Below are positions 1-64,000 of a stretch of DNA of 64,000 bases, in pieces (positions within the stretch are counted from its first letter, which is position 1; each line of letters begins with the position of its first letter). The stretch comes from an uncultured Bacilli bacterium. GTDB lineage: Bacteria; Bacillota_I; Bacilli_A; RFN20; CAG-826. The position numbers and the translations under genes were made by a program. The stretch lies in assembly GCA_944363535.1 (NCBI GenBank), contig CALVUG010000001.1, positions 16,461-80,460 on the forward strand, in the 5' to 3' direction. Under the pieces are notes generated by a model that ran no database searches, was not told the origin of the DNA, and worked only from the letters and a program-made list of their open reading frames with translations.

Positions 1-1672
1 CTTTACGACGAGAGTTGATACACTTTATGGTTGCACTTATTGTTGCTTAGCACCAGAACACCCCTTAGTGAAACAAATAACTTCGAAAGAAAAAGAAAAA
101 GACGTCGAAGACTATCTTAACAAAATTGCTTCAAAATCTGATTTAGAAAGAACTGATTTAAATAAAGAAAAGACTGGTGTATTCATTGGGGCTTATGCCA
201 TCAATCCAATCAACGAAGAAAAAGTTCCAATTTACATCGCTGATTACGTTCTTGCAAATTATGGCGAAGGGGCGGTCATGGCTGTGCCCGCTCACGATGA
301 AAGAGATTATGCTTTCGCTAAAGCTCATCACATCGAGATGAAACAAGTTTTAGAAGGTGATATTTCTAAACAAGCGATGATAGATGATGCAAAACATATT
401 AACTCGCCTTTAATTAATGGGAAAAATATCGTGGAATCGAAGATAATTTTAAATAAATATTTAAAAGAAATTGGTAAAGGTGAAGAACAAATTACTTACA
501 AATTAAGAGATTGGTTATTTTCTAGACAAAGATATTGGGGTGAACCAATCCCAGTCGTCTTCTTAGACGATGATAAAATCGTTCCTTTAAAAGAAAATGA
601 CTTGCCTTTAACTTTACCGCATCTAGAAGAATATAAGCCGAGCGGTACAGGTGAATCGCCCTTAGCGTTAGCGAATGATTGGTTACACGTCGAAGTGGAC
701 GGAAAAGAAGCGAGAAGAGAAACTAACACGATGCCGCAGTGGGCGGGATCATGTTGGTATTACATCCGATATTTAGACCCACATAACGCTCACGCCTTAG
801 CTGATCCAAAACTAATCGAACATTGGTTACCGGTCGATCTTTACGTTGGTGGGGCGGAACATGCGGTCTTACATCTTCTTTACGCTAGATTCTGGCATAA
901 AGTTTTATATGATCATGACATCGTCAAATGTAAAGAGCCATTTAAGAAATTGTTCCATCAAGGGATGATTTTAGGTAGCAACTACGAAAAGATGTCCAAA
1001 TCGCGCGGTAACGTCGTCAATCCTGATGAACTAATCGAACAATTTGGGGCGGACGCCTTACGTTTCTTTGAAATGTTCATGGGACCGCTTGAAGCTTCCT
1101 TACCTTGGAACGATAACGGGGTGGAAGCGGCAAGAAAATATTTAGACCGCGTCTATCGTTTGTTAGAGAGCGATGAATTTAAAAATAAAATCGTTGAAGA
1201 AAATGATCATTCCTTAGATTACGTCTACCATTTTAGCGTGAAAAAAGTAACGGAAGATTATCTAAACTTACAATATAATACCGCTTTAGCGCAGCTCATG
1301 GTTTTAACGAATGAATTATATAAAGCTAAGAGCATTTATCGCCCTTATTTAGAAGGTCTTATCATCATGCTTTCACCTGTTTCACCTCACCTCATGGAAG
1401 AGATGTATGAAATGCTTGCTCATAACGGTTCATTAAGCGAAGCAAAATGGCCAACTTACGAAGAAAGTTATCTTAAGAAAAACACTGTCACCATCGCTAT
1501 CCAAGTGAACGGTAAACTTCGTGCGACTTTAGAAGTCGATGTCGACATCGAAGAAGAGAAGATGAAAGAAATGGCTTTAAATTTAGAAACAATCAAAAAA
1601 TATACGGACGGTCACGAAATTAAAAAGATCATCGTCATCAAACATAAGATTATTTCAATCGTCGTAAGTTAA
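1..1672 (+). CDS. leuS: leucine--tRNA ligase, C-terminal part (5' end lies outside the window)
   Basis: Frame 2 is open from nt 2 (FTTRVDTLYGCTYCCLAPEHPLV...) upstream of the track's GTG at 68. Class I KMSKS motif (YEKMSKSRGN). LeuRS-like C-terminal domain. Confidence 0.95.
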   Translation, partial: FTTRVDTLYGCTYCCLAPEHPLVKQITSKEKEKDVEDYLNKIASKSDLERTDLNKEKTGVFIGAYAINPINEEKVPIYIADYVLANYGEGAVMAVPAHDERDYAFAKAHHIEMKQVLEGDISKQAMIDDAKHINSPLINGKNIVESKIILNKYLKEIGKGEEQITYKLRDWLFSRQRYWGEPIPVVFLDDDKIVPLKENDLPLTLPHLEEYKPSGTGESPLALANDWLHVEVDGKEARRETNTMPQWAGSCWYYIRYLDPHNAHALADPKLIEHWLPVDLYVGGAEHAVLHLLYARFWHKVLYDHDIVKCKEPFKKLFHQGMILGSNYEKMSKSRGNVVNPDELIEQFGADALRFFEMFMGPLEASLPWNDNGVEAARKYLDRVYRLLESDEFKNKIVEENDHSLDYVYHFSVKKVTEDYLNLQYNTALAQLMVLTNELYKAKSIYRPYLEGLIIMLSPVSPHLMEEMYEMLAHNGSLSEAKWPTYEESYLKKNTVTIAIQVNGKLRATLEVDVDIEEEKMKEMALNLETIKKYTDGHEIKKIIVIKHKIISIVVS

Positions 1673-2652
1673 GCGATTTCTACGCTCGTATATTCATTTA
1701 AATCGGTGGGGGCGTTTATGGTGACGCCCTCATTTTTATTTAATAAGATCGTTTCAAAAGTAATATTAGTGGTCATCTTTTCTTGACTCGTTTGATTTTC
1801 GATCGGTTGAGTGGCATTAAAATCGACGTCGAAACTATAAATAGTTTGTTCATCGAAATGGAAATCTAGATAAAAATAATTTAAGTTCATACTTTGTAAG
1901 TTGGTTAAGTTATCTTGCACCATCTCATCAAATGCAGTTTGATTGATATCTTTATACGTTTGTCCTTGGGCTTCTAAACTAGCTTCCGCTTCTAAGATAG
2001 CGATATGTCTTTTACCTAAAGAAAATGATAAAGTTATCATCTCTTCTTCCGTGTAAGCATAAGGCGTATCGAAAAATGGAATCGTATTTAAGATGGTGAA
2101 GACGCCTAAAGCGTCACTTACATTATCTAAGCCTTGAAAAATAGATAAATTGACGTAAATCTTACCATTTTCTGGGAATGTTATATCGACATTTTCTAAA
2201 TAGGATTCTAATAATATTTCGCTTAAATCGAGAACGCTAGTGTCTTTAAAATGAGCGTAAGCGGCATCATTTTCAACGTAGAAGTCGACGTCAATTTTTG
2301 GTGCGATCGCGCTCGTAAGAAGCGATATTTTTAAATTGGTGGAGCCTTGTATAACCTTAGTTTGATTAGATTCATTTTTTTCTTTCATCACTAATGAATA
2401 ATCGTCATGATCATCCTCGCTTATTTCAATTTCAAGGTCTTCACTTACTGCGTTAGTTGAATCGCTCATCGTCATAAACATCTCTAAATTATCGATAGCG
2501 TATTCGATAGCGTTTAAATCGCTTAAGTAAGAAGTAGAGACACTTATTAATTCACTTTTTAAAGCGTCAGCGCGTTCAGCGTGATAAGCGCCATCATCGC
2601 AAGCAGTAAGGGTGATTATAGGGAGTAATATTAATAAAGGATATTTTTTCAT
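1669..2652 (-). CDS. putative lipoprotein, unknown function
   Basis: N-terminus MKKYPLLILLPIITLTAC has a lipobox (L-T-A-C). Acidic Asn/Asp/Glu-rich mature part with no recognisable motif. Convergent with leuS, 4-nt overlap. Confidence 0.7.
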   Translation of the reverse strand: MKKYPLLILLPIITLTACDDGAYHAERADALKSELISVSTSYLSDLNAIEYAIDNLEMFMTMSDSTNAVSEDLEIEISEDDHDDYSLVMKEKNESNQTKVIQGSTNLKISLLTSAIAPKIDVDFYVENDAAYAHFKDTSVLDLSEILLESYLENVDITFPENGKIYVNLSIFQGLDNVSDALGVFTILNTIPFFDTPYAYTEEEMITLSFSLGKRHIAILEAEASLEAQGQTYKDINQTAFDEMVQDNLTNLQSMNLNYFYLDFHFDEQTIYSFDVDFNATQPIENQTSQEKMTTNITFETILLNKNEGVTINAPTDLNEYTSVEIA

Positions 2653-2757
2653 GCTTCAATTATATTAATATAAAAATTGATATTCAAACTAAATTATTTA
2701 TAATGATAGCAGGCACGATACTCAAGTTCATTGAGATTGTAGCGGAGGTAAACATTT

Positions 2758-3519
2758 ATGATCATATGCGTCGATATTGGTAACACCTGCATCGATTTAG
2801 GCATTTTTAAAGAAGGTAAGATTATTAAAACTTATCTTTTTAATACGTCTTTAACGAAGACGGGTGATGAATATTATTTAAGTTTCAATTCACTTTTAAA
2901 CGATAACATCGATATAAAAGATATCGAAGCGATTTATATCGCAAGCGTCGTTCCCTCTATTACTAGAAGGATCGCTCGGGCATTAGAAAAAGTTTTTAAA
3001 GTAAGTCCAACTTTACTTTCTAGACATCTAAAAAGTGGAATAAGAATTAAAATTGATCATCCCCAAGAACTTGGACAAGATTTATTATGCGCAGGGGCAG
3101 CGATAAAAAAGATGAATTTAGCTCCAGCCTTAATTATCGATTTAGGTACTGCGACAAAATTTATCGTCGTCGATAAAAATGAAGATTTAGTTGGCTGCAT
3201 CATCTATCCTGGCGTCAAGGTCAGTTTTGACGCTTTAGCGGAAAAAGCCGCGCAACTTATGGATATTTCCTTTGAAAAACCGGAAAGTGTCATCGGAAAA
3301 AACACTGTCGCTAGTTTAAATAGTGGCGCGGTCAATGGAACGATTGCCCTCATCACTGGCTTAGCGAAAATGATCCAAGATGAACTAGGTTATCCTTTAA
3401 ACAAAATTATTACAGGGGGTTATTCTAATATCTTAAAAGGTCTACTTCCAAGTTCCTATCTATTCGACCATCATCTCGTCTTAAAAGGATTATTTGACAT
3501 CTATGATCGCAACCGATAA
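2758..3519 (+). CDS. coaX: type III pantothenate kinase
   Basis: N-terminal MIICVDIGNTCIDLGIF (DxGNT acetate/sugar-kinase fold motif), ~250 aa. GGAGG SD upstream of the ATG. Confidence 0.85.
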   Translation: MIICVDIGNTCIDLGIFKEGKIIKTYLFNTSLTKTGDEYYLSFNSLLNDNIDIKDIEAIYIASVVPSITRRIARALEKVFKVSPTLLSRHLKSGIRIKIDHPQELGQDLLCAGAAIKKMNLAPALIIDLGTATKFIVVDKNEDLVGCIIYPGVKVSFDALAEKAAQLMDISFEKPESVIGKNTVASLNSGAVNGTIALITGLAKMIQDELGYPLNKIITGGYSNILKGLLPSSYLFDHHLVLKGLFDIYDRNR

Positions 3520-5458
3520 GAAAATACTTCGCATGTGCGTCGATGCGATGTTCATCGCTTTGATCGCTTTATTTACTTTTATTCCTAACCTAGGTTTTAT
3601 TACCATTGGTCCAATTTCTTTTACGACCATTCATCTCATCGTCTTAGTAGGGGCGTTTTTATTCGGCATCATCGAAGGGACGATTTTTGGTTTAGCTTTT
3701 GGCTTATGTTCTTTATTTAAAGCTTTGACGATGCCCGCGAGCGTCGCTGATTACTTATTCGTCAATCCTTTAATTTCTATTCTTCCGCGTGTCATCTTCG
3801 GTTTTTTAGCAGGCGTTTTATTTCAACTTATTAGAAATAAAGTGCATAATAAAGTAGGCTTTAGTGTTTTAAGCGGGGTCTTAAGTGGACTATTAACTTT
3901 ACTTCATACTGCGATGGTCATTCCCTTACTTTACGCTTTTATGCCTGATCAAGATACGACGTTTTTCGCTGTTTTATCCGCTATCTTTACATTGAACTGC
4001 GTCGTAGAAATTTCTTTAGCTATCGTCTTAGTGCCGCTCATCTCGATTCCATTATTAAAGCCAGCCTCAAGATTACGTTTAAAAATGAAGAAAGGTAAGA
4101 AAATGATTATGAAAAAAGTTCCAGCATTCATCGAAGTACAAGAAGAAAATATGTTAAATACGCTTTCTAAGCTCATCGCTATTCCTAGCGTCTATGATCC
4201 TTCTAGCGTTAGTGAACTTCATCCTTATGGAAAAAAAGTAAGCGATGCATTAGCCTTCTTAAAAGAAGAAGCGTTACGTTTAGGCTTTGATAAGGCAAGA
4301 ATTTATGATAACCGCGTCTTAGAAATTGATGTCGGTGGAGAAGGTGACCTCATCGGTATCTTTGCTCACACCGATGTCGTAAGCGCAGAAGGTGAATGGC
4401 ATCATCCACCTTTTAGCCTAACGCGCGTAGATAATTTAATTTATGGGCGAGGGGTCATCGATGATAAAGGACCGCTCGTCTTAATCATGTACGTCTTAAA
4501 AATTTTAAAAGAGCAAAATAAGATTAAAAATCATAAGATAAGACTCGTCATCGGAGGAGATGAAGAAAGAGGTTCATCTTGTTTAAAATATTATTTTGAA
4601 ACGCTTAAAAAAGAGGAACCAAAATATGCTTTTACTCCTGATGCGGATTTCCCTTTGATTTATAGTGAAAAAGGAATTTTACATTTTTATTTAAATCTAG
4701 ATATGCATCTAAAAAAAATTTCTACTATCGAAGCTGGTAATGCTTTTAATATTTGTATCGATAAGGCTACTATAAGACTAAATGATGAAGATAAAAATTT
4801 TATTAAATTTTTAGATGAAAATAAAATTGATTATAATTTAATCGATGATAAGACCATTTCTTTTTTAGGAAAAGCATCGCATGGCTCTTTACCTTTACTT
4901 GGTAAGAATGCCTTTTTAATCGCTATTAAGGTGATAGGTGAATATTACGATGAACTAGAATTAAAAGAACTTTATACCTTACTTTCTGATCAAGAAGGTC
5001 AAGGCTTAAATATCTATATCAAAGATGAAGAATTAGGTTCAACGTCTTTAAATATTGGTTTAGCAAATTATAAAGATAATAAATTAATGATTGGTATCGA
5101 TTACCGTCATCCACATTTAATTACTTACGCCCAAATTGTGGAAAATATTAAAAAGCAAGATAAGTTCGTTTATAAAGAAGATAGTTATGCTTCACCTTTA
5201 TATATTGACCCGAATGGAGTCCTAGTAAAAACTTTACTTGGAGCTTATCAAAAAATAAGTGGTGAAAAAGACGCCAAGCCACTCGCTATTGGGGGAGGGA
5301 CTTACGCAAAAGAAGTGAAAAACTGCGTCGCTTTTGGACCCGCTCTTACCAATAAAGATTGCCATATGCATGGAGCGGATGAAGTTTATGATGTCGAAGA
5401 GATGAAACGAGCTATGCATATTTATTATGAAGCATTATTAAATTTATTGGAATTATGA
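3494..5458 (+). CDS. in-frame fusion: multi-TM ECF S-component-like membrane domain (aa ~1-195) + M20 dipeptidase PepV-like domain (aa ~205-654)
   Basis: One uninterrupted ORF. The N-terminal part has ~6 hydrophobic helices. The C-terminal part has M20 motifs (HTDVV, GRGVIDDKGP, GGDEERGS). The track start is TTG at 3494; the first ATG is at 3503. Internal ATGs at 4085/4103/4109 sit behind an AAAGGTAAG SD-like stretch. Confidence 0.75.
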   Translation: MTSMIATDKKILRMCVDAMFIALIALFTFIPNLGFITIGPISFTTIHLIVLVGAFLFGIIEGTIFGLAFGLCSLFKALTMPASVADYLFVNPLISILPRVIFGFLAGVLFQLIRNKVHNKVGFSVLSGVLSGLLTLLHTAMVIPLLYAFMPDQDTTFFAVLSAIFTLNCVVEISLAIVLVPLISIPLLKPASRLRLKMKKGKKMIMKKVPAFIEVQEENMLNTLSKLIAIPSVYDPSSVSELHPYGKKVSDALAFLKEEALRLGFDKARIYDNRVLEIDVGGEGDLIGIFAHTDVVSAEGEWHHPPFSLTRVDNLIYGRGVIDDKGPLVLIMYVLKILKEQNKIKNHKIRLVIGGDEERGSSCLKYYFETLKKEEPKYAFTPDADFPLIYSEKGILHFYLNLDMHLKKISTIEAGNAFNICIDKATIRLNDEDKNFIKFLDENKIDYNLIDDKTISFLGKASHGSLPLLGKNAFLIAIKVIGEYYDELELKELYTLLSDQEGQGLNIYIKDEELGSTSLNIGLANYKDNKLMIGIDYRHPHLITYAQIVENIKKQDKFVYKEDSYASPLYIDPNGVLVKTLLGAYQKISGEKDAKPLAIGGGTYAKEVKNCVAFGPALTNKDCHMHGADEVYDVEEMKRAMHIYYEALLNLLEL

Positions 5459-6072
5459 GACAAAAATATAAGCCTTGGGCGGAACCATATTTAATCGCTA
5501 ACAAAGAAAGAATGATCACTTCACCTAGCGCAGTTGATAATTATAGTAATTATCATCAACATATTTTAGAGATAGGTATGGGTAAAGGTGACTTTCTTTT
5601 AAGGATGGCAAAAGTATACGAAGAGACATATTTTGTCGGTGTCGAATTAAATAAGACGTGTGGGGCCATCGCTATGAAAAAGATCATCGAAGAAAATATT
5701 CCTAACGTCTATTTTTATATCGGTAATGCTTCTAATTTAGAGGAAGTTTTACCTTCTAAGATGAAATTTGACGCTATCTATTTAAATTTTCCTGACCCAT
5801 GGCCAAAGATTCGTCATCATAAAAGAAGATTGACGTCAAAAAGATTTTTAGACATCTATAAAAAGATATTGAAGCCTGGTGGTAGAGTCATCTTAAAAAC
5901 GGATCATTTAGAACTTTTTGACGATAGTGTGATGACTTTTGAACAAGAAGGTTTTAAGATATTAGCACTGGAGAGAAATTACTTAATTTCTTCCGGTCCG
6001 ATGTCTAATTACGAAGAAAAGTATATGAAGATTGGAAAAAAGATGTACAAAGTCGAGGTAAGTTATGATTAA
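5455..6072 (+). CDS. trmB: tRNA (guanine-N7)-methyltransferase
   Basis: LEIGMGKGDFL SAM motif and FPDPWPKIRHHKRR signature. ATGA overlap with the upstream stop. Confidence 0.9.
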   Translation: MRQKYKPWAEPYLIANKERMITSPSAVDNYSNYHQHILEIGMGKGDFLLRMAKVYEETYFVGVELNKTCGAIAMKKIIEENIPNVYFYIGNASNLEEVLPSKMKFDAIYLNFPDPWPKIRHHKRRLTSKRFLDIYKKILKPGGRVILKTDHLELFDDSVMTFEQEGFKILALERNYLISSGPMSNYEEKYMKIGKKMYKVEVSYD

Positions 6073-7156
6073 AATCGATAAAAAATCAGTCAAATATTTA
6101 AAAGAATTAACCTCACTTGACGCCATTTCTGGACGTGAAGATGAAGTAAGAAATTATCTTAAAAAAGCATATTTAAAGCACGATTTAGTCGTCGAATACG
6201 ATGAATTAGGTTCGATCGTCGCTCATAAAAAAGAGGCGGACGAAAGTTTACCAAAGGTTTTAGTAATCGGCCATATGGACGAAGTTGGTTTCATCGTGAA
6301 ACAAATTTTACCAAACGGCCTAATAAGCGTTAATGTGGTCGGGGGTATCACCTTATCTAGACTCCCTAGTTCTCGTCTTATTTTAACGACGAAAAATAAT
6401 AAAAAATATTATGGTAGCGTCTCCGCTTTAGCGCCTCATCTAGGCGGCCCTAATAAAGATATCAAATCATCTGATTTAACTTTTGACTTTGGCTTTTCTA
6501 GTGAAAAAGAAGCAATTAAGGCTGGTGTAAGCGTTAACGATATGATCGTCGAAGAAGGGAATTTTAAGAAAATTGGTAAGAACCGTTATCTCGCTAAAGC
6601 ATTCGACAATCGATATGGCTGTGCTTTGGGTCTAGATTTATTAGATGCATTAAATGAAGAAAAATTAAATGTTAACCTTTATGTAGGTGCGACCGTTCAA
6701 GAAGAAGTTGGTTGCCGTGGTGCGATCACTTTATCGCATATGATTAAACCTGATATTTGCATCATCTTAGATTGTTCTCCAGCGAACGACTACGATGGTA
6801 ATAAAAACTCTAATGGTAGATTAGGTGATGGCGTCTTAATTCGTTATCTTGACCGTGGCGTCATCGCAAATAAAGCCTTGCTCGATCTTCAAATCGATAC
6901 GTTAAACGAATTAAAACTTCCTTATCAATATTTTCAATCTGCGGGCACGACAGATGGCTCAAAAGTTCAACTAGCCTACGACGGTGTCCTCCTTTTATCA
7001 CATTGTCTATGTGCAAGAAATATTCATTCGCCTTCTTCTATCATCGATGGAAGAGATTATGAGGTAGCAAGAATTTCTTTAGTTAACCTCATTAAAAAAC
7101 TTGATAAAGAAGTCATTTTAAGATTACGAAAGGAAACGGTTTATGGAAGAGATTGA
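6065..7156 (+). CDS. M42 family aminopeptidase (paralog 1)
   Basis: GHMDEVGF motif and VQEEVGCRGA metal-site region, ~360 aa. Clear paralog of 44884-45963. Confidence 0.85.
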   Translation: MIKIDKKSVKYLKELTSLDAISGREDEVRNYLKKAYLKHDLVVEYDELGSIVAHKKEADESLPKVLVIGHMDEVGFIVKQILPNGLISVNVVGGITLSRLPSSRLILTTKNNKKYYGSVSALAPHLGGPNKDIKSSDLTFDFGFSSEKEAIKAGVSVNDMIVEEGNFKKIGKNRYLAKAFDNRYGCALGLDLLDALNEEKLNVNLYVGATVQEEVGCRGAITLSHMIKPDICIILDCSPANDYDGNKNSNGRLGDGVLIRYLDRGVIANKALLDLQIDTLNELKLPYQYFQSAGTTDGSKVQLAYDGVLLLSHCLCARNIHSPSSIIDGRDYEVARISLVNLIKKLDKEVILRLRKETVYGRD

Positions 7157-8249
7157 ACTAAAAAAGAGCGGCAAATTAGCGAGATTAACGAATAAAACCT
7201 TTAAATTTGATGCAAGAATTAAAGATGGTTTTTTCTCCGCGAATTACTTTTTAAAATCGCATCATATCGTCGAATCTTTACTTCCTGGTCACATCGTCAC
7301 GATGCAATTTTTTCAACGTCGTGAACAAGCGATGGTCTGTGGCTTAGATGAAGTTATCGCTCTTATTCATACGTTCGCTAAGCACCCTGAAGATTTAGAA
7401 ATTTATGCTTTAGAAGATGGGGATATGATAAGTGCGAACGAACCAGTGTTAAAAATTAAAGGTCGTTATGAAGATTTTGGTTATCTTGAATCTTTAATCG
7501 ATGGAATTTTAGCAAGACGTACAAGTGTGGCTACCAATGTTCATGAAGTAGTTTTAGCTGCAAGAGGGACGAACGTATTCTCTATGGCGGATAGACAAGA
7601 TGATTATTTGACGCAAGTCGGTGATGGCTACGCTACTTACGTCGGTGGTATCACGAAAGTTTCTACCGATGCCCAAGGCTTATGGTGGGGTGGAAAAGGT
7701 AGTGGGACGATGCCACACGCCTTAATTGAAATTTGTGGAGGCGATATCATCAAGGCTAGCGAAGCATATTTAAAAGCTTATCCTGAAGAAAAGTTAACCG
7801 CCTTAATTGATTATCATAATGATGTGGTAAGAGATTCTTTACTTTTAGCAAGACACTTAAAAGATAAACTTAACGCGGTGAGAGTCGATACTTCTAAATC
7901 GCTCATCGATCATTATTTCGATGATAAAGATACATCTGGCTTTGATCCACATGGTGTCTGTAAACAATTAATTTATGCCTTAAGAGAAGCCTTAGATAAA
8001 GAAGGATTTAATCACGTTAAAATTATCGTTTCTAGTTCCTTTTCAAAAGAAAAAATTGATGAATGGACGAAGGAAGGAGTGCCTGTTGACACCTATGGTG
8101 TCGGCACCTATTTTGTCAACAATATGACTTGTGGTTTCACTGGAGATTTAGTAAATTTAGATGGAAAGCCACAAGCAAAAGAAGGTAGAAAAGAAATAGC
8201 TTCTAGCCGTCTTAAAAAAGTTCCCTATCCAATCGAAGCACAATATTAA
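7143..8249 (+). CDS. pncB: nicotinate phosphoribosyltransferase-like (short type)
   Basis: Type II PRTase-like pattern (GTMPHALIE, VRVDTS, VSSS...) and ~370 aa length, as in archaeal/Mollicute NAPRTases. Family call from motif memory only. Confidence 0.65.
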   Translation: MEEIELKKSGKLARLTNKTFKFDARIKDGFFSANYFLKSHHIVESLLPGHIVTMQFFQRREQAMVCGLDEVIALIHTFAKHPEDLEIYALEDGDMISANEPVLKIKGRYEDFGYLESLIDGILARRTSVATNVHEVVLAARGTNVFSMADRQDDYLTQVGDGYATYVGGITKVSTDAQGLWWGGKGSGTMPHALIEICGGDIIKASEAYLKAYPEEKLTALIDYHNDVVRDSLLLARHLKDKLNAVRVDTSKSLIDHYFDDKDTSGFDPHGVCKQLIYALREALDKEGFNHVKIIVSSSFSKEKIDEWTKEGVPVDTYGVGTYFVNNMTCGFTGDLVNLDGKPQAKEGRKEIASSRLKKVPYPIEAQY

Positions 8250-8261
8250 GGAGAAAAAAAT

Positions 8262-9515
8262 ATGCATAATATCTTAGAAGAATTAAAATGGCGAGGCTTA
8301 CTCAAAGATTGTTCAAATGAAGAAGCTTTAGCGAAGTTACTTGAAAGTAAACAGACGATTTATTGTGGCTTTGATCCGAGTGCGAAAAGTATGCATTTAG
8401 GAAATTTTGTCATGATTTCTATCCTCATGCGTCTACAACGCGCTGGTCATAAAATAATCGCTGTCGTCGGTGGTGTGACTGGGATGATTGGTGATCCAAG
8501 CGGTAAGTCGCAAGAAAGAAATTTACTCGACGTTAAGACGCTAGAAAATAATCGTAATTGTATTAGAAAACAACTGGAAAGATTTTTAGATTTAAGCGAT
8601 TCTAATAAAGGAGAATTAGTCGATAACTACGAATGGCTAGGCAGTTTAAAAGTCATCGATTTCTTAAGAGATTATGGTAAATATTTTTCCATCAATTACA
8701 TGCTTTCAAAAGATATCATCGCTTCGAGATTAAATGTTGGAATTTCGTATAGCGAATTTTCTTACATGATTTTACAATCGATCGATTTCTTACATCTTTA
8801 CGACGTTAAAAATTGTCATATTCAAATTGGCGGAAGCGACCAGTGGGGCAATCTTACAAGTGGGCTTGAGCTCATTAGAAAAGTGCGTGGAACCGATGCC
8901 GAAGTTGAAGTTTTAACCGCACCTTTAATTACGCGTAGTGACGGAAGAAAATTTGGTAAATCGGAAGATGGAGCGTTGTTTTTAGATAAAGAACTCACAA
9001 GTCCATATAAACTTTATCAATATCTTATCAATACGAGCGATGAAGATACGCTTCGTTACCTAAAGATATTTACTTTCCTTTCTAAAGAAGAAATCGAACG
9101 CATTAGCGAAGAACATCTTAAAGCCCCTCATCTTCGTTTAGCGCAAGAAACTTTAGCCTACGAAGTAACGAAGACAATTCATGGTGAAGAAGCGGCTAAA
9201 GAAGCAAAGGAAATGTCTAATATTCTCTTTAGCGGCGAAATTTCTCAGTTAAATAAAGCTCAGCTTGAAGATATTTTCTCTTCCTTCATGGTCGAAGTTA
9301 AGGAAGATTTAAAATTAGAAGATTTGCTAATCCATATTGGGGCGGCTAAATCTAAACGCGAAGCAAGAGAATTTTTAAACGGTGGTTCGATTCGTTTGAA
9401 CGGTGAAAAAGTTAATGATCCTAATTTAGTCATCGATAAATCCAATGCTTTATTTGATGAATATCACCTCATCAAACGAGGGAAGAAAAACTATTATCTT
9501 GTTAAACATATTTAA
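8262..9515 (+). CDS. tyrS: tyrosine--tRNA ligase
   Basis: HIGH-type motif (SMHLGNF), KFGKS motif, C-terminal S4-like domain. AAGGAG SD. Confidence 0.95.
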   Translation: MHNILEELKWRGLLKDCSNEEALAKLLESKQTIYCGFDPSAKSMHLGNFVMISILMRLQRAGHKIIAVVGGVTGMIGDPSGKSQERNLLDVKTLENNRNCIRKQLERFLDLSDSNKGELVDNYEWLGSLKVIDFLRDYGKYFSINYMLSKDIIASRLNVGISYSEFSYMILQSIDFLHLYDVKNCHIQIGGSDQWGNLTSGLELIRKVRGTDAEVEVLTAPLITRSDGRKFGKSEDGALFLDKELTSPYKLYQYLINTSDEDTLRYLKIFTFLSKEEIERISEEHLKAPHLRLAQETLAYEVTKTIHGEEAAKEAKEMSNILFSGEISQLNKAQLEDIFSSFMVEVKEDLKLEDLLIHIGAAKSKREAREFLNGGSIRLNGEKVNDPNLVIDKSNALFDEYHLIKRGKKNYYLVKHI

Positions 9516-9532
9516 TTTATAAATAAAGTAAG

Positions 9533-9570
9533 CAAAGAAAAAGGGCAGCCGTATGGCTGTCCTTTCATTT
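9533..9570. terminator. bidirectional rho-independent terminator between convergent tyrS and rpsD
   Basis: 8-bp stem GGGCAGCC/GGCTGTCC (one G-U pair), 4-nt loop, A-run upstream and T-rich tract downstream. Confidence 0.75.
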
Positions 9571-9588
9571 TGGCTAGATAAATTAGAA

Positions 9589-10191
9589 TTAGAGCAAACG
9601 GTTGTAGTATTCGACGATTTGCGCTTCGTTGATATCTTTAGGTAATTCATTACGTTCTGGTAAACGGATGAGCTTACCGCTTAGTTTTTCAGCGTCAACT
9701 TCGACCCAAGCACAAGCGTTTTTGTTCGCTTCAAGACTTTCCTTGATCACTTTTAAGTCGTGACCAGGCTTGACGGATACGACGTCATTAACCTTGACGA
9801 GCATGCTTGGAATATTTGCTCTTTGACCGTTAAGCAAGATGTGGTTGTGGCTGACGATTTGTCTTGCACCTTTACGAGTTCTTGCGAAGCCGAGACGATA
9901 GACGACGTTATCTAGACGGCTCTCTAAGATGTGCATGAACGCTAAACCGGTAACATCTTTAGATTTTTTAGCAATTTGGAAGAGACGACGGAATTGTTTT
10001 TCGTTCACACCGTACATGTGACGAAGTTTTTGTTTCTCGATCAATTGCTTACCATATTCAGATGGTTTTTTCTTACGGTCATTACCGTGTTGACCTGGAC
10101 CATATTTACGTTTCTTGAATTCTTTACCATTTTCTAAGATCGAGAATTCTAAGCGACGTGATTTTTTCCAAGTGGAACTACGATCTCTCAT
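9589..10191 (-). CDS. rpsD: 30S ribosomal protein S4
   Basis: 200 aa; typical S4 N-terminus (RR.., KLSEYG-like EYGKQLIEKQK) and S4 RNA-binding domain (RLDNVVYRLGFA.TR..ARQ.V.H). Confidence 0.95.
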   Translation of the reverse strand: MRDRSSTWKKSRRLEFSILENGKEFKKRKYGPGQHGNDRKKKPSEYGKQLIEKQKLRHMYGVNEKQFRRLFQIAKKSKDVTGLAFMHILESRLDNVVYRLGFARTRKGARQIVSHNHILLNGQRANIPSMLVKVNDVVSVKPGHDLKVIKESLEANKNACAWVEVDAEKLSGKLIRLPERNELPKDINEAQIVEYYNRLL

Positions 10192-10386
10192 GTCTTTTTT
10201 CCTCCTTCCTGAAATATTGCATATTTTCGAAGGGATAAATTCCTCACCCCGGATGTCTTGATATTAACTTTTCACCTTTGAGCTTTGGTTACTTTGTCCC
10301 GCGAAGGTCAAGACGTCGGTCGAGTGGTATTTACCTGCTACTTTACATGCGAGAAATATTATTGCACGATTAAGATAGGTTAGTCA
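10192..10386 (-). promoter_or_regulatory. long structured 5' leader of rpsD (candidate S4 autoregulatory leader)
   Basis: ~190-nt untranslated stretch upstream of the AGGAGG SD. Long-range complementary arms GTCTTGA...TCAAGAC. Bacillus rpsD is known to be autoregulated through its leader. Confidence 0.35.
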
Positions 10387-10479
10387 ATGAAAATTTATAC
10401 TATGTATAAGTTAGAATGTTTATTATTTATGAATATAAAATATTCAAATTTTAAAAATTGTTGCTATAATAAATTTACT

Positions 10480-12204
10480 ATGTTTAGTCTCATTGGAATT
10501 TTAGAAATATCATTAATCGCTGTCGGAGGCTTAATCCTCGTTCTCGTTATTGCTGGGTTAGGGATATTTTTCGCTAGTCGAAAAAGAATTTCATCTAACG
10601 TCAAAGAATTACACCGTAAATATGATTATTTTCATGCTTTATTAATTGGTAAATGTGCGCAAAGTGTTAGAAGATTAGAACTAATCTCGCGTACGAACTT
10701 ACTTTATTCAGATACTTACGTTCGATTCATGGAATCATTTAATCGTCTTAAAGATAAAGATGATGTTAAAGCTAGCCATCAACTAAAGATTCTTGATGAT
10801 GATTTAGGTAAGAAAGATTTTAAATCTTGTAAAGCTCATCTACCTGACGCCAAGCAAGTCATCGCTAATTACGAGACGAACATGCTTAAATTCGATAGCG
10901 AAATTAATAGTGTTTTAAGACCGGAAGAAGATGCGCATCAAAAAGCTTTACTTATTAAAGAACAGCTAAGAGGAGTTAAGCAAGATTATTTCTCAAAGAG
11001 CGTCGATTTAGCTTTGATTGCTTCTTCTTTTGAGCATGTCTTCAACGCCATCGATAAAGATTTTATGAACGTCGATGTGGCAGTGGATGGAGCGGAATAT
11101 GATGAGGCTAATCGCCTATTAGATGGCATTAAACAAACTTTAGAAGCTTTAAAAGAAGCCTTGACTATCGCTCCGATAATCGTCGCTCTTACGACTTCAG
11201 TTTTACCTGAAAAATTAAGCGAAGTCGAACAAGCCAAAGAAAAATTAGAAGCGATGGATGTTCCACTTAACCATTTAATGGTTAAATCTGGATTAAATGA
11301 ACTACATGTCGAACTTGCGGATATCATGCGTGATCTTAAAGTTTTAAAAGTTCGTGGTCTACAAGAAAAACTTAATATTATTGAAAATAAGATTGATGAA
11401 TATGGTGAACAATTTGAAAAAGAAAAAGAAGCGAAAGATTCTTTCGATGCAAGATATGAAGAACTTTATCAAATCGTTTCTAATTTGGAAAAACGTTTCA
11501 TGAAGATGTGCCATACCTTACCAGAAATTCGTAAGATTTACATCATTAACGCGGAATCGGAAAATCGTCTTGAAGAAATTAAAAATCAAATTAATGAAGT
11601 AGGGGCCGCAAAGCGAGTATTAGATAATTACGTCCACTCTTCAACAAGACAACCTTATACGATTCTTGTGACACATATGAACGAATTAGAAGCGAAAGCT
11701 GATGAAGCTTTCGAATCGATGGATGCTTTCACTCATTACCTTGCTTCTTTAAAGACGCATACTGAAGAAGCTTATCAAACGATCCACGCGATTTATATCA
11801 ATTTAAAAAGAGGAGCAAAAAAGATTCGCGATTTAGCGATTCCAAGCATCGATATTTACGAAGATGAGATGAATAAAGCCTATGGCTTAATTAAGACGAT
11901 CGATGAGACTTTGAAAGTTTTACCGATCGACGTCATCAAAGTCATGACTTCTTTAGAAGAACTTAATCGTCTTTCTTCTCGTATCATCTCAGAAATTGAA
12001 AAAACTTACAATATGGGTGTCTTAGCCGAAACCTCGATCGTTTATGCGAATAGGTCTAGACAACGTTTCAACAATTTAAATAAACAATTACAAACATTCG
12101 AACAAAGATATTTTGCCGGCGATTTTGAAAGAGTATATTTCGATACGCGTGCGCTTCTTTCAAGTTTAGAATCTAGCGAAAAAAATAAGGCCTCTAATGC
12201 ATGA
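10480..12204 (+). CDS. ezrA: septation ring formation regulator EzrA
   Basis: N-terminal TM (FSLIGILEISLIAVGGLILVLVIAGLGIFFA), ~570 aa of coiled coil, C-terminal patch ANRSRQRF...RYFAGDFE resembling B. subtilis GNRYRSQN...RFYAFDYD. Start moved from the track's 10387 to the ATG just before the TM. Confidence 0.8.
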   Translation: MFSLIGILEISLIAVGGLILVLVIAGLGIFFASRKRISSNVKELHRKYDYFHALLIGKCAQSVRRLELISRTNLLYSDTYVRFMESFNRLKDKDDVKASHQLKILDDDLGKKDFKSCKAHLPDAKQVIANYETNMLKFDSEINSVLRPEEDAHQKALLIKEQLRGVKQDYFSKSVDLALIASSFEHVFNAIDKDFMNVDVAVDGAEYDEANRLLDGIKQTLEALKEALTIAPIIVALTTSVLPEKLSEVEQAKEKLEAMDVPLNHLMVKSGLNELHVELADIMRDLKVLKVRGLQEKLNIIENKIDEYGEQFEKEKEAKDSFDARYEELYQIVSNLEKRFMKMCHTLPEIRKIYIINAESENRLEEIKNQINEVGAAKRVLDNYVHSSTRQPYTILVTHMNELEAKADEAFESMDAFTHYLASLKTHTEEAYQTIHAIYINLKRGAKKIRDLAIPSIDIYEDEMNKAYGLIKTIDETLKVLPIDVIKVMTSLEELNRLSSRIISEIEKTYNMGVLAETSIVYANRSRQRFNNLNKQLQTFEQRYFAGDFERVYFDTRALLSSLESSEKNKASNA

Positions 12205-13334
12205 TTAATTTCGATAACGCGGCGACATCAAAATTAGATGAAGCGGTGAAAGAAAAATATGTTTCATATTTAAATATGGATTTATTAAATCCATCTAGTC
12301 CACATCTAGGTGGTTATAACGTCTTTAAGATGTTAGAAAAAGCTAGATTAGATACTTTAAAATTATTAAATTTAGATAAGTCTCATCAACTCATCTTCAC
12401 AAGTGGAGCGACGGAGGCTAATAATTTAGCGATCCAAGGAATAGCAAATAAATATCAAAACCGCGGAAAACATCTTATTACCACGAGTGTTGAACATCCT
12501 TCCGTCTCAAACGTCTTTTTTCATCTTGAAAAAGATTTAGGCTTTGAAGTAACTTATCTTTCTCCTAATAAGGAAGGAGTAGTTACTTTAGAAGAATTAA
12601 AAAAGCATGTAAGAAAAGATACGATACTCGTCTCTATTATGGCTATCAATAATGAAACTGGAGCGATCAATCCAATCGAAGAGATAGCCTCTTATCTTAA
12701 AAATTTTCCAACTATTTTTTTCCACGTCGATATCGCGCAAGCGATCGGTCATCATAAACTAGAATTTAAAGATATTGATCTATTATCTTTTTCCGCTCAT
12801 AAAATCCATGGGTTAAAAGGTAGTGGAGCGTTAATTTATCGTAAAAATATTATCTTTTCTCCTTTATTTTATGGTGGAGAACAAGAAGCAAGTTTTAGAA
12901 GTGGGACGGAAGACGTCGAAAAAGATTTAGTGTTAAATTACACAATCTCTAATGTTTTTAATCTTCTTGATAAGAATTATTTAAGAATGAAATCACTACA
13001 CGATAAACTTTATGATGGGCTTTTAAAATTAGATAAATTTCTCATTTTAAATTCTTTGAGAGATGGTTCAAGTTTTATCATCAATTTTTCGCTTAAAAAG
13101 ATGCGTGCTTCCGTCTTAGTGGAAGCTTTATCTAACGAGGGAATTTACGTTTCGACCTCTAGTGCTTGTTCAGCCAAAAAATCGAAGATGTCTTACGTCA
13201 TCTACGCTATGTTTAAAGATACTTTTAGAGCGGAAAATTCTATTCGTCTCTCCTTAGGTTACGATAATAAAAAAGAAGATATCGATATCTTTTTAAAGAC
13301 CTTAACAAATTTATTAGAAAGGCTTAGTTTATGA
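12201..13334 (+). CDS. cysteine desulfurase (NifS/NifZ-type, ThiI partner)
   Basis: PLP lysine context SAHKIHGLKG and catalytic Cys loop SSACS. Overlaps thiI by 4 nt, as in Bacillus nifZ-thiI. Confidence 0.85.
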   Translation: MINFDNAATSKLDEAVKEKYVSYLNMDLLNPSSPHLGGYNVFKMLEKARLDTLKLLNLDKSHQLIFTSGATEANNLAIQGIANKYQNRGKHLITTSVEHPSVSNVFFHLEKDLGFEVTYLSPNKEGVVTLEELKKHVRKDTILVSIMAINNETGAINPIEEIASYLKNFPTIFFHVDIAQAIGHHKLEFKDIDLLSFSAHKIHGLKGSGALIYRKNIIFSPLFYGGEQEASFRSGTEDVEKDLVLNYTISNVFNLLDKNYLRMKSLHDKLYDGLLKLDKFLILNSLRDGSSFIINFSLKKMRASVLVEALSNEGIYVSTSSACSAKKSKMSYVIYAMFKDTFRAENSIRLSLGYDNKKEDIDIFLKTLTNLLERLSL

Positions 13335-14494
13335 ACCAATTTGATACGATTATTATTCGTTTTGGCGAACTTTATACGAAAGGTAAAAATAAGAAAGATT
13401 TCGTCAATCGTTTATTTTATAACATGAAAAATAATCTTGATAATGAAGGAATTAAATTTATCAAGGCACATGATCATATCTATTTAGAATTAGAAGAAAA
13501 TGTTGATAAAGAAAATTTGATTAGCCAATTAAAAAATATTTCTGGAATTTATTCTTTTTCTTTAGCTAATAAAATTGATGCCACTGAAGAAAATATTATT
13601 GAAAGTAGTTTTAAACTTTTAATGAACGCTTCTAAACAAAACACATTTAAAGTTTACACTAGAAGAATTGATAAAACTTTTCCTATCAATTCTGATTCAA
13701 TCAATCGCCTCGTCGCTTCTAAAATTTTAAAAAATAGTCATTATAAAGTAGATGTTCATCATCCTGATTATCTTTTATCTATCGAAATTAGGCCGCATTT
13801 TGCCTATATTTTTCTAGAAACTATCAAAGGATTAGGCGGATATCCTTCTAACACGATGGGTGGAGCGTTAATGCTTATAAGTGGTGGAATTGATTCTCCT
13901 GTCGCGGCTTCATTATTACTTAAAAGAGGGGTTCATCTAGAATATTTACATTTTGCTTCTCCACCTTACACAAACGTCGCTGTCATCGATAAAGTTAAAG
14001 ATTTATTAAACGTTATTTCTTCTAATCAAAATCACGTTTATTTACATATTGTTCCTTTCACCAAACTACAAGAAGAAATCTATCGTCATGTGAATGAAAG
14101 TTACGCTATTACAATTATGCGTCGCATGATGATACGTATCGCTTGTAAGGTCGTTAAAAATAGACATTTACTCGCTACCGCGACTGGTGAATCGATCGGT
14201 CAAGTAGCGTCTCAAACACTCGAATCGATGAGAGTTATTTCTGGTGTTGCAGATGAAGTAATTATTCGTCCACTTGCGACTTATGATAAAGTTGAAGTAA
14301 TAAAAATTTCAAAAGAAATTAATACTTACGATATTTCGATTAGGCCATATGAAGATTGCTGTACAATTTTTACTCCCAAGCAGCCTAAAACTAAACCACA
14401 TCTTGATAAAGTTTTAGCGTTCGAAAATAAATTTGATTATGCTTCCCTTGTGGATGAATGCGTTAAAAATATCGAAACTATAAGACTTAAATAA
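13331..14494 (+). CDS. thiI: tRNA 4-thiouridine synthase
   Basis: THUMP-like N-terminus (IIIRFGELYTKGKN) and PP-loop SGGIDSPVA. Confidence 0.9.
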   Translation: MNQFDTIIIRFGELYTKGKNKKDFVNRLFYNMKNNLDNEGIKFIKAHDHIYLELEENVDKENLISQLKNISGIYSFSLANKIDATEENIIESSFKLLMNASKQNTFKVYTRRIDKTFPINSDSINRLVASKILKNSHYKVDVHHPDYLLSIEIRPHFAYIFLETIKGLGGYPSNTMGGALMLISGGIDSPVAASLLLKRGVHLEYLHFASPPYTNVAVIDKVKDLLNVISSNQNHVYLHIVPFTKLQEEIYRHVNESYAITIMRRMMIRIACKVVKNRHLLATATGESIGQVASQTLESMRVISGVADEVIIRPLATYDKVEVIKISKEINTYDISIRPYEDCCTIFTPKQPKTKPHLDKVLAFENKFDYASLVDECVKNIETIRLK

Positions 14495-14508
14495 TTTTAA
14501 TTATTTAT

Positions 14509-15075
14509 CTAAGATTTTTTAACCATTAATTTTTTAGTCTTTTTCGTATAGATAAATAAAGTGATGGTTGCACTTATAAATAGCACTAAGAATATAATTG
14601 TGGGAATTAAATATGCGTAATAATAATTATAGAATGCATAATAATACATATTGATCACTACCGGATCGAACTGATTTAAAAAATTAGGGAATAAAACGAC
14701 ATAAATTAAGTAAATAGCGGCGAATATAGATGCGATTAACATCAATATTGCGCCAAAGCGGAAGATGTTAATTTTTAGTTTCAAAATAAATGGATTTAAA
14801 TCGTAATTAATATCGTTAATTTTCTTTTTAATTTTAGTGAGTGAAACTACTAAGAAAATAAAGATTGTAATGGCTAATAAAGAGAAGAAAATAAATAGTA
14901 ATGCATATAAGAAAGCAATATCTAAAGTCCCTAGCCAATAAAAAGATAAAGGATTCATTGCACAATACATGGCACAGTCTGCGTAAATAACAGCAAAAGT
15001 GATGAGAAAAATGCTTACGGTAGCAATAAATATAGCGGAGCCTAAGAGCCATCCAAACATCTTCTTTAGTTGCAT
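14509..15075 (-). CDS. four-TM membrane protein, unknown function (last gene of the 3-gene cassette)
   Basis: 188 aa with four long hydrophobic segments and Lys-rich loops/tail. GGAGGA SD lies inside the end of the upstream gene; 3-nt intergenic gap. Confidence 0.7.
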   Translation of the reverse strand: MQLKKMFGWLLGSAIFIATVSIFLITFAVIYADCAMYCAMNPLSFYWLGTLDIAFLYALLFIFFSLLAITIFIFLVVSLTKIKKKINDINYDLNPFILKLKINIFRFGAILMLIASIFAAIYLIYVVLFPNFLNQFDPVVINMYYYAFYNYYYAYLIPTIIFLVLFISATITLFIYTKKTKKLMVKKS

Positions 15076-15078
15076 AAA

Positions 15079-17358
15079 TTAATCCTCCCAAACATATTTA
15101 AATTCTTTATTGGCATAATTTGTATAGTAGCCAACTTGTTCGCAACTACCTTGCAAGTTTCTATCAATTATGTATTCACCATTGTATTGCAATATTTTAT
15201 TTTTTAAATCGGAAGGCGTTTGTATGAAATTAGCTTCTATCTTTTTATCAGATACTATGTTCCATATCTCAATGGCAAAATGTGAACAATTATAATGTGG
15301 CCACCAGATATTATTTTCATGTTCTAGAATCTCACCTATTTCATTTAGACAAGACATATCATCTGTTACTTCTGTTAATGAATATCTTCCATCCTTAGAT
15401 GACAATATAATAGCTTCAAATATTTTATCAGTTAGCCAAGAAAGGAGTCCAATAAGGCCCTCTAAAAAAGTGCCATGTTCAGATTCGGAATCTGAAGAGC
15501 CAAATGACGAAGAGGAAGATGATGCTATAATCCAAGCTGAGCCTGGTAAACTGCATAGTATCGATGAACTTGATGCTACGACACTAAGAACTAGTTCTTC
15601 ATAATATTCATAATTGTACATAACACCAATGTGCTTTCCTTGGCCAAATAGTCCAATAGTCATCGCTTCAAATGGTTGAAGAATATAGTTTCCTACAAGT
15701 ACAGCGTTAGGAGAATTATTATAAATTTCGATCCAAGAGTGATTATCTCTTGTCGAGATTGTGATATATAACTCGCTTTTGTCAGGATCATTTGAACTAA
15801 ATACGATTCCTAAATCTCCCAACACTACCCGACCTTTATTATTGGTTGAACTTGTCGTTATTTCAGATGATACAATAAATCTAAATTCGGTAGTACCATA
15901 AGGAAAATCATATCGAAATTTATCAGGCATATGTTTTGCACAAGATATACTACCATTATCGCTTCGTCCAGAATTTAAAAAATCAATCCCTCTCACCCAA
16001 TTTTCATTAGAATCTTTGTATTCTAGAGCAACAACATCTTGAAATAAATCAATTCCTTCTACTGTACTCCAAAAACTAATATCGAAATAAATAAAGTTTA
16101 TTGGATAAGGCACTGAATATTTGATATATGCTAGTCCAGCATCTTTTTTGATAGCTGACATAGTTAAATACCATTTTCCAGTTCCTGTAAAGCCTGTTTC
16201 GTTGATGTATCCAGTTCTTAATCTTTCGACATTAACATTTATTCCATCGACATTTAGTGTATGGGCAGATACCTCATTATTATATCTTTGAGTGTATTCA
16301 TAGTCTTCAGATTTTATCGTAATCTTTGCTAATTGTTCTTCAAAGAAAATAAAACCAGAATTTACTCCCATAAGCATTTCGCTATCCATATAATGGATAA
16401 CATCACTACCACCATTATTGCGCAGTTTGAAAAATAGTTGAGTAATTTCGTTACCGCTTGAATCTACGCCTCTCCATAGTTCATAGCCAAAAATATTCAT
16501 ATAGTGATTAGAAAATTCACCAGCATAATTTGTAGTCCACCAAATAACTGGCATGCCTGAATCTATAGATGACACCAGATTAATTATCTTATCTTCGTAA
16601 GGCAAGATTGATGGTGCCAAATCACCATATATTTCCATCATCTTACGATATGTTCCATCAGGATTTACTTCTTCATGTCCTATTCCTGTTGTGATATTGT
16701 AATTAAGAAAAAGTTGGCTGGCACCATTGACTAAATCGAAGGGAAAAGTAAAAGTTCCATCAGGAAAGGTTATACCCATCATTTCTAAATAATTGGCAGG
16801 TACTCCATTTGATGGATATGTTGTAATAGTATTAAAAAGGTCTATGTAGAAATTTTTTCTTTGCTCATTTTCTTCGTAATCTGCGATAAATTGTGAATAT
16901 CCTGCATATTTAACTAGATAATCTATTTGTGTTATTAAAGCTATTGGTCCACACCCGATGTATTCATAATCTTTTATAGTTGATTCTTCTTTAGCATCTT
17001 GTAAAATCGAATTCGATTCGAAAGTATTTGAAGGAATACCACCATAAGTAGTTTCAACCGTGTTGCTTTCATTTTCATCTATTGACCAAATATGTCCTGC
17101 GCCATATTTAGATGTTAAATAAGGCTGTATAAGACCAGAAGTTAGTTTCGTGTCAGTACCGTCAGGAGAATTAGAAGGAAATATATCATTTTCAAAATAA
17201 TATTTCAAATATTGTTCTCTACTCCAATCTGGCGCGGTTACTTCATATTTTTGAGAAGTTTTATTTTCTTCTATTTCTGTATCATTCTTTTCAATACTAA
17301 TAACATTGAATTGCATGACAGAAGTTGAAATTAAAAGTGCAAGTAACATTTTTTTCAT
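15079..17358 (-). CDS. exported multidomain protein with two papain-fold-like Cys/His motif sets (C39-like N-terminal domain; permuted LRAT/PPPDE/NlpC-P60-like C-terminal domain)
   Basis: Signal/anchor MKKMLLALLISTSVMQF. Motifs YIGCGPIALITQ and SNHYMNIFGYE; later DNHSWIEIY and HYNCSHFAIEIW, separated by a Ser-rich tract. The track start TTG 17376 overlaps the upstream stop. The first ATG at 17358 has AAAGGA 10 nt upstream. Confidence 0.75.
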   Translation of the reverse strand: MKKMLLALLISTSVMQFNVISIEKNDTEIEENKTSQKYEVTAPDWSREQYLKYYFENDIFPSNSPDGTDTKLTSGLIQPYLTSKYGAGHIWSIDENESNTVETTYGGIPSNTFESNSILQDAKEESTIKDYEYIGCGPIALITQIDYLVKYAGYSQFIADYEENEQRKNFYIDLFNTITTYPSNGVPANYLEMMGITFPDGTFTFPFDLVNGASQLFLNYNITTGIGHEEVNPDGTYRKMMEIYGDLAPSILPYEDKIINLVSSIDSGMPVIWWTTNYAGEFSNHYMNIFGYELWRGVDSSGNEITQLFFKLRNNGGSDVIHYMDSEMLMGVNSGFIFFEEQLAKITIKSEDYEYTQRYNNEVSAHTLNVDGINVNVERLRTGYINETGFTGTGKWYLTMSAIKKDAGLAYIKYSVPYPINFIYFDISFWSTVEGIDLFQDVVALEYKDSNENWVRGIDFLNSGRSDNGSISCAKHMPDKFRYDFPYGTTEFRFIVSSEITTSSTNNKGRVVLGDLGIVFSSNDPDKSELYITISTRDNHSWIEIYNNSPNAVLVGNYILQPFEAMTIGLFGQGKHIGVMYNYEYYEELVLSVVASSSSILCSLPGSAWIIASSSSSSFGSSDSESEHGTFLEGLIGLLSWLTDKIFEAIILSSKDGRYSLTEVTDDMSCLNEIGEILEHENNIWWPHYNCSHFAIEIWNIVSDKKIEANFIQTPSDLKNKILQYNGEYIIDRNLQGSCEQVGYYTNYANKEFKYVWED

Positions 17359-17372
17359 ATGTGTTTTTCCTT

Positions 17373-17846
17373 TCAAACAATTGTGAATCTATTTTTATAA
17401 TATTCAAAGTATTCGAAGAGCCTAGTTACTTCCTTTAGGCTAAATATTCCTTCCTCTACTTTTTCTTGAATGTTATGAAATGATAAATCCGCTAGGTCAA
17501 AAACAAAAAATTCAATTTTGTGATAGAAATAAAAAATTATGTTCTCGATTTTTAAAGACCATTCAGAAGTATCTTCAAATACTTGCCAAACGCAAAAGAT
17601 GCTTAATTTATGTTCATCGCTAGCAGTGGATGATAAAAATTCATAATAATCGACATCTTCTAATTTTGCATAAGGATCTTTAGGAAGCACAAACTGTTCA
17701 TAATATTCTTGTATCATGATTTCATCTGCTTCAGTTTTAGGGTGTTCACTTAGTAAAATGCCTATAAAATAACAAGATGATAAAGTAAAAGGTATTAATA
17801 AAAATATGCTTAGTTTAGCTAAGAGAAAATGAAATTTATTTCTCAT
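17373..17846 (-). CDS. small putative lipoprotein / membrane-anchored protein (first gene of the cassette)
   Basis: MRNKFHFLLAKLSIFLLIPFTLSSC has a lipobox-like L-S-S-C. 157 aa, no recognisable motif. Its stop overlaps the next ORF's TTG. Confidence 0.6.
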   Translation of the reverse strand: MRNKFHFLLAKLSIFLLIPFTLSSCYFIGILLSEHPKTEADEIMIQEYYEQFVLPKDPYAKLEDVDYYEFLSSTASDEHKLSIFCVWQVFEDTSEWSLKIENIIFYFYHKIEFFVFDLADLSFHNIQEKVEEGIFSLKEVTRLFEYFEYYKNRFTIV

Positions 17847-17859
17847 AATTTAAATATAA

Positions 17860-17889
17860 CAAAAAAAGTGGATTATTGAAACCCACTTT
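17860..17889 (-). terminator. rho-independent terminator of infC-rpmI-rplT
   Basis: Minus strand: AAAGTGG-11 nt loop-CCACTTT followed by TTTTTTTG, 25 nt after the rplT stop. Confidence 0.75.
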
Positions 17890-17913
17890 AGTTTGATGAA
17901 TAACAGGGAATTG

Positions 17914-18273
17914 TTATTTCGCTAGTGCTTTTTTGGCTTGATCGACGAGCGATTTAAAATCGTCAGGATTAGCGATAGCGATTTCAGCGAGCATCTTACG
18001 GTTGAGATTAATGTTCGCTACTTTTAAGCCATTCATGAAACGGCTATAGGAAATATCGTGCATACGGCAGGCCGCATTGATACGACGAATCCATAATTTT
18101 CTAAAATCACTTTTTCTTTCACGACGGTGAGCGTATGCATAATTTAATGAATGCATGACTTGTTCTTTTGCCGTCTTGTAAAGAAGATGTTTGGAGCCAT
18201 AGTAACCTTTGGCCATCTTCAATACTTTTTTACGTCTTAAATGGGTCTTTGGACCACCTTTAACTCTTGCCAT
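17914..18273 (-). CDS. rplT: 50S ribosomal protein L20
   Basis: 119 aa, MARVKGG...RRKK.LK.AKGY signature. Confidence 0.97.
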
Positions 18274-18292
18274 AGTTTATCTATCCTCCTTC

Positions 18293-18484
18293 TTATTGGA
18301 TGAGATCCTTAATGCGCTTGTAGTCGCTATGATCGACGACACTCGCCTTGGAAAGTCTCTTCTTTTGTTTGGTCGTTTTTTGATGACTGTTGTGACCGGT
18401 GTAAGCGCTGTGGCGGACCAATTTACCGGTTCCAGTTACTTTAACTCTTTTGGTTAAAGCTTTTTTGCTTTTCATCTTCGGCAT
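18293..18484 (-). CDS. rpmI: 50S ribosomal protein L35
   Basis: MPKMKSKKALTKRVKVTGTGK... 63 aa. The track ORF is N-terminally over-extended; AAAGGAGAAAAG SD precedes this ATG. Confidence 0.93.
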   Translation of the reverse strand: MPKMKSKKALTKRVKVTGTGKLVRHSAYTGHNSHQKTTKQKKRLSKASVVDHSDYKRIKDLIQ

Positions 18485-18504
18485 GATCTTTTCTCCTTTT
18501 CTTA

Positions 18505-19062
18505 CTATTTCTTGATTTTGGAAGCTAAGATAGCGTTGAGCCATTTACCTTCCATGTAGGGGGCTTTTTCTACGACGGAATAATCTTTCACTAAGTCGAT
18601 AAATTTTTCAATCGTCTCTTGACCGACTTCCGGATGGGCTAATTGACGGCCACGGAATCTGACGCCAACTTTGACGCGGCTACCATCTTCGAAGAAGCGG
18701 ATAGCGGCTTTCACTTTTACTAGTAAGTCATGTTCACCGATCATCGGTGTCAATTGTACTTCTTTAGTTTGGATGATCTTTTGATTTTTCTTAGCAACTT
18801 TCGCTTTCTTTTGGGCTTCGAAACGATGTTTACCATAATCTAAGATTTTGCACACGGGTGGGTTAGCGTTAGGGGCGACGCAAAATAGGTCTAATTCGTA
18901 ACGTTCCGCTGTCTCTAAAGCGACGCGACGTGAGACGACTCCTAATTGCTCACCTTTCGGACCGATGAGAAGTACTTCGTTGAAGCGAATTCTCTCGTTC
19001 ACTAGTTCGTCTTGACGATTAGGTTTTTTACCTTGTGGAAGATTGTTGTTATAGATATTAAT
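18505..19062 (-). CDS. infC: translation initiation factor IF-3, probable non-AUG start
   Basis: The IF-3 sequence (..DELVNERIRFNEVLLIGPKGEQLG..) continues in frame upstream of the track's GTG at 19002. GGAGG at 19066-19070 is followed in frame by ATT (19062-19060) and ATC (19056-19054), with no ATG. Confidence 0.85.
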   Translation of the reverse strand: MNIYNNNLPQGKKPNRQDELVNERIRFNEVLLIGPKGEQLGVVSRRVALETAERYELDLFCVAPNANPPVCKILDYGKHRFEAQKKAKVAKKNQKIIQTKEVQLTPMIGEHDLLVKVKAAIRFFEDGSRVKVGVRFRGRQLAHPEVGQETIEKFIDLVKDYSVVEKAPYMEGKWLNAILASKIKK

Positions 19063-19204
19063 CAGCCTCCTTCAATAAGAAAACGGACCCGAAGAGAGCC
19101 CGTCAAATATCAAATTATTCTGATATCGTAGCGTCAACCAATTAACTTTAGTCAATCTGGTGAGAAATGGGCTTTCTTCTTTCTACGTTTTCGCAATGAA
19201 TATA
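19063..19204 (-). promoter_or_regulatory. untranslated leader upstream of infC (candidate L20-responsive leader)
   Basis: ~140-nt non-coding gap between the NUDIX gene and the infC SD. Firmicutes carry an L20-binding leader at this position. Its structure was not verified here. Confidence 0.3.
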
Positions 19205-19741
19205 TTAGACTAATATGTCTAATTTATCAACTAAATTTTTAAAAAACGGTAATTCGCGTCTTTTAACTACGTTAAGAAGTGGTTGATCTTCGTAATTTTC
19301 ATATCTTTTTATCACTTCTTTTAATGGAAGTCTCAACGATTTTTCGATGAGTGAATCACCTCTTGAGACGCGGTGTAAGTGATGCGTATCTTCTTTAATT
19401 TTGGCTAAGAAGAAGTGGACATCATTTCTTTGCTTAATTAAATCGTAAGTATCTTTTACTTCGCCTAGATAGGCTAATATTTCGATAGTGTAACCTAATT
19501 CTTCTAAGATTTCTCTTCTTAAGCCATCTTCTAAAGACTCTTCTTTTTCTTTGCCTCCACCTGGTGTTTCTAAGTAAGTTAACTTACCAAAGATATCATC
19601 TCTTTTAATTTGATGAAGGCAAATAAAATTACGTTCATCTAGAAGGATAGCTCTAACCGTGATGCGGTCATGATAAGAGACATCTTCTTTAATATTTTGA
19701 GGAATAAAATCTAAAACGATTTTAGAATTAACTTCTTTCAT
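19205..19741 (-). CDS. NUDIX hydrolase
   Basis: Nudix box GGGKEKEESLEDGLRREILEELGY. Overlaps the thrS stop by 14 nt. Confidence 0.85.
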   Translation of the reverse strand: MKEVNSKIVLDFIPQNIKEDVSYHDRITVRAILLDERNFICLHQIKRDDIFGKLTYLETPGGGKEKEESLEDGLRREILEELGYTIEILAYLGEVKDTYDLIKQRNDVHFFLAKIKEDTHHLHRVSRGDSLIEKSLRLPLKEVIKRYENYEDQPLLNVVKRRELPFFKNLVDKLDILV

Positions 19742-21452
19742 CTCTTTCTTTTCTTAACATCGCGATGAATTCATCGAGCGAGACGTTAATTTGTTCCTTT
19801 TGCATCGCTTTACGGTAAGTGACGGAACTAGAGTTCAATTCTTCATCTCCTAAGACGATCGTATAAGGAATTTTTCTCATTTGGGCTTGTCTCATACGGT
19901 AGCCAAGTTTTTCTTCACTAGTGAAGATGACTGGTCTCAAATTAAGTTCTTTTAATTTAGATGCAATTTCTATCGCTTTTTCTTCGTGCGGTTTAGCGAC
20001 TGGCAAGATTGCGACTTGTTCAGGGGCTAACCAAAGAGGGAAATGACCGGCATAATTTTCGATTAAAATACCGATGAATCTTTCGATGCTTCCAAAGATG
20101 GCGCGGTGGAGCATGATCGGTCTAACTTTTTCATTGTTTTGATCGATGTAAGTGATGTCAAATCTTTCCGGTAAGTTCATGTCGAGTTGGATGGTACCGC
20201 ATTGCCAGATACGATTCATACTATCTTTGAGTTTAAAATCGAGTTTTGGTCCGTAGAACGCTCCATCACCGGGGTTAATCTTATAAGGAATACCAAGATG
20301 TTTAATCGCTTCTTCTAAAGCGTGTTCAGATTTATTCCAAATATCGATGCTACCGATATATTTATCTTCAGGTCTCGTCGATAGTTCGATGTGATAAGGA
20401 AGATTAAACTGTTTATAGACGGTATCGTAAAGTTTTAATAAAGTGATGATTTCATCTTGTAATTGATCTTCTCTAAGGAAGATATGAGCGTCATCTTGCG
20501 TGAACGCTCTTACTCTAAATAAGCCTGAAAGTGCGCCGCTAGCCTCATAACGATGGACGTGACCAAGTTCCGCTAAGCGGATAGGAAGTTCGCGGTAAGA
20601 ATGTAAATCATTCTTATAGACGAGCATCGCTCCTGGACAAGACATCGGCTTGATAGCGAATTCTTTTTCATCGATGTGAGAAAAGAACATATTATCTTTA
20701 TAATTCGCATAATGCCCGGAAGTGAGCCATAATTCTTTCGATAGCATCGTCGGAGTTAAGATGAATTCATAACCGTGTTTGCGGTGTAATTCTTTCCAAT
20801 AATTTTCTAGTTCATCGCGGATGATCATCCCGTTAGGAAGAAAGAAGGGGAAACCAGGACCATATTCTGACATCATGAAAATTTTCATCTCTTTACCGAT
20901 GAGGCGGTGGTCTCTTTTCTTCCTTTCTTCGACGAGAGTTAAATAGTTAGTTAAATCTTCTTGCGAATAAAAGGCCGTGCCATAAATTCTCGTCAGTTGG
21001 TCATTTTTAACGTCTCCTCGCCAGTAGGCACCAGCAAGAGATAATAGTTTAAAATATTTGATCGGTTTAGTTTCTTCTAAATGTGGTCCAGCGCATAGAT
21101 CGTAGAAACTACCTTGTTTATAGATGCTTAATTCACGACCTTCTTTATGATATTCTTCGATGAGCTCTAATTTGTAAGGGTTATCTTTAAATAATTCCTT
21201 CGCTTTTTCGTAAGTGACGATCTCTTTTTCAATCTTACGATTCGTACTCAACAATTTATGCATCTCTTTTTCAATTTTAGCTAAATCGGTATCGACGATT
21301 GGTTCATCAAATTTAATATCGTAATAAAAACCTTCTTCGATCGTCGGTCCAATGCCTAATTTAGCCTCCGGATAAAGTTTTAAAACAGCTTCAGCAAGGA
21401 CGTGTGCGGTCGAGTGACGAAGTAATCTTAATGCTTCATTATCTAATTCCAT
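19728..21452 (-). CDS. thrS: threonine--tRNA ligase (short form, no TGS domain)
   Basis: Starts directly in the editing/second additional domain (LLRHSTAHVLAEAV). Class II core and anticodon-binding domain present. 574 aa. Confidence 0.95.
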   Translation of the reverse strand: MELDNEALRLLRHSTAHVLAEAVLKLYPEAKLGIGPTIEEGFYYDIKFDEPIVDTDLAKIEKEMHKLLSTNRKIEKEIVTYEKAKELFKDNPYKLELIEEYHKEGRELSIYKQGSFYDLCAGPHLEETKPIKYFKLLSLAGAYWRGDVKNDQLTRIYGTAFYSQEDLTNYLTLVEERKKRDHRLIGKEMKIFMMSEYGPGFPFFLPNGMIIRDELENYWKELHRKHGYEFILTPTMLSKELWLTSGHYANYKDNMFFSHIDEKEFAIKPMSCPGAMLVYKNDLHSYRELPIRLAELGHVHRYEASGALSGLFRVRAFTQDDAHIFLREDQLQDEIITLLKLYDTVYKQFNLPYHIELSTRPEDKYIGSIDIWNKSEHALEEAIKHLGIPYKINPGDGAFYGPKLDFKLKDSMNRIWQCGTIQLDMNLPERFDITYIDQNNEKVRPIMLHRAIFGSIERFIGILIENYAGHFPLWLAPEQVAILPVAKPHEEKAIEIASKLKELNLRPVIFTSEEKLGYRMRQAQMRKIPYTIVLGDEELNSSSVTYRKAMQKEQINVSLDEFIAMLRKERDERS

Positions 21453-21469
21453 AATTTTCTTCTCCTTTT

Positions 21470-21692
21470 TATAAAATAAAAAACGCCCACTTAAGGACGC
21501 ATCGTTCGTTGCGCGGTACCACCTTAATTTACATATATTTCATATGTACGCTCGATTGGTCTTAACGCGACCGACGGATGAATTGGTTTTCATCTTGCTC
21601 CGAAGTGGTAACGATATCATTCTTAGGATGAATTGCACCAAACTTCATCTCTCTAGGCTAAGAAAAGATATCATCTTGTCTTCTTCAACGCA
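21470..21692 (-). promoter_or_regulatory. T-box leader (Thr) of thrS
   Basis: Minus strand carries AAGGTGGTACCGCG (complement of 21512-21525). Candidate specifier ACC followed by A (complement of 21607-21609). Terminator GCGTCC..GGGCGT + T-run. Candidate promoter TTGCAA-16-TACAAT at 21725-21698. Confidence 0.85.
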
Positions 21693-21730
21693 CTTTAATT
21701 GTAATGCAAATAAGTAAATTTGCAACTGTT

Positions 21731-22381
21731 TTAATATAGGATTTCGATGCCGTAGAATAAAAGGCTCACGTCGTAATAAGCGTTTCTTTCTTCATCGAAG
21801 TTTTTGACGGTATTCACGTAAGAAAATTCATAATATGAATAATATGAGTCAAGAGTGATAGAAAAAAAAGTTCCACTTAGGGCGTCAGTGATGGTGTATT
21901 CCTTTATTAGATTATGATTTGAGTCATAGGCCTTTAATAAGTAATGGTCTTTACTAGGAGAAGAAGTGCCGCTTGTTTGAAGGGGTATAAATTCAAAATC
22001 ACGGTAGATGTTAATGACATGCTCCCTTTGCTTATTTTGCGCTTTTTCATCGCACTTAAAAATGATATTTAAGTCATCATTATCTAAATATAGATAATCG
22101 ACTTCATTTTCTTCGTTCGTTTTAAACTCTAGAATCGTTTCACTAGTGGGAGGAATTATTTCCCACGTCGCTGTCTTTGCTTCAGCATCGAAAGTTAAAG
22201 AAAGAGCGATAGCGTAACTATTCAAGGTCAAGACGACGTAAGCGACGATGATGATAACCGTAATTAAAAGTAAGACGGAAAAGCTTACGATGGTGGTGAT
22301 GACGTTACGGCGGTAGTTGTCGCCAGGAAATCTACTTGACATGATCGAAGGCGTAGACAGCCCCTCCGATGAGGCCAGCAT
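21731..22381 (-). CDS. single-TM membrane protein, unknown function
   Basis: TM VITTIVSFSVLLLITVIIIVAYVVLTL followed by a ~150-aa Tyr/Asn/Glu-rich domain. Start uncertain (ATG 22381 or 22342); both overlap the 3' end of the ROK kinase gene. Confidence 0.55.
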   Translation of the reverse strand: MLASSEGLSTPSIMSSRFPGDNYRRNVITTIVSFSVLLLITVIIIVAYVVLTLNSYAIALSLTFDAEAKTATWEIIPPTSETILEFKTNEENEVDYLYLDNDDLNIIFKCDEKAQNKQREHVINIYRDFEFIPLQTSGTSSPSKDHYLLKAYDSNHNLIKEYTITDALSGTFFSITLDSYYSYYEFSYVNTVKNFDEERNAYYDVSLLFYGIEILY

Positions 22382-23174
22382 CCTCTTTAAAATGGCAAGT
22401 GACGATCTTCAAATTTTTATTGCGACTTTTAAAATTAGAAAAGAAGATATCTTGCGATTTCATCACGCCTCCAGTGATGGTAAAAACTTCCACTTCGAAA
22501 GTTTTAGCGATGTATTGGAAAGCGCTTGATAGAAGGTTTAACCAGTCTTCATAGACTTTAATAAAGTCTACTTTGCTTTCTTTTACTCCTTCGAACATCT
22601 CTTTAGAAGAAGTGACTGTTAATCCGTTAATAGCGCATAAATTTTTGATGCCTGTGCCACTTACGAGATGTTCAAGTTCGTAATATTTACCTTTGTATTC
22701 AAATAAAGTATGACCGACTTCGTCGCTCGTCACAGCGAATTTTTTATCGATGAACATCGCGCCTCCAAAGCCGGTGGAAATGGTTACAAAATAGGAACGA
22801 CGGTAGTGTTTACCAGCACCAGCGGTCGCTTCCGCTAAACCGGCAGCGTGTGCGTCATTGATGACGTAGACTGGCAAATGATATTTATTAGAGACGAGGC
22901 TAGAAAGAGGAATATCGGACATATGTAAGTTAGGAAGTTCGTTAATGTAGCCATCTAATCTTACTCTTCCTGCCACCCCAAAACATATCGCATCGATCGG
23001 ATATTTAGAAGCCATCAATTCGTCGATTAAGTCGATCACTTGATGGAAAAGAATATCAAAATTTAATTTCTCCGTGGAAGATTTGATAACTTTTTCGATG
23101 CGGAGATTAGAATTGATGATAGCGGCTCTAATATTCGTTCCGCCTAAGTCGATAGAAATAACTCTTTTTAGCAT
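22332..23174 (-). CDS. ROK family sugar kinase (glucokinase-like)
   Basis: N-terminal IDLGGTNIRAA ATP-binding motif, NDAHAAGLAE, ROK-like glycine-rich regions. 280 aa. Confidence 0.8.
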   Translation of the reverse strand: MLKRVISIDLGGTNIRAAIINSNLRIEKVIKSSTEKLNFDILFHQVIDLIDELMASKYPIDAICFGVAGRVRLDGYINELPNLHMSDIPLSSLVSNKYHLPVYVINDAHAAGLAEATAGAGKHYRRSYFVTISTGFGGAMFIDKKFAVTSDEVGHTLFEYKGKYYELEHLVSGTGIKNLCAINGLTVTSSKEMFEGVKESKVDFIKVYEDWLNLLSSAFQYIAKTFEVEVFTITGGVMKSQDIFFSNFKSRNKNLKIVTCHFKEDAGLIGGAVYAFDHVK

Positions 23175-23176
23175 AA

Positions 23177-24604
23177 TTAAATCTTGATGATTTCTAAGAA
23201 ATCAGAATTATCTTTCGTCTGATCGATATTACCGGTGACGATGATCGTATCACCGCGTTTTAATCCATAGTTATAAGCGTATTGTCTCGCCATATTGGTC
23301 ATCTCAAAAATGTTCGTTGGGATGGAAGCGATAAGTTCGTTATATAAACCCCAGATGAGACCAAGTTTTAAGACGACTTTACGGTCGGCACTTAAAGAGA
23401 GGACAGGGGCGATAGGTCGAGCTTTAGCAAGACGCATAGCGGAAGTACCATCGTTAGTGAAATTGACGATAAGTTTAGCATTGATTAAGATAGCGGTATT
23501 AGCGATCGAATTAGCGATAGCGTCGTTATTTCCACGTTGGGAAGAATAATATGCTTCTTCACAAAGTTTCTTATAATCTAAGTATTTTTCAGTTTTAGCG
23601 GCAATCTTAGCTTGCATTTCAACCGCTTCAAAAGGATATTCGCCAGAGGCTGATTCAGCGCTTAGCATGACACAATCTGTGCTTTCTGAAATAGCGGTGA
23701 AGACGTCACTTACTTCCGCACGGGTGGGACGAGGGTGCGTCTGCATGCTATCTAACATCTGCGTCGCGGTGATGACAGGTTTTCCAAGTCTTCTTGCTTT
23801 TTGGACGAATTCTCTTTGGATGATGGGGACATCTTCCGTAGGAATTTCTACCCCTAAGTCACCTCTTGCGACCATGATACCATCCGCGATATCTAAAATA
23901 TCATCGATATTTTCTACCCCTTCAGGATTTTCAATTTTAGCGATGATAGGAATGTTAGGCTTACCATATTTAGCTAAGACTTTTTTGATGTCTAAAATAT
24001 CTTGTCTACGACGGGTGAAAGAAGCAGCGATGTAATCGACATCATTTTCGCAACCAAATTTTAAATCTTCTTCATCTTGTTTAGAGATGTAAGGTAAAGA
24101 TAATTTAGAAGCGGGTAAATTGATCGATTTACGATTTTTCACTAAGTGAGTGTTCATCGCTTTGCAGACGAGTTCACGATTTTTCGTATCTTTTTGCATG
24201 ACGACAGCTTCAAAATTACCATCGTCAATCAAGATGCGGTCTTTTATTTTGACGTCATCGAACATGCCAGCATGCGAGACGGAAAATTTATCCTTCGTGC
24301 CGAGGTACTCTTTCATCGTGATGCGGAAAGTTTGCCCTCGTTTGATGACGACACCATTATTTTCAAATAAACCGGTACGAATTTCTGGTCCACGGGTGTC
24401 AAGTAAGATAGGAAGATAAATTTCTTCATTTCTTTCTAAGTCACGGACGATTTCAATTTTCTTCTTGTGGTCTTCGTGCGTGCCGTGGGAGAAGTTAAGT
24501 CTTACCACGTTAGCGCCTAATGAAGCAAGTCTTTTAATTTTGTTATAAGTATCAGAGGCTGGTCCGACGGTGATGACGATTTTTGTCTTCTTACTAAATT
24601 TCAT
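23177..24604 (-). CDS. pyk: pyruvate kinase
   Basis: TKIV.T.GPA, NFSHG, MVARGDLGVEIP and ATQMLDSM signatures. Confidence 0.95.
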   Translation of the reverse strand: MKFSKKTKIVITVGPASDTYNKIKRLASLGANVVRLNFSHGTHEDHKKKIEIVRDLERNEEIYLPILLDTRGPEIRTGLFENNGVVIKRGQTFRITMKEYLGTKDKFSVSHAGMFDDVKIKDRILIDDGNFEAVVMQKDTKNRELVCKAMNTHLVKNRKSINLPASKLSLPYISKQDEEDLKFGCENDVDYIAASFTRRRQDILDIKKVLAKYGKPNIPIIAKIENPEGVENIDDILDIADGIMVARGDLGVEIPTEDVPIIQREFVQKARRLGKPVITATQMLDSMQTHPRPTRAEVSDVFTAISESTDCVMLSAESASGEYPFEAVEMQAKIAAKTEKYLDYKKLCEEAYYSSQRGNNDAIANSIANTAILINAKLIVNFTNDGTSAMRLAKARPIAPVLSLSADRKVVLKLGLIWGLYNELIASIPTNIFEMTNMARQYAYNYGLKRGDTIIVTGNIDQTKDNSDFLEIIKI

Positions 24605-24610
24605 AGGTTT

Positions 24611-25606
24611 TTACCTCAAAATGTCGAGTAAGCGAGTGAGATTTTCTTTTCTATCACGTGACATCGAAAGGGCTTCGTCGATGTCGATGTCTCTTACTTC
24701 GTTAGCGATGACACCGGTGACACGGCAGTAGCGGCCTTCGATCAAAGTTTCGACGGCGTGATTGCCAAGTTTAGACGCTAAGATACGATCGAATGCACTC
24801 GGCTTACCGCCTCTTTGTAATCTTCCTAAGACTTCAGTCTTACATTCGAAACCAGTCTCACGGTTAATTTTAGCCGCAAGTTCGTTAATATCTAATAAGT
24901 TTTCGGAAATTAAGATGATAGCGTGGTGTTTTTTCTTCTTTTCAAGTTCTCTTAAGTCGTTGATGAATTCTTCTTCAGGAATACGGTAATCGTAAGTGAT
25001 GACAGCTTCGACCCCTTCGGCGATACCGCTAAAGACGGCTAAATCACCGCAGTGACGACCCATGACTTCGATCAAAGAACATCTTTGGTGGGAAGAAGAA
25101 GTGTCACGAATTTTATCGACGCAATCGCAAATCGTATTTAAGCAAGTATCAAAGCCGATGGTGTAATCGGTGCTAGCGATATCGTTATCGATCGTGCCGG
25201 GAATACCGATGCAGTGGACGCCAAGTTTTGATAAGGCTAATAGACCACGGTAAGTACCGTCTCCGCCGATAGCGATCAAAGAATCGATGTTACGACGTTT
25301 AAGTTGGAGGACGGCTTTCTTTTGCACTTCGATTTTAGCGAATTCAGGAAGTCGACCGGATTGGATGATCGTTCCGCCTCGATTGATGATATCTTTGACG
25401 AAGTTACGATCGATGACAGGGTGAATATCACCTTCGACAAGACCTTTGTAGCCATCGTTGACGAAGAAGACTTCTAGTCCGTGTTTTAAAGCGCTTCTAA
25501 CGACCGCTCTTAAAGCGGCGTTCATGCCAGGTGCATCGCCGCCACTGGTGAGGACGGCAATAGATTTGACGGGTTTAGATGTACGTTTATTTGTTGTTTC
25601 ACTCAT
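24611..25606 (-). CDS. pfkA: ATP-dependent 6-phosphofructokinase
   Basis: LTSGGDAPGMNA, IGGDGTYRG, PGTIDNDI and MGRHCGDLA motifs. pfkA-pyk order as in Bacillus. Confidence 0.95.
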   Translation of the reverse strand: MSETTNKRTSKPVKSIAVLTSGGDAPGMNAALRAVVRSALKHGLEVFFVNDGYKGLVEGDIHPVIDRNFVKDIINRGGTIIQSGRLPEFAKIEVQKKAVLQLKRRNIDSLIAIGGDGTYRGLLALSKLGVHCIGIPGTIDNDIASTDYTIGFDTCLNTICDCVDKIRDTSSSHQRCSLIEVMGRHCGDLAVFSGIAEGVEAVITYDYRIPEEEFINDLRELEKKKKHHAIILISENLLDINELAAKINRETGFECKTEVLGRLQRGGKPSAFDRILASKLGNHAVETLIEGRYCRVTGVIANEVRDIDIDEALSMSRDRKENLTRLLDILR

Positions 25607-25680
25607 TTTGAAAAAACTCCTTATGCTATAATTTTAGTAAAAATTAATTAATTTATAAATAATAAATTATAAAATTTTAG

Positions 25681-25708
25681 AAAATAAAAAAGGGACATAA
25701 GTCCCTTT
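25681..25708 (-). terminator. rho-independent terminator after lemA
   Basis: Minus strand: AAAGGGAC-TTAT-GTCCCTTT followed by a T-run. Confidence 0.75.
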
Positions 25709-25730
25709 AGCAGTTAAATTGTCCGATTAA

Positions 25731-26387
25731 TTAAAAGAACACTTGTCTGGCTTGCTCTCTAATTTCGCTCGAAGTAGCGAATGGAACACGCGTAGTATAG
25801 CCAGCTTTAGCGGCCACGTATTGTTTCCAAAGCCATTGATTGACGTCATGATTCCATTGGTTGACCGTGTCGTTATAGACAGTTCTTGCTGCCGTAATTT
25901 CACGTTGCAAATAGGAATTTTGTTGTAAGCAATCTGCGAGTTCTTGGTGGGCTTTCAAATCTGGATATTGTTCGAAAGCGACGCTAATTTGATGGCCGAT
26001 GTTTTCCATCTTCGTCGCGATGTCATTACGAATTTCTTCGTTATTTGCGGAACCTGAACGATATTTAGCAATTTCTACCATCGTCGTCTTATCTAAATCG
26101 ATCGCTTTATCGAGTAGTTTGGCGGCGTTTTGTAAAATCATCACGCGTTGTTCGAGATAATTGTCAATTTCTGAAGCGTTCGTGTTAATTTTTTGTTCCA
26201 ATTGCATGAAGTGGCTTTCGAGTTTTTTCTTCTTGATGACGAGTAAGCCAAAAGTGATGATGTAAAGGAATATGACGAGACGTTTACTTCCCTTTCCAAT
26301 CGTCACAGGTATTTGCTTAGCGATGACGCGCGTATCGCGACCTTCTTCCATCGTTGGGCCAGTTAATTCATCTAATGCATTTGCCAT
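25731..26387 (-). CDS. lemA: LemA family membrane protein
   Basis: One TM (LVIFLYIITFGLLVI) followed by a helical domain with LemA-like pattern (IDNYLEQRVMILQNAAKLL...EIAKYRSG...YN..V..WN). ~35-aa N-terminal extension. Confidence 0.75.
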   Translation of the reverse strand: MANALDELTGPTMEEGRDTRVIAKQIPVTIGKGSKRLVIFLYIITFGLLVIKKKKLESHFMQLEQKINTNASEIDNYLEQRVMILQNAAKLLDKAIDLDKTTMVEIAKYRSGSANNEEIRNDIATKMENIGHQISVAFEQYPDLKAHQELADCLQQNSYLQREITAARTVYNDTVNQWNHDVNQWLWKQYVAAKAGYTTRVPFATSSEIREQARQVFF

Positions 26388-26390
26388 AAA

Positions 26391-28238
26391 TTACTTATCC
26401 TCCTCTATTTGTTTATTATACTTGAAAAGTTTATCAATTTCACTATCGATATTATCATCTTCTGGATCGGAGAAGTAAGCGACGTAACCACGGTTATAAG
26501 TGGCACTTTCGTTATTGAAACGTTCACCGAACTTATCGATCAGTTCACTTTGACGTGAATTATATTCGTGTCGCGATTTAGCGAAACGTTTGATGGAAAT
26601 AGGGGTATCTTGGACGAGTGGAAGATATTCAGTCCAGTGGACTGGGACAGCGTGCGGGTGACCGTCTCCTCCCATGACCGTCACGTATTCGACGCGTGGG
26701 ATGCCTTCGAAAGAATGCGCTCTTACGGTTACTTGGTCAGTCTTACCTCTCTTACTAGGATATAAAACCTTCAATATAGCGCGAGTGATACTGGCTGGAT
26801 GAAGGAAACGGTGGTAATCGAAATGGTTGACGATCGCTTCTTCATCGTAAGAAGTATAGTTACGCATGTAGTTTTTCTTATAAATATATTCGAAAGGTTT
26901 ATTTTGTTGGTAAAGTGGAATGGAAAGTAAGGGGGCTAAATCGAAGTAGACGCATTTGAAATAATTATCGATGTAAGCGATGAAATTTTCTTTCGTCTTA
27001 TTGACGTTATAATGGATGTAGTTACGTGGTTCACCTGAGATATCAAAAGATTGAGAATGGCTACTTGAGATGTAGTTAAGTTCCTTTCTTTTTAAGAAAG
27101 TAAAATCATCGCCAAAGGGGACAGAATTAGTGATGAGTTCGATGAGATTTTGCTGGGCAAGGGGAGTGAAAAGAAGACGATATTGAACTTCGTGATCACG
27201 GTCTAAACCACCGAATAAAGCTTCAAACTTTTCGTTGGTCATCGGGGTAAATTTCTTCCCTTCTTTTAGTGCCTTTTCAGCATATTTTCTAATATCATCA
27301 GCTTTATCTTCGACGAATTTATCGATGGATTTTTCATTTTTGACGTTCACTCCGCAGGGGCGTCTAGAAAAACTTAAATCAGGAGCAGCGTCGTTAGCGT
27401 AAACAAGATGGGTATAAGTACTATAATCTGGTGCAGGTCTTCTAATAGAAGCGGTGAGCACTTGGCTTCTTACGACCGTCCTATATCTTCCGTTTCCATC
27501 GTAGACTCTTTCCGTCCAAGTGATAGGTAAAGTACCGGTGTAAACTTTATCGATCATGTTCATATTTAAATTTCTTAACATGAGGAAAGGATTACCGACG
27601 ATGGAACCAGACATGACAAAAAGCGTCGAAGCGGTTTCTGAATCGTTATCTAAAAAACCATATTTTTCGTGCATGTAATCAAATTTTTTGATGTCGAAAT
27701 AATCATCGATTTGGATGAGAGGAACGCTCTTACGGATGATTTCACTTGGCATCGCTTCATCGAATAATGACAGTAGTGGGCTAATTTGACTAACGACCGC
27801 TTGATAAGATTCATCTCTTTTCTTATTGGCCTCGTCGCTAGCCTTTTGATGTTCTTTTATTTTCTTATTAGAGTAAGCAAGGATTAACACTAAGAAAAGA
27901 ATCGCTAAGGCGAAGCCAGGGATGGTCATACTTAAGCCGATCGTTAAGTCTTGAAGTTCGACTATGAAATATATACCTACCGCTCCGACGATAGCGAGGG
28001 CTATAGCCATGATGATGAAGAAAGTTCTAAGTCCTTTTGATCCTTTTAGCTTATTATTTTTTTCTTCCGCATCCGCGGCATTTTTTTCGTATTGTTTAGA
28101 AAGCATCTCATTTTCGTCTTGGCTCACGCCAGAACGTCTTAAGACGTCATCGAAATATTTAGATGTATAATCGAGGAGGTCGACTCTCACTTTACTTTCG
28201 TACATCTTCCTCGGTTCTAAAATCGCGTTATCGTCCAT
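26391..28238 (-). CDS. two-TM membrane protein with large uncharacterised C-terminal domain, operonic with lemA
   Basis: 615 aa: ~70-aa charged N-terminus, two TMs (FFIIMAIALAIVGAVGIYFIV; MTIPGFALAILFLVLILAY), ~490-aa domain with no motif I recognise. AGAGGTGA SD. 3-nt gap to lemA. Confidence 0.7.
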   Translation of the reverse strand: MDDNAILEPRKMYESKVRVDLLDYTSKYFDDVLRRSGVSQDENEMLSKQYEKNAADAEEKNNKLKGSKGLRTFFIIMAIALAIVGAVGIYFIVELQDLTIGLSMTIPGFALAILFLVLILAYSNKKIKEHQKASDEANKKRDESYQAVVSQISPLLSLFDEAMPSEIIRKSVPLIQIDDYFDIKKFDYMHEKYGFLDNDSETASTLFVMSGSIVGNPFLMLRNLNMNMIDKVYTGTLPITWTERVYDGNGRYRTVVRSQVLTASIRRPAPDYSTYTHLVYANDAAPDLSFSRRPCGVNVKNEKSIDKFVEDKADDIRKYAEKALKEGKKFTPMTNEKFEALFGGLDRDHEVQYRLLFTPLAQQNLIELITNSVPFGDDFTFLKRKELNYISSSHSQSFDISGEPRNYIHYNVNKTKENFIAYIDNYFKCVYFDLAPLLSIPLYQQNKPFEYIYKKNYMRNYTSYDEEAIVNHFDYHRFLHPASITRAILKVLYPSKRGKTDQVTVRAHSFEGIPRVEYVTVMGGDGHPHAVPVHWTEYLPLVQDTPISIKRFAKSRHEYNSRQSELIDKFGERFNNESATYNRGYVAYFSDPEDDNIDSEIDKLFKYNKQIEEDK

Positions 28239-28435
28239 TTTTTATCACCTCTACGAGACAATATTTTATCAAAAAATATCGTCAATTGACATATGTGAAC
28301 AAAATTGTGGAAATTGTGAATAAATGAAGAAAAATAAGTGTAGGACTAGGATAATTTTCCATAATTTGCTGGTTAAGAAATAAAATAATTTTTTAAACGT
28401 TTAAAAGTGAGGGCAAAATTATTATAATTTTAACG

Positions 28436-29728
28436 ATGATTAAGTCGAATATAATTAAGCCTAACGCCAATTGTTATGAGGTTAGATTCTCTAGCATCAT
28501 CGCTTCTAGTGATGTGTCTTTTTTGACTAACTTTTATCTTCCTATCATCGGAACGAATGCTTTTGCCCTTTATTTTTCTTTCTATCAATCTGGGATGAAT
28601 GATAATTACGTCGAAGATGAAACTTTCGATGCTTTAGCTTCTAAGTTAAACATTTCTTTAAATGAGTTAGAACTTGCACTTCATCATCTTGAAGGCGTGG
28701 GCTTAGTGAAGACGTTAAAAAAAGACTTAAATGAAACTTCGACTTCTTTTATCATCGTTATAAAGCAACCCAAAGATCCTCGCTCATTTTTCGATGATGT
28801 CATCTTATCAGGGAGCCTTAAAAAAATCTTAGGAGCGAAAGAAATGAACCGACTCATCAACATCTATGCGAAAAGAAAAAATCCTGAAGATTATAATGAT
28901 ATTTCTTTAAGTTACCAAGAAGTCTACAATCCTAATTTCGATGATAAGAGCTACTTTAGCGTCCAGAAAGCTAAGACGAAAACGCTTGGACGTAATGCTT
29001 CTAAATTACCGATATCTTTTAATCTATTAGTGTTAAAAGAAAAGTTATTTAAGTTATTACCTAATTTAAAACCCAACGCGATAAGCGATGAAGAATTTGA
29101 TGAAGTGGCAAGAATCGCTACTTTGTATGGTATTGATGAAGAAGATTGTGCTGAACATTTAATTTCTTCCATCAACTTAGAAAATAAACCGGGTGAAGTG
29201 ATTGACCTCGATAGTTTTAATGACTTTTTAAAATGGGATATTTCTCATCTTCCAAGCCAAGTTAGAAGAAATAAGAGTCGCAAGATGAATTATTTTTCTA
29301 GCGGAGAAATTGGCGCGAAGGTGCGTCTTTTTGAATCGGTAGCGCCGGGTCAATTTTTGTCTTATAGACAAAATGGGACGCCTCCTATCGAAAGCGATCT
29401 AAAACTTATCGATGAATTATCGAAAAATTTACATCTTGTTCCAAGCGTTATCAACGCTCTCATCGATTATTGTTTAGAAAGAAACGATAACGTTTTAGCG
29501 AGAAATTACGTGATGAAAATTGGTTCAACTTTAGCTAGAGAAGAAATTGATAACGCTTTAGATGCGATGAATTACTTATATAAAATAGATAAGAGAACGC
29601 ATAATTCAAATAAGAAGAAGAAATTAGCGAAAAAAGAAGACGTAGCGGAAGAAACTGTTACGGATGAAAATGAAGAAGAAGTAGAACAATCATTAGATGA
29701 ACTTTTAAAGATGATTGACGAGGATTAA
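28436..29728 (+). CDS. dnaB: replication initiation and membrane attachment protein (Firmicute DnaB / DnaD-like family)
   Basis: N-terminal DnaB_2-like region (YLPIIGTNAFALYFSF) and C-terminal DnaD-like repeat (VINALIDYCLERNDNVLARNYVMKIGSTLARE). Followed by dnaI, as in Bacillus. Confidence 0.75.
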   Translation: MIKSNIIKPNANCYEVRFSSIIASSDVSFLTNFYLPIIGTNAFALYFSFYQSGMNDNYVEDETFDALASKLNISLNELELALHHLEGVGLVKTLKKDLNETSTSFIIVIKQPKDPRSFFDDVILSGSLKKILGAKEMNRLINIYAKRKNPEDYNDISLSYQEVYNPNFDDKSYFSVQKAKTKTLGRNASKLPISFNLLVLKEKLFKLLPNLKPNAISDEEFDEVARIATLYGIDEEDCAEHLISSINLENKPGEVIDLDSFNDFLKWDISHLPSQVRRNKSRKMNYFSSGEIGAKVRLFESVAPGQFLSYRQNGTPPIESDLKLIDELSKNLHLVPSVINALIDYCLERNDNVLARNYVMKIGSTLAREEIDNALDAMNYLYKIDKRTHNSNKKKKLAKKEDVAEETVTDENEEEVEQSLDELLKMIDED

Positions 29729-29729
29729 T

Positions 29730-30614
29730 ATGGATAAATTACGCCTCAATTTAGACGAACAAAGTTTAAAAGAAGAAGAGAAGAAACTTCTCGATCAAAT
29801 GCTCGGGGATGAAACTTTTTTAAATCGTTTGAGCGATTTAGGTATCGATGAACAAATTATCTTCGATAATTTAAGTACGATTTTTACCAGTTTTGATGAC
29901 TATCTTATCTGCAAAAATTGTCCAGGGCTTAACAAATGTCCAAAAGACGTTAAGGGTTCCATCATCGAATTAGAATTACAAGGTCAATTCGTCGAAAGAA
30001 ATATTTCTCGCTGCGCTTTAAAAGAAAAAAATGACTTACTAACTTCATATTACGAAATTAGAGATTTTGACGATAAGTTATTAACTCTCAGCCCTGCTAA
30101 TTTAAATGACGATAAGGCGACGAAAGAACTACTCAAATATTTTTACGATTTTTCTAAGCATGAATTTACTTCGAATTGGCTTTATTTGATAGGGGGAACG
30201 AGCAAACGTAAATTAGATACCTTAATTGGTGTTTATAATAAGTTTGCTTCAAAATATCATCTACTTGCGAGCGTCATCAATTTTCCTAAACAATGCCGCA
30301 AATTGGCGAATTTATATTTTAATGAAAAGGAACGTTTTGAATTTATTTTTAATAAATTAGTGGACGTCCCATTCCTTTTCTTATATGACTTCGGTGAAGA
30401 ATATAAAAATGAAACGTTAAGGGATAACGTTTTAATTCCGCTTTTAAGAGCAAGAAAAGAAAAGGAAACTTTAACTATTTTTATTAGTGATTTTAGCGCG
30501 GAAGATATCGCAAATATGTACAACTTTAACTACGCTTCAAAAGCTAGATCTTTACAAATTAAAAAACTATTAAGTAGTGCGAAAGTTATCGATTTCGGTG
30601 AATTAAAAGTCTAA
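29730..30614 (+). CDS. dnaI: primosomal helicase-loader DnaI-like protein with degenerate ATPase motifs
   Basis: N-terminal Cys cluster (CKNCPGLNKCP...RC) and DnaI-like AAA+ region. Walker A reads LYLIGGTSKRKL and Walker B reads FLFLYDFGEE. Start taken at the first ATG behind the GAGGA SD. Confidence 0.65.
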   Translation: MDKLRLNLDEQSLKEEEKKLLDQMLGDETFLNRLSDLGIDEQIIFDNLSTIFTSFDDYLICKNCPGLNKCPKDVKGSIIELELQGQFVERNISRCALKEKNDLLTSYYEIRDFDDKLLTLSPANLNDDKATKELLKYFYDFSKHEFTSNWLYLIGGTSKRKLDTLIGVYNKFASKYHLLASVINFPKQCRKLANLYFNEKERFEFIFNKLVDVPFLFLYDFGEEYKNETLRDNVLIPLLRARKEKETLTIFISDFSAEDIANMYNFNYASKARSLQIKKLLSSAKVIDFGELKV

Positions 30615-31982
30615 ATCTTTCTTAATTTTTAAGACTTCTTTTAATAGATTATTTTCGTCTTTATTATTTTGAATAATATAATCGCATTCATCTAAACGAT
30701 CTAAGAAGTGATTATGGCTGTCGTAATAATTTTTAAAGTCTAAAGATTTATCGCGTTCTAAGATAAATTTGTTTCTTCTTTCTTCTAAAACGTTAACGCC
30801 TACGATGACATCGAACATATTTTCCATCTTGGCGTCGAATAATAAAGGCACTTCGATGACGACATTTTCTTTATGTTTTCTAAAGATTTTTAAAATTTTT
30901 TCTTTGAGTGGTGGATAAAGAATATTTTTTAATTTCTTATCTAATTTTTCATCTTCAAAGATAGCTTTACGAATGAAAGCAAAATCGATCGTATCAATCT
31001 TAAATAAAATTTTAATTTTATCTTGGACAACTTTTTCTTCGTAAAGTTCCTTGATGATAGCATCGCTTGAATAGATGTGATATTTTTCATCTTCGAATAG
31101 TTGAGTGACCTTAGATTTACCTGAACCATATAGACCTGTGATGGCGATAAATTTTTGACCTTTTTTCTTTTGACAACGCGAACAATAAGTCGTTCCTCTT
31201 CCATTAACTTTCATAAATTTTAGTGGCTTAGCGCAGTTTGGGCATGGTTCATCGGCTTTTCCATAAACTAAAAGATCAGTTTGAAAGTGACCATCGACGT
31301 CATCGATCGATTTGTAAGTTTTGATAGTTGAACCACCTTTTAAGATGGCAGCGTTTAAAACCTCGATAGCGTTTTTTAAGATGACTTTTGTCTCCTCTAA
31401 GGTGATAAATTTAGCTTTGGTGGAAGGATTAATTTTACTTCTAAAAAGCGTTTCATCGACGTAGATATTACCAAGACCAGACATCACTTCTTGATTTAAT
31501 AAGACGGTTTTAATTTCCGTTTCCTTATGCTTTTTAATATTGTTAAATAATTCATTTTCATCTAAGAAAAATGGTTCTTTACCGACTTTTTTGATGAAAT
31601 CGAGGTTTTGATAATGCAATTCATCGCTTAGATAATACATGCCAAACATCCTCGAATCACGGTAGATGAGAGCATTACCGTCATCTAGATGAAAGATGAT
31701 ACGAGCGTGCGATTCAATTTCATCATTTGGATGTTTAAATTGATATTTTCCTTCCATCCTTAGATGGTTAATTAACACTAAATCATCACTAAGATGGAAA
31801 AATAAATATTTACCGTGTCTAGTAATCTTTAAAAAAGTTTTATCGATGAGTGAATTTTTAAAACAATCTAGGTCACTTTTGATAAGTTTTGGCTTTAATA
31901 TATCTATAGATATAATTTTCTTTCCGATGATAAGTGACTCTAGAGCTTTTTTAATCGTTTCAACTTCCGGTAGTTCTGGCAT
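30603..31982 (-). CDS. fusion protein: formamidopyrimidine-DNA glycosylase (aa 1-~272) + dephospho-CoA kinase (aa ~275-459)
   Basis: MPELPEVET N-terminus, H2TH region, zinc finger CPNCAKP...YCSRCQ. Then P-loop IAITGLYGSGKSKV and EVPLLFD of CoaE. Single ORF. Confidence 0.85.
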   Translation of the reverse strand: MPELPEVETIKKALESLIIGKKIISIDILKPKLIKSDLDCFKNSLIDKTFLKITRHGKYLFFHLSDDLVLINHLRMEGKYQFKHPNDEIESHARIIFHLDDGNALIYRDSRMFGMYYLSDELHYQNLDFIKKVGKEPFFLDENELFNNIKKHKETEIKTVLLNQEVMSGLGNIYVDETLFRSKINPSTKAKFITLEETKVILKNAIEVLNAAILKGGSTIKTYKSIDDVDGHFQTDLLVYGKADEPCPNCAKPLKFMKVNGRGTTYCSRCQKKKGQKFIAITGLYGSGKSKVTQLFEDEKYHIYSSDAIIKELYEEKVVQDKIKILFKIDTIDFAFIRKAIFEDEKLDKKLKNILYPPLKEKILKIFRKHKENVVIEVPLLFDAKMENMFDVIVGVNVLEERRNKFILERDKSLDFKNYYDSHNHFLDRLDECDYIIQNNKDENNLLKEVLKIKKDLDF

Positions 31983-31984
31983 AA

Positions 31985-34585
31985 TTATTTCACCTCATCC
32001 CAACTTTTAGCTATACCTAAAGATGTTTTTAATGGGACATCTAATTGTAAAGCGTGTTCCATCTCTTCCTTAATTAACTTAGGCAAAGTATCAATCTCAT
32101 CCTTAGGAATTTTAAACAATAATTCGTCATGAATTTGTAAGACTAGGCGCGTCTTATAATGACCTTTTTTCAATAGTTCATCGACTTTGATCATCGCTAC
32201 TTTGATAAGGTCCGCGGCGCTTCCTTGAATCGGGGCGTTCATAGCCGCGCGCTTAGCGAATTCTCTTCTTTGATAATTTGAATCATGAATTTCTCGAATG
32301 TAACGTCTTCTACCTAAAATCGTTTCGACGTAACCTAACTCATTAGCTTGTTCGACGACTTTAGTAAGATAAGTTCTAATTTCCGGGAAAGCAAGATAAA
32401 AAGAAGAGATGATATCACTTGCCTCTTTACGAGAAATACCTAATTGTTCGCATAAGCCCCATTCGGAGATACCATAAACTATGCCAAAATTGACCGCTTT
32501 AGCTTTCCTTCTTTCTAAATCGGTTATCTCATCTTTATGGAAAATTCTTTTTGCGGTCGCTTCGTGAATATCTTCATCATTTTTAAAGATGTCGATCAAA
32601 GCTTTAGAATGGGTGAAGTGAGCGAGCACTCTCAGTTCAATTTGCGAATAATCTAAAGATAATAGATATAAATCTTCGTCTTCATAATAGAAGGCTTTAC
32701 GGATGAGTTTACCATCTTCATCTCTTACGGCAATATTTTGTAAATTGGGATCAGAAGAAGATAATCTTCCTGTCGCCGTGACGGCTTGGTTGAAGATGCA
32801 GTGGATTTTATGATCAGGGAATATGTGATTTTTTAATCCATCCGTGTAAGCACTTATGAGTTTTGCGTATTTTCGATAATCTAAAATTCGTCTTACAATT
32901 TCATGTTCAGTAGCGAAATTTAATAAGACGTCGCTCGAAGTCGAACTATTTTTATTTCCTTTCGCGATTTCTAATTCTTCGAAAAGAACTTCTGCGACTT
33001 GTTTTGGTGAAGAAATGTTGAAGGAGTGACCGGCAATTTCAAAGATAATTTTTTCATCTTCTTCTAACTTGGCTTTAAAGATAGAAGATAATTCATCTAA
33101 CGTCTTAGCATTTACTTCGATACCTTCAATTTCCATGCGAGCAAGGATATCTGATAAAGGTAGTTCCACATCGTAAAATAAAGTCTTTAAATTAAGTTTC
33201 GCTAAGTCCACTAAAATTTGGGGCATCAAGCGGTGGAGGTGGAAGGAAGCTTTGATGTAACGTTGGACGTTGAGCGCTTTAAAAATGTTCATCTCATCTT
33301 CTTCGACGTCGAGCGATATACCTTTAGAAGCGTAGACGCTATCGAGGTCGCCACGCGAAGAAGAATCAAGTAGATAAGAAGCGAGCATCAAATCGAAACC
33401 ATTTCCGTTAACTTCGATGCCATAGCGATTTAAGGCACATTTGGTCGCTTTATAATCGTAAAAAGATTTTAAAATCTTTTCGTCTTTTAAATAAGCTTTT
33501 AGTTTTTCGTCTTTTTTAAGATTATCGACGCTTATATAATAATTTTTATTTTCGCTAGTGAAGGCTAGACCAAAAACATCATCTTTATGATAGTTTGTGT
33601 AATCGCTCGCTAAGACGAAAGAGATGTGATCTGACAAAGTGATGTTACTAGTGTCATCTATCTCTTCATAGTTTAATTTTTCCGATTGGCTATGTTGCCA
33701 TTTTTTAGGTAATTTTGTTAAAAATGTTTTTAATTCATATTTATTAGCGAAGTCGCTTGCCTTTTCAAATAAGTAACCATCGTAAGTTAAATCTTCTAAG
33801 GAGAAAGGTAAATCTAAATCAGTTTTGATGATGGCTAGTTTTTTACATAACTTACCATCTTCCTTATGAAGGCTAATCATCTCTCCAACCTTACCTTTTA
33901 TTTCTCCAGCTTCAGCGGCTTTGATGATATCTTCTAACGTCCCATAGGTTTGGATGAGTTTTTGCGCAGTCTTTTCTCCGATGGAAGGGATGCCAGGTAG
34001 GTTATCGCTACTATCGCCTCTTAGCCCTTTAAAATCGATGATATGGGCAGGGACAAAGCCATAAGTTTCGATGACGTCATCGACGTGCATGATACGAATA
34101 TCACTCATCCCTTTGATGAGTAAATCGACTTCAATTTTATCGTCCACAAGTTGTAAAAAATCACGGTCAGAAGTATAAATTATCGTCTGATATCCCGCTT
34201 TTGCGGCTTTAATGGCGACTGAACCCGCAAGATCATCACCTTCGTAACCTTCTTCTTCGAAAGTGTAAATCCCTAAACTTTTAAGTAGTTCGCGGGCGAT
34301 AGGAAATTGTACGATCAAATCTTCTGGGGCGGGTTTACGGTTAGCTTTATACGTTTCTAATTCTTGATGTCTAAACGTCTTTTTACCCGTATCAAAAGCG
34401 ACGAATATCTTATCTTCATCTTTTAGTTTATCGACGATTTTTAAAATCATATTCGAAAACGCAAAGATGGCGTTAGTGGCTAATCCTTCCTTTGTTCGCA
34501 TGATGTTCGCGCCAGGATAAGCGGTCGCATAATAGGCTCTAAAAAGTAAAGAATTTCCATCGACGATAATAACTTTATTATGCAT
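31985..34585 (-). CDS. polA: DNA polymerase I
   Basis: 5' nuclease N-terminus (DGNSLLFRAYYA), polymerase motifs DYSQIELRVLAH and QIHDELLF. 866 aa. Confidence 0.95.
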   Translation of the reverse strand: MHNKVIIVDGNSLLFRAYYATAYPGANIMRTKEGLATNAIFAFSNMILKIVDKLKDEDKIFVAFDTGKKTFRHQELETYKANRKPAPEDLIVQFPIARELLKSLGIYTFEEEGYEGDDLAGSVAIKAAKAGYQTIIYTSDRDFLQLVDDKIEVDLLIKGMSDIRIMHVDDVIETYGFVPAHIIDFKGLRGDSSDNLPGIPSIGEKTAQKLIQTYGTLEDIIKAAEAGEIKGKVGEMISLHKEDGKLCKKLAIIKTDLDLPFSLEDLTYDGYLFEKASDFANKYELKTFLTKLPKKWQHSQSEKLNYEEIDDTSNITLSDHISFVLASDYTNYHKDDVFGLAFTSENKNYYISVDNLKKDEKLKAYLKDEKILKSFYDYKATKCALNRYGIEVNGNGFDLMLASYLLDSSSRGDLDSVYASKGISLDVEEDEMNIFKALNVQRYIKASFHLHRLMPQILVDLAKLNLKTLFYDVELPLSDILARMEIEGIEVNAKTLDELSSIFKAKLEEDEKIIFEIAGHSFNISSPKQVAEVLFEELEIAKGNKNSSTSSDVLLNFATEHEIVRRILDYRKYAKLISAYTDGLKNHIFPDHKIHCIFNQAVTATGRLSSSDPNLQNIAVRDEDGKLIRKAFYYEDEDLYLLSLDYSQIELRVLAHFTHSKALIDIFKNDEDIHEATAKRIFHKDEITDLERRKAKAVNFGIVYGISEWGLCEQLGISRKEASDIISSFYLAFPEIRTYLTKVVEQANELGYVETILGRRRYIREIHDSNYQRREFAKRAAMNAPIQGSAADLIKVAMIKVDELLKKGHYKTRLVLQIHDELLFKIPKDEIDTLPKLIKEEMEHALQLDVPLKTSLGIAKSWDEVK

Positions 34586-34587
34586 AA

Positions 34588-37500
34588 CTATCTACCTTCT
34601 TTCATCTCTTCGACGACAAAAGATTGTCTTTCATCTAAATGTCCTTTGATGAGGAGCAAATTATTTTGATTTAATAACAATTGATAACGATTAAAAACTT
34701 CGGGAAAAAGAATGGCTTCCATTTGGCCAGTATCGTCAAGTAACGTTAAAAATGCCATCATCTCATTTTTCTTCGTACGGATAACTTTTTTCTTGGAAAG
34801 CAACGCGATGAGACGATAAGTTTTATTTCTATCTTTGATCTCTTCGATGCTCGAAAGATTATCGTAACTATTTTCTCTTTTGATTGAAGCGATAAATTTA
34901 CCGCTTAAGACTGTACCTAAGACGTCCATTTCGCGGCTTAATGTCAAAGTGTTATCAAGCGCGATATCTTCTAAGATAGGTGGCTCTAAGTCGAGGAATG
35001 AACCATCGTTATCGTAAGCCACACTTGCGTAACGAAGTAAGTCTTCTAAGTTGTTTTTATCCCTTAACGTTTCACGCTTGATGTTGAAGTGGTCTAGTGC
35101 ACCTCCGTCTATAAGCGCGACATATTCTTTTTGGCTAATTTTATAAGGGTACATGCGTTTGAAAAAATCGTAGATATCAATAAACGTTCCATTCATCTTT
35201 CTTTCTTCTAAGACGAAGCGGACACTTGAAGAAGTAAAACCTTTGATTGCACTTAAAGGGAAAAGTAAAGCATTATCTAAAGGAAGGAAAGCATCGCTAG
35301 ATAAATTGACGTCAGGATTTTTTAGACCAATTTTTAGATTTTTCAATTCTTGTAAATAATCGATAAATTTCGATTCGACTTCCGCTCCCTTCGCATCTAA
35401 GATGACGCTATAAAAATATAGGGGGTAGTGCTTTTTTAAATAAGCCATCTTCGTCGCGACCATAGCGTAAGCGACAGCGTGCGATTTAGCGAAGCCATAA
35501 TCAGCGAAACTCGATATCGCATCGAAAACTTTAGATGCGTTTTCTTTGCTATGACCATTTTGTATCGCCCCTTCGATAAATGAGTCATGTAAAGATTCCA
35601 TCTTCTCACGAATCTTTTTAGAAATAGCGCTTCTAAAAGAATCAGCTTCTCCAAGAGTGAAACCCGCCATCGCCTGAGCGATTTGCATGACTTGTTCTTG
35701 ATAGACGATGATACCATAAGTGCTAGATAAGATAGGTTTCAAGCAATCATCGATGTAAGTGATCTTTTCTAAACCTTGTTTCCTTTTTGCGTAATGGCTA
35801 ATTTGGTCCATAGGACCAGGACGATATAAGGCTAATAAAGCGACGATATCTTCAAATACTTTTGGTTTAATCGTCTTGATCGCATTTTTCATCCCTTGAC
35901 TACTTTCAAGTTGAAATAAACCCATCGTTAGGCCTTCGCTAATTAAGGTGATAGAATCTTCATCATCGTAAGGAATATCTTCGAATTTTAAAGTGATGTT
36001 TTCTTTTTCTTTAAGTAATTTTAAGATGCGATCGATGCTCGTTAGATTACTTAAACCGAGGAAATCCATCTTTAAGAAGCCGAGCTTTTCTAAATATTGC
36101 ATGTCGAATTCAGATATCGCTCCGTCTTGTTCATTTTTGAAGATAGGCATAACTTCATCTAAGTTCTTATCATTAATGATAATACCTGATGCGTGCAAGG
36201 AAGTTTGTCTGACTAAACCTTCGATTTTGGCGGCAAGGCTTACCACTTTAAAATAAGTGGGGTCGATATCGACGTAATGTTTAAATTGGGCATTTTTTCG
36301 ATAAGCATCACCTAATGACCATCTTGGATTAGTGATGAGTTTAGATAAAGTATCGATGATGCGGTGATCAATTTCATACACTCGACCGACGTCTCTTAAA
36401 GATTGTTTAGCCCCAATCGTTTGGAAAGCGACGATGTGAGCGACTTTATTTTCACCGCATTTATTTCGTACATATTCGATAACTTCTTCTCTTTTATCGT
36501 CTGCGAAGTCACAATCGATATCAGGCATGCTCGCTCTGGCGGGATTTAAAAATCTTTCGAAAATTAAACCGAATTTTAAAGGATCAACTTCGGTGATGAA
36601 AGTAAGGTAAGCGATGAGTGAACCGACGGAACTTCCTCTTCCTGGTCCGACGGTGATATCGTGCGATTTAGCATAGCTAACGTAATCGCTTACCAAAAGA
36701 AAATAATCGCTATAACCCATTTTAGAAATGACTTCTAATTCTTCATTTAATCGTTTTAAATAACGTTCATCATTTGGATCGATATTTTTTTTCTTAAGAT
36801 TATCTAGACATATCGTTTTTAATAATTCATCGCTATTTTCACTCATCTTATAAAGTTCGCCACGTCTTTTAAATAAGTCAAAATTGATGAGATTAACTAA
36901 ATTCGTGGTAGCGATAAGTTCTTCTTCTTTATAAAGAGTAAGATGAGCCTCATCTAAAAAGAAATAGGGGCCTCTTAATTCTTGGATGTTTAATTTTTCA
37001 TCATTTTTAATAGCGTTCAATATTTCGACGCTTATAGCGTCTTCACTTTTTTCGTAGATGATGAGTGGAAAAGCAAGACAAACATAACTATGTTCATGAG
37101 CGAATTTTCTTATCTTATTTATTAGTACTTCATCATCTTTAGAATAAATCGCTACACCAAAATAGAAAGCTTTAGAAGAAGTAGAAATTTTAGCAAGTGT
37201 TTTTAAAAAATTAGCATCTTCTAATTTTTCTTCTAAATTTTTACTTGCTTCGATGACGATAATTAGGTCGTTAACGATATCTTGTAAGGAAGATAAATCT
37301 AATTTTGCTTCCTCATCTAAAGTGTGAATTTTAAGTAAATTTAAGTAGCCTAATTCACTAGCGATGTAGAAGTGGAAGACCAAGTCTTCAACTTTTACTT
37401 CCATCCCAAGAATTGGCTTAATGTTTTGATTTATCGCTAAAGTATAAAAAGAAGGGAATGCGTGCATGTTAGACTCGTCACTTATCCCAGCGGCGAAATA

Positions 37501-37602
37501 GTCTTGCTTTTTTAAAGCTTTGATAAGTTTAGGCACGCTAAAAGCACTTTGAAAGAAAGAGTAAGTCGTCTTGATATTTAAAGGAACAAATTTAGCGGGC
37601 AT
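34588..37602 (-). CDS. dnaE: DNA polymerase III alpha subunit (DnaE type)
   Basis: PHP N-terminus (FVPLNIKTTYSF), PDIDCDF catalytic motif, HhH/beta-binding region, OB fold at the C-terminus. 1004 aa. Confidence 0.93.
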   Translation of the reverse strand: MPAKFVPLNIKTTYSFFQSAFSVPKLIKALKKQDYFAAGISDESNMHAFPSFYTLAINQNIKPILGMEVKVEDLVFHFYIASELGYLNLLKIHTLDEEAKLDLSSLQDIVNDLIIVIEASKNLEEKLEDANFLKTLAKISTSSKAFYFGVAIYSKDDEVLINKIRKFAHEHSYVCLAFPLIIYEKSEDAISVEILNAIKNDEKLNIQELRGPYFFLDEAHLTLYKEEELIATTNLVNLINFDLFKRRGELYKMSENSDELLKTICLDNLKKKNIDPNDERYLKRLNEELEVISKMGYSDYFLLVSDYVSYAKSHDITVGPGRGSSVGSLIAYLTFITEVDPLKFGLIFERFLNPARASMPDIDCDFADDKREEVIEYVRNKCGENKVAHIVAFQTIGAKQSLRDVGRVYEIDHRIIDTLSKLITNPRWSLGDAYRKNAQFKHYVDIDPTYFKVVSLAAKIEGLVRQTSLHASGIIINDKNLDEVMPIFKNEQDGAISEFDMQYLEKLGFLKMDFLGLSNLTSIDRILKLLKEKENITLKFEDIPYDDEDSITLISEGLTMGLFQLESSQGMKNAIKTIKPKVFEDIVALLALYRPGPMDQISHYAKRKQGLEKITYIDDCLKPILSSTYGIIVYQEQVMQIAQAMAGFTLGEADSFRSAISKKIREKMESLHDSFIEGAIQNGHSKENASKVFDAISSFADYGFAKSHAVAYAMVATKMAYLKKHYPLYFYSVILDAKGAEVESKFIDYLQELKNLKIGLKNPDVNLSSDAFLPLDNALLFPLSAIKGFTSSSVRFVLEERKMNGTFIDIYDFFKRMYPYKISQKEYVALIDGGALDHFNIKRETLRDKNNLEDLLRYASVAYDNDGSFLDLEPPILEDIALDNTLTLSREMDVLGTVLSGKFIASIKRENSYDNLSSIEEIKDRNKTYRLIALLSKKKVIRTKKNEMMAFLTLLDDTGQMEAILFPEVFNRYQLLLNQNNLLLIKGHLDERQSFVVEEMKEGR

Positions 37603-38614
37603 CGTCTTCTATAAATAAATCATCTAAATCTTTGATGAAAGCACCTAATTCGTCTAAAGAATTGATCTTCGCTCCGCTCGCCTGGGCATGACCCCCTCCG
37701 CCCCATTTGGTGGCGATTTGATTGATGGGTTTCTTCTTAGAACGGATGGAAATTCTAAAGCAAGGTTCTTTACTATCTTCGGTAATCGAACACCAGGCAT
37801 TGATGCCTTCGATGTTAGCGAAAATGTTTACATTTTCCTTACCTCTTTCGGTCGTGATATGAAGTTCTTTTTGCACGTCTAATGGCAAGACGTAATAAGC
37901 GACACCATGCGGTGAAACGAAGAAGTGATTTAAGATGTAAGCTGTCACTTTTAAATCATCAATCTTCTTTAGATACATGGCGTTATAAATGTCAGAAATA
38001 TTGATGCCACATTTAAGTAATTCCATCGCAATAGCGAAAGTGTGTTTGGAAGTGGAAGAATATTGGAAGCGGCCGCTATCTCCGACGATCGCACTATAAA
38101 AATAAGAAGCTGCTTCTTTACTTAAACGATAATTTTCTTTAGGAGAAACATTTAAGATGAAATCCACTAATATTTCAGCCGTGGAAGCGGCGCTCGTATC
38201 GACGATAGAAATTTTTGCGATATTTTCGATGTCGGGGTGATGATCAACTTTAATCTTTTTGGGACATTTTTTAAATCTTGGATCAGCGATACGATTAGCG
38301 TTAGAAACGTCTAAGATGATCGCTAAAGGTTTTCTTTCTTTAAAGTAAGATTCGTTCAGCGATTCAGTTTCCGGATAGATGCGTGGGGTGAAAGTAACGT
38401 GATTATCGCCGACGACGTGAATCGATTTTTGTGGGAAGTTATCCTTCAACCAAGTGTAGAGACCAAATTGTGAGCCTAAAGCGTCAAAATCTGGCATGAT
38501 ATGGCGGAAGATGACTATGTCATCGTACTTTTTTATTTGATTTAAAATTTGACGGTATTGTTTCTTATAATTTAAACCGTATTCTTTTATTTCTAAGGGT
38601 AAATTATTTTTCAT
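37592..38614 (-). CDS. nrnA: DHH/DHHA1 phosphoesterase (NrnA-like oligoribonuclease/pAp phosphatase)
   Basis: Motifs HIMPDFDALGS, VDHHP and GGGGHAQASGA. Confidence 0.8.
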   Translation of the reverse strand: MKNNLPLEIKEYGLNYKKQYRQILNQIKKYDDIVIFRHIMPDFDALGSQFGLYTWLKDNFPQKSIHVVGDNHVTFTPRIYPETESLNESYFKERKPLAIILDVSNANRIADPRFKKCPKKIKVDHHPDIENIAKISIVDTSAASTAEILVDFILNVSPKENYRLSKEAASYFYSAIVGDSGRFQYSSTSKHTFAIAMELLKCGINISDIYNAMYLKKIDDLKVTAYILNHFFVSPHGVAYYVLPLDVQKELHITTERGKENVNIFANIEGINAWCSITEDSKEPCFRISIRSKKKPINQIATKWGGGGHAQASGAKINSLDELGAFIKDLDDLFIEDDAR

Positions 38615-39810
38615 AGATCTTCTCCTAAATAAATCTTATAAGCATCGCGAGCGATCATAATTTCTTCGTCGGTCGGAATGACGGCGACTTTGATCTTACT
38701 TTCTGGTTTGGAAATTATCACTTCTTTTCCGCGTGCGGTTTTATTTTTCTCTTCATCGATTTCGATACCTAAAGGTTCTTTTAAGGCTTTGCAGATGACG
38801 GAACGGATGTAAGGATCATTTTCCCCGATACCAGCGGAGAAGATGATCATATCGACGTGTCCGAGTCTTACGTAATATTGGCCGATGAAATCTAAAGTTC
38901 TTCTCGCGAATAAATCCATGGTAAGTTTAGCTCTTTCATCGCCTTCATCCATCGCTTTTAAGATGTCACGTGAATCGCTAGAGACGCCGCTTACGCCTTT
39001 TAAACCGCTTTCTTTATTTAATAATTTAAATACTTCGTCATTAGATAGACCACTCATCTTTTGGATGTAATAGTAGACGCTTGGATCGATGTCTCCGCTT
39101 CTCGTCCCCATCATGATGCCACCAAGTGGGGTTAAACCCATCGAAGTAGCGATAGATTTATTATCTTTAATCGCGGTGATAGAAGAGCCACTTCCTAAGT
39201 GACAAGTAATTAAATTTAGATGTTTTTGACCGAGCATTTTTTCCGCTTCGATAGCGAGGTAACGATGACTTGTGCCATGCGCTCCATAACGTCTTAAATC
39301 ATATTTTTCATAAAATTCGTAGGGGACGGGGAATAAGTAATCGACTGGAGCCATGCTCATATGGAAAGAAGTATCGAAGGTGACGGTCATCTTGACGTTA
39401 GGTAAAACTTCTTTAAAAGCTTTGATGCCGATGATGCTTGCCGGATTATGAAGTGGGCCAAGGGGGATGAGTTTAGCGATGATGTCGACGACTTCGTCAG
39501 TGACTAAAACGCTATGCTTAAAATATTTTCCACCTTGGACGATACGATGTCCAACAGCGATAATTTCATCGATATGTTTGACGACTTTCATCTCTAGTAA
39601 TTCTTTCAAAAGAATGTTGATTGCGACTTGATGGTCTTTAATTGGGGTGACGTAAGTTTTTTTCTCTTCCCCTTTTTTAAGAGTGAATATTGCGTCTTCA
39701 AAGCCGATTCTTTCGACGATACCAGAACAGATGACTTCTTCTTTTGGCATCTCGTAAAGTTTATATTTTAAACTTGATGAACCAGCGTTAACTGCCATAA
39801 CTTTTGCCAT
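38611..39810 (-). CDS. ackA: acetate kinase
   Basis: VNAGSSSLKYKLY N-terminus, HRIVQGG, CHLGSGSS, TSMGLTPLGG. Confidence 0.95.
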   Translation of the reverse strand: MAKVMAVNAGSSSLKYKLYEMPKEEVICSGIVERIGFEDAIFTLKKGEEKKTYVTPIKDHQVAINILLKELLEMKVVKHIDEIIAVGHRIVQGGKYFKHSVLVTDEVVDIIAKLIPLGPLHNPASIIGIKAFKEVLPNVKMTVTFDTSFHMSMAPVDYLFPVPYEFYEKYDLRRYGAHGTSHRYLAIEAEKMLGQKHLNLITCHLGSGSSITAIKDNKSIATSMGLTPLGGIMMGTRSGDIDPSVYYYIQKMSGLSNDEVFKLLNKESGLKGVSGVSSDSRDILKAMDEGDERAKLTMDLFARRTLDFIGQYYVRLGHVDMIIFSAGIGENDPYIRSVICKALKEPLGIEIDEEKNKTARGKEVIISKPESKIKVAVIPTDEEIMIARDAYKIYLGEDL

Positions 39811-40022
39811 GTGATGTTTTCTCCTTAATTGCTCTAAATTAATATAACGCCTACATTATAAGGAAAAAATATCAAAAAAGATATGCTTAAAGCATAATTA
39901 ACGTTTATTTATCTAATGTTTAAAATATGGGCGTGTGCACAAAATAATGATGACGTTTAGATGATAAAATGTTAAAATGCAACAAGGATGTGAAAAGACA
40001 TCCTAATAAGGATAATATATTT

Positions 40023-41915
40023 ATGGCATACGGATTACTTTACGACTTCCTCATGGGACAAACTATCGATGCATATCACTATTTTGGCGCACATTTCGAA
40101 GAAAGACAGTTTCAAGAAGTACACGTCGTTCCGACGAAAAACGGTAAGCCACGTACGACGAAGAAAGACACGATCGTCAAGGGCGTCATCTTTAGACTTT
40201 ACGCCCCGATGGCCACGGACGTGTCCGTCATCGGTGAATGGAACAATTGGGATCCACGCGTCCACAAGATGGAAAAGATCGATTCTTCTGGCGTCTATGA
40301 AATTTTTATTCCCAATCTAGAAAATTATCAATCTTACAAATTCCATTTTAAAAATGCACATGGTGAATACGTCGATAAAGCTGACCCTTTCGCTTTTCTA
40401 AGCGAATTACGTCCTGGAACTTGTTCTAGACTCTTCGATTATCGTAATTTTATTTGGCACGATGAAAGTTGGTTAAAATCACGTTCGAGAAACTTCGACG
40501 CTCCTTTATCAATTTATGAGATGCATCTTGGTTCTTGGGAAGGAAGAAGAGAAGGTCGCTACATGTCTTATGAAGAGATCGCAGATGATCTTATCCCTTA
40601 TCTAAGAGATTTAGGTTACACCCACATCGAATTAATGCCCGTCATCCAATATCCTTTCGAAGGTTCTTGGGGTTATCAAGGAACGGGCTTTTATAGTGCG
40701 GATTCGCGTTACGGTAATCCGATGCAACTCATGTCATTTATCGATCGTTTACATCAGGCTAACATTGGTGTCATCTTAGATTTCGCCCCGGTGCATTTTG
40801 CGACCGATTCATGGGCGTTAAGTGAATATGATGGTACTTGTCTATTCGAATATAGCGATGACCGTCGTTATTCGCAGTGGGGTTCTTGTCAATTCGATCT
40901 AGGAAAAGATCCAGTCCGTTCTTTCTTGATGTCTGCGATGAATTACTTCTTAGAAGTATTCCATTTCGATGGCATTAGAATCGACGCTGTGTCGAACATG
41001 GTCTATCACCAAGGTAACAAAGGCTTAGGAAGAAATGAAGAAGCCATCGAATTTTTGAAGAGGATGAACGGAAGAATTCATGATAGGCACGATAACGTCA
41101 TGATGATCGCTGAAGATAGCACCGATTTCCCTAACGTCACCAAATCGACTTGGTCAGGTGGTTTAGGTTTCGATTACAAGTGGGATTTAGGTTGGATGAA
41201 CGATACTTTAAAATATTATTCTAAAGACCCAATTTATCGTAAGTACGAACATAATACCTTAACTTTCTCCATGGCTTATTTTTATAGCGATAATTTCATG
41301 CTTCCTTTATCGCACGACGAAGTCGTGCACGGCAAAGGAACGATCATCAATAAGATTTATGGTAATTACGATGATAAATTCGCCCAGTTAAGAAATTTAT
41401 ATACTTATCAATTTGGTCATCCTGGAAAGAAACTAAACTTCATGGGTAACGAACTCGCGTCTTTCGACGAATGGAACGAAAATAAATCTTTACCGTGGAA
41501 TTTAAGAACTTTTCCTAAACATGACTCCATCGTCCGCTTAGTGAGAGATTTAAATTTAATTTATCGCTATGAATCTGCGATGCATTTTGAAGAATATAAT
41601 CCGTTCCATTTCCAATGGCTCATGGTCGATAACCACGATCAAAGCGTCTTCGCTTTCCAAAGACAAGTGGGTGATTCTTTGCTCGTCTTCGTCTACAACA
41701 TGACCCCGATGTTCTACGAAAATTATGATATTCCTTTGATGCAACCAGGGGTCTACGAAGAAATTTTTAACTCTGATAAGGATGTCTATGGTGGTTATAA
41801 CCAATACAATGGTTTACCTTTAACTTCGAGCGAATTTGGTCCGGAAGGTAAACCGCACAAAATGACGATTAAATTAGCCTCTTTTGGTGCTTGTATATTT
41901 AAAAAGATTAAATGA
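40023..41915 (+). CDS. glgB: 1,4-alpha-glucan branching enzyme
   Basis: GH13 motifs (GVILDFAPVHF, GIRIDAV, IAEDST, LSHDEVVHGK). Start moved to the ATG at 40023 behind the AAGGA SD; the track start 39969 looks over-extended. Confidence 0.9.
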   Translation: MAYGLLYDFLMGQTIDAYHYFGAHFEERQFQEVHVVPTKNGKPRTTKKDTIVKGVIFRLYAPMATDVSVIGEWNNWDPRVHKMEKIDSSGVYEIFIPNLENYQSYKFHFKNAHGEYVDKADPFAFLSELRPGTCSRLFDYRNFIWHDESWLKSRSRNFDAPLSIYEMHLGSWEGRREGRYMSYEEIADDLIPYLRDLGYTHIELMPVIQYPFEGSWGYQGTGFYSADSRYGNPMQLMSFIDRLHQANIGVILDFAPVHFATDSWALSEYDGTCLFEYSDDRRYSQWGSCQFDLGKDPVRSFLMSAMNYFLEVFHFDGIRIDAVSNMVYHQGNKGLGRNEEAIEFLKRMNGRIHDRHDNVMMIAEDSTDFPNVTKSTWSGGLGFDYKWDLGWMNDTLKYYSKDPIYRKYEHNTLTFSMAYFYSDNFMLPLSHDEVVHGKGTIINKIYGNYDDKFAQLRNLYTYQFGHPGKKLNFMGNELASFDEWNENKSLPWNLRTFPKHDSIVRLVRDLNLIYRYESAMHFEEYNPFHFQWLMVDNHDQSVFAFQRQVGDSLLVFVYNMTPMFYENYDIPLMQPGVYEEIFNSDKDVYGGYNQYNGLPLTSSEFGPEGKPHKMTIKLASFGACIFKKIK

Positions 41916-41931
41916 AAGGATTAAACAAAAT

Positions 41932-44376
41932 ATGTTCAGCAACAAACTTGAATTTAAGCAAGAATTCGAACGTCGCTTATCGGAAAAATATGGTAAAGGC
42001 GTCAGCGATTCGCACATCACCGAACGTTATAACATCCTCGGTGAGATGGTAAGAGATTACGCCGGTTACAACTGGAGGTCGACAAGAGAAGCTATCTTAG
42101 CGAATAAACCGAAACAACTAATCTATTTTTCGATGGAATTTTTAATCGGTCGTCTCCTCGTCAATAACTTGATGAATCTCGGCATCTATTCCGTCGTAAA
42201 AGAAGGTCTTCGTGATCTTGGCATCGATATCCACGAATTAGAAGAGCAAGAATCGGATGCAGGTCTTGGCAACGGTGGCTTAGGAAGACTTGCCGCTTGC
42301 TTCATGGATTCGATTGCGACTTTAGGTTATCCAGGTCACGGAAACTGCATCCGTTACGAATATGGTTTCTTCAAGCAAAAACTCATCGACGGTAAACAAG
42401 TCGAATTACCGGACGTTTGGCTAACGAATGGGAACGTATGGGAAGTAAGGAAACCAAAACACGCGGTAGAAGTTAAATTCTACGGGAACGCAGAAACTTA
42501 TCTTAAGCCAAATGGCGAATATGCTTCGCGTACCGTTAACGCAATATGCGTTAAAGCGGTGCCATATGACGTCTCCATCGTCGGTTATCGTAACGGGGTA
42601 GCAAATACGCTTCGTCTTTGGAGTGCAGAACCTAGCGAAAATAATTTACCGACGAATCAATCTTTCTCCGAATATCTACGTACTTTAAAAGAATTATGTC
42701 ATGGTCTATATCCTGATGATTCGACCGAAGAAGGAAGAATCTTAAGATTACGTCAACAATATTTCCTCGTCAGTGCGGGTTTACAAAGTGCGATGAGAGG
42801 ACATATGGGAAGATATAAAACGTTAAAAGATTTCGCTGATTGTTACGTCTTCCAACTTAACGATACGCATCCTATCTTAGCCATTCCAGAAATGATGCGC
42901 TTACTCATGGATGAATATGGTTTTGGTTGGGATGATGCTTGGAAACAAGTGACGAGATGTATCGCCTTTACTTCGCACACGATCATGCCGGAAGCTTTAG
43001 AGAAGTGGCCGATTCATTACGTACAAAAACTTTTCCCTCGTATCTTTATGATCATCGAAGAAATTAACCGCCGTTTCATTCTTGAAATGAATGAAAAACA
43101 AGTTTCAGAAGATAAGAAGCGTAATATGATGATCATTAAAGACGGTCTAATTTATATGGCTAACATCGCAAATTACGCCTGCTTTAGCGTAAATGGTGTC
43201 GCGCCATTACATACGGAAATTTTAAAGAAGAATACTTTTAAAGAATTCTACGAATTATATCCGAAGAAATTTAACAATAAGACGAATGGCGTCACCCATC
43301 GTCGTTGGTTACTTTACGCGAATCCACAACTGGCTAAACTCATCACTTCTAAAATTGGTGATGAATGGATTAAAGATATGGACCAAATTAGTGAATTTGC
43401 GAAGTTTGCGGATGATAAAGATGTAGAAAATCACGTCATGAAAATCAAACGTGCGAACAAAGAAAAATTCATCAAATACATCGAATCTTACTATAAATCT
43501 TTCAATCTCAAAGTCAATCCAGATTCCATCTTCGATGTGCAAATTAAGCGTTTACACGCTTATAAGCGTCAACTTATGAACGTCTTCCACATCATGTATC
43601 TCTATCAAAGATTAAAAGATGATCCTAATTTCAAGATTCATCCACGTACTTTCATCTTCGGGGCGAAAGCGGCACCGAGTTACGAATACGCAAAGAAGAT
43701 CATCGAACTTATCTTAGCGGTCGCTAAAGTGGTCGATGAAGATCCTTACGTCTCCAAATTTATCAAAGTCATCTTCTTAGAAAACTACAGCGTCACCTTA
43801 GCGGAACTAACTATTCCTGCCGCGGATGTGAGCGAACAAATCTCTTTAGCGGGTAAGGAAGCTAGCGGTACTTCGAACATGAAATTTATGATGAATGGGG
43901 CCGTGACATTAGGAACCTTAGATGGGGCCAATATCGACATTGCTCAAAGAGCAGGTGAAGGTAATAGCGTCATCTTTGGCTTAAAAGAAGAAGAAGTGGA
44001 AGATATTAAATTCCGTGGCGCCTATAATCCATGGGACGTCTACAATTCTGATTCCCGCGTCAAAAACATCATCGATTCACTTTTCACCGGCCCATGGGCG
44101 GAAGATGATCCGAACAAATTTAGACAAATTTTCGATGAGATTATGAACCGCAATGACGAATTTATGAACTTGCTCGATTTTGCAAGTTACGTCAAAGCGC
44201 AAGAAGAGATCGAAAAACTTTACGAAGATAAAGAGAAGTGGGCGAAGATGTGCATCTATAACATCGCTGGGTCTGGTTTCTTCTCAAGCGACCGAACGAT
44301 CGAACAATATAACCGTGACATCTGGAAGATGAAAAAGATTACCGCTTCTAAAACATTTAAGGAATTCGATGATTAA
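41932..44376 (+). CDS. glgP: glycogen/maltodextrin phosphorylase
   Basis: GNGGLGRLAACF, PLP-lysine region EASGTSNMKFMMNG. Start at ATG 41932, after the glgB stop and an AAAGGA SD. Confidence 0.93.
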   Translation: MFSNKLEFKQEFERRLSEKYGKGVSDSHITERYNILGEMVRDYAGYNWRSTREAILANKPKQLIYFSMEFLIGRLLVNNLMNLGIYSVVKEGLRDLGIDIHELEEQESDAGLGNGGLGRLAACFMDSIATLGYPGHGNCIRYEYGFFKQKLIDGKQVELPDVWLTNGNVWEVRKPKHAVEVKFYGNAETYLKPNGEYASRTVNAICVKAVPYDVSIVGYRNGVANTLRLWSAEPSENNLPTNQSFSEYLRTLKELCHGLYPDDSTEEGRILRLRQQYFLVSAGLQSAMRGHMGRYKTLKDFADCYVFQLNDTHPILAIPEMMRLLMDEYGFGWDDAWKQVTRCIAFTSHTIMPEALEKWPIHYVQKLFPRIFMIIEEINRRFILEMNEKQVSEDKKRNMMIIKDGLIYMANIANYACFSVNGVAPLHTEILKKNTFKEFYELYPKKFNNKTNGVTHRRWLLYANPQLAKLITSKIGDEWIKDMDQISEFAKFADDKDVENHVMKIKRANKEKFIKYIESYYKSFNLKVNPDSIFDVQIKRLHAYKRQLMNVFHIMYLYQRLKDDPNFKIHPRTFIFGAKAAPSYEYAKKIIELILAVAKVVDEDPYVSKFIKVIFLENYSVTLAELTIPAADVSEQISLAGKEASGTSNMKFMMNGAVTLGTLDGANIDIAQRAGEGNSVIFGLKEEEVEDIKFRGAYNPWDVYNSDSRVKNIIDSLFTGPWAEDDPNKFRQIFDEIMNRNDEFMNLLDFASYVKAQEEIEKLYEDKEKWAKMCIYNIAGSGFFSSDRTIEQYNRDIWKMKKITASKTFKEFDD

Positions 44377-44860
44377 TTTAGTAGAACTTTTTGCAAAGCA
44401 AAAAGAATTGGATTTAAGTATCGCTAAAAAGCGCGGTGTTGGTTTAGAAGAAACACTTAACGAACGCGCTTTAGCGTTCCTAGTTGAGCTTGGCGAACTC
44501 GCAAACGAGACGAGATGTTTTAAATATTGGTCATCGAAAGGTCCTTCCCCCAAAGAAAGAATCTTAGATGAATATGCGGATGGTTTACATTTCCTATTAA
44601 GTATTGGAAATATCATCCATACATCCTTTTATCGTTATGAAGACCTAGAAACGTTAAATAGAAGCGCGACTGAGATGTTTCTTACAACTTATCATTCCTT
44701 TACTACTTTTGTTGCAAATGGTTACGATAAGTTATATATTAAAGCCTTCCAAGATTTTTTAATTCTTGGAAAGGTCTTAAATCTAAGCGAAGAAGAAATT
44801 ACTTCCGCTTACTTACATAAGCTTGCTATCAATTATGAAAGGCAAGAAAATAATTATTAA
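44369..44860 (+). CDS. all-alpha dimeric dUTPase-like NTP pyrophosphatase
   Basis: Pattern ELGELANE..FKYW and DEYADGLHFLLSIG resembles the dimeric dUTPase (dUTPase_2) family. ATGATTAA overlap with the glgP stop. Confidence 0.55.
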   Translation: MINLVELFAKQKELDLSIAKKRGVGLEETLNERALAFLVELGELANETRCFKYWSSKGPSPKERILDEYADGLHFLLSIGNIIHTSFYRYEDLETLNRSATEMFLTTYHSFTTFVANGYDKLYIKAFQDFLILGKVLNLSEEEITSAYLHKLAINYERQENNY

Positions 44861-44883
44861 TAATTAAAAGAGAGGAGAAAAAG

Positions 44884-45963
44884 ATGAACAAACAACAAAG
44901 ACTAACCTTTTTAAAGAACATTTCTGAAGTTGAAGGTATTTCTGGAAACGAACAAGAAGTGGCTAAACTCGTCAAAAAAGAATTAGAAGGCGCGGCTGAT
45001 CACTTCGAATACGATAATCTTGGTTCCATCATCGCTTATCAAAAAGGTGAAGAAGGGGAACCGACCGTCTTAATTTGCGGTCATATGGATGAAGTAGGCT
45101 TTTTAGTCTCACGTATCGAAGATAGTGGCTTACTTAGACTTGCTCCAATCGGAGGCTGGTGGAATCACGTCATCTTAGCGGAAATTATGACCGTTAAGAC
45201 AAGAGATGGTAAAAAATATACTGGTGTCATCGGGGCTCAACCTCCACACGGCATGAGTGCGGAACAAAGAAGTAAAGTTCTACCAACGTCTGACCTTTAT
45301 TTAGATATGGGTGTCAAAGGTAAAAAAGATATCGAAAAATTAGGCATTAAAGTTGGCGATACCGTCACTCCTTACACCGAATTTAGAGTTTTAAATGATG
45401 GCGATACTTTGCTAGGCAAAGCTTGGGACGATAGAAGTGGTCTTGCTATTGCGATGGAGACGATGCTCGCTTTAAAAGATACGCCGCACAAAGCTAATTT
45501 AGTCGTGGCTGGAACGGTGCAAGAAGAAGTGGGCTTAAGAGGGGCAAAAACAGCTTCTTATCACGTTCATCCTGACATCGCTTTTGCCACGGATGTAACT
45601 TTAAGTTACGATTTACCAAATTCACCTAACAATCCCACTAAACTTGGTAGCGGCGTCGCTTTATCGATCATGGACCGTAGCGTCATCGCTCATCGTGGTT
45701 TATTCGACTTCGTCGAAGAAATCGCTAAGAAACATAATATTAAATATACTTATGACCTTCTTGAAGCGGGCGGAACGGACGCTGGTAACATCCATCTAAA
45801 TTACGATGGTATCATCACTATGACCATCTCTTTACCTTGTAGATATTTCCATTCACATGTCTCTTTAATTAGTTATGAAGACTACATGAACGCGGTCAAT
45901 TTGATGGTTGAAGTAGTCAAAGCAATCGATAAGGAAACGCTCAAGAAATTAAGAGAACGTTAA
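44884..45963 (+). CDS. M42 family aminopeptidase (paralog 2)
   Basis: GHMDEVGF, VQEEVGLRGA, GGTDAG. Paralog of 6065-7156. Confidence 0.85.
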   Translation: MNKQQRLTFLKNISEVEGISGNEQEVAKLVKKELEGAADHFEYDNLGSIIAYQKGEEGEPTVLICGHMDEVGFLVSRIEDSGLLRLAPIGGWWNHVILAEIMTVKTRDGKKYTGVIGAQPPHGMSAEQRSKVLPTSDLYLDMGVKGKKDIEKLGIKVGDTVTPYTEFRVLNDGDTLLGKAWDDRSGLAIAMETMLALKDTPHKANLVVAGTVQEEVGLRGAKTASYHVHPDIAFATDVTLSYDLPNSPNNPTKLGSGVALSIMDRSVIAHRGLFDFVEEIAKKHNIKYTYDLLEAGGTDAGNIHLNYDGIITMTISLPCRYFHSHVSLISYEDYMNAVNLMVEVVKAIDKETLKKLRER

Positions 45964-46004
45964 TTTAAGCAAGTTAAATTAGATGAAAAAAATGGGCTAG
46001 TTCG

Positions 46005-46454
46005 CTAGTCCATTTTTAATAACTCTTCAATTTCTAATTCGCTAAATATTTTGATATCTAATTTCTTTTTTAATAACTCAGTAAATATCCCTTCCCTAGG
46101 AATTAAAGTTTTAGTGAACGTTCCATCATAAATTTGATGGACCCCGCACGATGGACTCTTTTCTTTAAGTAAAGCGTAAGTGACCTCGTTTTCTAAGGCG
46201 ATATTTAAAGCGCGGAACGCCCCTAAGTGAAAGAAACGCGTAACGTCTTTTTGATCGCTTCTTATCACTTTATCTTCTTTCCTTTCATTGCTTAATCTAG
46301 GAGTGGATAAACCTCCCATCACTTCAGGGCAAATAGGGATGAGAATAAATTTATTTTTGAGGGCTTCTAAGACACTTAAATCTAAGCCTTTAGACTTACC
46401 ATCATAGCGACACGCTTCTCCTAATAAACAAGCAGAAATTAGTAACTTTTTCAT
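46005..46454 (-). CDS. DUF523 family protein (TudS-like Fe-S protein)
   Basis: Cys pattern SACLLGEACRYDG...CPEVMGGL...SPSCG typical of DUF523. Confidence 0.7.
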   Translation of the reverse strand: MKKLLISACLLGEACRYDGKSKGLDLSVLEALKNKFILIPICPEVMGGLSTPRLSNERKEDKVIRSDQKDVTRFFHLGAFRALNIALENEVTYALLKEKSPSCGVHQIYDGTFTKTLIPREGIFTELLKKKLDIKIFSELEIEELLKMD

Positions 46455-46629
46455 ATTTAAAATTATCGCTAAGGAGGGGTTAAGAAGTAAATAATTTTTA
46501 TTTTATAAATAATGATATTCGTTAATCTAGTATTAAATTAGTAATTATCTAGTTAAAAGTTTAATATTTCATCCATCATCGTTTATTTCTTTATAGCAAC
46601 GTTAAGACAATTAAATTAAAATTATTACT

Positions 46630-47232
46630 ATGAAAAAATCACTAACTTATGAAGTTGATAATGTTACTTACGAAGTGGAAGTAACTTACAAAAGAATTAA
46701 AAGACTTTATTTAACTTTTAAAGGCGATAAATTTATTTTTAGAGTGCCATATTTCACTAGCGAGAAAACGTTAAGAAATATGCTTGATAAATACGCAAGA
46801 AAACTTTTAAAAAGGGCAAGCGTTACCCCAGCGTGGGGAAATGATTACGTCTACGTCTTTGGCGAAAAAGAAACTTTAAAAGAAGGTTACGATCAAAAGA
46901 TTATTAAAGAGGAATTAAAAGAAAGTTTATATAAGTATTGCTTAAAAAGATTAAGAGAAATAGAAGTGGAGATGAATATCTCTTTACCTTATAAACTAAA
47001 AATTAAAGACGTCAAATCGAAGTTTGGCTCTAATTCGAAAGCGACGCATACAATTGTCATCGCTTTAAATATGGTCCATTTTTCTTATCCTATCATCGAT
47101 AGTGTCATCTATCATGAGCTCGCTCATCACTTCCATTTCGATCATTCGAAAGCTTTCTATCGAACTTTATTAACGTATTGTCCAAATTACTACACGTATC
47201 GTAAAATGTGTATACGAAGGATTTATCGATGA
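46630..47232 (+). CDS. YgjP/DUF45-type metal-dependent hydrolase
   Basis: C-terminal HELAHH zinc motif in a ~200-aa basic protein. Confidence 0.65.
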   Translation: MKKSLTYEVDNVTYEVEVTYKRIKRLYLTFKGDKFIFRVPYFTSEKTLRNMLDKYARKLLKRASVTPAWGNDYVYVFGEKETLKEGYDQKIIKEELKESLYKYCLKRLREIEVEMNISLPYKLKIKDVKSKFGSNSKATHTIVIALNMVHFSYPIIDSVIYHELAHHFHFDHSKAFYRTLLTYCPNYYTYRKMCIRRIYR

Positions 47233-47972
47233 AACCATTAGTCATTACCTCTAGACAAAATGAACATATTAAATATCTTAAAAAGATCAAAGAAGGTAAG
47301 GGTGAAGATTACCTTACTTTAGTAAGTGGCTTAAATTCTATTAGGATGGCTTATGAAGCCGGTTACGTCAAAGAAATAATTTCTACTTATCTAGTAGAAG
47401 GATTTAAGGATGTAAAAATTACTTTAGTAAATGAAGATATTTTAAAACTATTATCTAATCACGTCTCACCAAGTGGCGTCATCGCCTTAGTGGAACTTAA
47501 ACAAAAAGAAATTGATGAAGAGAATGAAAATATCGTCTTACTTGATAACGTTCAAGACCCAGGAAATGTTGGAACAATTTATCGTTCCGCTTTAGCGTTC
47601 AACTTTAAATATGTCTATTCATATGGTGAAACGGCAAGTTGGTCAAATAATAAGACATTACAAGCTTCCGAAGGAGCGTTATTTCATCTTAACTTTAAAA
47701 AAGTTAATTTAGACAAAATTAAAGAATTAATTAAGAAAGGTTATCAGTTAATCGTTACGACTTTAAGTAAAGATTCAATATTTTTAGAAGATGCTTTAGA
47801 TAAGATTAAAAAACCTTACATCATCGTCTTTTCTAATGAAGGGCATGGAGTGAATGATGAATTATTAACTTTAGCGAGCCTTAAAATTAAAATTCCGATA
47901 CAAAATATCGACTCATTAAATGTCGCTAGTAGCGCCGCTATTATTTTGTATTACTTTTCTCATTTGAACTAA
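47229..47972 (+). CDS. TrmH/SpoU family RNA 2'-O-methyltransferase
   Basis: LLDNVQDPGNVGTIYRSALAF, SNEGHGV, IPI...DSLNVASSAAIILY. ATGA overlap with the upstream stop. Sits upstream of pheS like Bacillus ysgA. Confidence 0.8.
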   Translation: MKPLVITSRQNEHIKYLKKIKEGKGEDYLTLVSGLNSIRMAYEAGYVKEIISTYLVEGFKDVKITLVNEDILKLLSNHVSPSGVIALVELKQKEIDEENENIVLLDNVQDPGNVGTIYRSALAFNFKYVYSYGETASWSNNKTLQASEGALFHLNFKKVNLDKIKELIKKGYQLIVTTLSKDSIFLEDALDKIKKPYIIVFSNEGHGVNDELLTLASLKIKIPIQNIDSLNVASSAAIILYYFSHLN

Positions 47973-48324
47973 TGTAGTTCACTAAGATGATAGAAATGGT
48001 ATATTAGTCGGAGAAAAGATGCTTTTAAACAACATACTAGAGATCATCATTTTATTAAAAGAATTAAAAGCGAATGACATTCAATTTGAAATTAGTCCAA
48101 CGTTCAATTATGAAATATAGTCACGGCTTTGACTTTAAATTATAAAAAACGCTACAGCGTGAAATAGAATGAGAAAGACTAATTTTTAGTCGCTTTTTCA
48201 GTTCTTCAAACGTTCGATTATATCGAACATATCTATTAAAAGAAGATGCAAATAGGGGTTTTATTCTCTTTTTTAAATAACTTATTATCTTTACAAAAAG
48301 ATTTTAATCTTTCATAATTTAATT

Positions 48325-48550
48325 GCGTCGAAAGAGAAGTAGTAACTAGATTCCTTCTTTTTTAGGGATAGATGGCAAAGTGAAAACATCTAATTAGAAG
48401 CCTAGTGAATTCAGCTCTGAGCAAGAATGTTATAAAAAGCATTCCGTCTCCCGCGTTAAGGGAAAAGAGGCATATTAGATAAATATGTGAATTAAGGTGG
48501 TACCGCGGAATGATCATTTCGCCCTTTGGCATCATCTTTTATTTTTTAAA
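48325..48550 (+). promoter_or_regulatory. T-box leader (Phe) of pheST
   Basis: AGAGA/AGTA elements at 48331-48345. Candidate specifier TTC followed by A (48410-48412). T-box core AAGGTGGTACCGCG at 48494-48507. T-run before the SD. Candidate promoter TTTACA-17-CATAAT at 48290-48318. Confidence 0.85.
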
Positions 48551-48567
48551 GAGTAGTGGAGGAATTT

Positions 48568-49626
48568 ATGGAACTAGCGGAAATTGAAGCACTCGTGAGT
48601 AAAATTAAACAAGATATCGAATGCTGCGAATGTCTAAAAGATTTAGTGGACGTCAAAAACGAGCAATTAGGTAAAAAATCTACCTTCTTTAGCGTCGCTT
48701 TGGAAGGATTAAATCAGATGATTAGAACCGCGCCTATCGAAGAAAAGAAAAAACTTGGGGCGTTAATTAATAAATTTAAAACCGATGTCTTAGATTGCTA
48801 TAACAAAAAAGAAATCGTCTTAAAAGAAAAATTAGAATTAGAAAAATTAAAGGAAGAAGAAATTGACATTTCTTTACCTGGAAATGACTATAGTGCGGGA
48901 AGTAAAAATCCACTTTTCGTCATAAGAGATGAAATCATCAAATTTTTCACCTCTTTAGGTTACGATGTCTACGCTGGTCCAGAAGTGGAAAATGATCACT
49001 ACAATTTCGAACTTTTAAATACGCCTAAAGATCACCCGGCAAGAGATATGCAAGATTCATTTTACATCGATGAAAGAACTTTACTTCGTACGCATACTTC
49101 ACCTGTCCAAGCGCGTACGATGTTAAAAAATCCTAATACACCGATTAAGATGATTGCACCTGGAAAAACTTATCGAAGAGATGACGATGATTTAACTCAC
49201 TCTCACCAATTCATGCAAATTGAATGTTTAGTCGTGGATGAAGGGATTAACCTCGCTCATCTTAAATCGACTTTAGAAAAATTTATGCATCATATCTTTG
49301 GGATGAAAAGAACGATCAAATTCGTTCCTTCTTATTTTCCATTTACCGAACCATCTTTCGAAGTGAATGTCAGTTGTGCGAATTGTCACGGAAAAGGATG
49401 TAATATGTGTAAAGGTACGGGTTACATCGAAGTATTAGGGGCAGGGATGGTGCACCCAAATGTCTTAAGGATGTGCGGTTACGATGACACGCGTTTTAGT
49501 GGCTTCGCCTTTGGCGTTGGGGTGGAAAGACTTGCCATGTTACGTTATGGCATCGATGATATTAGAAGATTTTATCAAAATGATGTCCGTTTCTTAAAAC
49601 AATTTAAAGAAGAATTCCGTAAGTAG
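48568..49626 (+). CDS. pheS: phenylalanine--tRNA ligase alpha subunit
   Basis: Class II motifs (HPARDMQDSFY, FRxE-type region, GFAFGVGVERLAM). Start at the ATG behind the GTGGAGGA SD. Confidence 0.95.
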   Translation: MELAEIEALVSKIKQDIECCECLKDLVDVKNEQLGKKSTFFSVALEGLNQMIRTAPIEEKKKLGALINKFKTDVLDCYNKKEIVLKEKLELEKLKEEEIDISLPGNDYSAGSKNPLFVIRDEIIKFFTSLGYDVYAGPEVENDHYNFELLNTPKDHPARDMQDSFYIDERTLLRTHTSPVQARTMLKNPNTPIKMIAPGKTYRRDDDDLTHSHQFMQIECLVVDEGINLAHLKSTLEKFMHHIFGMKRTIKFVPSYFPFTEPSFEVNVSCANCHGKGCNMCKGTGYIEVLGAGMVHPNVLRMCGYDDTRFSGFAFGVGVERLAMLRYGIDDIRRFYQNDVRFLKQFKEEFRK

Positions 49627-49638
49627 AGGTGAATAAAT

Positions 49639-52044
49639 ATGCAAGTAAGTGATAAATTATTACGTGAGCTCGTCAATTTAGAAGGTATTAGTCCACAAGA
49701 AATTAAAGATAAACTATGTGAACACGGTATCGAAGTGACTGGTTTTGCTCCTCTAGCGGAAGGTGATAAACTCATCATCGCCCAAATTGAAGAAGTGCAA
49801 AACGTCGAAGGAAGCGACCATCTTCACCTTTTAAAAGTTAACGAAGGTCAAGAGATTGGTGTCGTGGATGTCATCTGTGGCGCCCCCAACGTTAGGATCG
49901 GTCTAAAAGTCGTCGTGGCTAGACCTGGTTGCAACTTAAAAGGTGGTAAGATTAACGAAGCTAAAATCTTCGGCCATACTTCTTTAGGAATGTGTTGTTC
50001 TTATCAAGAACTTGGTATTCATCATAAATATTTAAGCGAAGAAGAAAGTAAAGGCATCATCGAATTATCGGATGATGCACCAATTGGTGAAACTGAAGTT
50101 TTAAAATATTTACATCTTGATGACATCATTTATGATGTCGAACTTCTCCCATCTCGTTCTTATTGCTTATCGATGATTAACTTCGCTAAAGAATTAGCGG
50201 CCATCTTCGAACGTGAAATGAAAGAATTTAAGTTCGATATTGAAGAAAATATCAAAAATGATTTTGAAGTGGGAAGTTTGACTTCCGCTTGTCCGCAATT
50301 CGCTATCCGAGTTATAAAAGATGTCGAAGTGAAGCCTTCACCAGCTTGGTTACGTTTCTTGCTCGTCGCTTTTGGTTACCGTAGCATCAATAACATCGTC
50401 GATATCGGTAACTTCGTCATGATTTTAACGGGTCAACCATTACATATGTACGATCTTGATAAATTAGCGAGACATTCCCTCATCGTAAAAGATGATTTAA
50501 AGAAAGATTTCGTGGCTTTAGATGAAAATCATTATGAGATTGAAAATGGTGATATTTGTATCACGTGCGACGATGAAATTATGTGCCTTGGTGGCGTGAT
50601 GGGCGCTTTAACGTGCGCGGTGGATGAAAATTCGAAAAACATCGCTATCGAATCAGCCTCTTTTTATCACGCAAGAATTAGACATACTTCCAGAAGATTA
50701 AATCTCGTGAGCGAATCTTCGATGCGCTTCGTCAAAGGAACGAACATGCATCAAGCTCATGAAGTTTTAGATTTAAGTGCAAAACTTTGTCTAGATTTAG
50801 CTAATGCTAAAGAAGTATCAAATATTGCTTCCTATTCTTCTGTAGAAGAAAAGAAGACGACGATCGAAGTGAGTTTAAGTTACATCAACCAAAGGCTTGC
50901 AACTTCTTTAAGATTAGAAGAAGTTTTAGCTATTTTTAATCGCCTTGAATTCGAAGTGAAAACGAGCGGAGAAAAGATGCTTGTCACCGTTCCATTTTAT
51001 CGCATCGATTTAAAAGAACCGTGCGATCTAAGCGAAGAAGTCATCCGTTTCGTCGGTTTTGCAAGAGTCAACGAAGAAAATTTAAGAAGTGAAGAACATC
51101 CAGGTGGTGTTTCCTTAGAAGAAAATAAGATCGATTACATTCGCTCCCTTCTTTTAAACCATGGTTTAAATGAATGTATCACCTATTCTTTAGTGAATGA
51201 AAAAGATATTTTAAAGTTTAATTACTTAAGCGAAGGTAAAGAAGCGGTGAAATTACTTCATCCTCTCACTGATAAGCATGCCTATTTTAGAACCAATTTA
51301 CTTCCTTCCTTATTAGAAGTAGCCTCTTATAATTACACGCATCAAAATCGTGACTTTGCTCTTTTTGAAGTTAGTGACGTCTACTTCGATAAAGTCGAAG
51401 AAAAATCTTCGAGACTCGCTATCGTCTTAGTGGGACGTGAACACCTTCACTCCGCTTTAGAAGTAAGAGATTATTCTTACTATTCTTTAAAAGGTTATTT
51501 AGAAGCTATTTTAAATGTTTTAAATATTGATCAAAGTCGTTACGCTATTAAAAGATTAGATTCTACTAAGAAAGAATTCCATCCTGGAAGAAGCGCTGAA
51601 ATTTATCTAGGCAAAAATCTTATCGGGGTGATGGGTGAAATTTATCCTAATCTAAAAAAAGATTACGATTTTGGAAAAGAAAATGTCGCTTTGATGGAAT
51701 TAGATTTATCCGTTTTATTAGAGGTAAAAGTTTCTCCTTTAGCGTTTAAAGAAATCAATCGTTTCCCGACTGTCAAACGTGATTTAGCTTTAGTGGTCAA
51801 AGATGATGTAAGTTATGCGAGCATTCGTAAAGTCATCAAGAATAGCGGTCACCAATTAGTGATGGATGTGACACCTTTTGATCTATATAAAGGTGAGCAT
51901 TTAGAAAAAGGTTACCATTCTTTAGCTATCACTATCACCTATGGTGATTTAAAGAAAACACTCATTGATGAAGAAGTCAATCGGGCGGAAAACGATATTA
52001 AATATGCCTTACATAAAGAATTAGGTATCGAACTGAGGAGTTAA
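49639..52044 (+). CDS. pheT: phenylalanine--tRNA ligase beta subunit
   Basis: N-terminal tRNA-binding OB domain, B3/B4, B5 and FDX-ACB-like C-terminus. 801 aa. Confidence 0.95.
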   Translation: MQVSDKLLRELVNLEGISPQEIKDKLCEHGIEVTGFAPLAEGDKLIIAQIEEVQNVEGSDHLHLLKVNEGQEIGVVDVICGAPNVRIGLKVVVARPGCNLKGGKINEAKIFGHTSLGMCCSYQELGIHHKYLSEEESKGIIELSDDAPIGETEVLKYLHLDDIIYDVELLPSRSYCLSMINFAKELAAIFEREMKEFKFDIEENIKNDFEVGSLTSACPQFAIRVIKDVEVKPSPAWLRFLLVAFGYRSINNIVDIGNFVMILTGQPLHMYDLDKLARHSLIVKDDLKKDFVALDENHYEIENGDICITCDDEIMCLGGVMGALTCAVDENSKNIAIESASFYHARIRHTSRRLNLVSESSMRFVKGTNMHQAHEVLDLSAKLCLDLANAKEVSNIASYSSVEEKKTTIEVSLSYINQRLATSLRLEEVLAIFNRLEFEVKTSGEKMLVTVPFYRIDLKEPCDLSEEVIRFVGFARVNEENLRSEEHPGGVSLEENKIDYIRSLLLNHGLNECITYSLVNEKDILKFNYLSEGKEAVKLLHPLTDKHAYFRTNLLPSLLEVASYNYTHQNRDFALFEVSDVYFDKVEEKSSRLAIVLVGREHLHSALEVRDYSYYSLKGYLEAILNVLNIDQSRYAIKRLDSTKKEFHPGRSAEIYLGKNLIGVMGEIYPNLKKDYDFGKENVALMELDLSVLLEVKVSPLAFKEINRFPTVKRDLALVVKDDVSYASIRKVIKNSGHQLVMDVTPFDLYKGEHLEKGYHSLAITITYGDLKKTLIDEEVNRAENDIKYALHKELGIELRS

Positions 52045-52045
52045 G

Positions 52046-52555
52046 ATGCAAATCAATTTAAAAACTTTGAAAGTTGGGGAACCTTTAAGAATTAAAACAT
52101 CTTTAAAAGATGAATTAAAATCTTTGTTACCGACTTTTAAAATTAAAGATGTCTTAAGTTTCGATGTCGATGTTAGTCTATCTAATTTAGGTGAAGAAAT
52201 TTACGATTTAAATATCGTAAGTAAAGGTAAATTTATTCTCATCTGCGCTTATTCATTAAAGCCATTTGAAAAAGAAGTGGTCACTAAAGATCATTTTTAT
52301 CTTACTTACGCCGAAAGCGATGATTTAGAAACTTTACAAATCGATTCCCCGCATCTAAATATCGACGGAAGTTTCTTATTACCTTTAATCGATGCGGAAA
52401 TTGGTCTTGCACCAAAAAGTCCAGATGTCGATATTACTAAGATCGAGGGTTTAAAAGATGAAGCGACTTACAAAAAGGAGAAAGAGGAGCGTTTAGATCC
52501 ACGCTTAAGTGCTTTAGATGATTTTTCTTGGGAGGAAGATGAAGATGAAAAATAA
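52046..52555 (+). CDS. DUF177 (YceD/YlbN-like) protein
   Basis: ~170 aa with an acidic C-terminus. Size and pattern typical of YceD family; moderate support only. Confidence 0.55.
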   Translation: MQINLKTLKVGEPLRIKTSLKDELKSLLPTFKIKDVLSFDVDVSLSNLGEEIYDLNIVSKGKFILICAYSLKPFEKEVVTKDHFYLTYAESDDLETLQIDSPHLNIDGSFLLPLIDAEIGLAPKSPDVDITKIEGLKDEATYKKEKEERLDPRLSALDDFSWEEDEDEK

Positions 52556-53747
52556 ACGAATTTGTATCGTCGGAGCAGGTTACGTCGGCTTGCCTTTAGG
52601 TATCGTCTTAGGTTTAAAGTATGATGTCACATGCTTTGATATCGATGAAAAGAAGGTGCAGATGATAAATGAAAGAATTCCACCTTTCGACGAACCTTAT
52701 ATTCTTAGTGCTTTTAAAGATGAAAGTCTTTCTTTGATCGCGACGGCGAATAAAGATGAAGCTTATCTAAATCAAGATTTCTACATCATTTGTTTACCAA
52801 TACACGCGAAAAGTTTCGATGAACATTTCGATATCTCTTCTTTAAGAAGCGTCATCAAAGATATATTAGAAGTCGATAAGAACGCTCATATCGTCATCAA
52901 ATCGACCTTACCGATTGGAGTGACGAAAAAGATGCAAGATGAATTTGATCATAAATTTATTTTATTTTCCCCTGAATTTTTAAGAGAACAACATGCGATT
53001 TATGATACCTTATATCCAAGTCGCATCGTCATCGGGGGCGATAAAAAAGATGAAGAAGTGGCGACTTTGATGAAAGATTATGCGACTTTGATCCAATCTT
53101 GTCTTTTAAAAAGCGATGTACCTATCGTCTTTTGTTCTTCTAAAGAAGCGGAAGCTATCAAACTATTTTCTAATTCATTTTTAGCGACGCGCGTCGCTTT
53201 ATTTAATGAAATCGATTCCTATTGTTTAAAAGATGGGGAAATGTCCACCAAAAATATTATCGCTGGCATGGGAATGGATGATAGAATTGGCGATTTTTAT
53301 AATAATCCTTCCTTTGGTTACGGTGGTTTTTGCTTACCGAAAGATATCGCTGAGCTCACGCTAGATGAAAATTATGATGGTTACATCTTCAAAGCCACGA
53401 AGTTAGCGAACGAAAAAAGAGTGGAAGATATCGCAAGTGCGATAGTGGATAAATTAGAAAGTAAAGATGATGTGGTCGGCATCTATCGTCTTGCGATGAA
53501 AGCGAATACGAACGATTTTAGAACTTCGATCATCTTCTCTTTGATAAGAGCCTTAAAAGAAAGAAAGGTGAACCTCATCATCTACGAACCATCGTTCAAC
53601 CAAGAAAAATATGATGATATTTTAGTCTATAACGAACTAAAGAAATTTAAAGAAGACGCCAAAATTATCGTCGCTAATCGCTTAGATGATAATTTAGAAG
53701 ATGTTTCAAAGAAAGTATTTAGCCGAGATTTGAAAAGAATCGATTAA
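52545..53747 (+). CDS. UDP-glucose 6-dehydrogenase family protein
   Basis: Rossmann ICIVGAGYVGLPLG, catalytic-Cys context GYGGFCLPKD. Start at ATG 52545, 8 nt after GGAGGA. Confidence 0.85.
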   Translation: MKNKRICIVGAGYVGLPLGIVLGLKYDVTCFDIDEKKVQMINERIPPFDEPYILSAFKDESLSLIATANKDEAYLNQDFYIICLPIHAKSFDEHFDISSLRSVIKDILEVDKNAHIVIKSTLPIGVTKKMQDEFDHKFILFSPEFLREQHAIYDTLYPSRIVIGGDKKDEEVATLMKDYATLIQSCLLKSDVPIVFCSSKEAEAIKLFSNSFLATRVALFNEIDSYCLKDGEMSTKNIIAGMGMDDRIGDFYNNPSFGYGGFCLPKDIAELTLDENYDGYIFKATKLANEKRVEDIASAIVDKLESKDDVVGIYRLAMKANTNDFRTSIIFSLIRALKERKVNLIIYEPSFNQEKYDDILVYNELKKFKEDAKIIVANRLDDNLEDVSKKVFSRDLKRID

Positions 53748-53798
53748 TTTTTAAAAAAATCTCCCACAAATTTTATAAAAATGGTTAAATTTATAAAG

Positions 53799-53823
53799 AT
53801 AGATGCTATGCATCTATTTTTTT
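53799..53823 (+). terminator. rho-independent terminator after the UDP-glucose dehydrogenase gene
   Basis: ATAGATGC-TAT-GCATCTAT followed by TTTTTTT. Confidence 0.75.
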
Positions 53824-53906
53824 AAAATTCAAATTAGAAAAAAATGTAAAAAATCCGCAATTTCCTATTTACATATCCCTATTTCATGCACTATAATTTA
53901 GTTACG

Positions 53907-53934
53907 TTGGTAGAAAGTGGTAGAAAGTGGTATG
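53907..53934 (+). promoter_or_regulatory. MraZ operator-like direct repeats
   Basis: TTGGTAGAAA / GTGGTAGAAA / GTGGTATG: three GTGG-core units with exact 10-bp spacing. They lie downstream of a TTTACA-18-TATAAT promoter candidate (53868-53897) and run into the mraZ ATG. Confidence 0.7.
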
Positions 53935-54366
53935 TTCTTTGGTTCCTATTTCCATTCATTAGACGATAAAGGACGTGTCGTCATTCCTGCGAAGATGAGA
54001 GAAGAAGCTGGACTTCGTATCTACATCATGCGTGGCCATGACGGAGCGTTAGAAATTTATCGTAAGGAAACTTTCGAAGCTAAATTAGAAGAAATTGCTA
54101 CTTTACCATATAACCAAAAAAGTTCTCGTGACTTTGTTAGACTCGCCCTCTCGAGCGTCGTCGAATTAGACGTCGATCGTCAGGGGAGAGTGCAAATCCC
54201 CCAACAAGTGATAAATGATTATCACATCAGCAAAGATGTGGCGATCATCGGGGTTTACGATCATATCGAAATATGGTCGCGTGACAAATGGCTAAGCTAC
54301 GTGAAAGATGGTGAGGAATCTTACGATGATAACGCAGAACGACTCCCAACAAATAACGTACGCTGA
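53932..54366 (+). CDS. mraZ: transcriptional regulator MraZ
   Basis: MFFGSYFHSLDDKGRVVIP and second SpoVT/AbrB-like repeat DRQGRVQIP. The track start (GTG 53917) lies inside the repeats and looks over-extended. Confidence 0.92.
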   Translation: MFFGSYFHSLDDKGRVVIPAKMREEAGLRIYIMRGHDGALEIYRKETFEAKLEEIATLPYNQKSSRDFVRLALSSVVELDVDRQGRVQIPQQVINDYHISKDVAIIGVYDHIEIWSRDKWLSYVKDGEESYDDNAERLPTNNVR

Positions 54367-55309
54367 AGAGAACACTTACCAGCACGTCCCAGTTCTTTTA
54401 GACGAAGTCATCACGGGACTTAACATCAATCCTGACGGCATCTACGTCGATTTGACCTTAGGCCGGGCAGGGCACGCTCAAGCGATTTTAGCAAAGCTAA
54501 ACAAAGGACTTCTCGTCGGCATCGATCGTGACTTAGAAGCGATAAGAGCCGCCAAAGAAATCTTAGCGAAGCAAAAACGCCTTTACATCATCAGAAACGC
54601 AAACTTCAAAGACGTGGACCTCATCTTAGATGAATTAAATATTCGTAAGATCGATGGTGCTTTATTAGATTTAGGCGTTTCTTCTCCTCAATTTGATGAT
54701 CCTAACCGTGGATTCTCCTATCGTTACGATACAAGACTTGACATGCGGATGGATCAAAAAGAACATCTTACAGCTTACGATGTCATCAATACTTATAGCG
54801 AAGAAAAACTCGCTCATATATTCAAAGAATATGGCGATGAAAAATTTGCGAAAAGTATCGCTAAGAACATCGTCAAAGCACGTAAAATAAAACCGGTCGA
54901 AACGACGTTTGCCTTAGTGGATATCATCAAAGATAGTAAACCGAGTCGCGAACTAAGGAAAGTCGGTCACCCCGCCAAACAAGTCTTCCAAGCTTTAAGA
55001 ATTGAAGTTAACGACGAATTTAGCGCTTTAAAAGAAGTGTTAGCGAAGATAACGGATAGACTTAACGTCAATGGTCGACTCGCTATCATCACCTTCCATT
55101 CTGGTGAAGACCGCATCGTCAAAACTTACTTCAAGAAATTAGCGGTCATCGAAGGCGATAGGAATGCACCTCCCACAGATCCAAGTAAACTAGAACAACC
55201 AAAATTCCGTCTAGTGAACAAGAAAGCCATCGAACCATCGAAAGAAGAAGTTGATAGTAATCACCGCGCGAGTAGCGCAAAACTTCGTATCATCGAACGT
55301 ATTGGTTAA
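54326..55309 (+). CDS. rsmH: 16S rRNA (cytosine1402-N4)-methyltransferase
   Basis: HVPVLLDEV, DLTLGRAGHA, DLGVSSPQFD, FHSGEDRIVK. ATG 54326 is preceded by GGTGAGGA. Overlaps mraZ by 41 nt. Confidence 0.9.
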   Translation: MITQNDSQQITYAEENTYQHVPVLLDEVITGLNINPDGIYVDLTLGRAGHAQAILAKLNKGLLVGIDRDLEAIRAAKEILAKQKRLYIIRNANFKDVDLILDELNIRKIDGALLDLGVSSPQFDDPNRGFSYRYDTRLDMRMDQKEHLTAYDVINTYSEEKLAHIFKEYGDEKFAKSIAKNIVKARKIKPVETTFALVDIIKDSKPSRELRKVGHPAKQVFQALRIEVNDEFSALKEVLAKITDRLNVNGRLAIITFHSGEDRIVKTYFKKLAVIEGDRNAPPTDPSKLEQPKFRLVNKKAIEPSKEEVDSNHRASSAKLRIIERIG

Positions 55310-55342
55310 ATACTTACCTTAACCTAGGAAAGGAGAAAGATT

Positions 55343-55561
55343 ATGAAAGACAAATTAGTGAAATTCAATCATAAAGCGACTTACTACCGTATGCGTAAAA
55401 TTGGTGTCGCTTTCGCTTTCGTCTCGGCTTTTTCACTTTCCGTCGTCCTTCCGGTCTCGGTCTCCTTAGTGAACGCCGCGAAGGCAGATAATGAACAAGA
55501 AGTAGCCGAAGAAAAAGAAGCTAATGAACTCATCATGGATGTAGATTCTTATTATTGTTAA
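55343..55561 (+). CDS. small single-TM protein in the FtsL position of the dcw cluster
   Basis: 72 aa with TM IGVAFAFVSAFSLSVVLPVSVSL. AAAGGAGAAAG SD. No sequence motif recognised. Confidence 0.55.
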   Translation: MKDKLVKFNHKATYYRMRKIGVAFAFVSAFSLSVVLPVSVSLVNAAKADNEQEVAEEKEANELIMDVDSYYC

Positions 55562-55631
55562 GCTATAAAATAATAACTTTTCCCTCTATCTAACTATATT
55601 CCAAACCTTAACCTAATAAGAATTTGACTTG

Positions 55632-55664
55632 AAGGCTGTGCATTCTCTCCCACAGCCTTTTTTA
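55632..55664 (+). terminator. rho-independent terminator between the small TM gene and ftsA
   Basis: AAGGCTGTG-10 nt loop-CACAGCCTT followed by TTTTTT. Confidence 0.8.
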
Positions 55665-55767
55665 GTAGTTTAGTAATTAATTAGTAGTTTTTTATATACA
55701 TTTTCACAACTTTGTAAAATTGTGTTGTCTAAGCGTTAGTAAAAGTCTATAATTTTAATAGAAAATT

Positions 55768-56994
55768 ATGGATAGACCTATTGCTGCCTTAGAAATTACG
55801 TCCAAAGCCGCGAAGCTCATCGTCGGTTACGTCATCGATGACGAAGTGTGCGTCGTCTATTCTTCGATGCTGCCTTTAGAAGGGGCCATCATCGATGGGG
55901 AGATTAGAGATTTTGAAAAGGTGAGTGACGTCCTCAAGACTTTAGCGAACATCAAAGACGAATCGAAAAAATTAAAAATTAACATCTCCGAAGTCGTCTT
56001 AGGTTTACCGCCTATCGGCTTAGAAGTCTATCAAAATGATAAAGTGACGAACGTCGTAAGCGATGATGGGCGCATTTCACGTATCGACATCACTAATGTC
56101 ATATCGCTCGTGAAGAAAGAACAAGTGAAGACTGTCGATAAAATAGTGGACATCATTCCTGACGTCTTCATCCTCGATCACGACCAAGTTTTTTATACCC
56201 CACCGATAGGTAAGGTTTCTAATTCGCTCGCGCTCAATGCGAAAGTGCATACGTTACCGAAAAATATCATCGATGGTTACCTAAAAGTTTGCGAAAATGC
56301 TTCCTTACGTGTGAAGCGTATGATGGTGACGCCTTACGCCTTAGGGGAACTTTTAAAAACTTATAAAGATATTCCTGACCATTATTTACTTCTCGATATG
56401 GGGGCTAATCTTACGACTATTTCTCTCATGGGAAATAAATCTAGATTATTCGCTTCAACTTACATCGCCAAAGGCGGGGATGATTTGACGCGTTTCCTCG
56501 CTGATAAGTTTCATCTCGATTTTAAGGTCGCTAACGACTTAAAAGAACTTTATGGCGATGACCTTAGTCCGGTTTCTCCAGATATTTCTATCTTAGAAAA
56601 TGAACCGAATAAGGCTTTATATCTCAAAGATTTTAAAGAAGCGGTCGAAAGTTGGCTGAGCGCTTATACTAACGATATAAAGCTTGCCTTAAATGTCTTA
56701 CTTAAAGAATATGATGAACGTTACTATTTACTTCCCTTACTCCTTAGTGGAGGCACAAGTTTACTTAACGGCATCGAACTATATTTTTCAAAAGTTTTCA
56801 AAGATAACGCTATCAAAGCGATCGTACCTACTTCCTTAGGGGCAAGAGACCCATCTTACTTCAATTGTTTAGGTCTTATCAAAGCGGCCTCAATTTATCG
56901 CGGGACGTTAGAAGATGAAAGAATTAGAGTCTCACCTTTAAATCGTAAAGGTAATGAAAATAAATCGTACAGTGAAATGGAAGATGAACTTTAG
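55768..56994 (+). CDS. ftsA: cell division protein FtsA
   Basis: Actin-like fold pattern (IAALEITSKAAKLIVGY, LLLDMGANLTTISL, LSGGTSLLNG). 408 aa. Confidence 0.88.
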   Translation: MDRPIAALEITSKAAKLIVGYVIDDEVCVVYSSMLPLEGAIIDGEIRDFEKVSDVLKTLANIKDESKKLKINISEVVLGLPPIGLEVYQNDKVTNVVSDDGRISRIDITNVISLVKKEQVKTVDKIVDIIPDVFILDHDQVFYTPPIGKVSNSLALNAKVHTLPKNIIDGYLKVCENASLRVKRMMVTPYALGELLKTYKDIPDHYLLLDMGANLTTISLMGNKSRLFASTYIAKGGDDLTRFLADKFHLDFKVANDLKELYGDDLSPVSPDISILENEPNKALYLKDFKEAVESWLSAYTNDIKLALNVLLKEYDERYYLLPLLLSGGTSLLNGIELYFSKVFKDNAIKAIVPTSLGARDPSYFNCLGLIKAASIYRGTLEDERIRVSPLNRKGNENKSYSEMEDEL

Positions 56995-57008
56995 GAGGAA
57001 TTTCATAG

Positions 57009-58145
57009 ATGGATGCATACAATTTAGATAATTTCGAACCAGCCGCCCGTATCATCGTCATCGGCGTCGGTGGAGCGGGCAATAATGCGGTCAATCGTAT
57101 GATTGATGATAATATTTCTAACGTCGAATTTTTCGTCGCTAATACGGATAAACAAGCTTTATCAACTTCGCGCGCTAAAAATCGTTTAATTCTCGGCCAA
57201 GAAATCACTAATGGTTTAGGGGCTGGGGGCGATCCTAACGTCGGAAAGATAGCCGCGGAAGCAAGCGAAGATGACATTAAAAAGATCGTCGAAGGAGCGA
57301 ACATGGTCTTCATCGCCGCGGGTATGGGTGGAGGAACTGGAACGGGAGCCGCACCAGTCATCGCAAAAATTGCTAAAGATGCAGGGGCGCTCGTCATCGC
57401 TATCGTCACTAGACCTTTCACTTTCGAAGGAAAGGAAAGAATCGCTAATTCGGTCGAAGGTTTAAACAATTTAAAAGCTGTCGTCGACGCTATCATCGTC
57501 GTCAGTAACGATAAGTTACTCATGGTGAACGGTAACGCCTACATTAGCGATGCATTCTCCGAATCTGACCGCGTTTTAGCGCAATCCGTCAAAACGGTCA
57601 CCGATTTAATTTTGATGCCCGCTATCATCAACTTAGACTTTGCGGATGTCAAAAGAACATTAAAAGATAGCGGAGTCGCCCTCATCGGCTTCGGCGTTGG
57701 AGAAGGGCCAAACCGTGCACAAGATGCCGCCCAAAGTGCGATCAATTCACCTTTGCTTGAAACTTCTATTAGCGGAGCAAGAAGAGCGATCATCGCTGTC
57801 ACTTGTGGGGCGAAAGTTTCTCTTTATGAAGCACAAGAAACCGTCAATCGATTAGTCGAAGCTGCCGGAAGTGGCATCAACGTCTTATTCGGGGTGAGCA
57901 TCAATTCTGAACTAGAAGATCAAATTCTTGTGAGCGTCATCGCTAGCGATTTCATCGAGGATATCGATTTCACTGACGTACCAAAATACCAAGCACCTTT
58001 GAAGCCTTACGTCAATACCGCTAGCGCTATTAATGATAATAACGTCACGCTTGGACTCGATGATAATAGCAAAGTCGAAGAAAGAAGTGACGAGGAGGAA
58101 GAAGATATTCTTCCACGCTATTTTAAAGATTTACCTCGTTCTTAA
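57009..58145 (+). CDS. ftsZ: cell division protein FtsZ
   Basis: GVGGAGNNAVNRM and tubulin signature GMGGGTGTGAAPVIA. AGGAGG SD. Confidence 0.97.
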   Translation: MDAYNLDNFEPAARIIVIGVGGAGNNAVNRMIDDNISNVEFFVANTDKQALSTSRAKNRLILGQEITNGLGAGGDPNVGKIAAEASEDDIKKIVEGANMVFIAAGMGGGTGTGAAPVIAKIAKDAGALVIAIVTRPFTFEGKERIANSVEGLNNLKAVVDAIIVVSNDKLLMVNGNAYISDAFSESDRVLAQSVKTVTDLILMPAIINLDFADVKRTLKDSGVALIGFGVGEGPNRAQDAAQSAINSPLLETSISGARRAIIAVTCGAKVSLYEAQETVNRLVEAAGSGINVLFGVSINSELEDQILVSVIASDFIEDIDFTDVPKYQAPLKPYVNTASAINDNNVTLGLDDNSKVEERSDEEEEDILPRYFKDLPRS

Positions 58146-58164
58146 TTTTATTTATAATCTAGAA

Positions 58165-58410
58165 GGCGATAAAAAGAAGACACGCCTCTTAAATTCACCT
58201 ACTTAGCGAGTTAGGGATGGTGGAAGCCTAACGTAGATTATTTAAGGGGTATCACTTCCTAGCTGAAAGCTGAAAAAATATGAGTAAGCGATCCGGGTAG
58301 TTCCGTTATTAACTAAACGAGTGCTATAAAGAATTGTTCTTTATAGAACTAAGGTGGTACCGCGCTCAAGATGAAGCGTCCTTAGGTGGGACGTTTCATT
58401 TTCTTTTTAA
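58165..58410 (+). promoter_or_regulatory. T-box leader (Ile) of ileS
   Basis: Candidate specifier ATC followed by A (58251-58253). T-box core AAGGTGGTACCGCG at 58351-58364. Terminator CGTCC/GGACG (58377-58393) + T-rich run. TATAAT at 58153-58158. Confidence 0.88.
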
Positions 58411-58422
58411 AGGAGAGTAGTT

Positions 58423-61206
58423 ATGGAATTAAAGAAGACTCTAAAGATGCCGCACACGGACTTCGAGATGCGCGGTAACTTAGCCAAAAAAGAACCAGTC
58501 TTTCTAAAAGAATGGGAAGAAGATCATCTTTTTAGCAAGATGAACGAAAATAAAAATAAAGATTTATCTTTCGTCTTACATGATGGTCCGCCTTACGCAA
58601 ATGGGGCTATCCACTGCGGAACGACGGTGAACCGTATCTTAAAAGATATCATCGTAAGATATAAAAATATGTCTGGTTTCTACACACCTTTTAAACCAGG
58701 CTGGGATACGCATGGTTTACCAATCGAAGTGAAAGTGACGAAGTCTGGTGTCGACCGAAAGCACATGCCTGCGAGCGAATTTCGTAAGCATTGTCACGAT
58801 TACGCCTTAAGCCAAGTTGAAATTCAAAAAGCGCAATTTAAAAGATTAGGGGTCGTGGGTGATTTTGATCATCCTTACCTCACTTTATTAAAACATTACG
58901 AAGCGACGCAAATCCGTTTGTTCGCGAAGATGGCTTTAAAAGGCTACATCTACAAAGGCTTTAAACCAGTCTATTGGTCACCATCGAGTGAATCCGCTTT
59001 AGCGGAAGCGGAAATTGAATATTACGATGTCGAATCTTATAGCATCTACGTGGCTTTCAATGTTAAAGATGGTAAAGGCATTTTAAAGCCGAACGATAAA
59101 TTAGTCATTTGGACGACGACACCTTGGACCATTCCCGCTAATTTAGCTATCTCAGTTCATCCGCGTTTCATCTATGGCTTATATGAAACTAACATTGGTC
59201 GTATTGTCATCTTAAAAGAATTTGAAGAAAAATTAAAAGATGAACTTCATCTTGATAAGATGAAATTAGTAAAAGAATTTAAAGGTAGCGACTTAGAAGG
59301 TATCACCTGTATCCATCCACTTTACGAAGAAAAAGAATCGCTTGTTATCGTCGGTGAACACGTCACGAATGAAACCGGTACCGGCTTAGTGCATACCGCT
59401 CCAGGACACGGTTTAGAAGATTACGTCGTCTCTTTAAAATATCATCTACCCATCTATTGTCCAGTCGACTCATTAGGCAAATTTGATGATTCGGTCGGTC
59501 CTAGATTACAAGGGATGTTTTATGAAGACGCAAATCCTATCGTCTTAAAGATGTTAGAAGAAAAAGGTCTACTTTTAGCCTCGAATAAATTTAAACACGC
59601 TTATCCCCACGATTGGAGGACGAAAAAACCGCTCATCTTTAGGGCGACGCCACAATGGTTCTTTAAAATTGAACCTTTGAAAGCTAAATTACTAGAAGCG
59701 ATAAAAGACGTCAAATGGAAACCTAGTTGGGGCGAACTGCGCATGAGCAACATGATTAAAGATCGTTCCGATTGGTGCATCTCTAGGCAAAGACTTTGGG
59801 GCGTACCTATTCCTATCATCTATAATGAAGACGATACGCCTATCATCGATGAAGATGTCTTCGAACATATCGCCAAGTTATTCGATGAATATGGCTCCGA
59901 TATCTGGTTTGATAAAGAGGCGAAAAATTTATTACCGGAAGGTTATAAGAACTCGCATTCACCAAATGGTGGTTTCTACAAAGAAAAAGATATTATGGAC
60001 GTCTGGTTCGATAGTGGTTCATCTTTTGCTTATGCTTTAAAAGAACAGGGGGAAAAATTCCCAGCTGATCTATATTTAGAAGGAAGCGACCAATATCGTG
60101 GTTGGTTCAATTCTTCTTTAATTATTAGCGTAGCGACGCAAGGTGGAGCACCTTATAAACAAGTTATTTCTCATGGTTGGGTGATGGATGAAAATTTAAG
60201 GAAGATGTCAAAATCTTTAGGTAACGGCATCGATCCAAATCAAATTGCCAGTGTCTACGGGGCGGATGTCTTAAGACTTTATACTTCGACTATAAGTTAT
60301 GATCAAGACATGCGCATCAGCGATAATATCATCAAACAAAGTAGCGAAGTTTACCGTAAATTAAGAAATACTTTTAGATTCTTGCTCGCTAATTTAAATG
60401 AGTCTTTAGATGGCTTACCTTTTGATCCAAATAAAGTAGAAGAAGAAAGTGAATACTTCATCGATAAACTTGTTATTAACAAGTTTCACCATGTTCAAAA
60501 CGATTTTATCGAAGCGATGAAACGTTTCGATTTCGCTAGTGGGATGGCAAAGATTTTAAATTTCTTAAGCTTCGATATGTCTTCTTTTTATCTAGATATT
60601 ACTAAAGATATCTTATACTGCGAACCACTCAATTCTAAACGTCGTCTCATGGTACAAAAAGTCATCTACGAAGTATTAGAAACTTCCATGCGTCTACTTA
60701 ATCCTATCTTACCCTTTACGATGTATGAGGTGAATAAATATTTACCAGGAAGTAAAGTCGATAATCCAACGTATCTAACTTATCCTAAAACTGCTTCAGT
60801 TAGTTTTAAATTAGATGAACTTTACACTTCCTTTTTAGCGCTTCGCGATGACGTCTTAAAAGTCTTAGAAAATAAACGTCAAGAAGGAGTGATCGGCTCT
60901 TCACAAGAAGCCAGTGTCACGATGCACGTCTTAGATGAGACGTTAAATGAAGCGTTAAATAAGTTAGATAAAAAAGAATTAGCGAGACTTTTCCTCGTCT
61001 CTAGCGTCACCTTATTAGAAGCTTCAAATGGTTTAGAAAAAGGTGAAGTATCTTATCTTAAAGTAGAAAAACATCCTGGCCATAAGTGTCTAAGATGTTG
61101 GAAATATGAAGAGCCTTCGCACATGCATAAAATAGGCGAAGATGAAGTGTGCGATAGTTGCTATGAAGCGATTAAAAATATCGAGGAAGAAAGCGATGAA
61201 AAATAA
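58423..61206 (+). CDS. ileS: isoleucine--tRNA ligase
   Basis: PPYANGAIHCGT (HIGH region), KMSKSLGNG, CP1 editing domain, C-terminal Cys4 cluster (CLRCW...CDSC). Confidence 0.97.
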   Translation: MELKKTLKMPHTDFEMRGNLAKKEPVFLKEWEEDHLFSKMNENKNKDLSFVLHDGPPYANGAIHCGTTVNRILKDIIVRYKNMSGFYTPFKPGWDTHGLPIEVKVTKSGVDRKHMPASEFRKHCHDYALSQVEIQKAQFKRLGVVGDFDHPYLTLLKHYEATQIRLFAKMALKGYIYKGFKPVYWSPSSESALAEAEIEYYDVESYSIYVAFNVKDGKGILKPNDKLVIWTTTPWTIPANLAISVHPRFIYGLYETNIGRIVILKEFEEKLKDELHLDKMKLVKEFKGSDLEGITCIHPLYEEKESLVIVGEHVTNETGTGLVHTAPGHGLEDYVVSLKYHLPIYCPVDSLGKFDDSVGPRLQGMFYEDANPIVLKMLEEKGLLLASNKFKHAYPHDWRTKKPLIFRATPQWFFKIEPLKAKLLEAIKDVKWKPSWGELRMSNMIKDRSDWCISRQRLWGVPIPIIYNEDDTPIIDEDVFEHIAKLFDEYGSDIWFDKEAKNLLPEGYKNSHSPNGGFYKEKDIMDVWFDSGSSFAYALKEQGEKFPADLYLEGSDQYRGWFNSSLIISVATQGGAPYKQVISHGWVMDENLRKMSKSLGNGIDPNQIASVYGADVLRLYTSTISYDQDMRISDNIIKQSSEVYRKLRNTFRFLLANLNESLDGLPFDPNKVEEESEYFIDKLVINKFHHVQNDFIEAMKRFDFASGMAKILNFLSFDMSSFYLDITKDILYCEPLNSKRRLMVQKVIYEVLETSMRLLNPILPFTMYEVNKYLPGSKVDNPTYLTYPKTASVSFKLDELYTSFLALRDDVLKVLENKRQEGVIGSSQEASVTMHVLDETLNEALNKLDKKELARLFLVSSVTLLEASNGLEKGEVSYLKVEKHPGHKCLRCWKYEEPSHMHKIGEDEVCDSCYEAIKNIEEESDEK

Positions 61207-61879
61207 ATTTAAAACGTACGGGATGTGGTTCTTTTTATCTTTTATTTGGCTTTTCGTCTTACTTTTATTAGTGGACTTAATGACTAAATTACTATGTCAA
61301 GCTTATATAAGTGAAGGAACGCAAATATATTTGATCCCTAATTTCCTTTACGTCACCTTAACTTATAATACTGGAATGGCGTGGGGCTTATTTGGCGGAG
61401 AGACAGGAAGAATTATTTTGACGGTCGTCTCTTGGCTTGCTTCCATTATCATCATCGCTATTTACATCTGGAAATTTAAGAAACTAAATAAATTTTGGAA
61501 AGCGATGCTCGCTATGCTTTTAGCGGGGACGCTTGGCAATTTGATCGATAGAACATTTTATCCTAGTGGCGTCATCGATTGGATTGGCTTCCAATTTGGT
61601 TCTTATTTTTTCCCCGTCTTCAACTTAGCGGATTCTTATCTCGTCGTCGCTATCATCATCATCGTCATCTATCTTATCGTCGAATGGATTAAAGAATACG
61701 TTGAAGAAAAGAAAAAGGCTCCGAAGGAAGTTAAAACTTCTAATAATGATAAAAGTCATAAGAAAGCTATTCTTTCCCAAGATGAAATCGCCAAATTAGC
61801 GAAACAATTAGAAGAAGAAAAAGTTTCGAAAGAATTAGAGATTAAAGATGAAGAAAATAAAGAAGAATCTCAAGGTTAG
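61196..61879 (+). CDS. lspA: lipoprotein signal peptidase II with long charged C-terminal tail
   Basis: TYNTGMAWGLF, GNLIDR and FNLADS motifs. ATG 61196 behind GAGGAAGA overlaps the ileS end. ~60 extra Lys/Glu-rich residues at the C-terminus. Confidence 0.88.
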   Translation: MKNKFKTYGMWFFLSFIWLFVLLLLVDLMTKLLCQAYISEGTQIYLIPNFLYVTLTYNTGMAWGLFGGETGRIILTVVSWLASIIIIAIYIWKFKKLNKFWKAMLAMLLAGTLGNLIDRTFYPSGVIDWIGFQFGSYFFPVFNLADSYLVVAIIIIVIYLIVEWIKEYVEEKKKAPKEVKTSNNDKSHKKAILSQDEIAKLAKQLEEEKVSKELEIKDEENKEESQG

Positions 61880-62783
61880 TGAAGAATATTTAGGCGAACG
61901 TCTTGACGTCTATCTAAGTAAAGTTTTAGACGTGAAAAGAAAAGAAGTGCAAGAAGCGATAGAAAAAGGAGAAGTGCTCGTCTTCGGTAAGCCTTCTAAA
62001 AGTGGCTACAAAGTAAGGATAGATGATGAAATAACGCTCGATTTAACTTTGTTAGATGAAGTCGTTACAAGTCTTACTCCTGAAGATATTCCTTTAGATA
62101 TCGTCTACGAAGACGAAGATTTAATATTGATCAATAAGCCAAAAGGCTTAGTGGTCCATCCTGGGGCGGGAAATTATTCCCATACCTTAGTGAACGCGCT
62201 TCTTCATTATGCGAAAGATTTATCTTCTTTAAATGGTGCATTTAGACCCGGTATCGTCCATCGTATCGATAAAGATACGTGGGGCTTACTTCTCGTCGCT
62301 AAAAACGATAAGGCGCATGCTTATTTAGCAAAGCAATTAGAAAATCATTTGATGCATCGAAGTTACCTCGCCTTAGTGAAAGGCACTTTTCCTAATAACA
62401 AAGGTGAAATTGACGCTCCGATAGGTAGGGACCCTTCAAATAGATTAAGGATGAAAGTAAAAGCGGATGGGAAAAAGGCGATAAGTTATTACGAAGTCAA
62501 AGAAAGATTTTCCCATTACACCTTGTTAAATTTAGATTTGAAGACGGGAAGAACACACCAATTAAGGGCCCATCTTGCTTTCATCGATCATCCGATCGTC
62601 GGCGATGATTTATACGGTGGAAAATCTAGCCTTTATCAAAATGGGCAATTACTCGTCGCTTATAAAATCGTCTTTAAAAGACCGAAAGATGAAAAACTTA
62701 TGGAATTTGATATTCCATTACCGAAAGAATTTGAAGAAATTTTACTTAAATTAAAGGCCGAGGACACAAGTCCTATAATATGA
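61848..62783 (+). CDS. rluD: 23S rRNA pseudouridine synthase, RluD/RluA family
   Basis: S4-like N-terminus (RLDVYLSK), catalytic-Asp motif HRIDKDTWGLLLVAKN, RTHQLRAHL. Confidence 0.9.
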   Translation: MKKIKKNLKVSEEYLGERLDVYLSKVLDVKRKEVQEAIEKGEVLVFGKPSKSGYKVRIDDEITLDLTLLDEVVTSLTPEDIPLDIVYEDEDLILINKPKGLVVHPGAGNYSHTLVNALLHYAKDLSSLNGAFRPGIVHRIDKDTWGLLLVAKNDKAHAYLAKQLENHLMHRSYLALVKGTFPNNKGEIDAPIGRDPSNRLRMKVKADGKKAISYYEVKERFSHYTLLNLDLKTGRTHQLRAHLAFIDHPIVGDDLYGGKSSLYQNGQLLVAYKIVFKRPKDEKLMEFDIPLPKEFEEILLKLKAEDTSPII

Positions 62784-64000
62784 AGTATCTTTTATTTCGT
62801 TAAACATTTCGCTCGTATCACCAATGGAGTAATTTACTTCGCTTCGCCAAGCGCCGTATAGATTACTTTTTAAAGGTGAACCGTGCATGTATAAACTAGT
62901 TAAACCATCGCTTATGAAGTGAGTCGTGCCGTTTAAATAATTTAAATAAACTTCCGTCTCTCTTCTTTCTTGATAGTTATATAATCTTTCAATCGTTTGA
63001 TCGTGCGGGTGACCTGCGCATATGCCATAGGTTCCTGCGTAACTTTCTTCGCTAGCGGGACGGCCAGCGGAGATGATAGCGATTTGAGGATTTAATTTAT
63101 TAAGCAAAGGATAAGTAGTGGCAAGATAAGAACCATGATGAGCGACTTTTAACATGCTCACTTGATGGAAAAGCGGATTATTTAAATTATTTTCTAATAA
63201 AGAAGCTTCGCCATCGATTCCTTCATCGCCATAACTTGCTTCACCTTGTAAGTCACCATTAAAGAGTAAAGAAAAATTATTAAAATTTAATATCCCGACG
63301 ATCGAAGTGACATTTTCATCGCTATAAAGGGAAGAAGAAGTGAGGACTGGATTATATAAACCAGTATCGATCCAATCGAAAAAAGCGTTCGGGGCAAGAT
63401 AAAATCTTGAAGATAAATTATCGACCCCGTGCGTCACATCGTAAATCGAACGATATTTCGCTCCTTTGGAATAATAATTTAAACGGACGTTATCGATGTA
63501 AGCGCTTCCGTCTTGATAACCGTAATCGAAGATGTAATTAATTTTATCAAAACTGGCCGTCAAAGCGGGATAGCCACCATAATGATCAGCATGAGGATGA
63601 GTTAAGATTAAGACATCTAATTCTCTATCTGGCACGTAAGTTTGATAAATTTCACTTAAATATTGACCATAATTTGTTCCATCATCAAAACATTCACTCG
63701 CAAAATTACCGAGGTCCATGACGATGGAAATATCATCTAACATGATTAAGAAAGCGTCTCCGTATTCGACGGGTTGTTCAATACTTATTATTTCGATCGT
63801 TTCTACCTCTTCATGACTCAAAGGATTTTTGGCTTCACCTTCTGGATAACTTTCATCAATTGAAGTAAGTAATGGTGCGCTTACGTCATCTTCGACTAGT
63901 CTAACATTAGTGAGCTTACTTTCACTGACTAAATCTAGATAAGTTTGATTAACTTCTCTTTCTTCTACTTCGAAGATGATATCTTTACTTTTATCTTTGT
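62751..64000 (-). CDS. MBL-fold metallo-hydrolase (ComEC-type beta-lactamase domain), N-terminus outside the window
   Basis: LILTHPHADHYGG and KVAHHGS motifs. The reading frame stays open from the track's TTG (63821) to nt 64000, so the gene probably starts beyond the window. Confidence 0.75.
   Translation of the reverse strand, partial: KDKSKDIIFEVEEREVNQTYLDLVSESKLTNVRLVEDDVSAPLLTSIDESYPEGEAKNPLSHEEVETIEIISIEQPVEYGDAFLIMLDDISIVMDLGNFASECFDDGTNYGQYLSEIYQTYVPDRELDVLILTHPHADHYGGYPALTASFDKINYIFDYGYQDGSAYIDNVRLNYYSKGAKYRSIYDVTHGVDNLSSRFYLAPNAFFDWIDTGLYNPVLTSSSLYSDENVTSIVGILNFNNFSLLFNGDLQGEASYGDEGIDGEASLLENNLNNPLFHQVSMLKVAHHGSYLATTYPLLNKLNPQIAIISAGRPASEESYAGTYGICAGHPHDQTIERLYNYQERRETEVYLNYLNGTTHFISDGLTSLYMHGSPLKSNLYGAWRSEVNYSIGDTSEMFNEIKDTSYYRTCVLGL

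What the first reader, a model, noticed from the sequence alone, without database searches (positions are those of the whole stretch)
15079..17358. One exported protein carries two different papain-fold-like catalytic motif sets
Numbering follows the 765-aa track ORF. The N-terminal half has Cys142 in Y-I-G-C-G-P-I-A-L (nt 16951-16953) and His291 in S-N-H-Y-M-N-I-F-G-Y. That order and context fit C39-like/papain-like cysteine peptidases (xCGPxS/A...GHYxVxxGY). The C-terminal ~220 aa has the reverse order: His546 in D-N-H-S-W-I-E-I-Y (nt 15739-15741) and Cys697 in H-Y-N-C-S-H-F (nt 15286-15288). NC[ENS]HF after an N-terminal His strand is the hallmark of permuted papain folds (LRAT/H-rev107, PPPDE/DeSI, some NlpC/P60 toxins). 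The two halves of the C-terminal module are split by a Ser-rich insert (ASSSSILC...SSSSSSFGSSDSESE). A ~190-aa middle region (aa ~350-540) looks like a beta-rich binding module. If the host is wall-less, an NlpC/P60-type domain would have no self substrate. That points to an outward-directed activity such as lipid acyl-transfer/phospholipase, deconjugation, or attack on other cells.
Basis: inference. Interest (0 to 1): 0.75.

Follow-up and report, generated by a model that had tools for sequence, protein, structure and literature searches.

The report
Secreted protease with a second thiol domain
A gut bacterium that probably lacks a cell wall exports a three-part enzyme made of a papain-type cysteine protease, a binding module also found on proteases of phages of this lineage, and a conserved His/Cys domain from a large unnamed family of secreted proteins.

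Summary
ORF 15079-17358(-) encodes a 759-aa exported protein, and C142, H291, H546 and C697 sit at the stated codons.

- **N-terminal half:** a divergent Peptidase_C39_2-like (clan CA) domain. C142 is invariant in 38 homologues and starts a helix. H291 precedes a strand.
- **Middle (aa ~351-526):** a strongly conserved beta-sandwich. It recurs fused to a subtilisin-like and a V8-like protease in an Anaeroplasmataceae phage.
- **C-terminal ~240 aa:** a separable module found in only 12 homologues. It belongs to a large family (814 clusters at 50% identity) with no Pfam or NCBIfam model. Most members are stand-alone secreted proteins of about 200-250 aa from Firmicutes. Only H546, N553 and C697 are invariant. 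C697 starts a helix in an N-C-x-x-F motif.

The link to permuted papain folds rests only on sub-threshold matches at the Cys helix: PPPDE E 3e-4, LRAT E 0.03, hhalign P about 1e-3. Foldseek found no PPPDE, LRAT or NlpC/P60 match, and the His half shows no similarity.

A small lipoprotein gene directly upstream is conserved. The host looks Mollicutes-like, with a minimal mraZ-rsmH-ftsA-ftsZ cluster.

Verdict: partly supported, moderately interesting.

The parts
17373..17846 (-). Upstream 157-aa lipoprotein gene (lipobox LSSC). It is the conserved partner of the enzyme gene.
   Evidence: Homologues of 149 and 150 aa with lipoboxes lie directly upstream of the long-form genes in L088/L089 (E 4e-17) and L090 (E 7e-10), although the wider neighbourhood differs. 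No Pfam or NCBIfam hit. lspA is in the window at 61142-61879.
15079..17358 (-). The enzyme gene: 759 aa from the ATG, stop codon included.
   Evidence: RBS AAAGGA 8 nt before the ATG. 38 homologues. AlphaFold2 model with pLDDT 82.8 and pTM 0.82.
17287..17358 (-). N-terminal export signal (MKKMLLALLISTSVMQFNVISIEK). It could be a cleaved signal peptide or a signal anchor.
   Evidence: Read from the sequence. Helix 2-19 followed by a low-confidence linker in the model. The cleavage site was not predicted.
16330..17241 (-). Peptidase_C39_2-like (clan CA) cysteine peptidase domain, aa ~46-349 in 765 numbering.
   Evidence: PF13529 at E 0.025 in the window protein, matched by 37 of 38 members, best E 1.3e-5. 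One member also hits Peptidase_C10.
16951..16953 (-). Cys142 codon, the proposed nucleophile of the N-terminal domain.
   Evidence: Invariant in 38 of 38. It is the first residue of helix 136-152 (759 numbering) in the model.
16504..16506 (-). His291 codon, the proposed general base of the N-terminal domain.
   Evidence: Kept in 36 of 38, and a His lies one column away in the other two. It immediately precedes strand 286-298.
16414..16416 (-). Asn321 codon, the candidate third member of the triad.
   Evidence: Nearly invariant (N315 in 759 numbering). It lies just after strand 304-313, the hairpin partner of the His strand. Its proximity to the His is inferred from strand register only.
15799..16326 (-). 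Central beta-sandwich, aa ~351-526: a protease-associated binding or targeting module.
   Evidence: All-beta, with pLDDT mostly above 85. It holds 6 of the family's 10 invariant columns: Y359, R381, S401, N507, G509, R510. Foldseek gives weak hits to CBM51, CBM32, discoidin and the Kgp adhesin domain (probability up to 0.93, E >= 2.8e-3). It is homologous (27% identity, E 1e-13) to a domain fused to a V8-like and a subtilisin-like protease in Anaeroplasmataceae phage PV036447.1.
15082..15798 (-). C-terminal His/Cys module, aa 527-765. It belongs to a large unannotated family of secreted proteins.
   Evidence: Present in 12 of 38 homologues. 814 clusters at 50% identity match at E <= 1e-3. No Pfam or NCBIfam family. 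Core pLDDT above 90. No Foldseek match.
15739..15741 (-). His546 codon.
   Evidence: Invariant in the 57-sequence family alignment. First residue of strand 22-29 of the module model.
15718..15720 (-). Asn553 codon. Invariant, role unknown.
   Evidence: Invariant. It sits at the far end of the His strand, so it is unlikely to orient the His.
15286..15288 (-). Cys697 codon, in the motif N-C-S-H-F.
   Evidence: Invariant. First residue of helix 173-184 of the module model. hhalign aligns it with DeSI-1 Cys108.
15397..15591 (-). Ser-rich insert with a hydrophobic or amphipathic segment (FLEGLIGLLSWLTDKIFEAIIL), aa ~596-660.
   Evidence: Variable in length. Absent in P0013 and in stand-alone family members. 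pLDDT below 50.
14509..15075 (-). Downstream 188-aa membrane protein with about 4 TM segments. Its start lies 3 nt after the enzyme's stop codon. It is context only and is not conserved elsewhere.
   Evidence: Absent downstream in L088 and L090. No family hit.
17865..17889 (-). Terminator-like hairpin between rplT and the lipoprotein gene.
   Evidence: It suggests the lipoprotein-enzyme-membrane protein genes form a unit separate from infC-rpmI-rplT.

Best explanation
The gene encodes a Sec-exported, three-module hydrolase of a Mollicutes-like (Acholeplasmatales-related) gut bacterium.

- **Module 1** is a divergent papain-clan (Peptidase_C39_2-like) cysteine peptidase that uses Cys142/His291, probably with Asn321.
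- **Module 2** is a conserved beta-sandwich. It acts as a targeting or binding module for extracellular proteases in this lineage, and it is also fused to serine proteases encoded by an Anaeroplasmataceae phage.
- **Module 3** is an accessory second thiol enzyme head that uses His546/Cys697. The Cys starts a helix and the His starts a strand. It comes from a widespread, unnamed family of secreted Gram-positive proteins. This family is most likely a very distant relative of the permuted papain-like enzymes (PPPDE, LRAT), and would act as a hydrolase or acyl-transferase through an acyl-thioester intermediate.

The enzyme is made together with a small lipoprotein encoded directly upstream. That lipoprotein probably restrains or tethers the enzyme at the producer's membrane.

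**Shown:** the domain boundaries, the conservation, the secondary-structure context of all four residues, the modularity, the phage homology and the conserved lipoprotein linkage.

**Inferred:** catalysis by either head, the papain-like fold of module 3, the role of the lipoprotein, and the substrate.
For: **Module 1.**
- PF13529 is matched by 37 of 38 members.
- C142 is invariant, and H291 and N321 are nearly so.
- The Cys is at a helix N-terminus and the His precedes a strand.

**Module 2.**
- It is all-beta and holds 6 of the family's 10 invariant columns.
- Foldseek gives weak carbohydrate-binding-module (CBM)-like matches.
- A pairwise E 1e-13 match to two phage proteins, in which the domain follows a subtilisin-like domain (PDB 1bh6, E 4e-11) and a V8-like domain (PDB 4jcn, E 8e-6).

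**Module 3.**
- It is separable: present in 12 of 38 homologues, and mostly stand-alone elsewhere.
- Only H546, N553 and C697 are invariant across 57 diverse members.
- The Cys starts a helix and the His starts a strand, in a core with pLDDT above 90.
- Sub-threshold PPPDE and LRAT matches all centre on the Cys at the expected profile positions.
- hhalign against the verified DeSI-1 sequence gives P about 1e-3 and aligns C697 on Cys108.
- Other family members are fused to ricin-type lectin and Big_2 domains, as expected for secreted enzymes.

**Lipoprotein partner.** It is conserved in 3 of 4 distinct long-form loci despite different surroundings. A second lipoprotein family lies upstream of the short-form genes, in 1-3 tandem copies.
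Against: - The window protein is below the Pfam threshold for PF13529.
- Sequence and profile searches found no solved relative.
- Foldseek with the full model gave no papain-like hit of note (calpain 1qxp, probability 0.28).
- Foldseek with the module 3 model gave only noise in PDB and BFVD (TM about 0.2), although PPPDE (3ebq, 2wp7) and LRAT-like (4dot, 4dpz) structures are in the PDB.
- hhalign probability is only 17-22%. It is confined to the Cys half and is nil for the His half and for PLAAT3.
- Six of 57 members also give weak Lamin-tail-domain hits on the His hairpin, so short motif matches in this module can mislead.
- The Cys-His distances could not be measured.
- No activity or substrate is known for any member of the family.
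Confidence: 0.55

Rival explanations
1. Module 3 is a Cys/His enzyme with a fold of its own. It is unrelated to papain-like enzymes, and the N-C-x-x-F helix start is convergent.
For: - No Foldseek match in PDB or BFVD despite a confident core.
- No Pfam or NCBIfam family.
- No similarity in the His half.
- hhalign probability at or below 22%.
Against: - Two different permuted-papain HMMs (PPPDE and LRAT) hit the same Cys region in the correct register in several members.
- A nucleophile at a helix N-terminus plus a His at the start of a strand is the papain-like arrangement.
- Foldseek often misses small, remote alpha/beta folds, and the query carried a 65-residue disordered insert.
Confidence: 0.25
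2. The cassette is an interbacterial weapon: a Sec-secreted toxin with two lytic heads that attacks neighbouring cells. The upstream lipoprotein is its immunity protein.
For: - A small membrane-anchored partner gene sits next to the enzyme gene in most loci.
- In L004 and L005 these upstream lipoprotein genes are tandem paralogues (2-3 copies, 70-84% identical), which looks like an immunity-gene array.
- Stand-alone module 3 genes are followed by a membrane-anchored protein of about 120 aa in 11 of 36 loci.
- PF13529 is catalogued as an enzymatically active domain of endolysins of phages infecting Gram-positive bacteria (PMC8223927).
- The host probably lacks a wall, so it would not be harmed by a wall-directed head.
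Against: - If the host has no wall, a wall-directed enzyme needs no immunity protein.
- No toxin-delivery domain (LXG, Rhs, WXG) and no polymorphic C-terminal cassette structure were seen.
- The gene sits among housekeeping genes.
- The partner proteins match no known immunity family, and PADLOC was not searched.
- The phage proteins that share module 2 are proteases, not wall hydrolases.
Confidence: 0.25
3. Module 3 is not catalytic. The conserved His, Asn and Cys bind a metal or stabilise a binding domain, and the protein is a single-headed protease.
For: - Weak Lamin-tail-domain-like hits on the His hairpin.
- No validated enzyme relative.
- Most members of the C39_2/sandwich family do without this module.
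Against: - A single invariant Cys at a helix N-terminus, preceded by a nearly invariant Asn, together with a single invariant His, is typical of thiol enzymes. It is not typical of metal sites, which normally need three or four ligands.
- The family exists mostly as stand-alone secreted proteins and is itself fused to lectin domains, which is how catalytic domains behave.
Confidence: 0.1

Closest known systems
Peptidase_C39_2 (PF13529), C39-like clan CA cysteine peptidases
   Same: - Cys-then-His order, with about 150 residues between them.
- The motifs x-G-C-G-P and H-Y-x-x-I-x-G-Y.
- The Cys starts a helix.
- 37 of 38 family members match the HMM at E <= 0.1.
   Different: - The window protein is below the gathering score (15.6 vs 24 bits).
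- There is no ABC-transporter context and no bacteriocin leader processing.
- It is fused to a beta-sandwich and to a second His/Cys module.
- Sequence searches found no solved relative.
PPPDE / DeSI (Peptidase_C97, PF05903; PDB 3EBQ, 2WP7)
   Same: - His-then-Cys order.
- A strand-helix-loop-(aromatic)-x5-N-C-x-x-F-helix-(I/T)P segment aligns with DeSI-1 residues 78-134, with C697 on Cys108 (hhalign P about 1e-3).
- Best Pfam E 3.1e-4 in a family member.
   Different: - All scores are below threshold.
- The His half is not similar.
- Foldseek did not retrieve 3EBQ or 2WP7.
- This module is secreted and bacterial, whereas PPPDE proteins are cytosolic and eukaryotic or viral.
- This family has an extra invariant Asn553 and a Y-N-x-E motif.
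LRAT / H-rev107 (PLAAT) family and the staphylococcal lipoprotein N-acyltransferase LnsA (permuted NlpC/P60)
   Same: - His-then-Cys order and the N-C motif.
- Stand-alone family members resemble LnsA (189 aa, cleaved signal peptide, His60/Cys143; PMC13559823) in size, export and His-Cys spacing.
- One family member (P0041) is followed by a polytopic membrane protein gene.
   Different: - The LRAT HMM gives E 0.034 at best, and hhalign against PLAAT3 gives P 0.14.
- There is no C-terminal membrane helix.
- No CPBP-type partner was detected.
- The LnsA sequence was not at hand, so no direct comparison was made.
CBM32 / CBM51 / discoidin-type beta-sandwiches and the cleaved-adhesin domain of gingipain Kgp
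   Same: - An all-beta sandwich of about 175 aa attached to an extracellular protease.
- Foldseek probabilities of 0.8-0.93 (2ygl, 2j7m, 4lks, 2wuh, 3km5).
   Different: - E-values are only 3e-3 to 5e-2, TM scores are low, and there is no Pfam match.
- It has its own conserved signature (D-Y-x-Y, R-L-R-T-G-Y-I, N-K-G-R).
- It is so far seen only with proteases of Anaeroplasmataceae-like bacteria and one of their phages.

Membership tests
Peptidase_C39_2 (PF13529), clan CA | Pfam HMM score at or above the gathering cut-off (24 bits) | tested here: not met
   The window protein scores 15.6 bits, E 0.025, over aa 257-293 only. At family level, 37 of 38 members match at E <= 0.1 (best 1.3e-5), and P0015, P0035 and P0036 carry PF13529 in the precomputed annotation.
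Peptidase_C39_2 (PF13529), clan CA | Conserved nucleophilic Cys at the N-terminus of a helix | tested here: met
   C142 is invariant in 38 of 38 and is the first residue of helix 136-152 in 759 numbering.
Peptidase_C39_2 (PF13529), clan CA | Conserved His at the start of a beta-strand downstream of the Cys, with an Asn or Asp on the neighbouring strand | tested here: inconclusive
   H291 is kept in 36 of 38, with a His one column off in the other two, and it precedes strand 286-298. N321 is nearly invariant and follows the hairpin partner strand. No coordinates were available, so contacts are inferred.
Peptidase_C39_2 (PF13529), clan CA | Papain-like fold recognised by structure comparison | tested here: inconclusive
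   Foldseek with the full-length model was dominated by the beta-sandwich. The only papain-like entry was calpain 1qxp (E 6.9e-3, probability 0.28).
PPPDE / Peptidase_C97 (PF05903) | HMM score at or above the gathering cut-off (29.2 bits) | tested here: not met
   No hit for the window module. The best family members are P0182 (21.1 bits, E 3.1e-4) and P0129 (19.4 bits). Four of 57 members hit at E <= 1.
PPPDE / Peptidase_C97 (PF05903) | His-then-Cys dyad, with the Cys in an N-C-x-x-F motif at a helix start | tested here: met
   H546 and C697 are invariant, and N696 and F700 nearly so. The Cys starts helix 173-184 of the module model. hhalign puts C697 on DeSI-1 Cys108.
PPPDE / Peptidase_C97 (PF05903) | Similarity over the whole domain, including the His strand | tested here: not met
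   hhalign covers only 55 columns around the Cys (probability 17-22%). The N-terminal half alone gives P 0.14.
PPPDE / Peptidase_C97 (PF05903) | Fold match to 3EBQ or 2WP7 | tested here: not met
   Neither is among the top 50 Foldseek hits. The best hit overall has E 0.04 and TM 0.2 and is a proteasome subunit.
LRAT / H-rev107 / permuted NlpC/P60 (PF04970) | HMM or profile similarity | tested here: not met
   Best Pfam E 0.034 (14.9 bits vs a cut-off of 24.3) in P0182. hhalign against the verified PLAAT3 sequence gives P 0.14.
LRAT / H-rev107 / permuted NlpC/P60 (PF04970) | Fold match to 4DOT, 4DPZ or 2KYT, or to YiiX-type structures | tested here: not met
   None appears in the Foldseek PDB output or among viral models.
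LRAT / H-rev107 / permuted NlpC/P60 (PF04970) | C-terminal membrane-anchoring helix (LRAT and PLAAT proteins) | tested here: not met
   The module ends in beta-strands and the polar tail KEFKYVWED.
Classical NlpC/P60 (PF00877) | Cys-then-His order and an HMM match | tested here: not met
   No PF00877 hit in the window protein or in the 57 family members, and the order is reversed.
LnsA-type secreted lipoprotein N-acyltransferase | Sequence relationship to LnsA and pairing with a CPBP-family membrane protein | not tested
The downstream 188-aa membrane protein has no CPBP (PF02517) hit. The features of LnsA were taken from PMC13559823.
CBM32 / CBM51 / discoidin-like sandwich (middle domain) | Structural or HMM match | tested here: inconclusive
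   Foldseek probability is up to 0.93 but E is at best 2.8e-3 and TM is low. The isolated domain has no Pfam hit at E <= 10.

The most novel reading that the evidence does not exclude
The C-terminal module defines a new, widespread family of Sec-exported thiol enzymes of Gram-positive bacteria. It has at least 814 clusters at 50% identity and no Pfam, NCBIfam or PDB relative. Its fold is either new or a fourth, very remote branch of the permuted papain-like enzymes.

The family comes with dedicated small membrane-anchored partner proteins. It would therefore be either a new class of secreted antibacterial effector with its immunity protein, or an LnsA-like extracellular acyl-transferase acting on lipids or lipoproteins.

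In this wall-less lineage the module has been recruited onto a surface protease that shares its targeting module with phage-encoded proteases.
Probability: 0.25. Interest if true: 0.8.

Novelty: new variant of a known kind. Interest (0 to 1): 0.6.

Why it matters
- **An unnamed enzyme family.** If both heads are active, this is a two-warhead extracellular thiol hydrolase from a poorly known, probably wall-less group of gut bacteria. Its C-terminal head would give a first functional handle on a large family of secreted proteins that no database names. The family is present in Paenibacillus, Peptoniphilus, Oscillibacter, Eggerthia and many gut Clostridia.
- **A protease-targeting module.** The central beta-sandwich is shared by cysteine, subtilisin-like and V8-like proteases of the bacteria and of one of their phages. 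This points to a lineage-specific way of aiming proteases at a common surface or substrate, which is relevant to how wall-less gut bacteria feed, compete or are lysed by phages.
- **A testable pairing.** The conserved lipoprotein partner suggests a built-in control or immunity mechanism that can be tested directly.

Tried and rejected
1. **Sequence and profile searches of the PDB.** Searches with the protein, the whole-family profile and the module profile gave no relative. The only matches were chance ones to Atg19, a bromodomain and HPF.
2. **Foldseek.** The full model returned only weak CBM-like hits. The module 3 model returned noise in both PDB and BFVD.
3. **Word-index homologue searches with module profiles.** They returned almost nothing. 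The exhaustive HMM search was needed to reveal the family.
4. **Names from source databases.** None was found for ten family clusters.
5. **NCBIfam.** No hit for the protein, its neighbours or the family members.
6. **Lamin-tail-domain hits on the His hairpin.** Rejected as a domain assignment. They cover 25 residues, are sub-threshold, and LTD structures were not retrieved by Foldseek.
7. **The downstream 188-aa membrane protein as a conserved partner (LnsB-like).** Rejected. It is absent from the other loci and has no CPBP hit.
8. **Phage or plasmid origin of module 3.** There is no match in either collection.
9. **The search for related loci with family alignments.** It failed for lack of a conserved stretch. 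A degenerate DNA pattern replaced it.
10. **hhalign of the His half against DeSI-1 and PLAAT3.** No signal.
Full report
**1. Observation**

The minus-strand ORF 15079..17376 is 765 aa from a TTG. An ATG at 17358 preceded by AAAGGA is the likely start, giving 759 aa. C142, H291, H546 and C697 are exactly at the codons given, and the quoted sequence contexts are correct.

**2. Family and modularity**

The word-index search found 38 homologues, all from metagenomes or MAGs and none with a name.
- In the alignment only 10 columns are invariant. C142 is one of them. H291 is kept in 36 of 38, and the two outliers have a His one column away.
- Only 12 homologues continue past aa ~520 into the C-terminal module. 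In all of those H546 and C697 are kept.
- The others stop after the middle domain or carry unrelated tails of 75-120 aa.
- The core of this family is therefore peptidase plus sandwich, and the His/Cys module is an add-on.
- Genomes carrying family members are labelled Bacilli, Anaeroplasmataceae, Coprobacillus and Clostridia MAGs from gut and rumen.

**3. N-terminal domain**
- Pfam gives only a sub-threshold PF13529 (Peptidase_C39_2) match for the window protein (E 0.025).
- 37 of 38 members match that model (best E 1.3e-5), and one also matches Peptidase_C10.
- The AlphaFold2 model built on the 38-sequence alignment is confident (pLDDT 82.8, pTM 0.82).
- In that model the Cys is the first residue of a helix and the His immediately precedes a strand. 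The nearly invariant Asn321 follows the hairpin partner strand. This is the papain arrangement of a nucleophile at a helix N-terminus and a base on a strand.
- The spatial contacts are inferred from secondary structure only, because no coordinates were available.
- I rate an active clan CA peptidase as likely (about 0.85).
- PF13529 domains are catalogued as catalytic domains of endolysins of phages infecting Gram-positive bacteria (PMC8223927). The substrate could therefore be a peptide stem as well as a protein.

**4. Middle domain**
- Residues ~351-526 are all-beta and hold six of the ten invariant columns of the family.
- Foldseek with the whole model gave only weak matches: CBM51, CBM32, discoidin, laminin LN and the gingipain adhesin domain.
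- A tblastn search of phage genomes hit one record, Anaeroplasmataceae phage NatCom_34063 from human faeces. The domain occurs there twice.
  - XTK84686 is encoded right after the holin. It has a signal peptide, a V8/glutamyl-endopeptidase-like domain (PDB 4jcn, E 8e-6; Pfam Trypsin, E 7.6e-4), the sandwich (27% identity, pairwise E 1e-13) and a C-terminal Cys...His domain. A lipoprotein gene follows it.
  - XTK84677 has a subtilisin-like domain (PDB 1bh6, E 4e-11) and ends with the sandwich.
- The sandwich is thus attached to proteases of three catalytic types in this lineage and its phage.
- I infer that it is a targeting module, either a substrate exosite or a cell-surface binder. This also supports reading module 1 as a protease.

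**5. C-terminal module**

*Family.* An exhaustive profile search found 814 clusters at 50% identity with E <= 1e-3, and 466 with E <= 1e-10.
- Of the 146 best hits, 122 are 300 aa or shorter, mostly with signal peptides or lipoboxes. The other 24 are multidomain, with the module usually at the C-terminus.
- Of the ten multidomain members scanned, several carry ricin-type lectin or Big_2 domains, and one gives a weak trypsin-like hit.
- In a 57-sequence alignment (mean column identity 19%) only H546, N553 and C697 are invariant. G545, G584, N588, E590, N696, F700, N706 and P721 are nearly so.
- A degenerate DNA pattern recovered 37 true members in reference genomes. These include cultured, walled Firmicutes (Paenibacillus, Neobacillus, Cohnella, Anoxybacillus, Peptoniphilus, Oscillibacter, Eggerthia, Youxingia, Claveliimonas), a Streptomyces, and Saccharibacteria and Parcubacteria MAGs.
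- The family has no Pfam or NCBIfam model and no names in the source databases.

*Structure.* The module model has a core with pLDDT above 90. H546 starts strand 22-29 and C697 starts helix 173-184. The Ser-rich insert is disordered.

*Is it a permuted papain fold? Evidence for:*
- The His-then-Cys order, the N-C-x-x-F helix start and an aromatic residue 5-6 positions before the Cys.
- Sub-threshold Pfam hits to PPPDE in 4 of 57 members, and to LRAT.
- In P0182 and P0129 both models cover the Cys at the profile positions expected for the catalytic Cys.
- hhalign of the family against DeSI-1 gives P about 1e-3 over 55 columns, with C697 on Cys108. I had recalled the DeSI-1 sequence from memory and verified it as identical to PDB 3ebq.

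*Evidence against:*
- The hhalign probability is only 17-22%.
- PLAAT3 (verified against 4dot) gives P 0.14.
- The His half gives nothing.
- Foldseek finds no PPPDE, LRAT or NlpC/P60 structure in PDB or BFVD.

I conclude that the module is very probably a Cys/His enzyme (about 0.85). It is probably, but not demonstrably, a remote permuted papain-like one (about 0.5-0.6). It should not be filed in PF05903, PF04970 or PF00877.

**6. The insert**

The Ser-rich insert (aa ~596-660) lies in a loop between the beta half and the helical half.
- It occurs only in the fused proteins and varies in length. P0013 lacks it, and P0008 and P0012 have short versions.
- It contains a semi-conserved hydrophobic segment (W-S-x-G-S-F-G-x-x-S-W-L).
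- Its role is unknown. It could be a flexible lid, a processing site or a membrane-interacting segment.

**7. Genomic context**

The gene sits among housekeeping genes: thiI, iscS-like and ezrA on one side, and rplT-rpmI-infC-thrS, pfk, pyk, polA and dnaE on the other.
- A terminator-like hairpin separates rplT from a 157-aa lipoprotein gene, which ends 14 nt before the enzyme's ATG.
- Homologous lipoprotein genes lie directly upstream of the long-form genes in two other, otherwise unrelated neighbourhoods (hrcA-grpE-dnaK; nifU-pepF). L002 lacks one.
- Short-form genes in L003-L006 are preceded by a different lipoprotein family of about 185 aa. It is present in three tandem paralogous copies in L005 and two in L004.
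- Stand-alone module 3 genes are followed in 11 of 36 loci by a membrane-anchored beta-rich protein of about 120 aa.
- None of these partner proteins has a Pfam match.
- Small membrane-anchored partners thus accompany both the C39_2/sandwich genes and the stand-alone module 3 genes. This fits an inhibitor, immunity or tethering role, but that role is inferred.
- The 188-aa membrane protein downstream of the window gene is not conserved elsewhere.

**8. Host**
- ThrS is 58-63% identical to proteins from MAGs labelled Acholeplasmatales, Bacillales, Coprobacillus and Erysipelotrichaceae.
- The division cluster in the window is mraZ-rsmH-ftsA-ftsZ, with no ftsL, pbp, mur, mraY or ftsW genes between. 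No wall-synthesis gene turned up among the window ORFs scanned with Pfam. From general knowledge, this is the arrangement typical of Mollicutes.
- A wall-less host is therefore plausible but not proven.

**9. Mechanism proposed**

The protein is exported by Sec. The sandwich docks it on a shared target, either a surface glycoconjugate or a protein substrate. The C39_2-like head cleaves peptide bonds through a Cys142 thioester. The second head uses Cys697/His546 for a second hydrolytic or acyl-transfer step. The lipoprotein keeps the enzyme in check or in place at the producer's membrane.

The target could be host glycoproteins, neighbouring cells or the cell's own surface proteins. It remains open.

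**10. Verdict**

The novelty lies in three things:
- the unnamed His/Cys family;
- the protease-associated sandwich shared with a phage;
- the conserved lipoprotein pairing.

Noticed in passing
window 53917-58145 (+): The division and cell-wall cluster is reduced to mraZ, rsmH, ftsA and ftsZ, with nothing but a gap of about 460 nt between rsmH and ftsA. No mur, pbp, ftsW or mraY gene turned up among the window ORFs scanned with Pfam. This is the Mollicutes-type arrangement and suggests a wall-less host.
   Followed up: partly
L138 6810-9008 and L139 43119-45632 (phage PV036447.1): An Anaeroplasmataceae phage encodes two secreted proteases that carry the same beta-sandwich as the window protein. 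One is V8-like and lies right after the holin, followed by a lipoprotein gene. The other is subtilisin-like. The first also ends in a Cys...His domain (YNCYAYAL ... DYHWYRQ) with a weak DUF7689 hit.
   Followed up: partly
L094-L137 (for example L096 3756-4130, L124 4367-4810): In 11 of 36 loci, stand-alone members of the His/Cys family are followed by a conserved beta-rich protein of about 120 aa with an N-terminal membrane anchor. It has no Pfam match and could be an inhibitor or immunity partner.
   Followed up: partly
L005 4216-5979; L004 4862-5978: Three (L005) and two (L004) tandem paralogous lipoprotein genes of about 185 aa (70-84% identical) lie directly upstream of the short-form C39_2/sandwich genes in Anaeroplasmataceae MAGs. 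A single related copy is present in L003 and L006.
   Followed up: partly
L092 70-1639: The stand-alone family member P0041 (223 aa) overlaps by about 30 nt a downstream gene for a 309-aa polytopic membrane protein. This arrangement is reminiscent of the LnsA/LnsB pairing, but no family assignment was made.
   Followed up: no
window 30603-31982 (-): A single 459-aa ORF combines a complete formamidopyrimidine-DNA glycosylase (Fpg) with dephospho-CoA kinase (CoaE). This is a gene fusion.
   Followed up: no
window 3494-5458 (+): A single 654-aa ORF combines an ECF-transporter S component (aa 13-183) with an M20 peptidase domain (aa 290-649).
   Followed up: no
window 14509-15075 (-): A 188-aa protein with about four membrane segments starts 3 nt after the enzyme's stop codon, so it is probably co-translated. 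It has no family match and is not found next to homologues elsewhere.
   Followed up: partly
window 26391-28238 (-) and 21731-22381 (-): ORFs of 615 aa and 216 aa have no Pfam match at E <= 1e-5.
   Followed up: no
L001/L009 (CASFRI010000015.1) versus the window: The enzyme is 100% identical and the lipoprotein 99.4% identical to this MAG contig, but ThrS, about 2 kb away, is only 96% identical in its best segment. A second MAG (CASDXP01) is 97% identical. The window therefore seems to come from a closely related strain, or there is local mosaicism.
   Followed up: no
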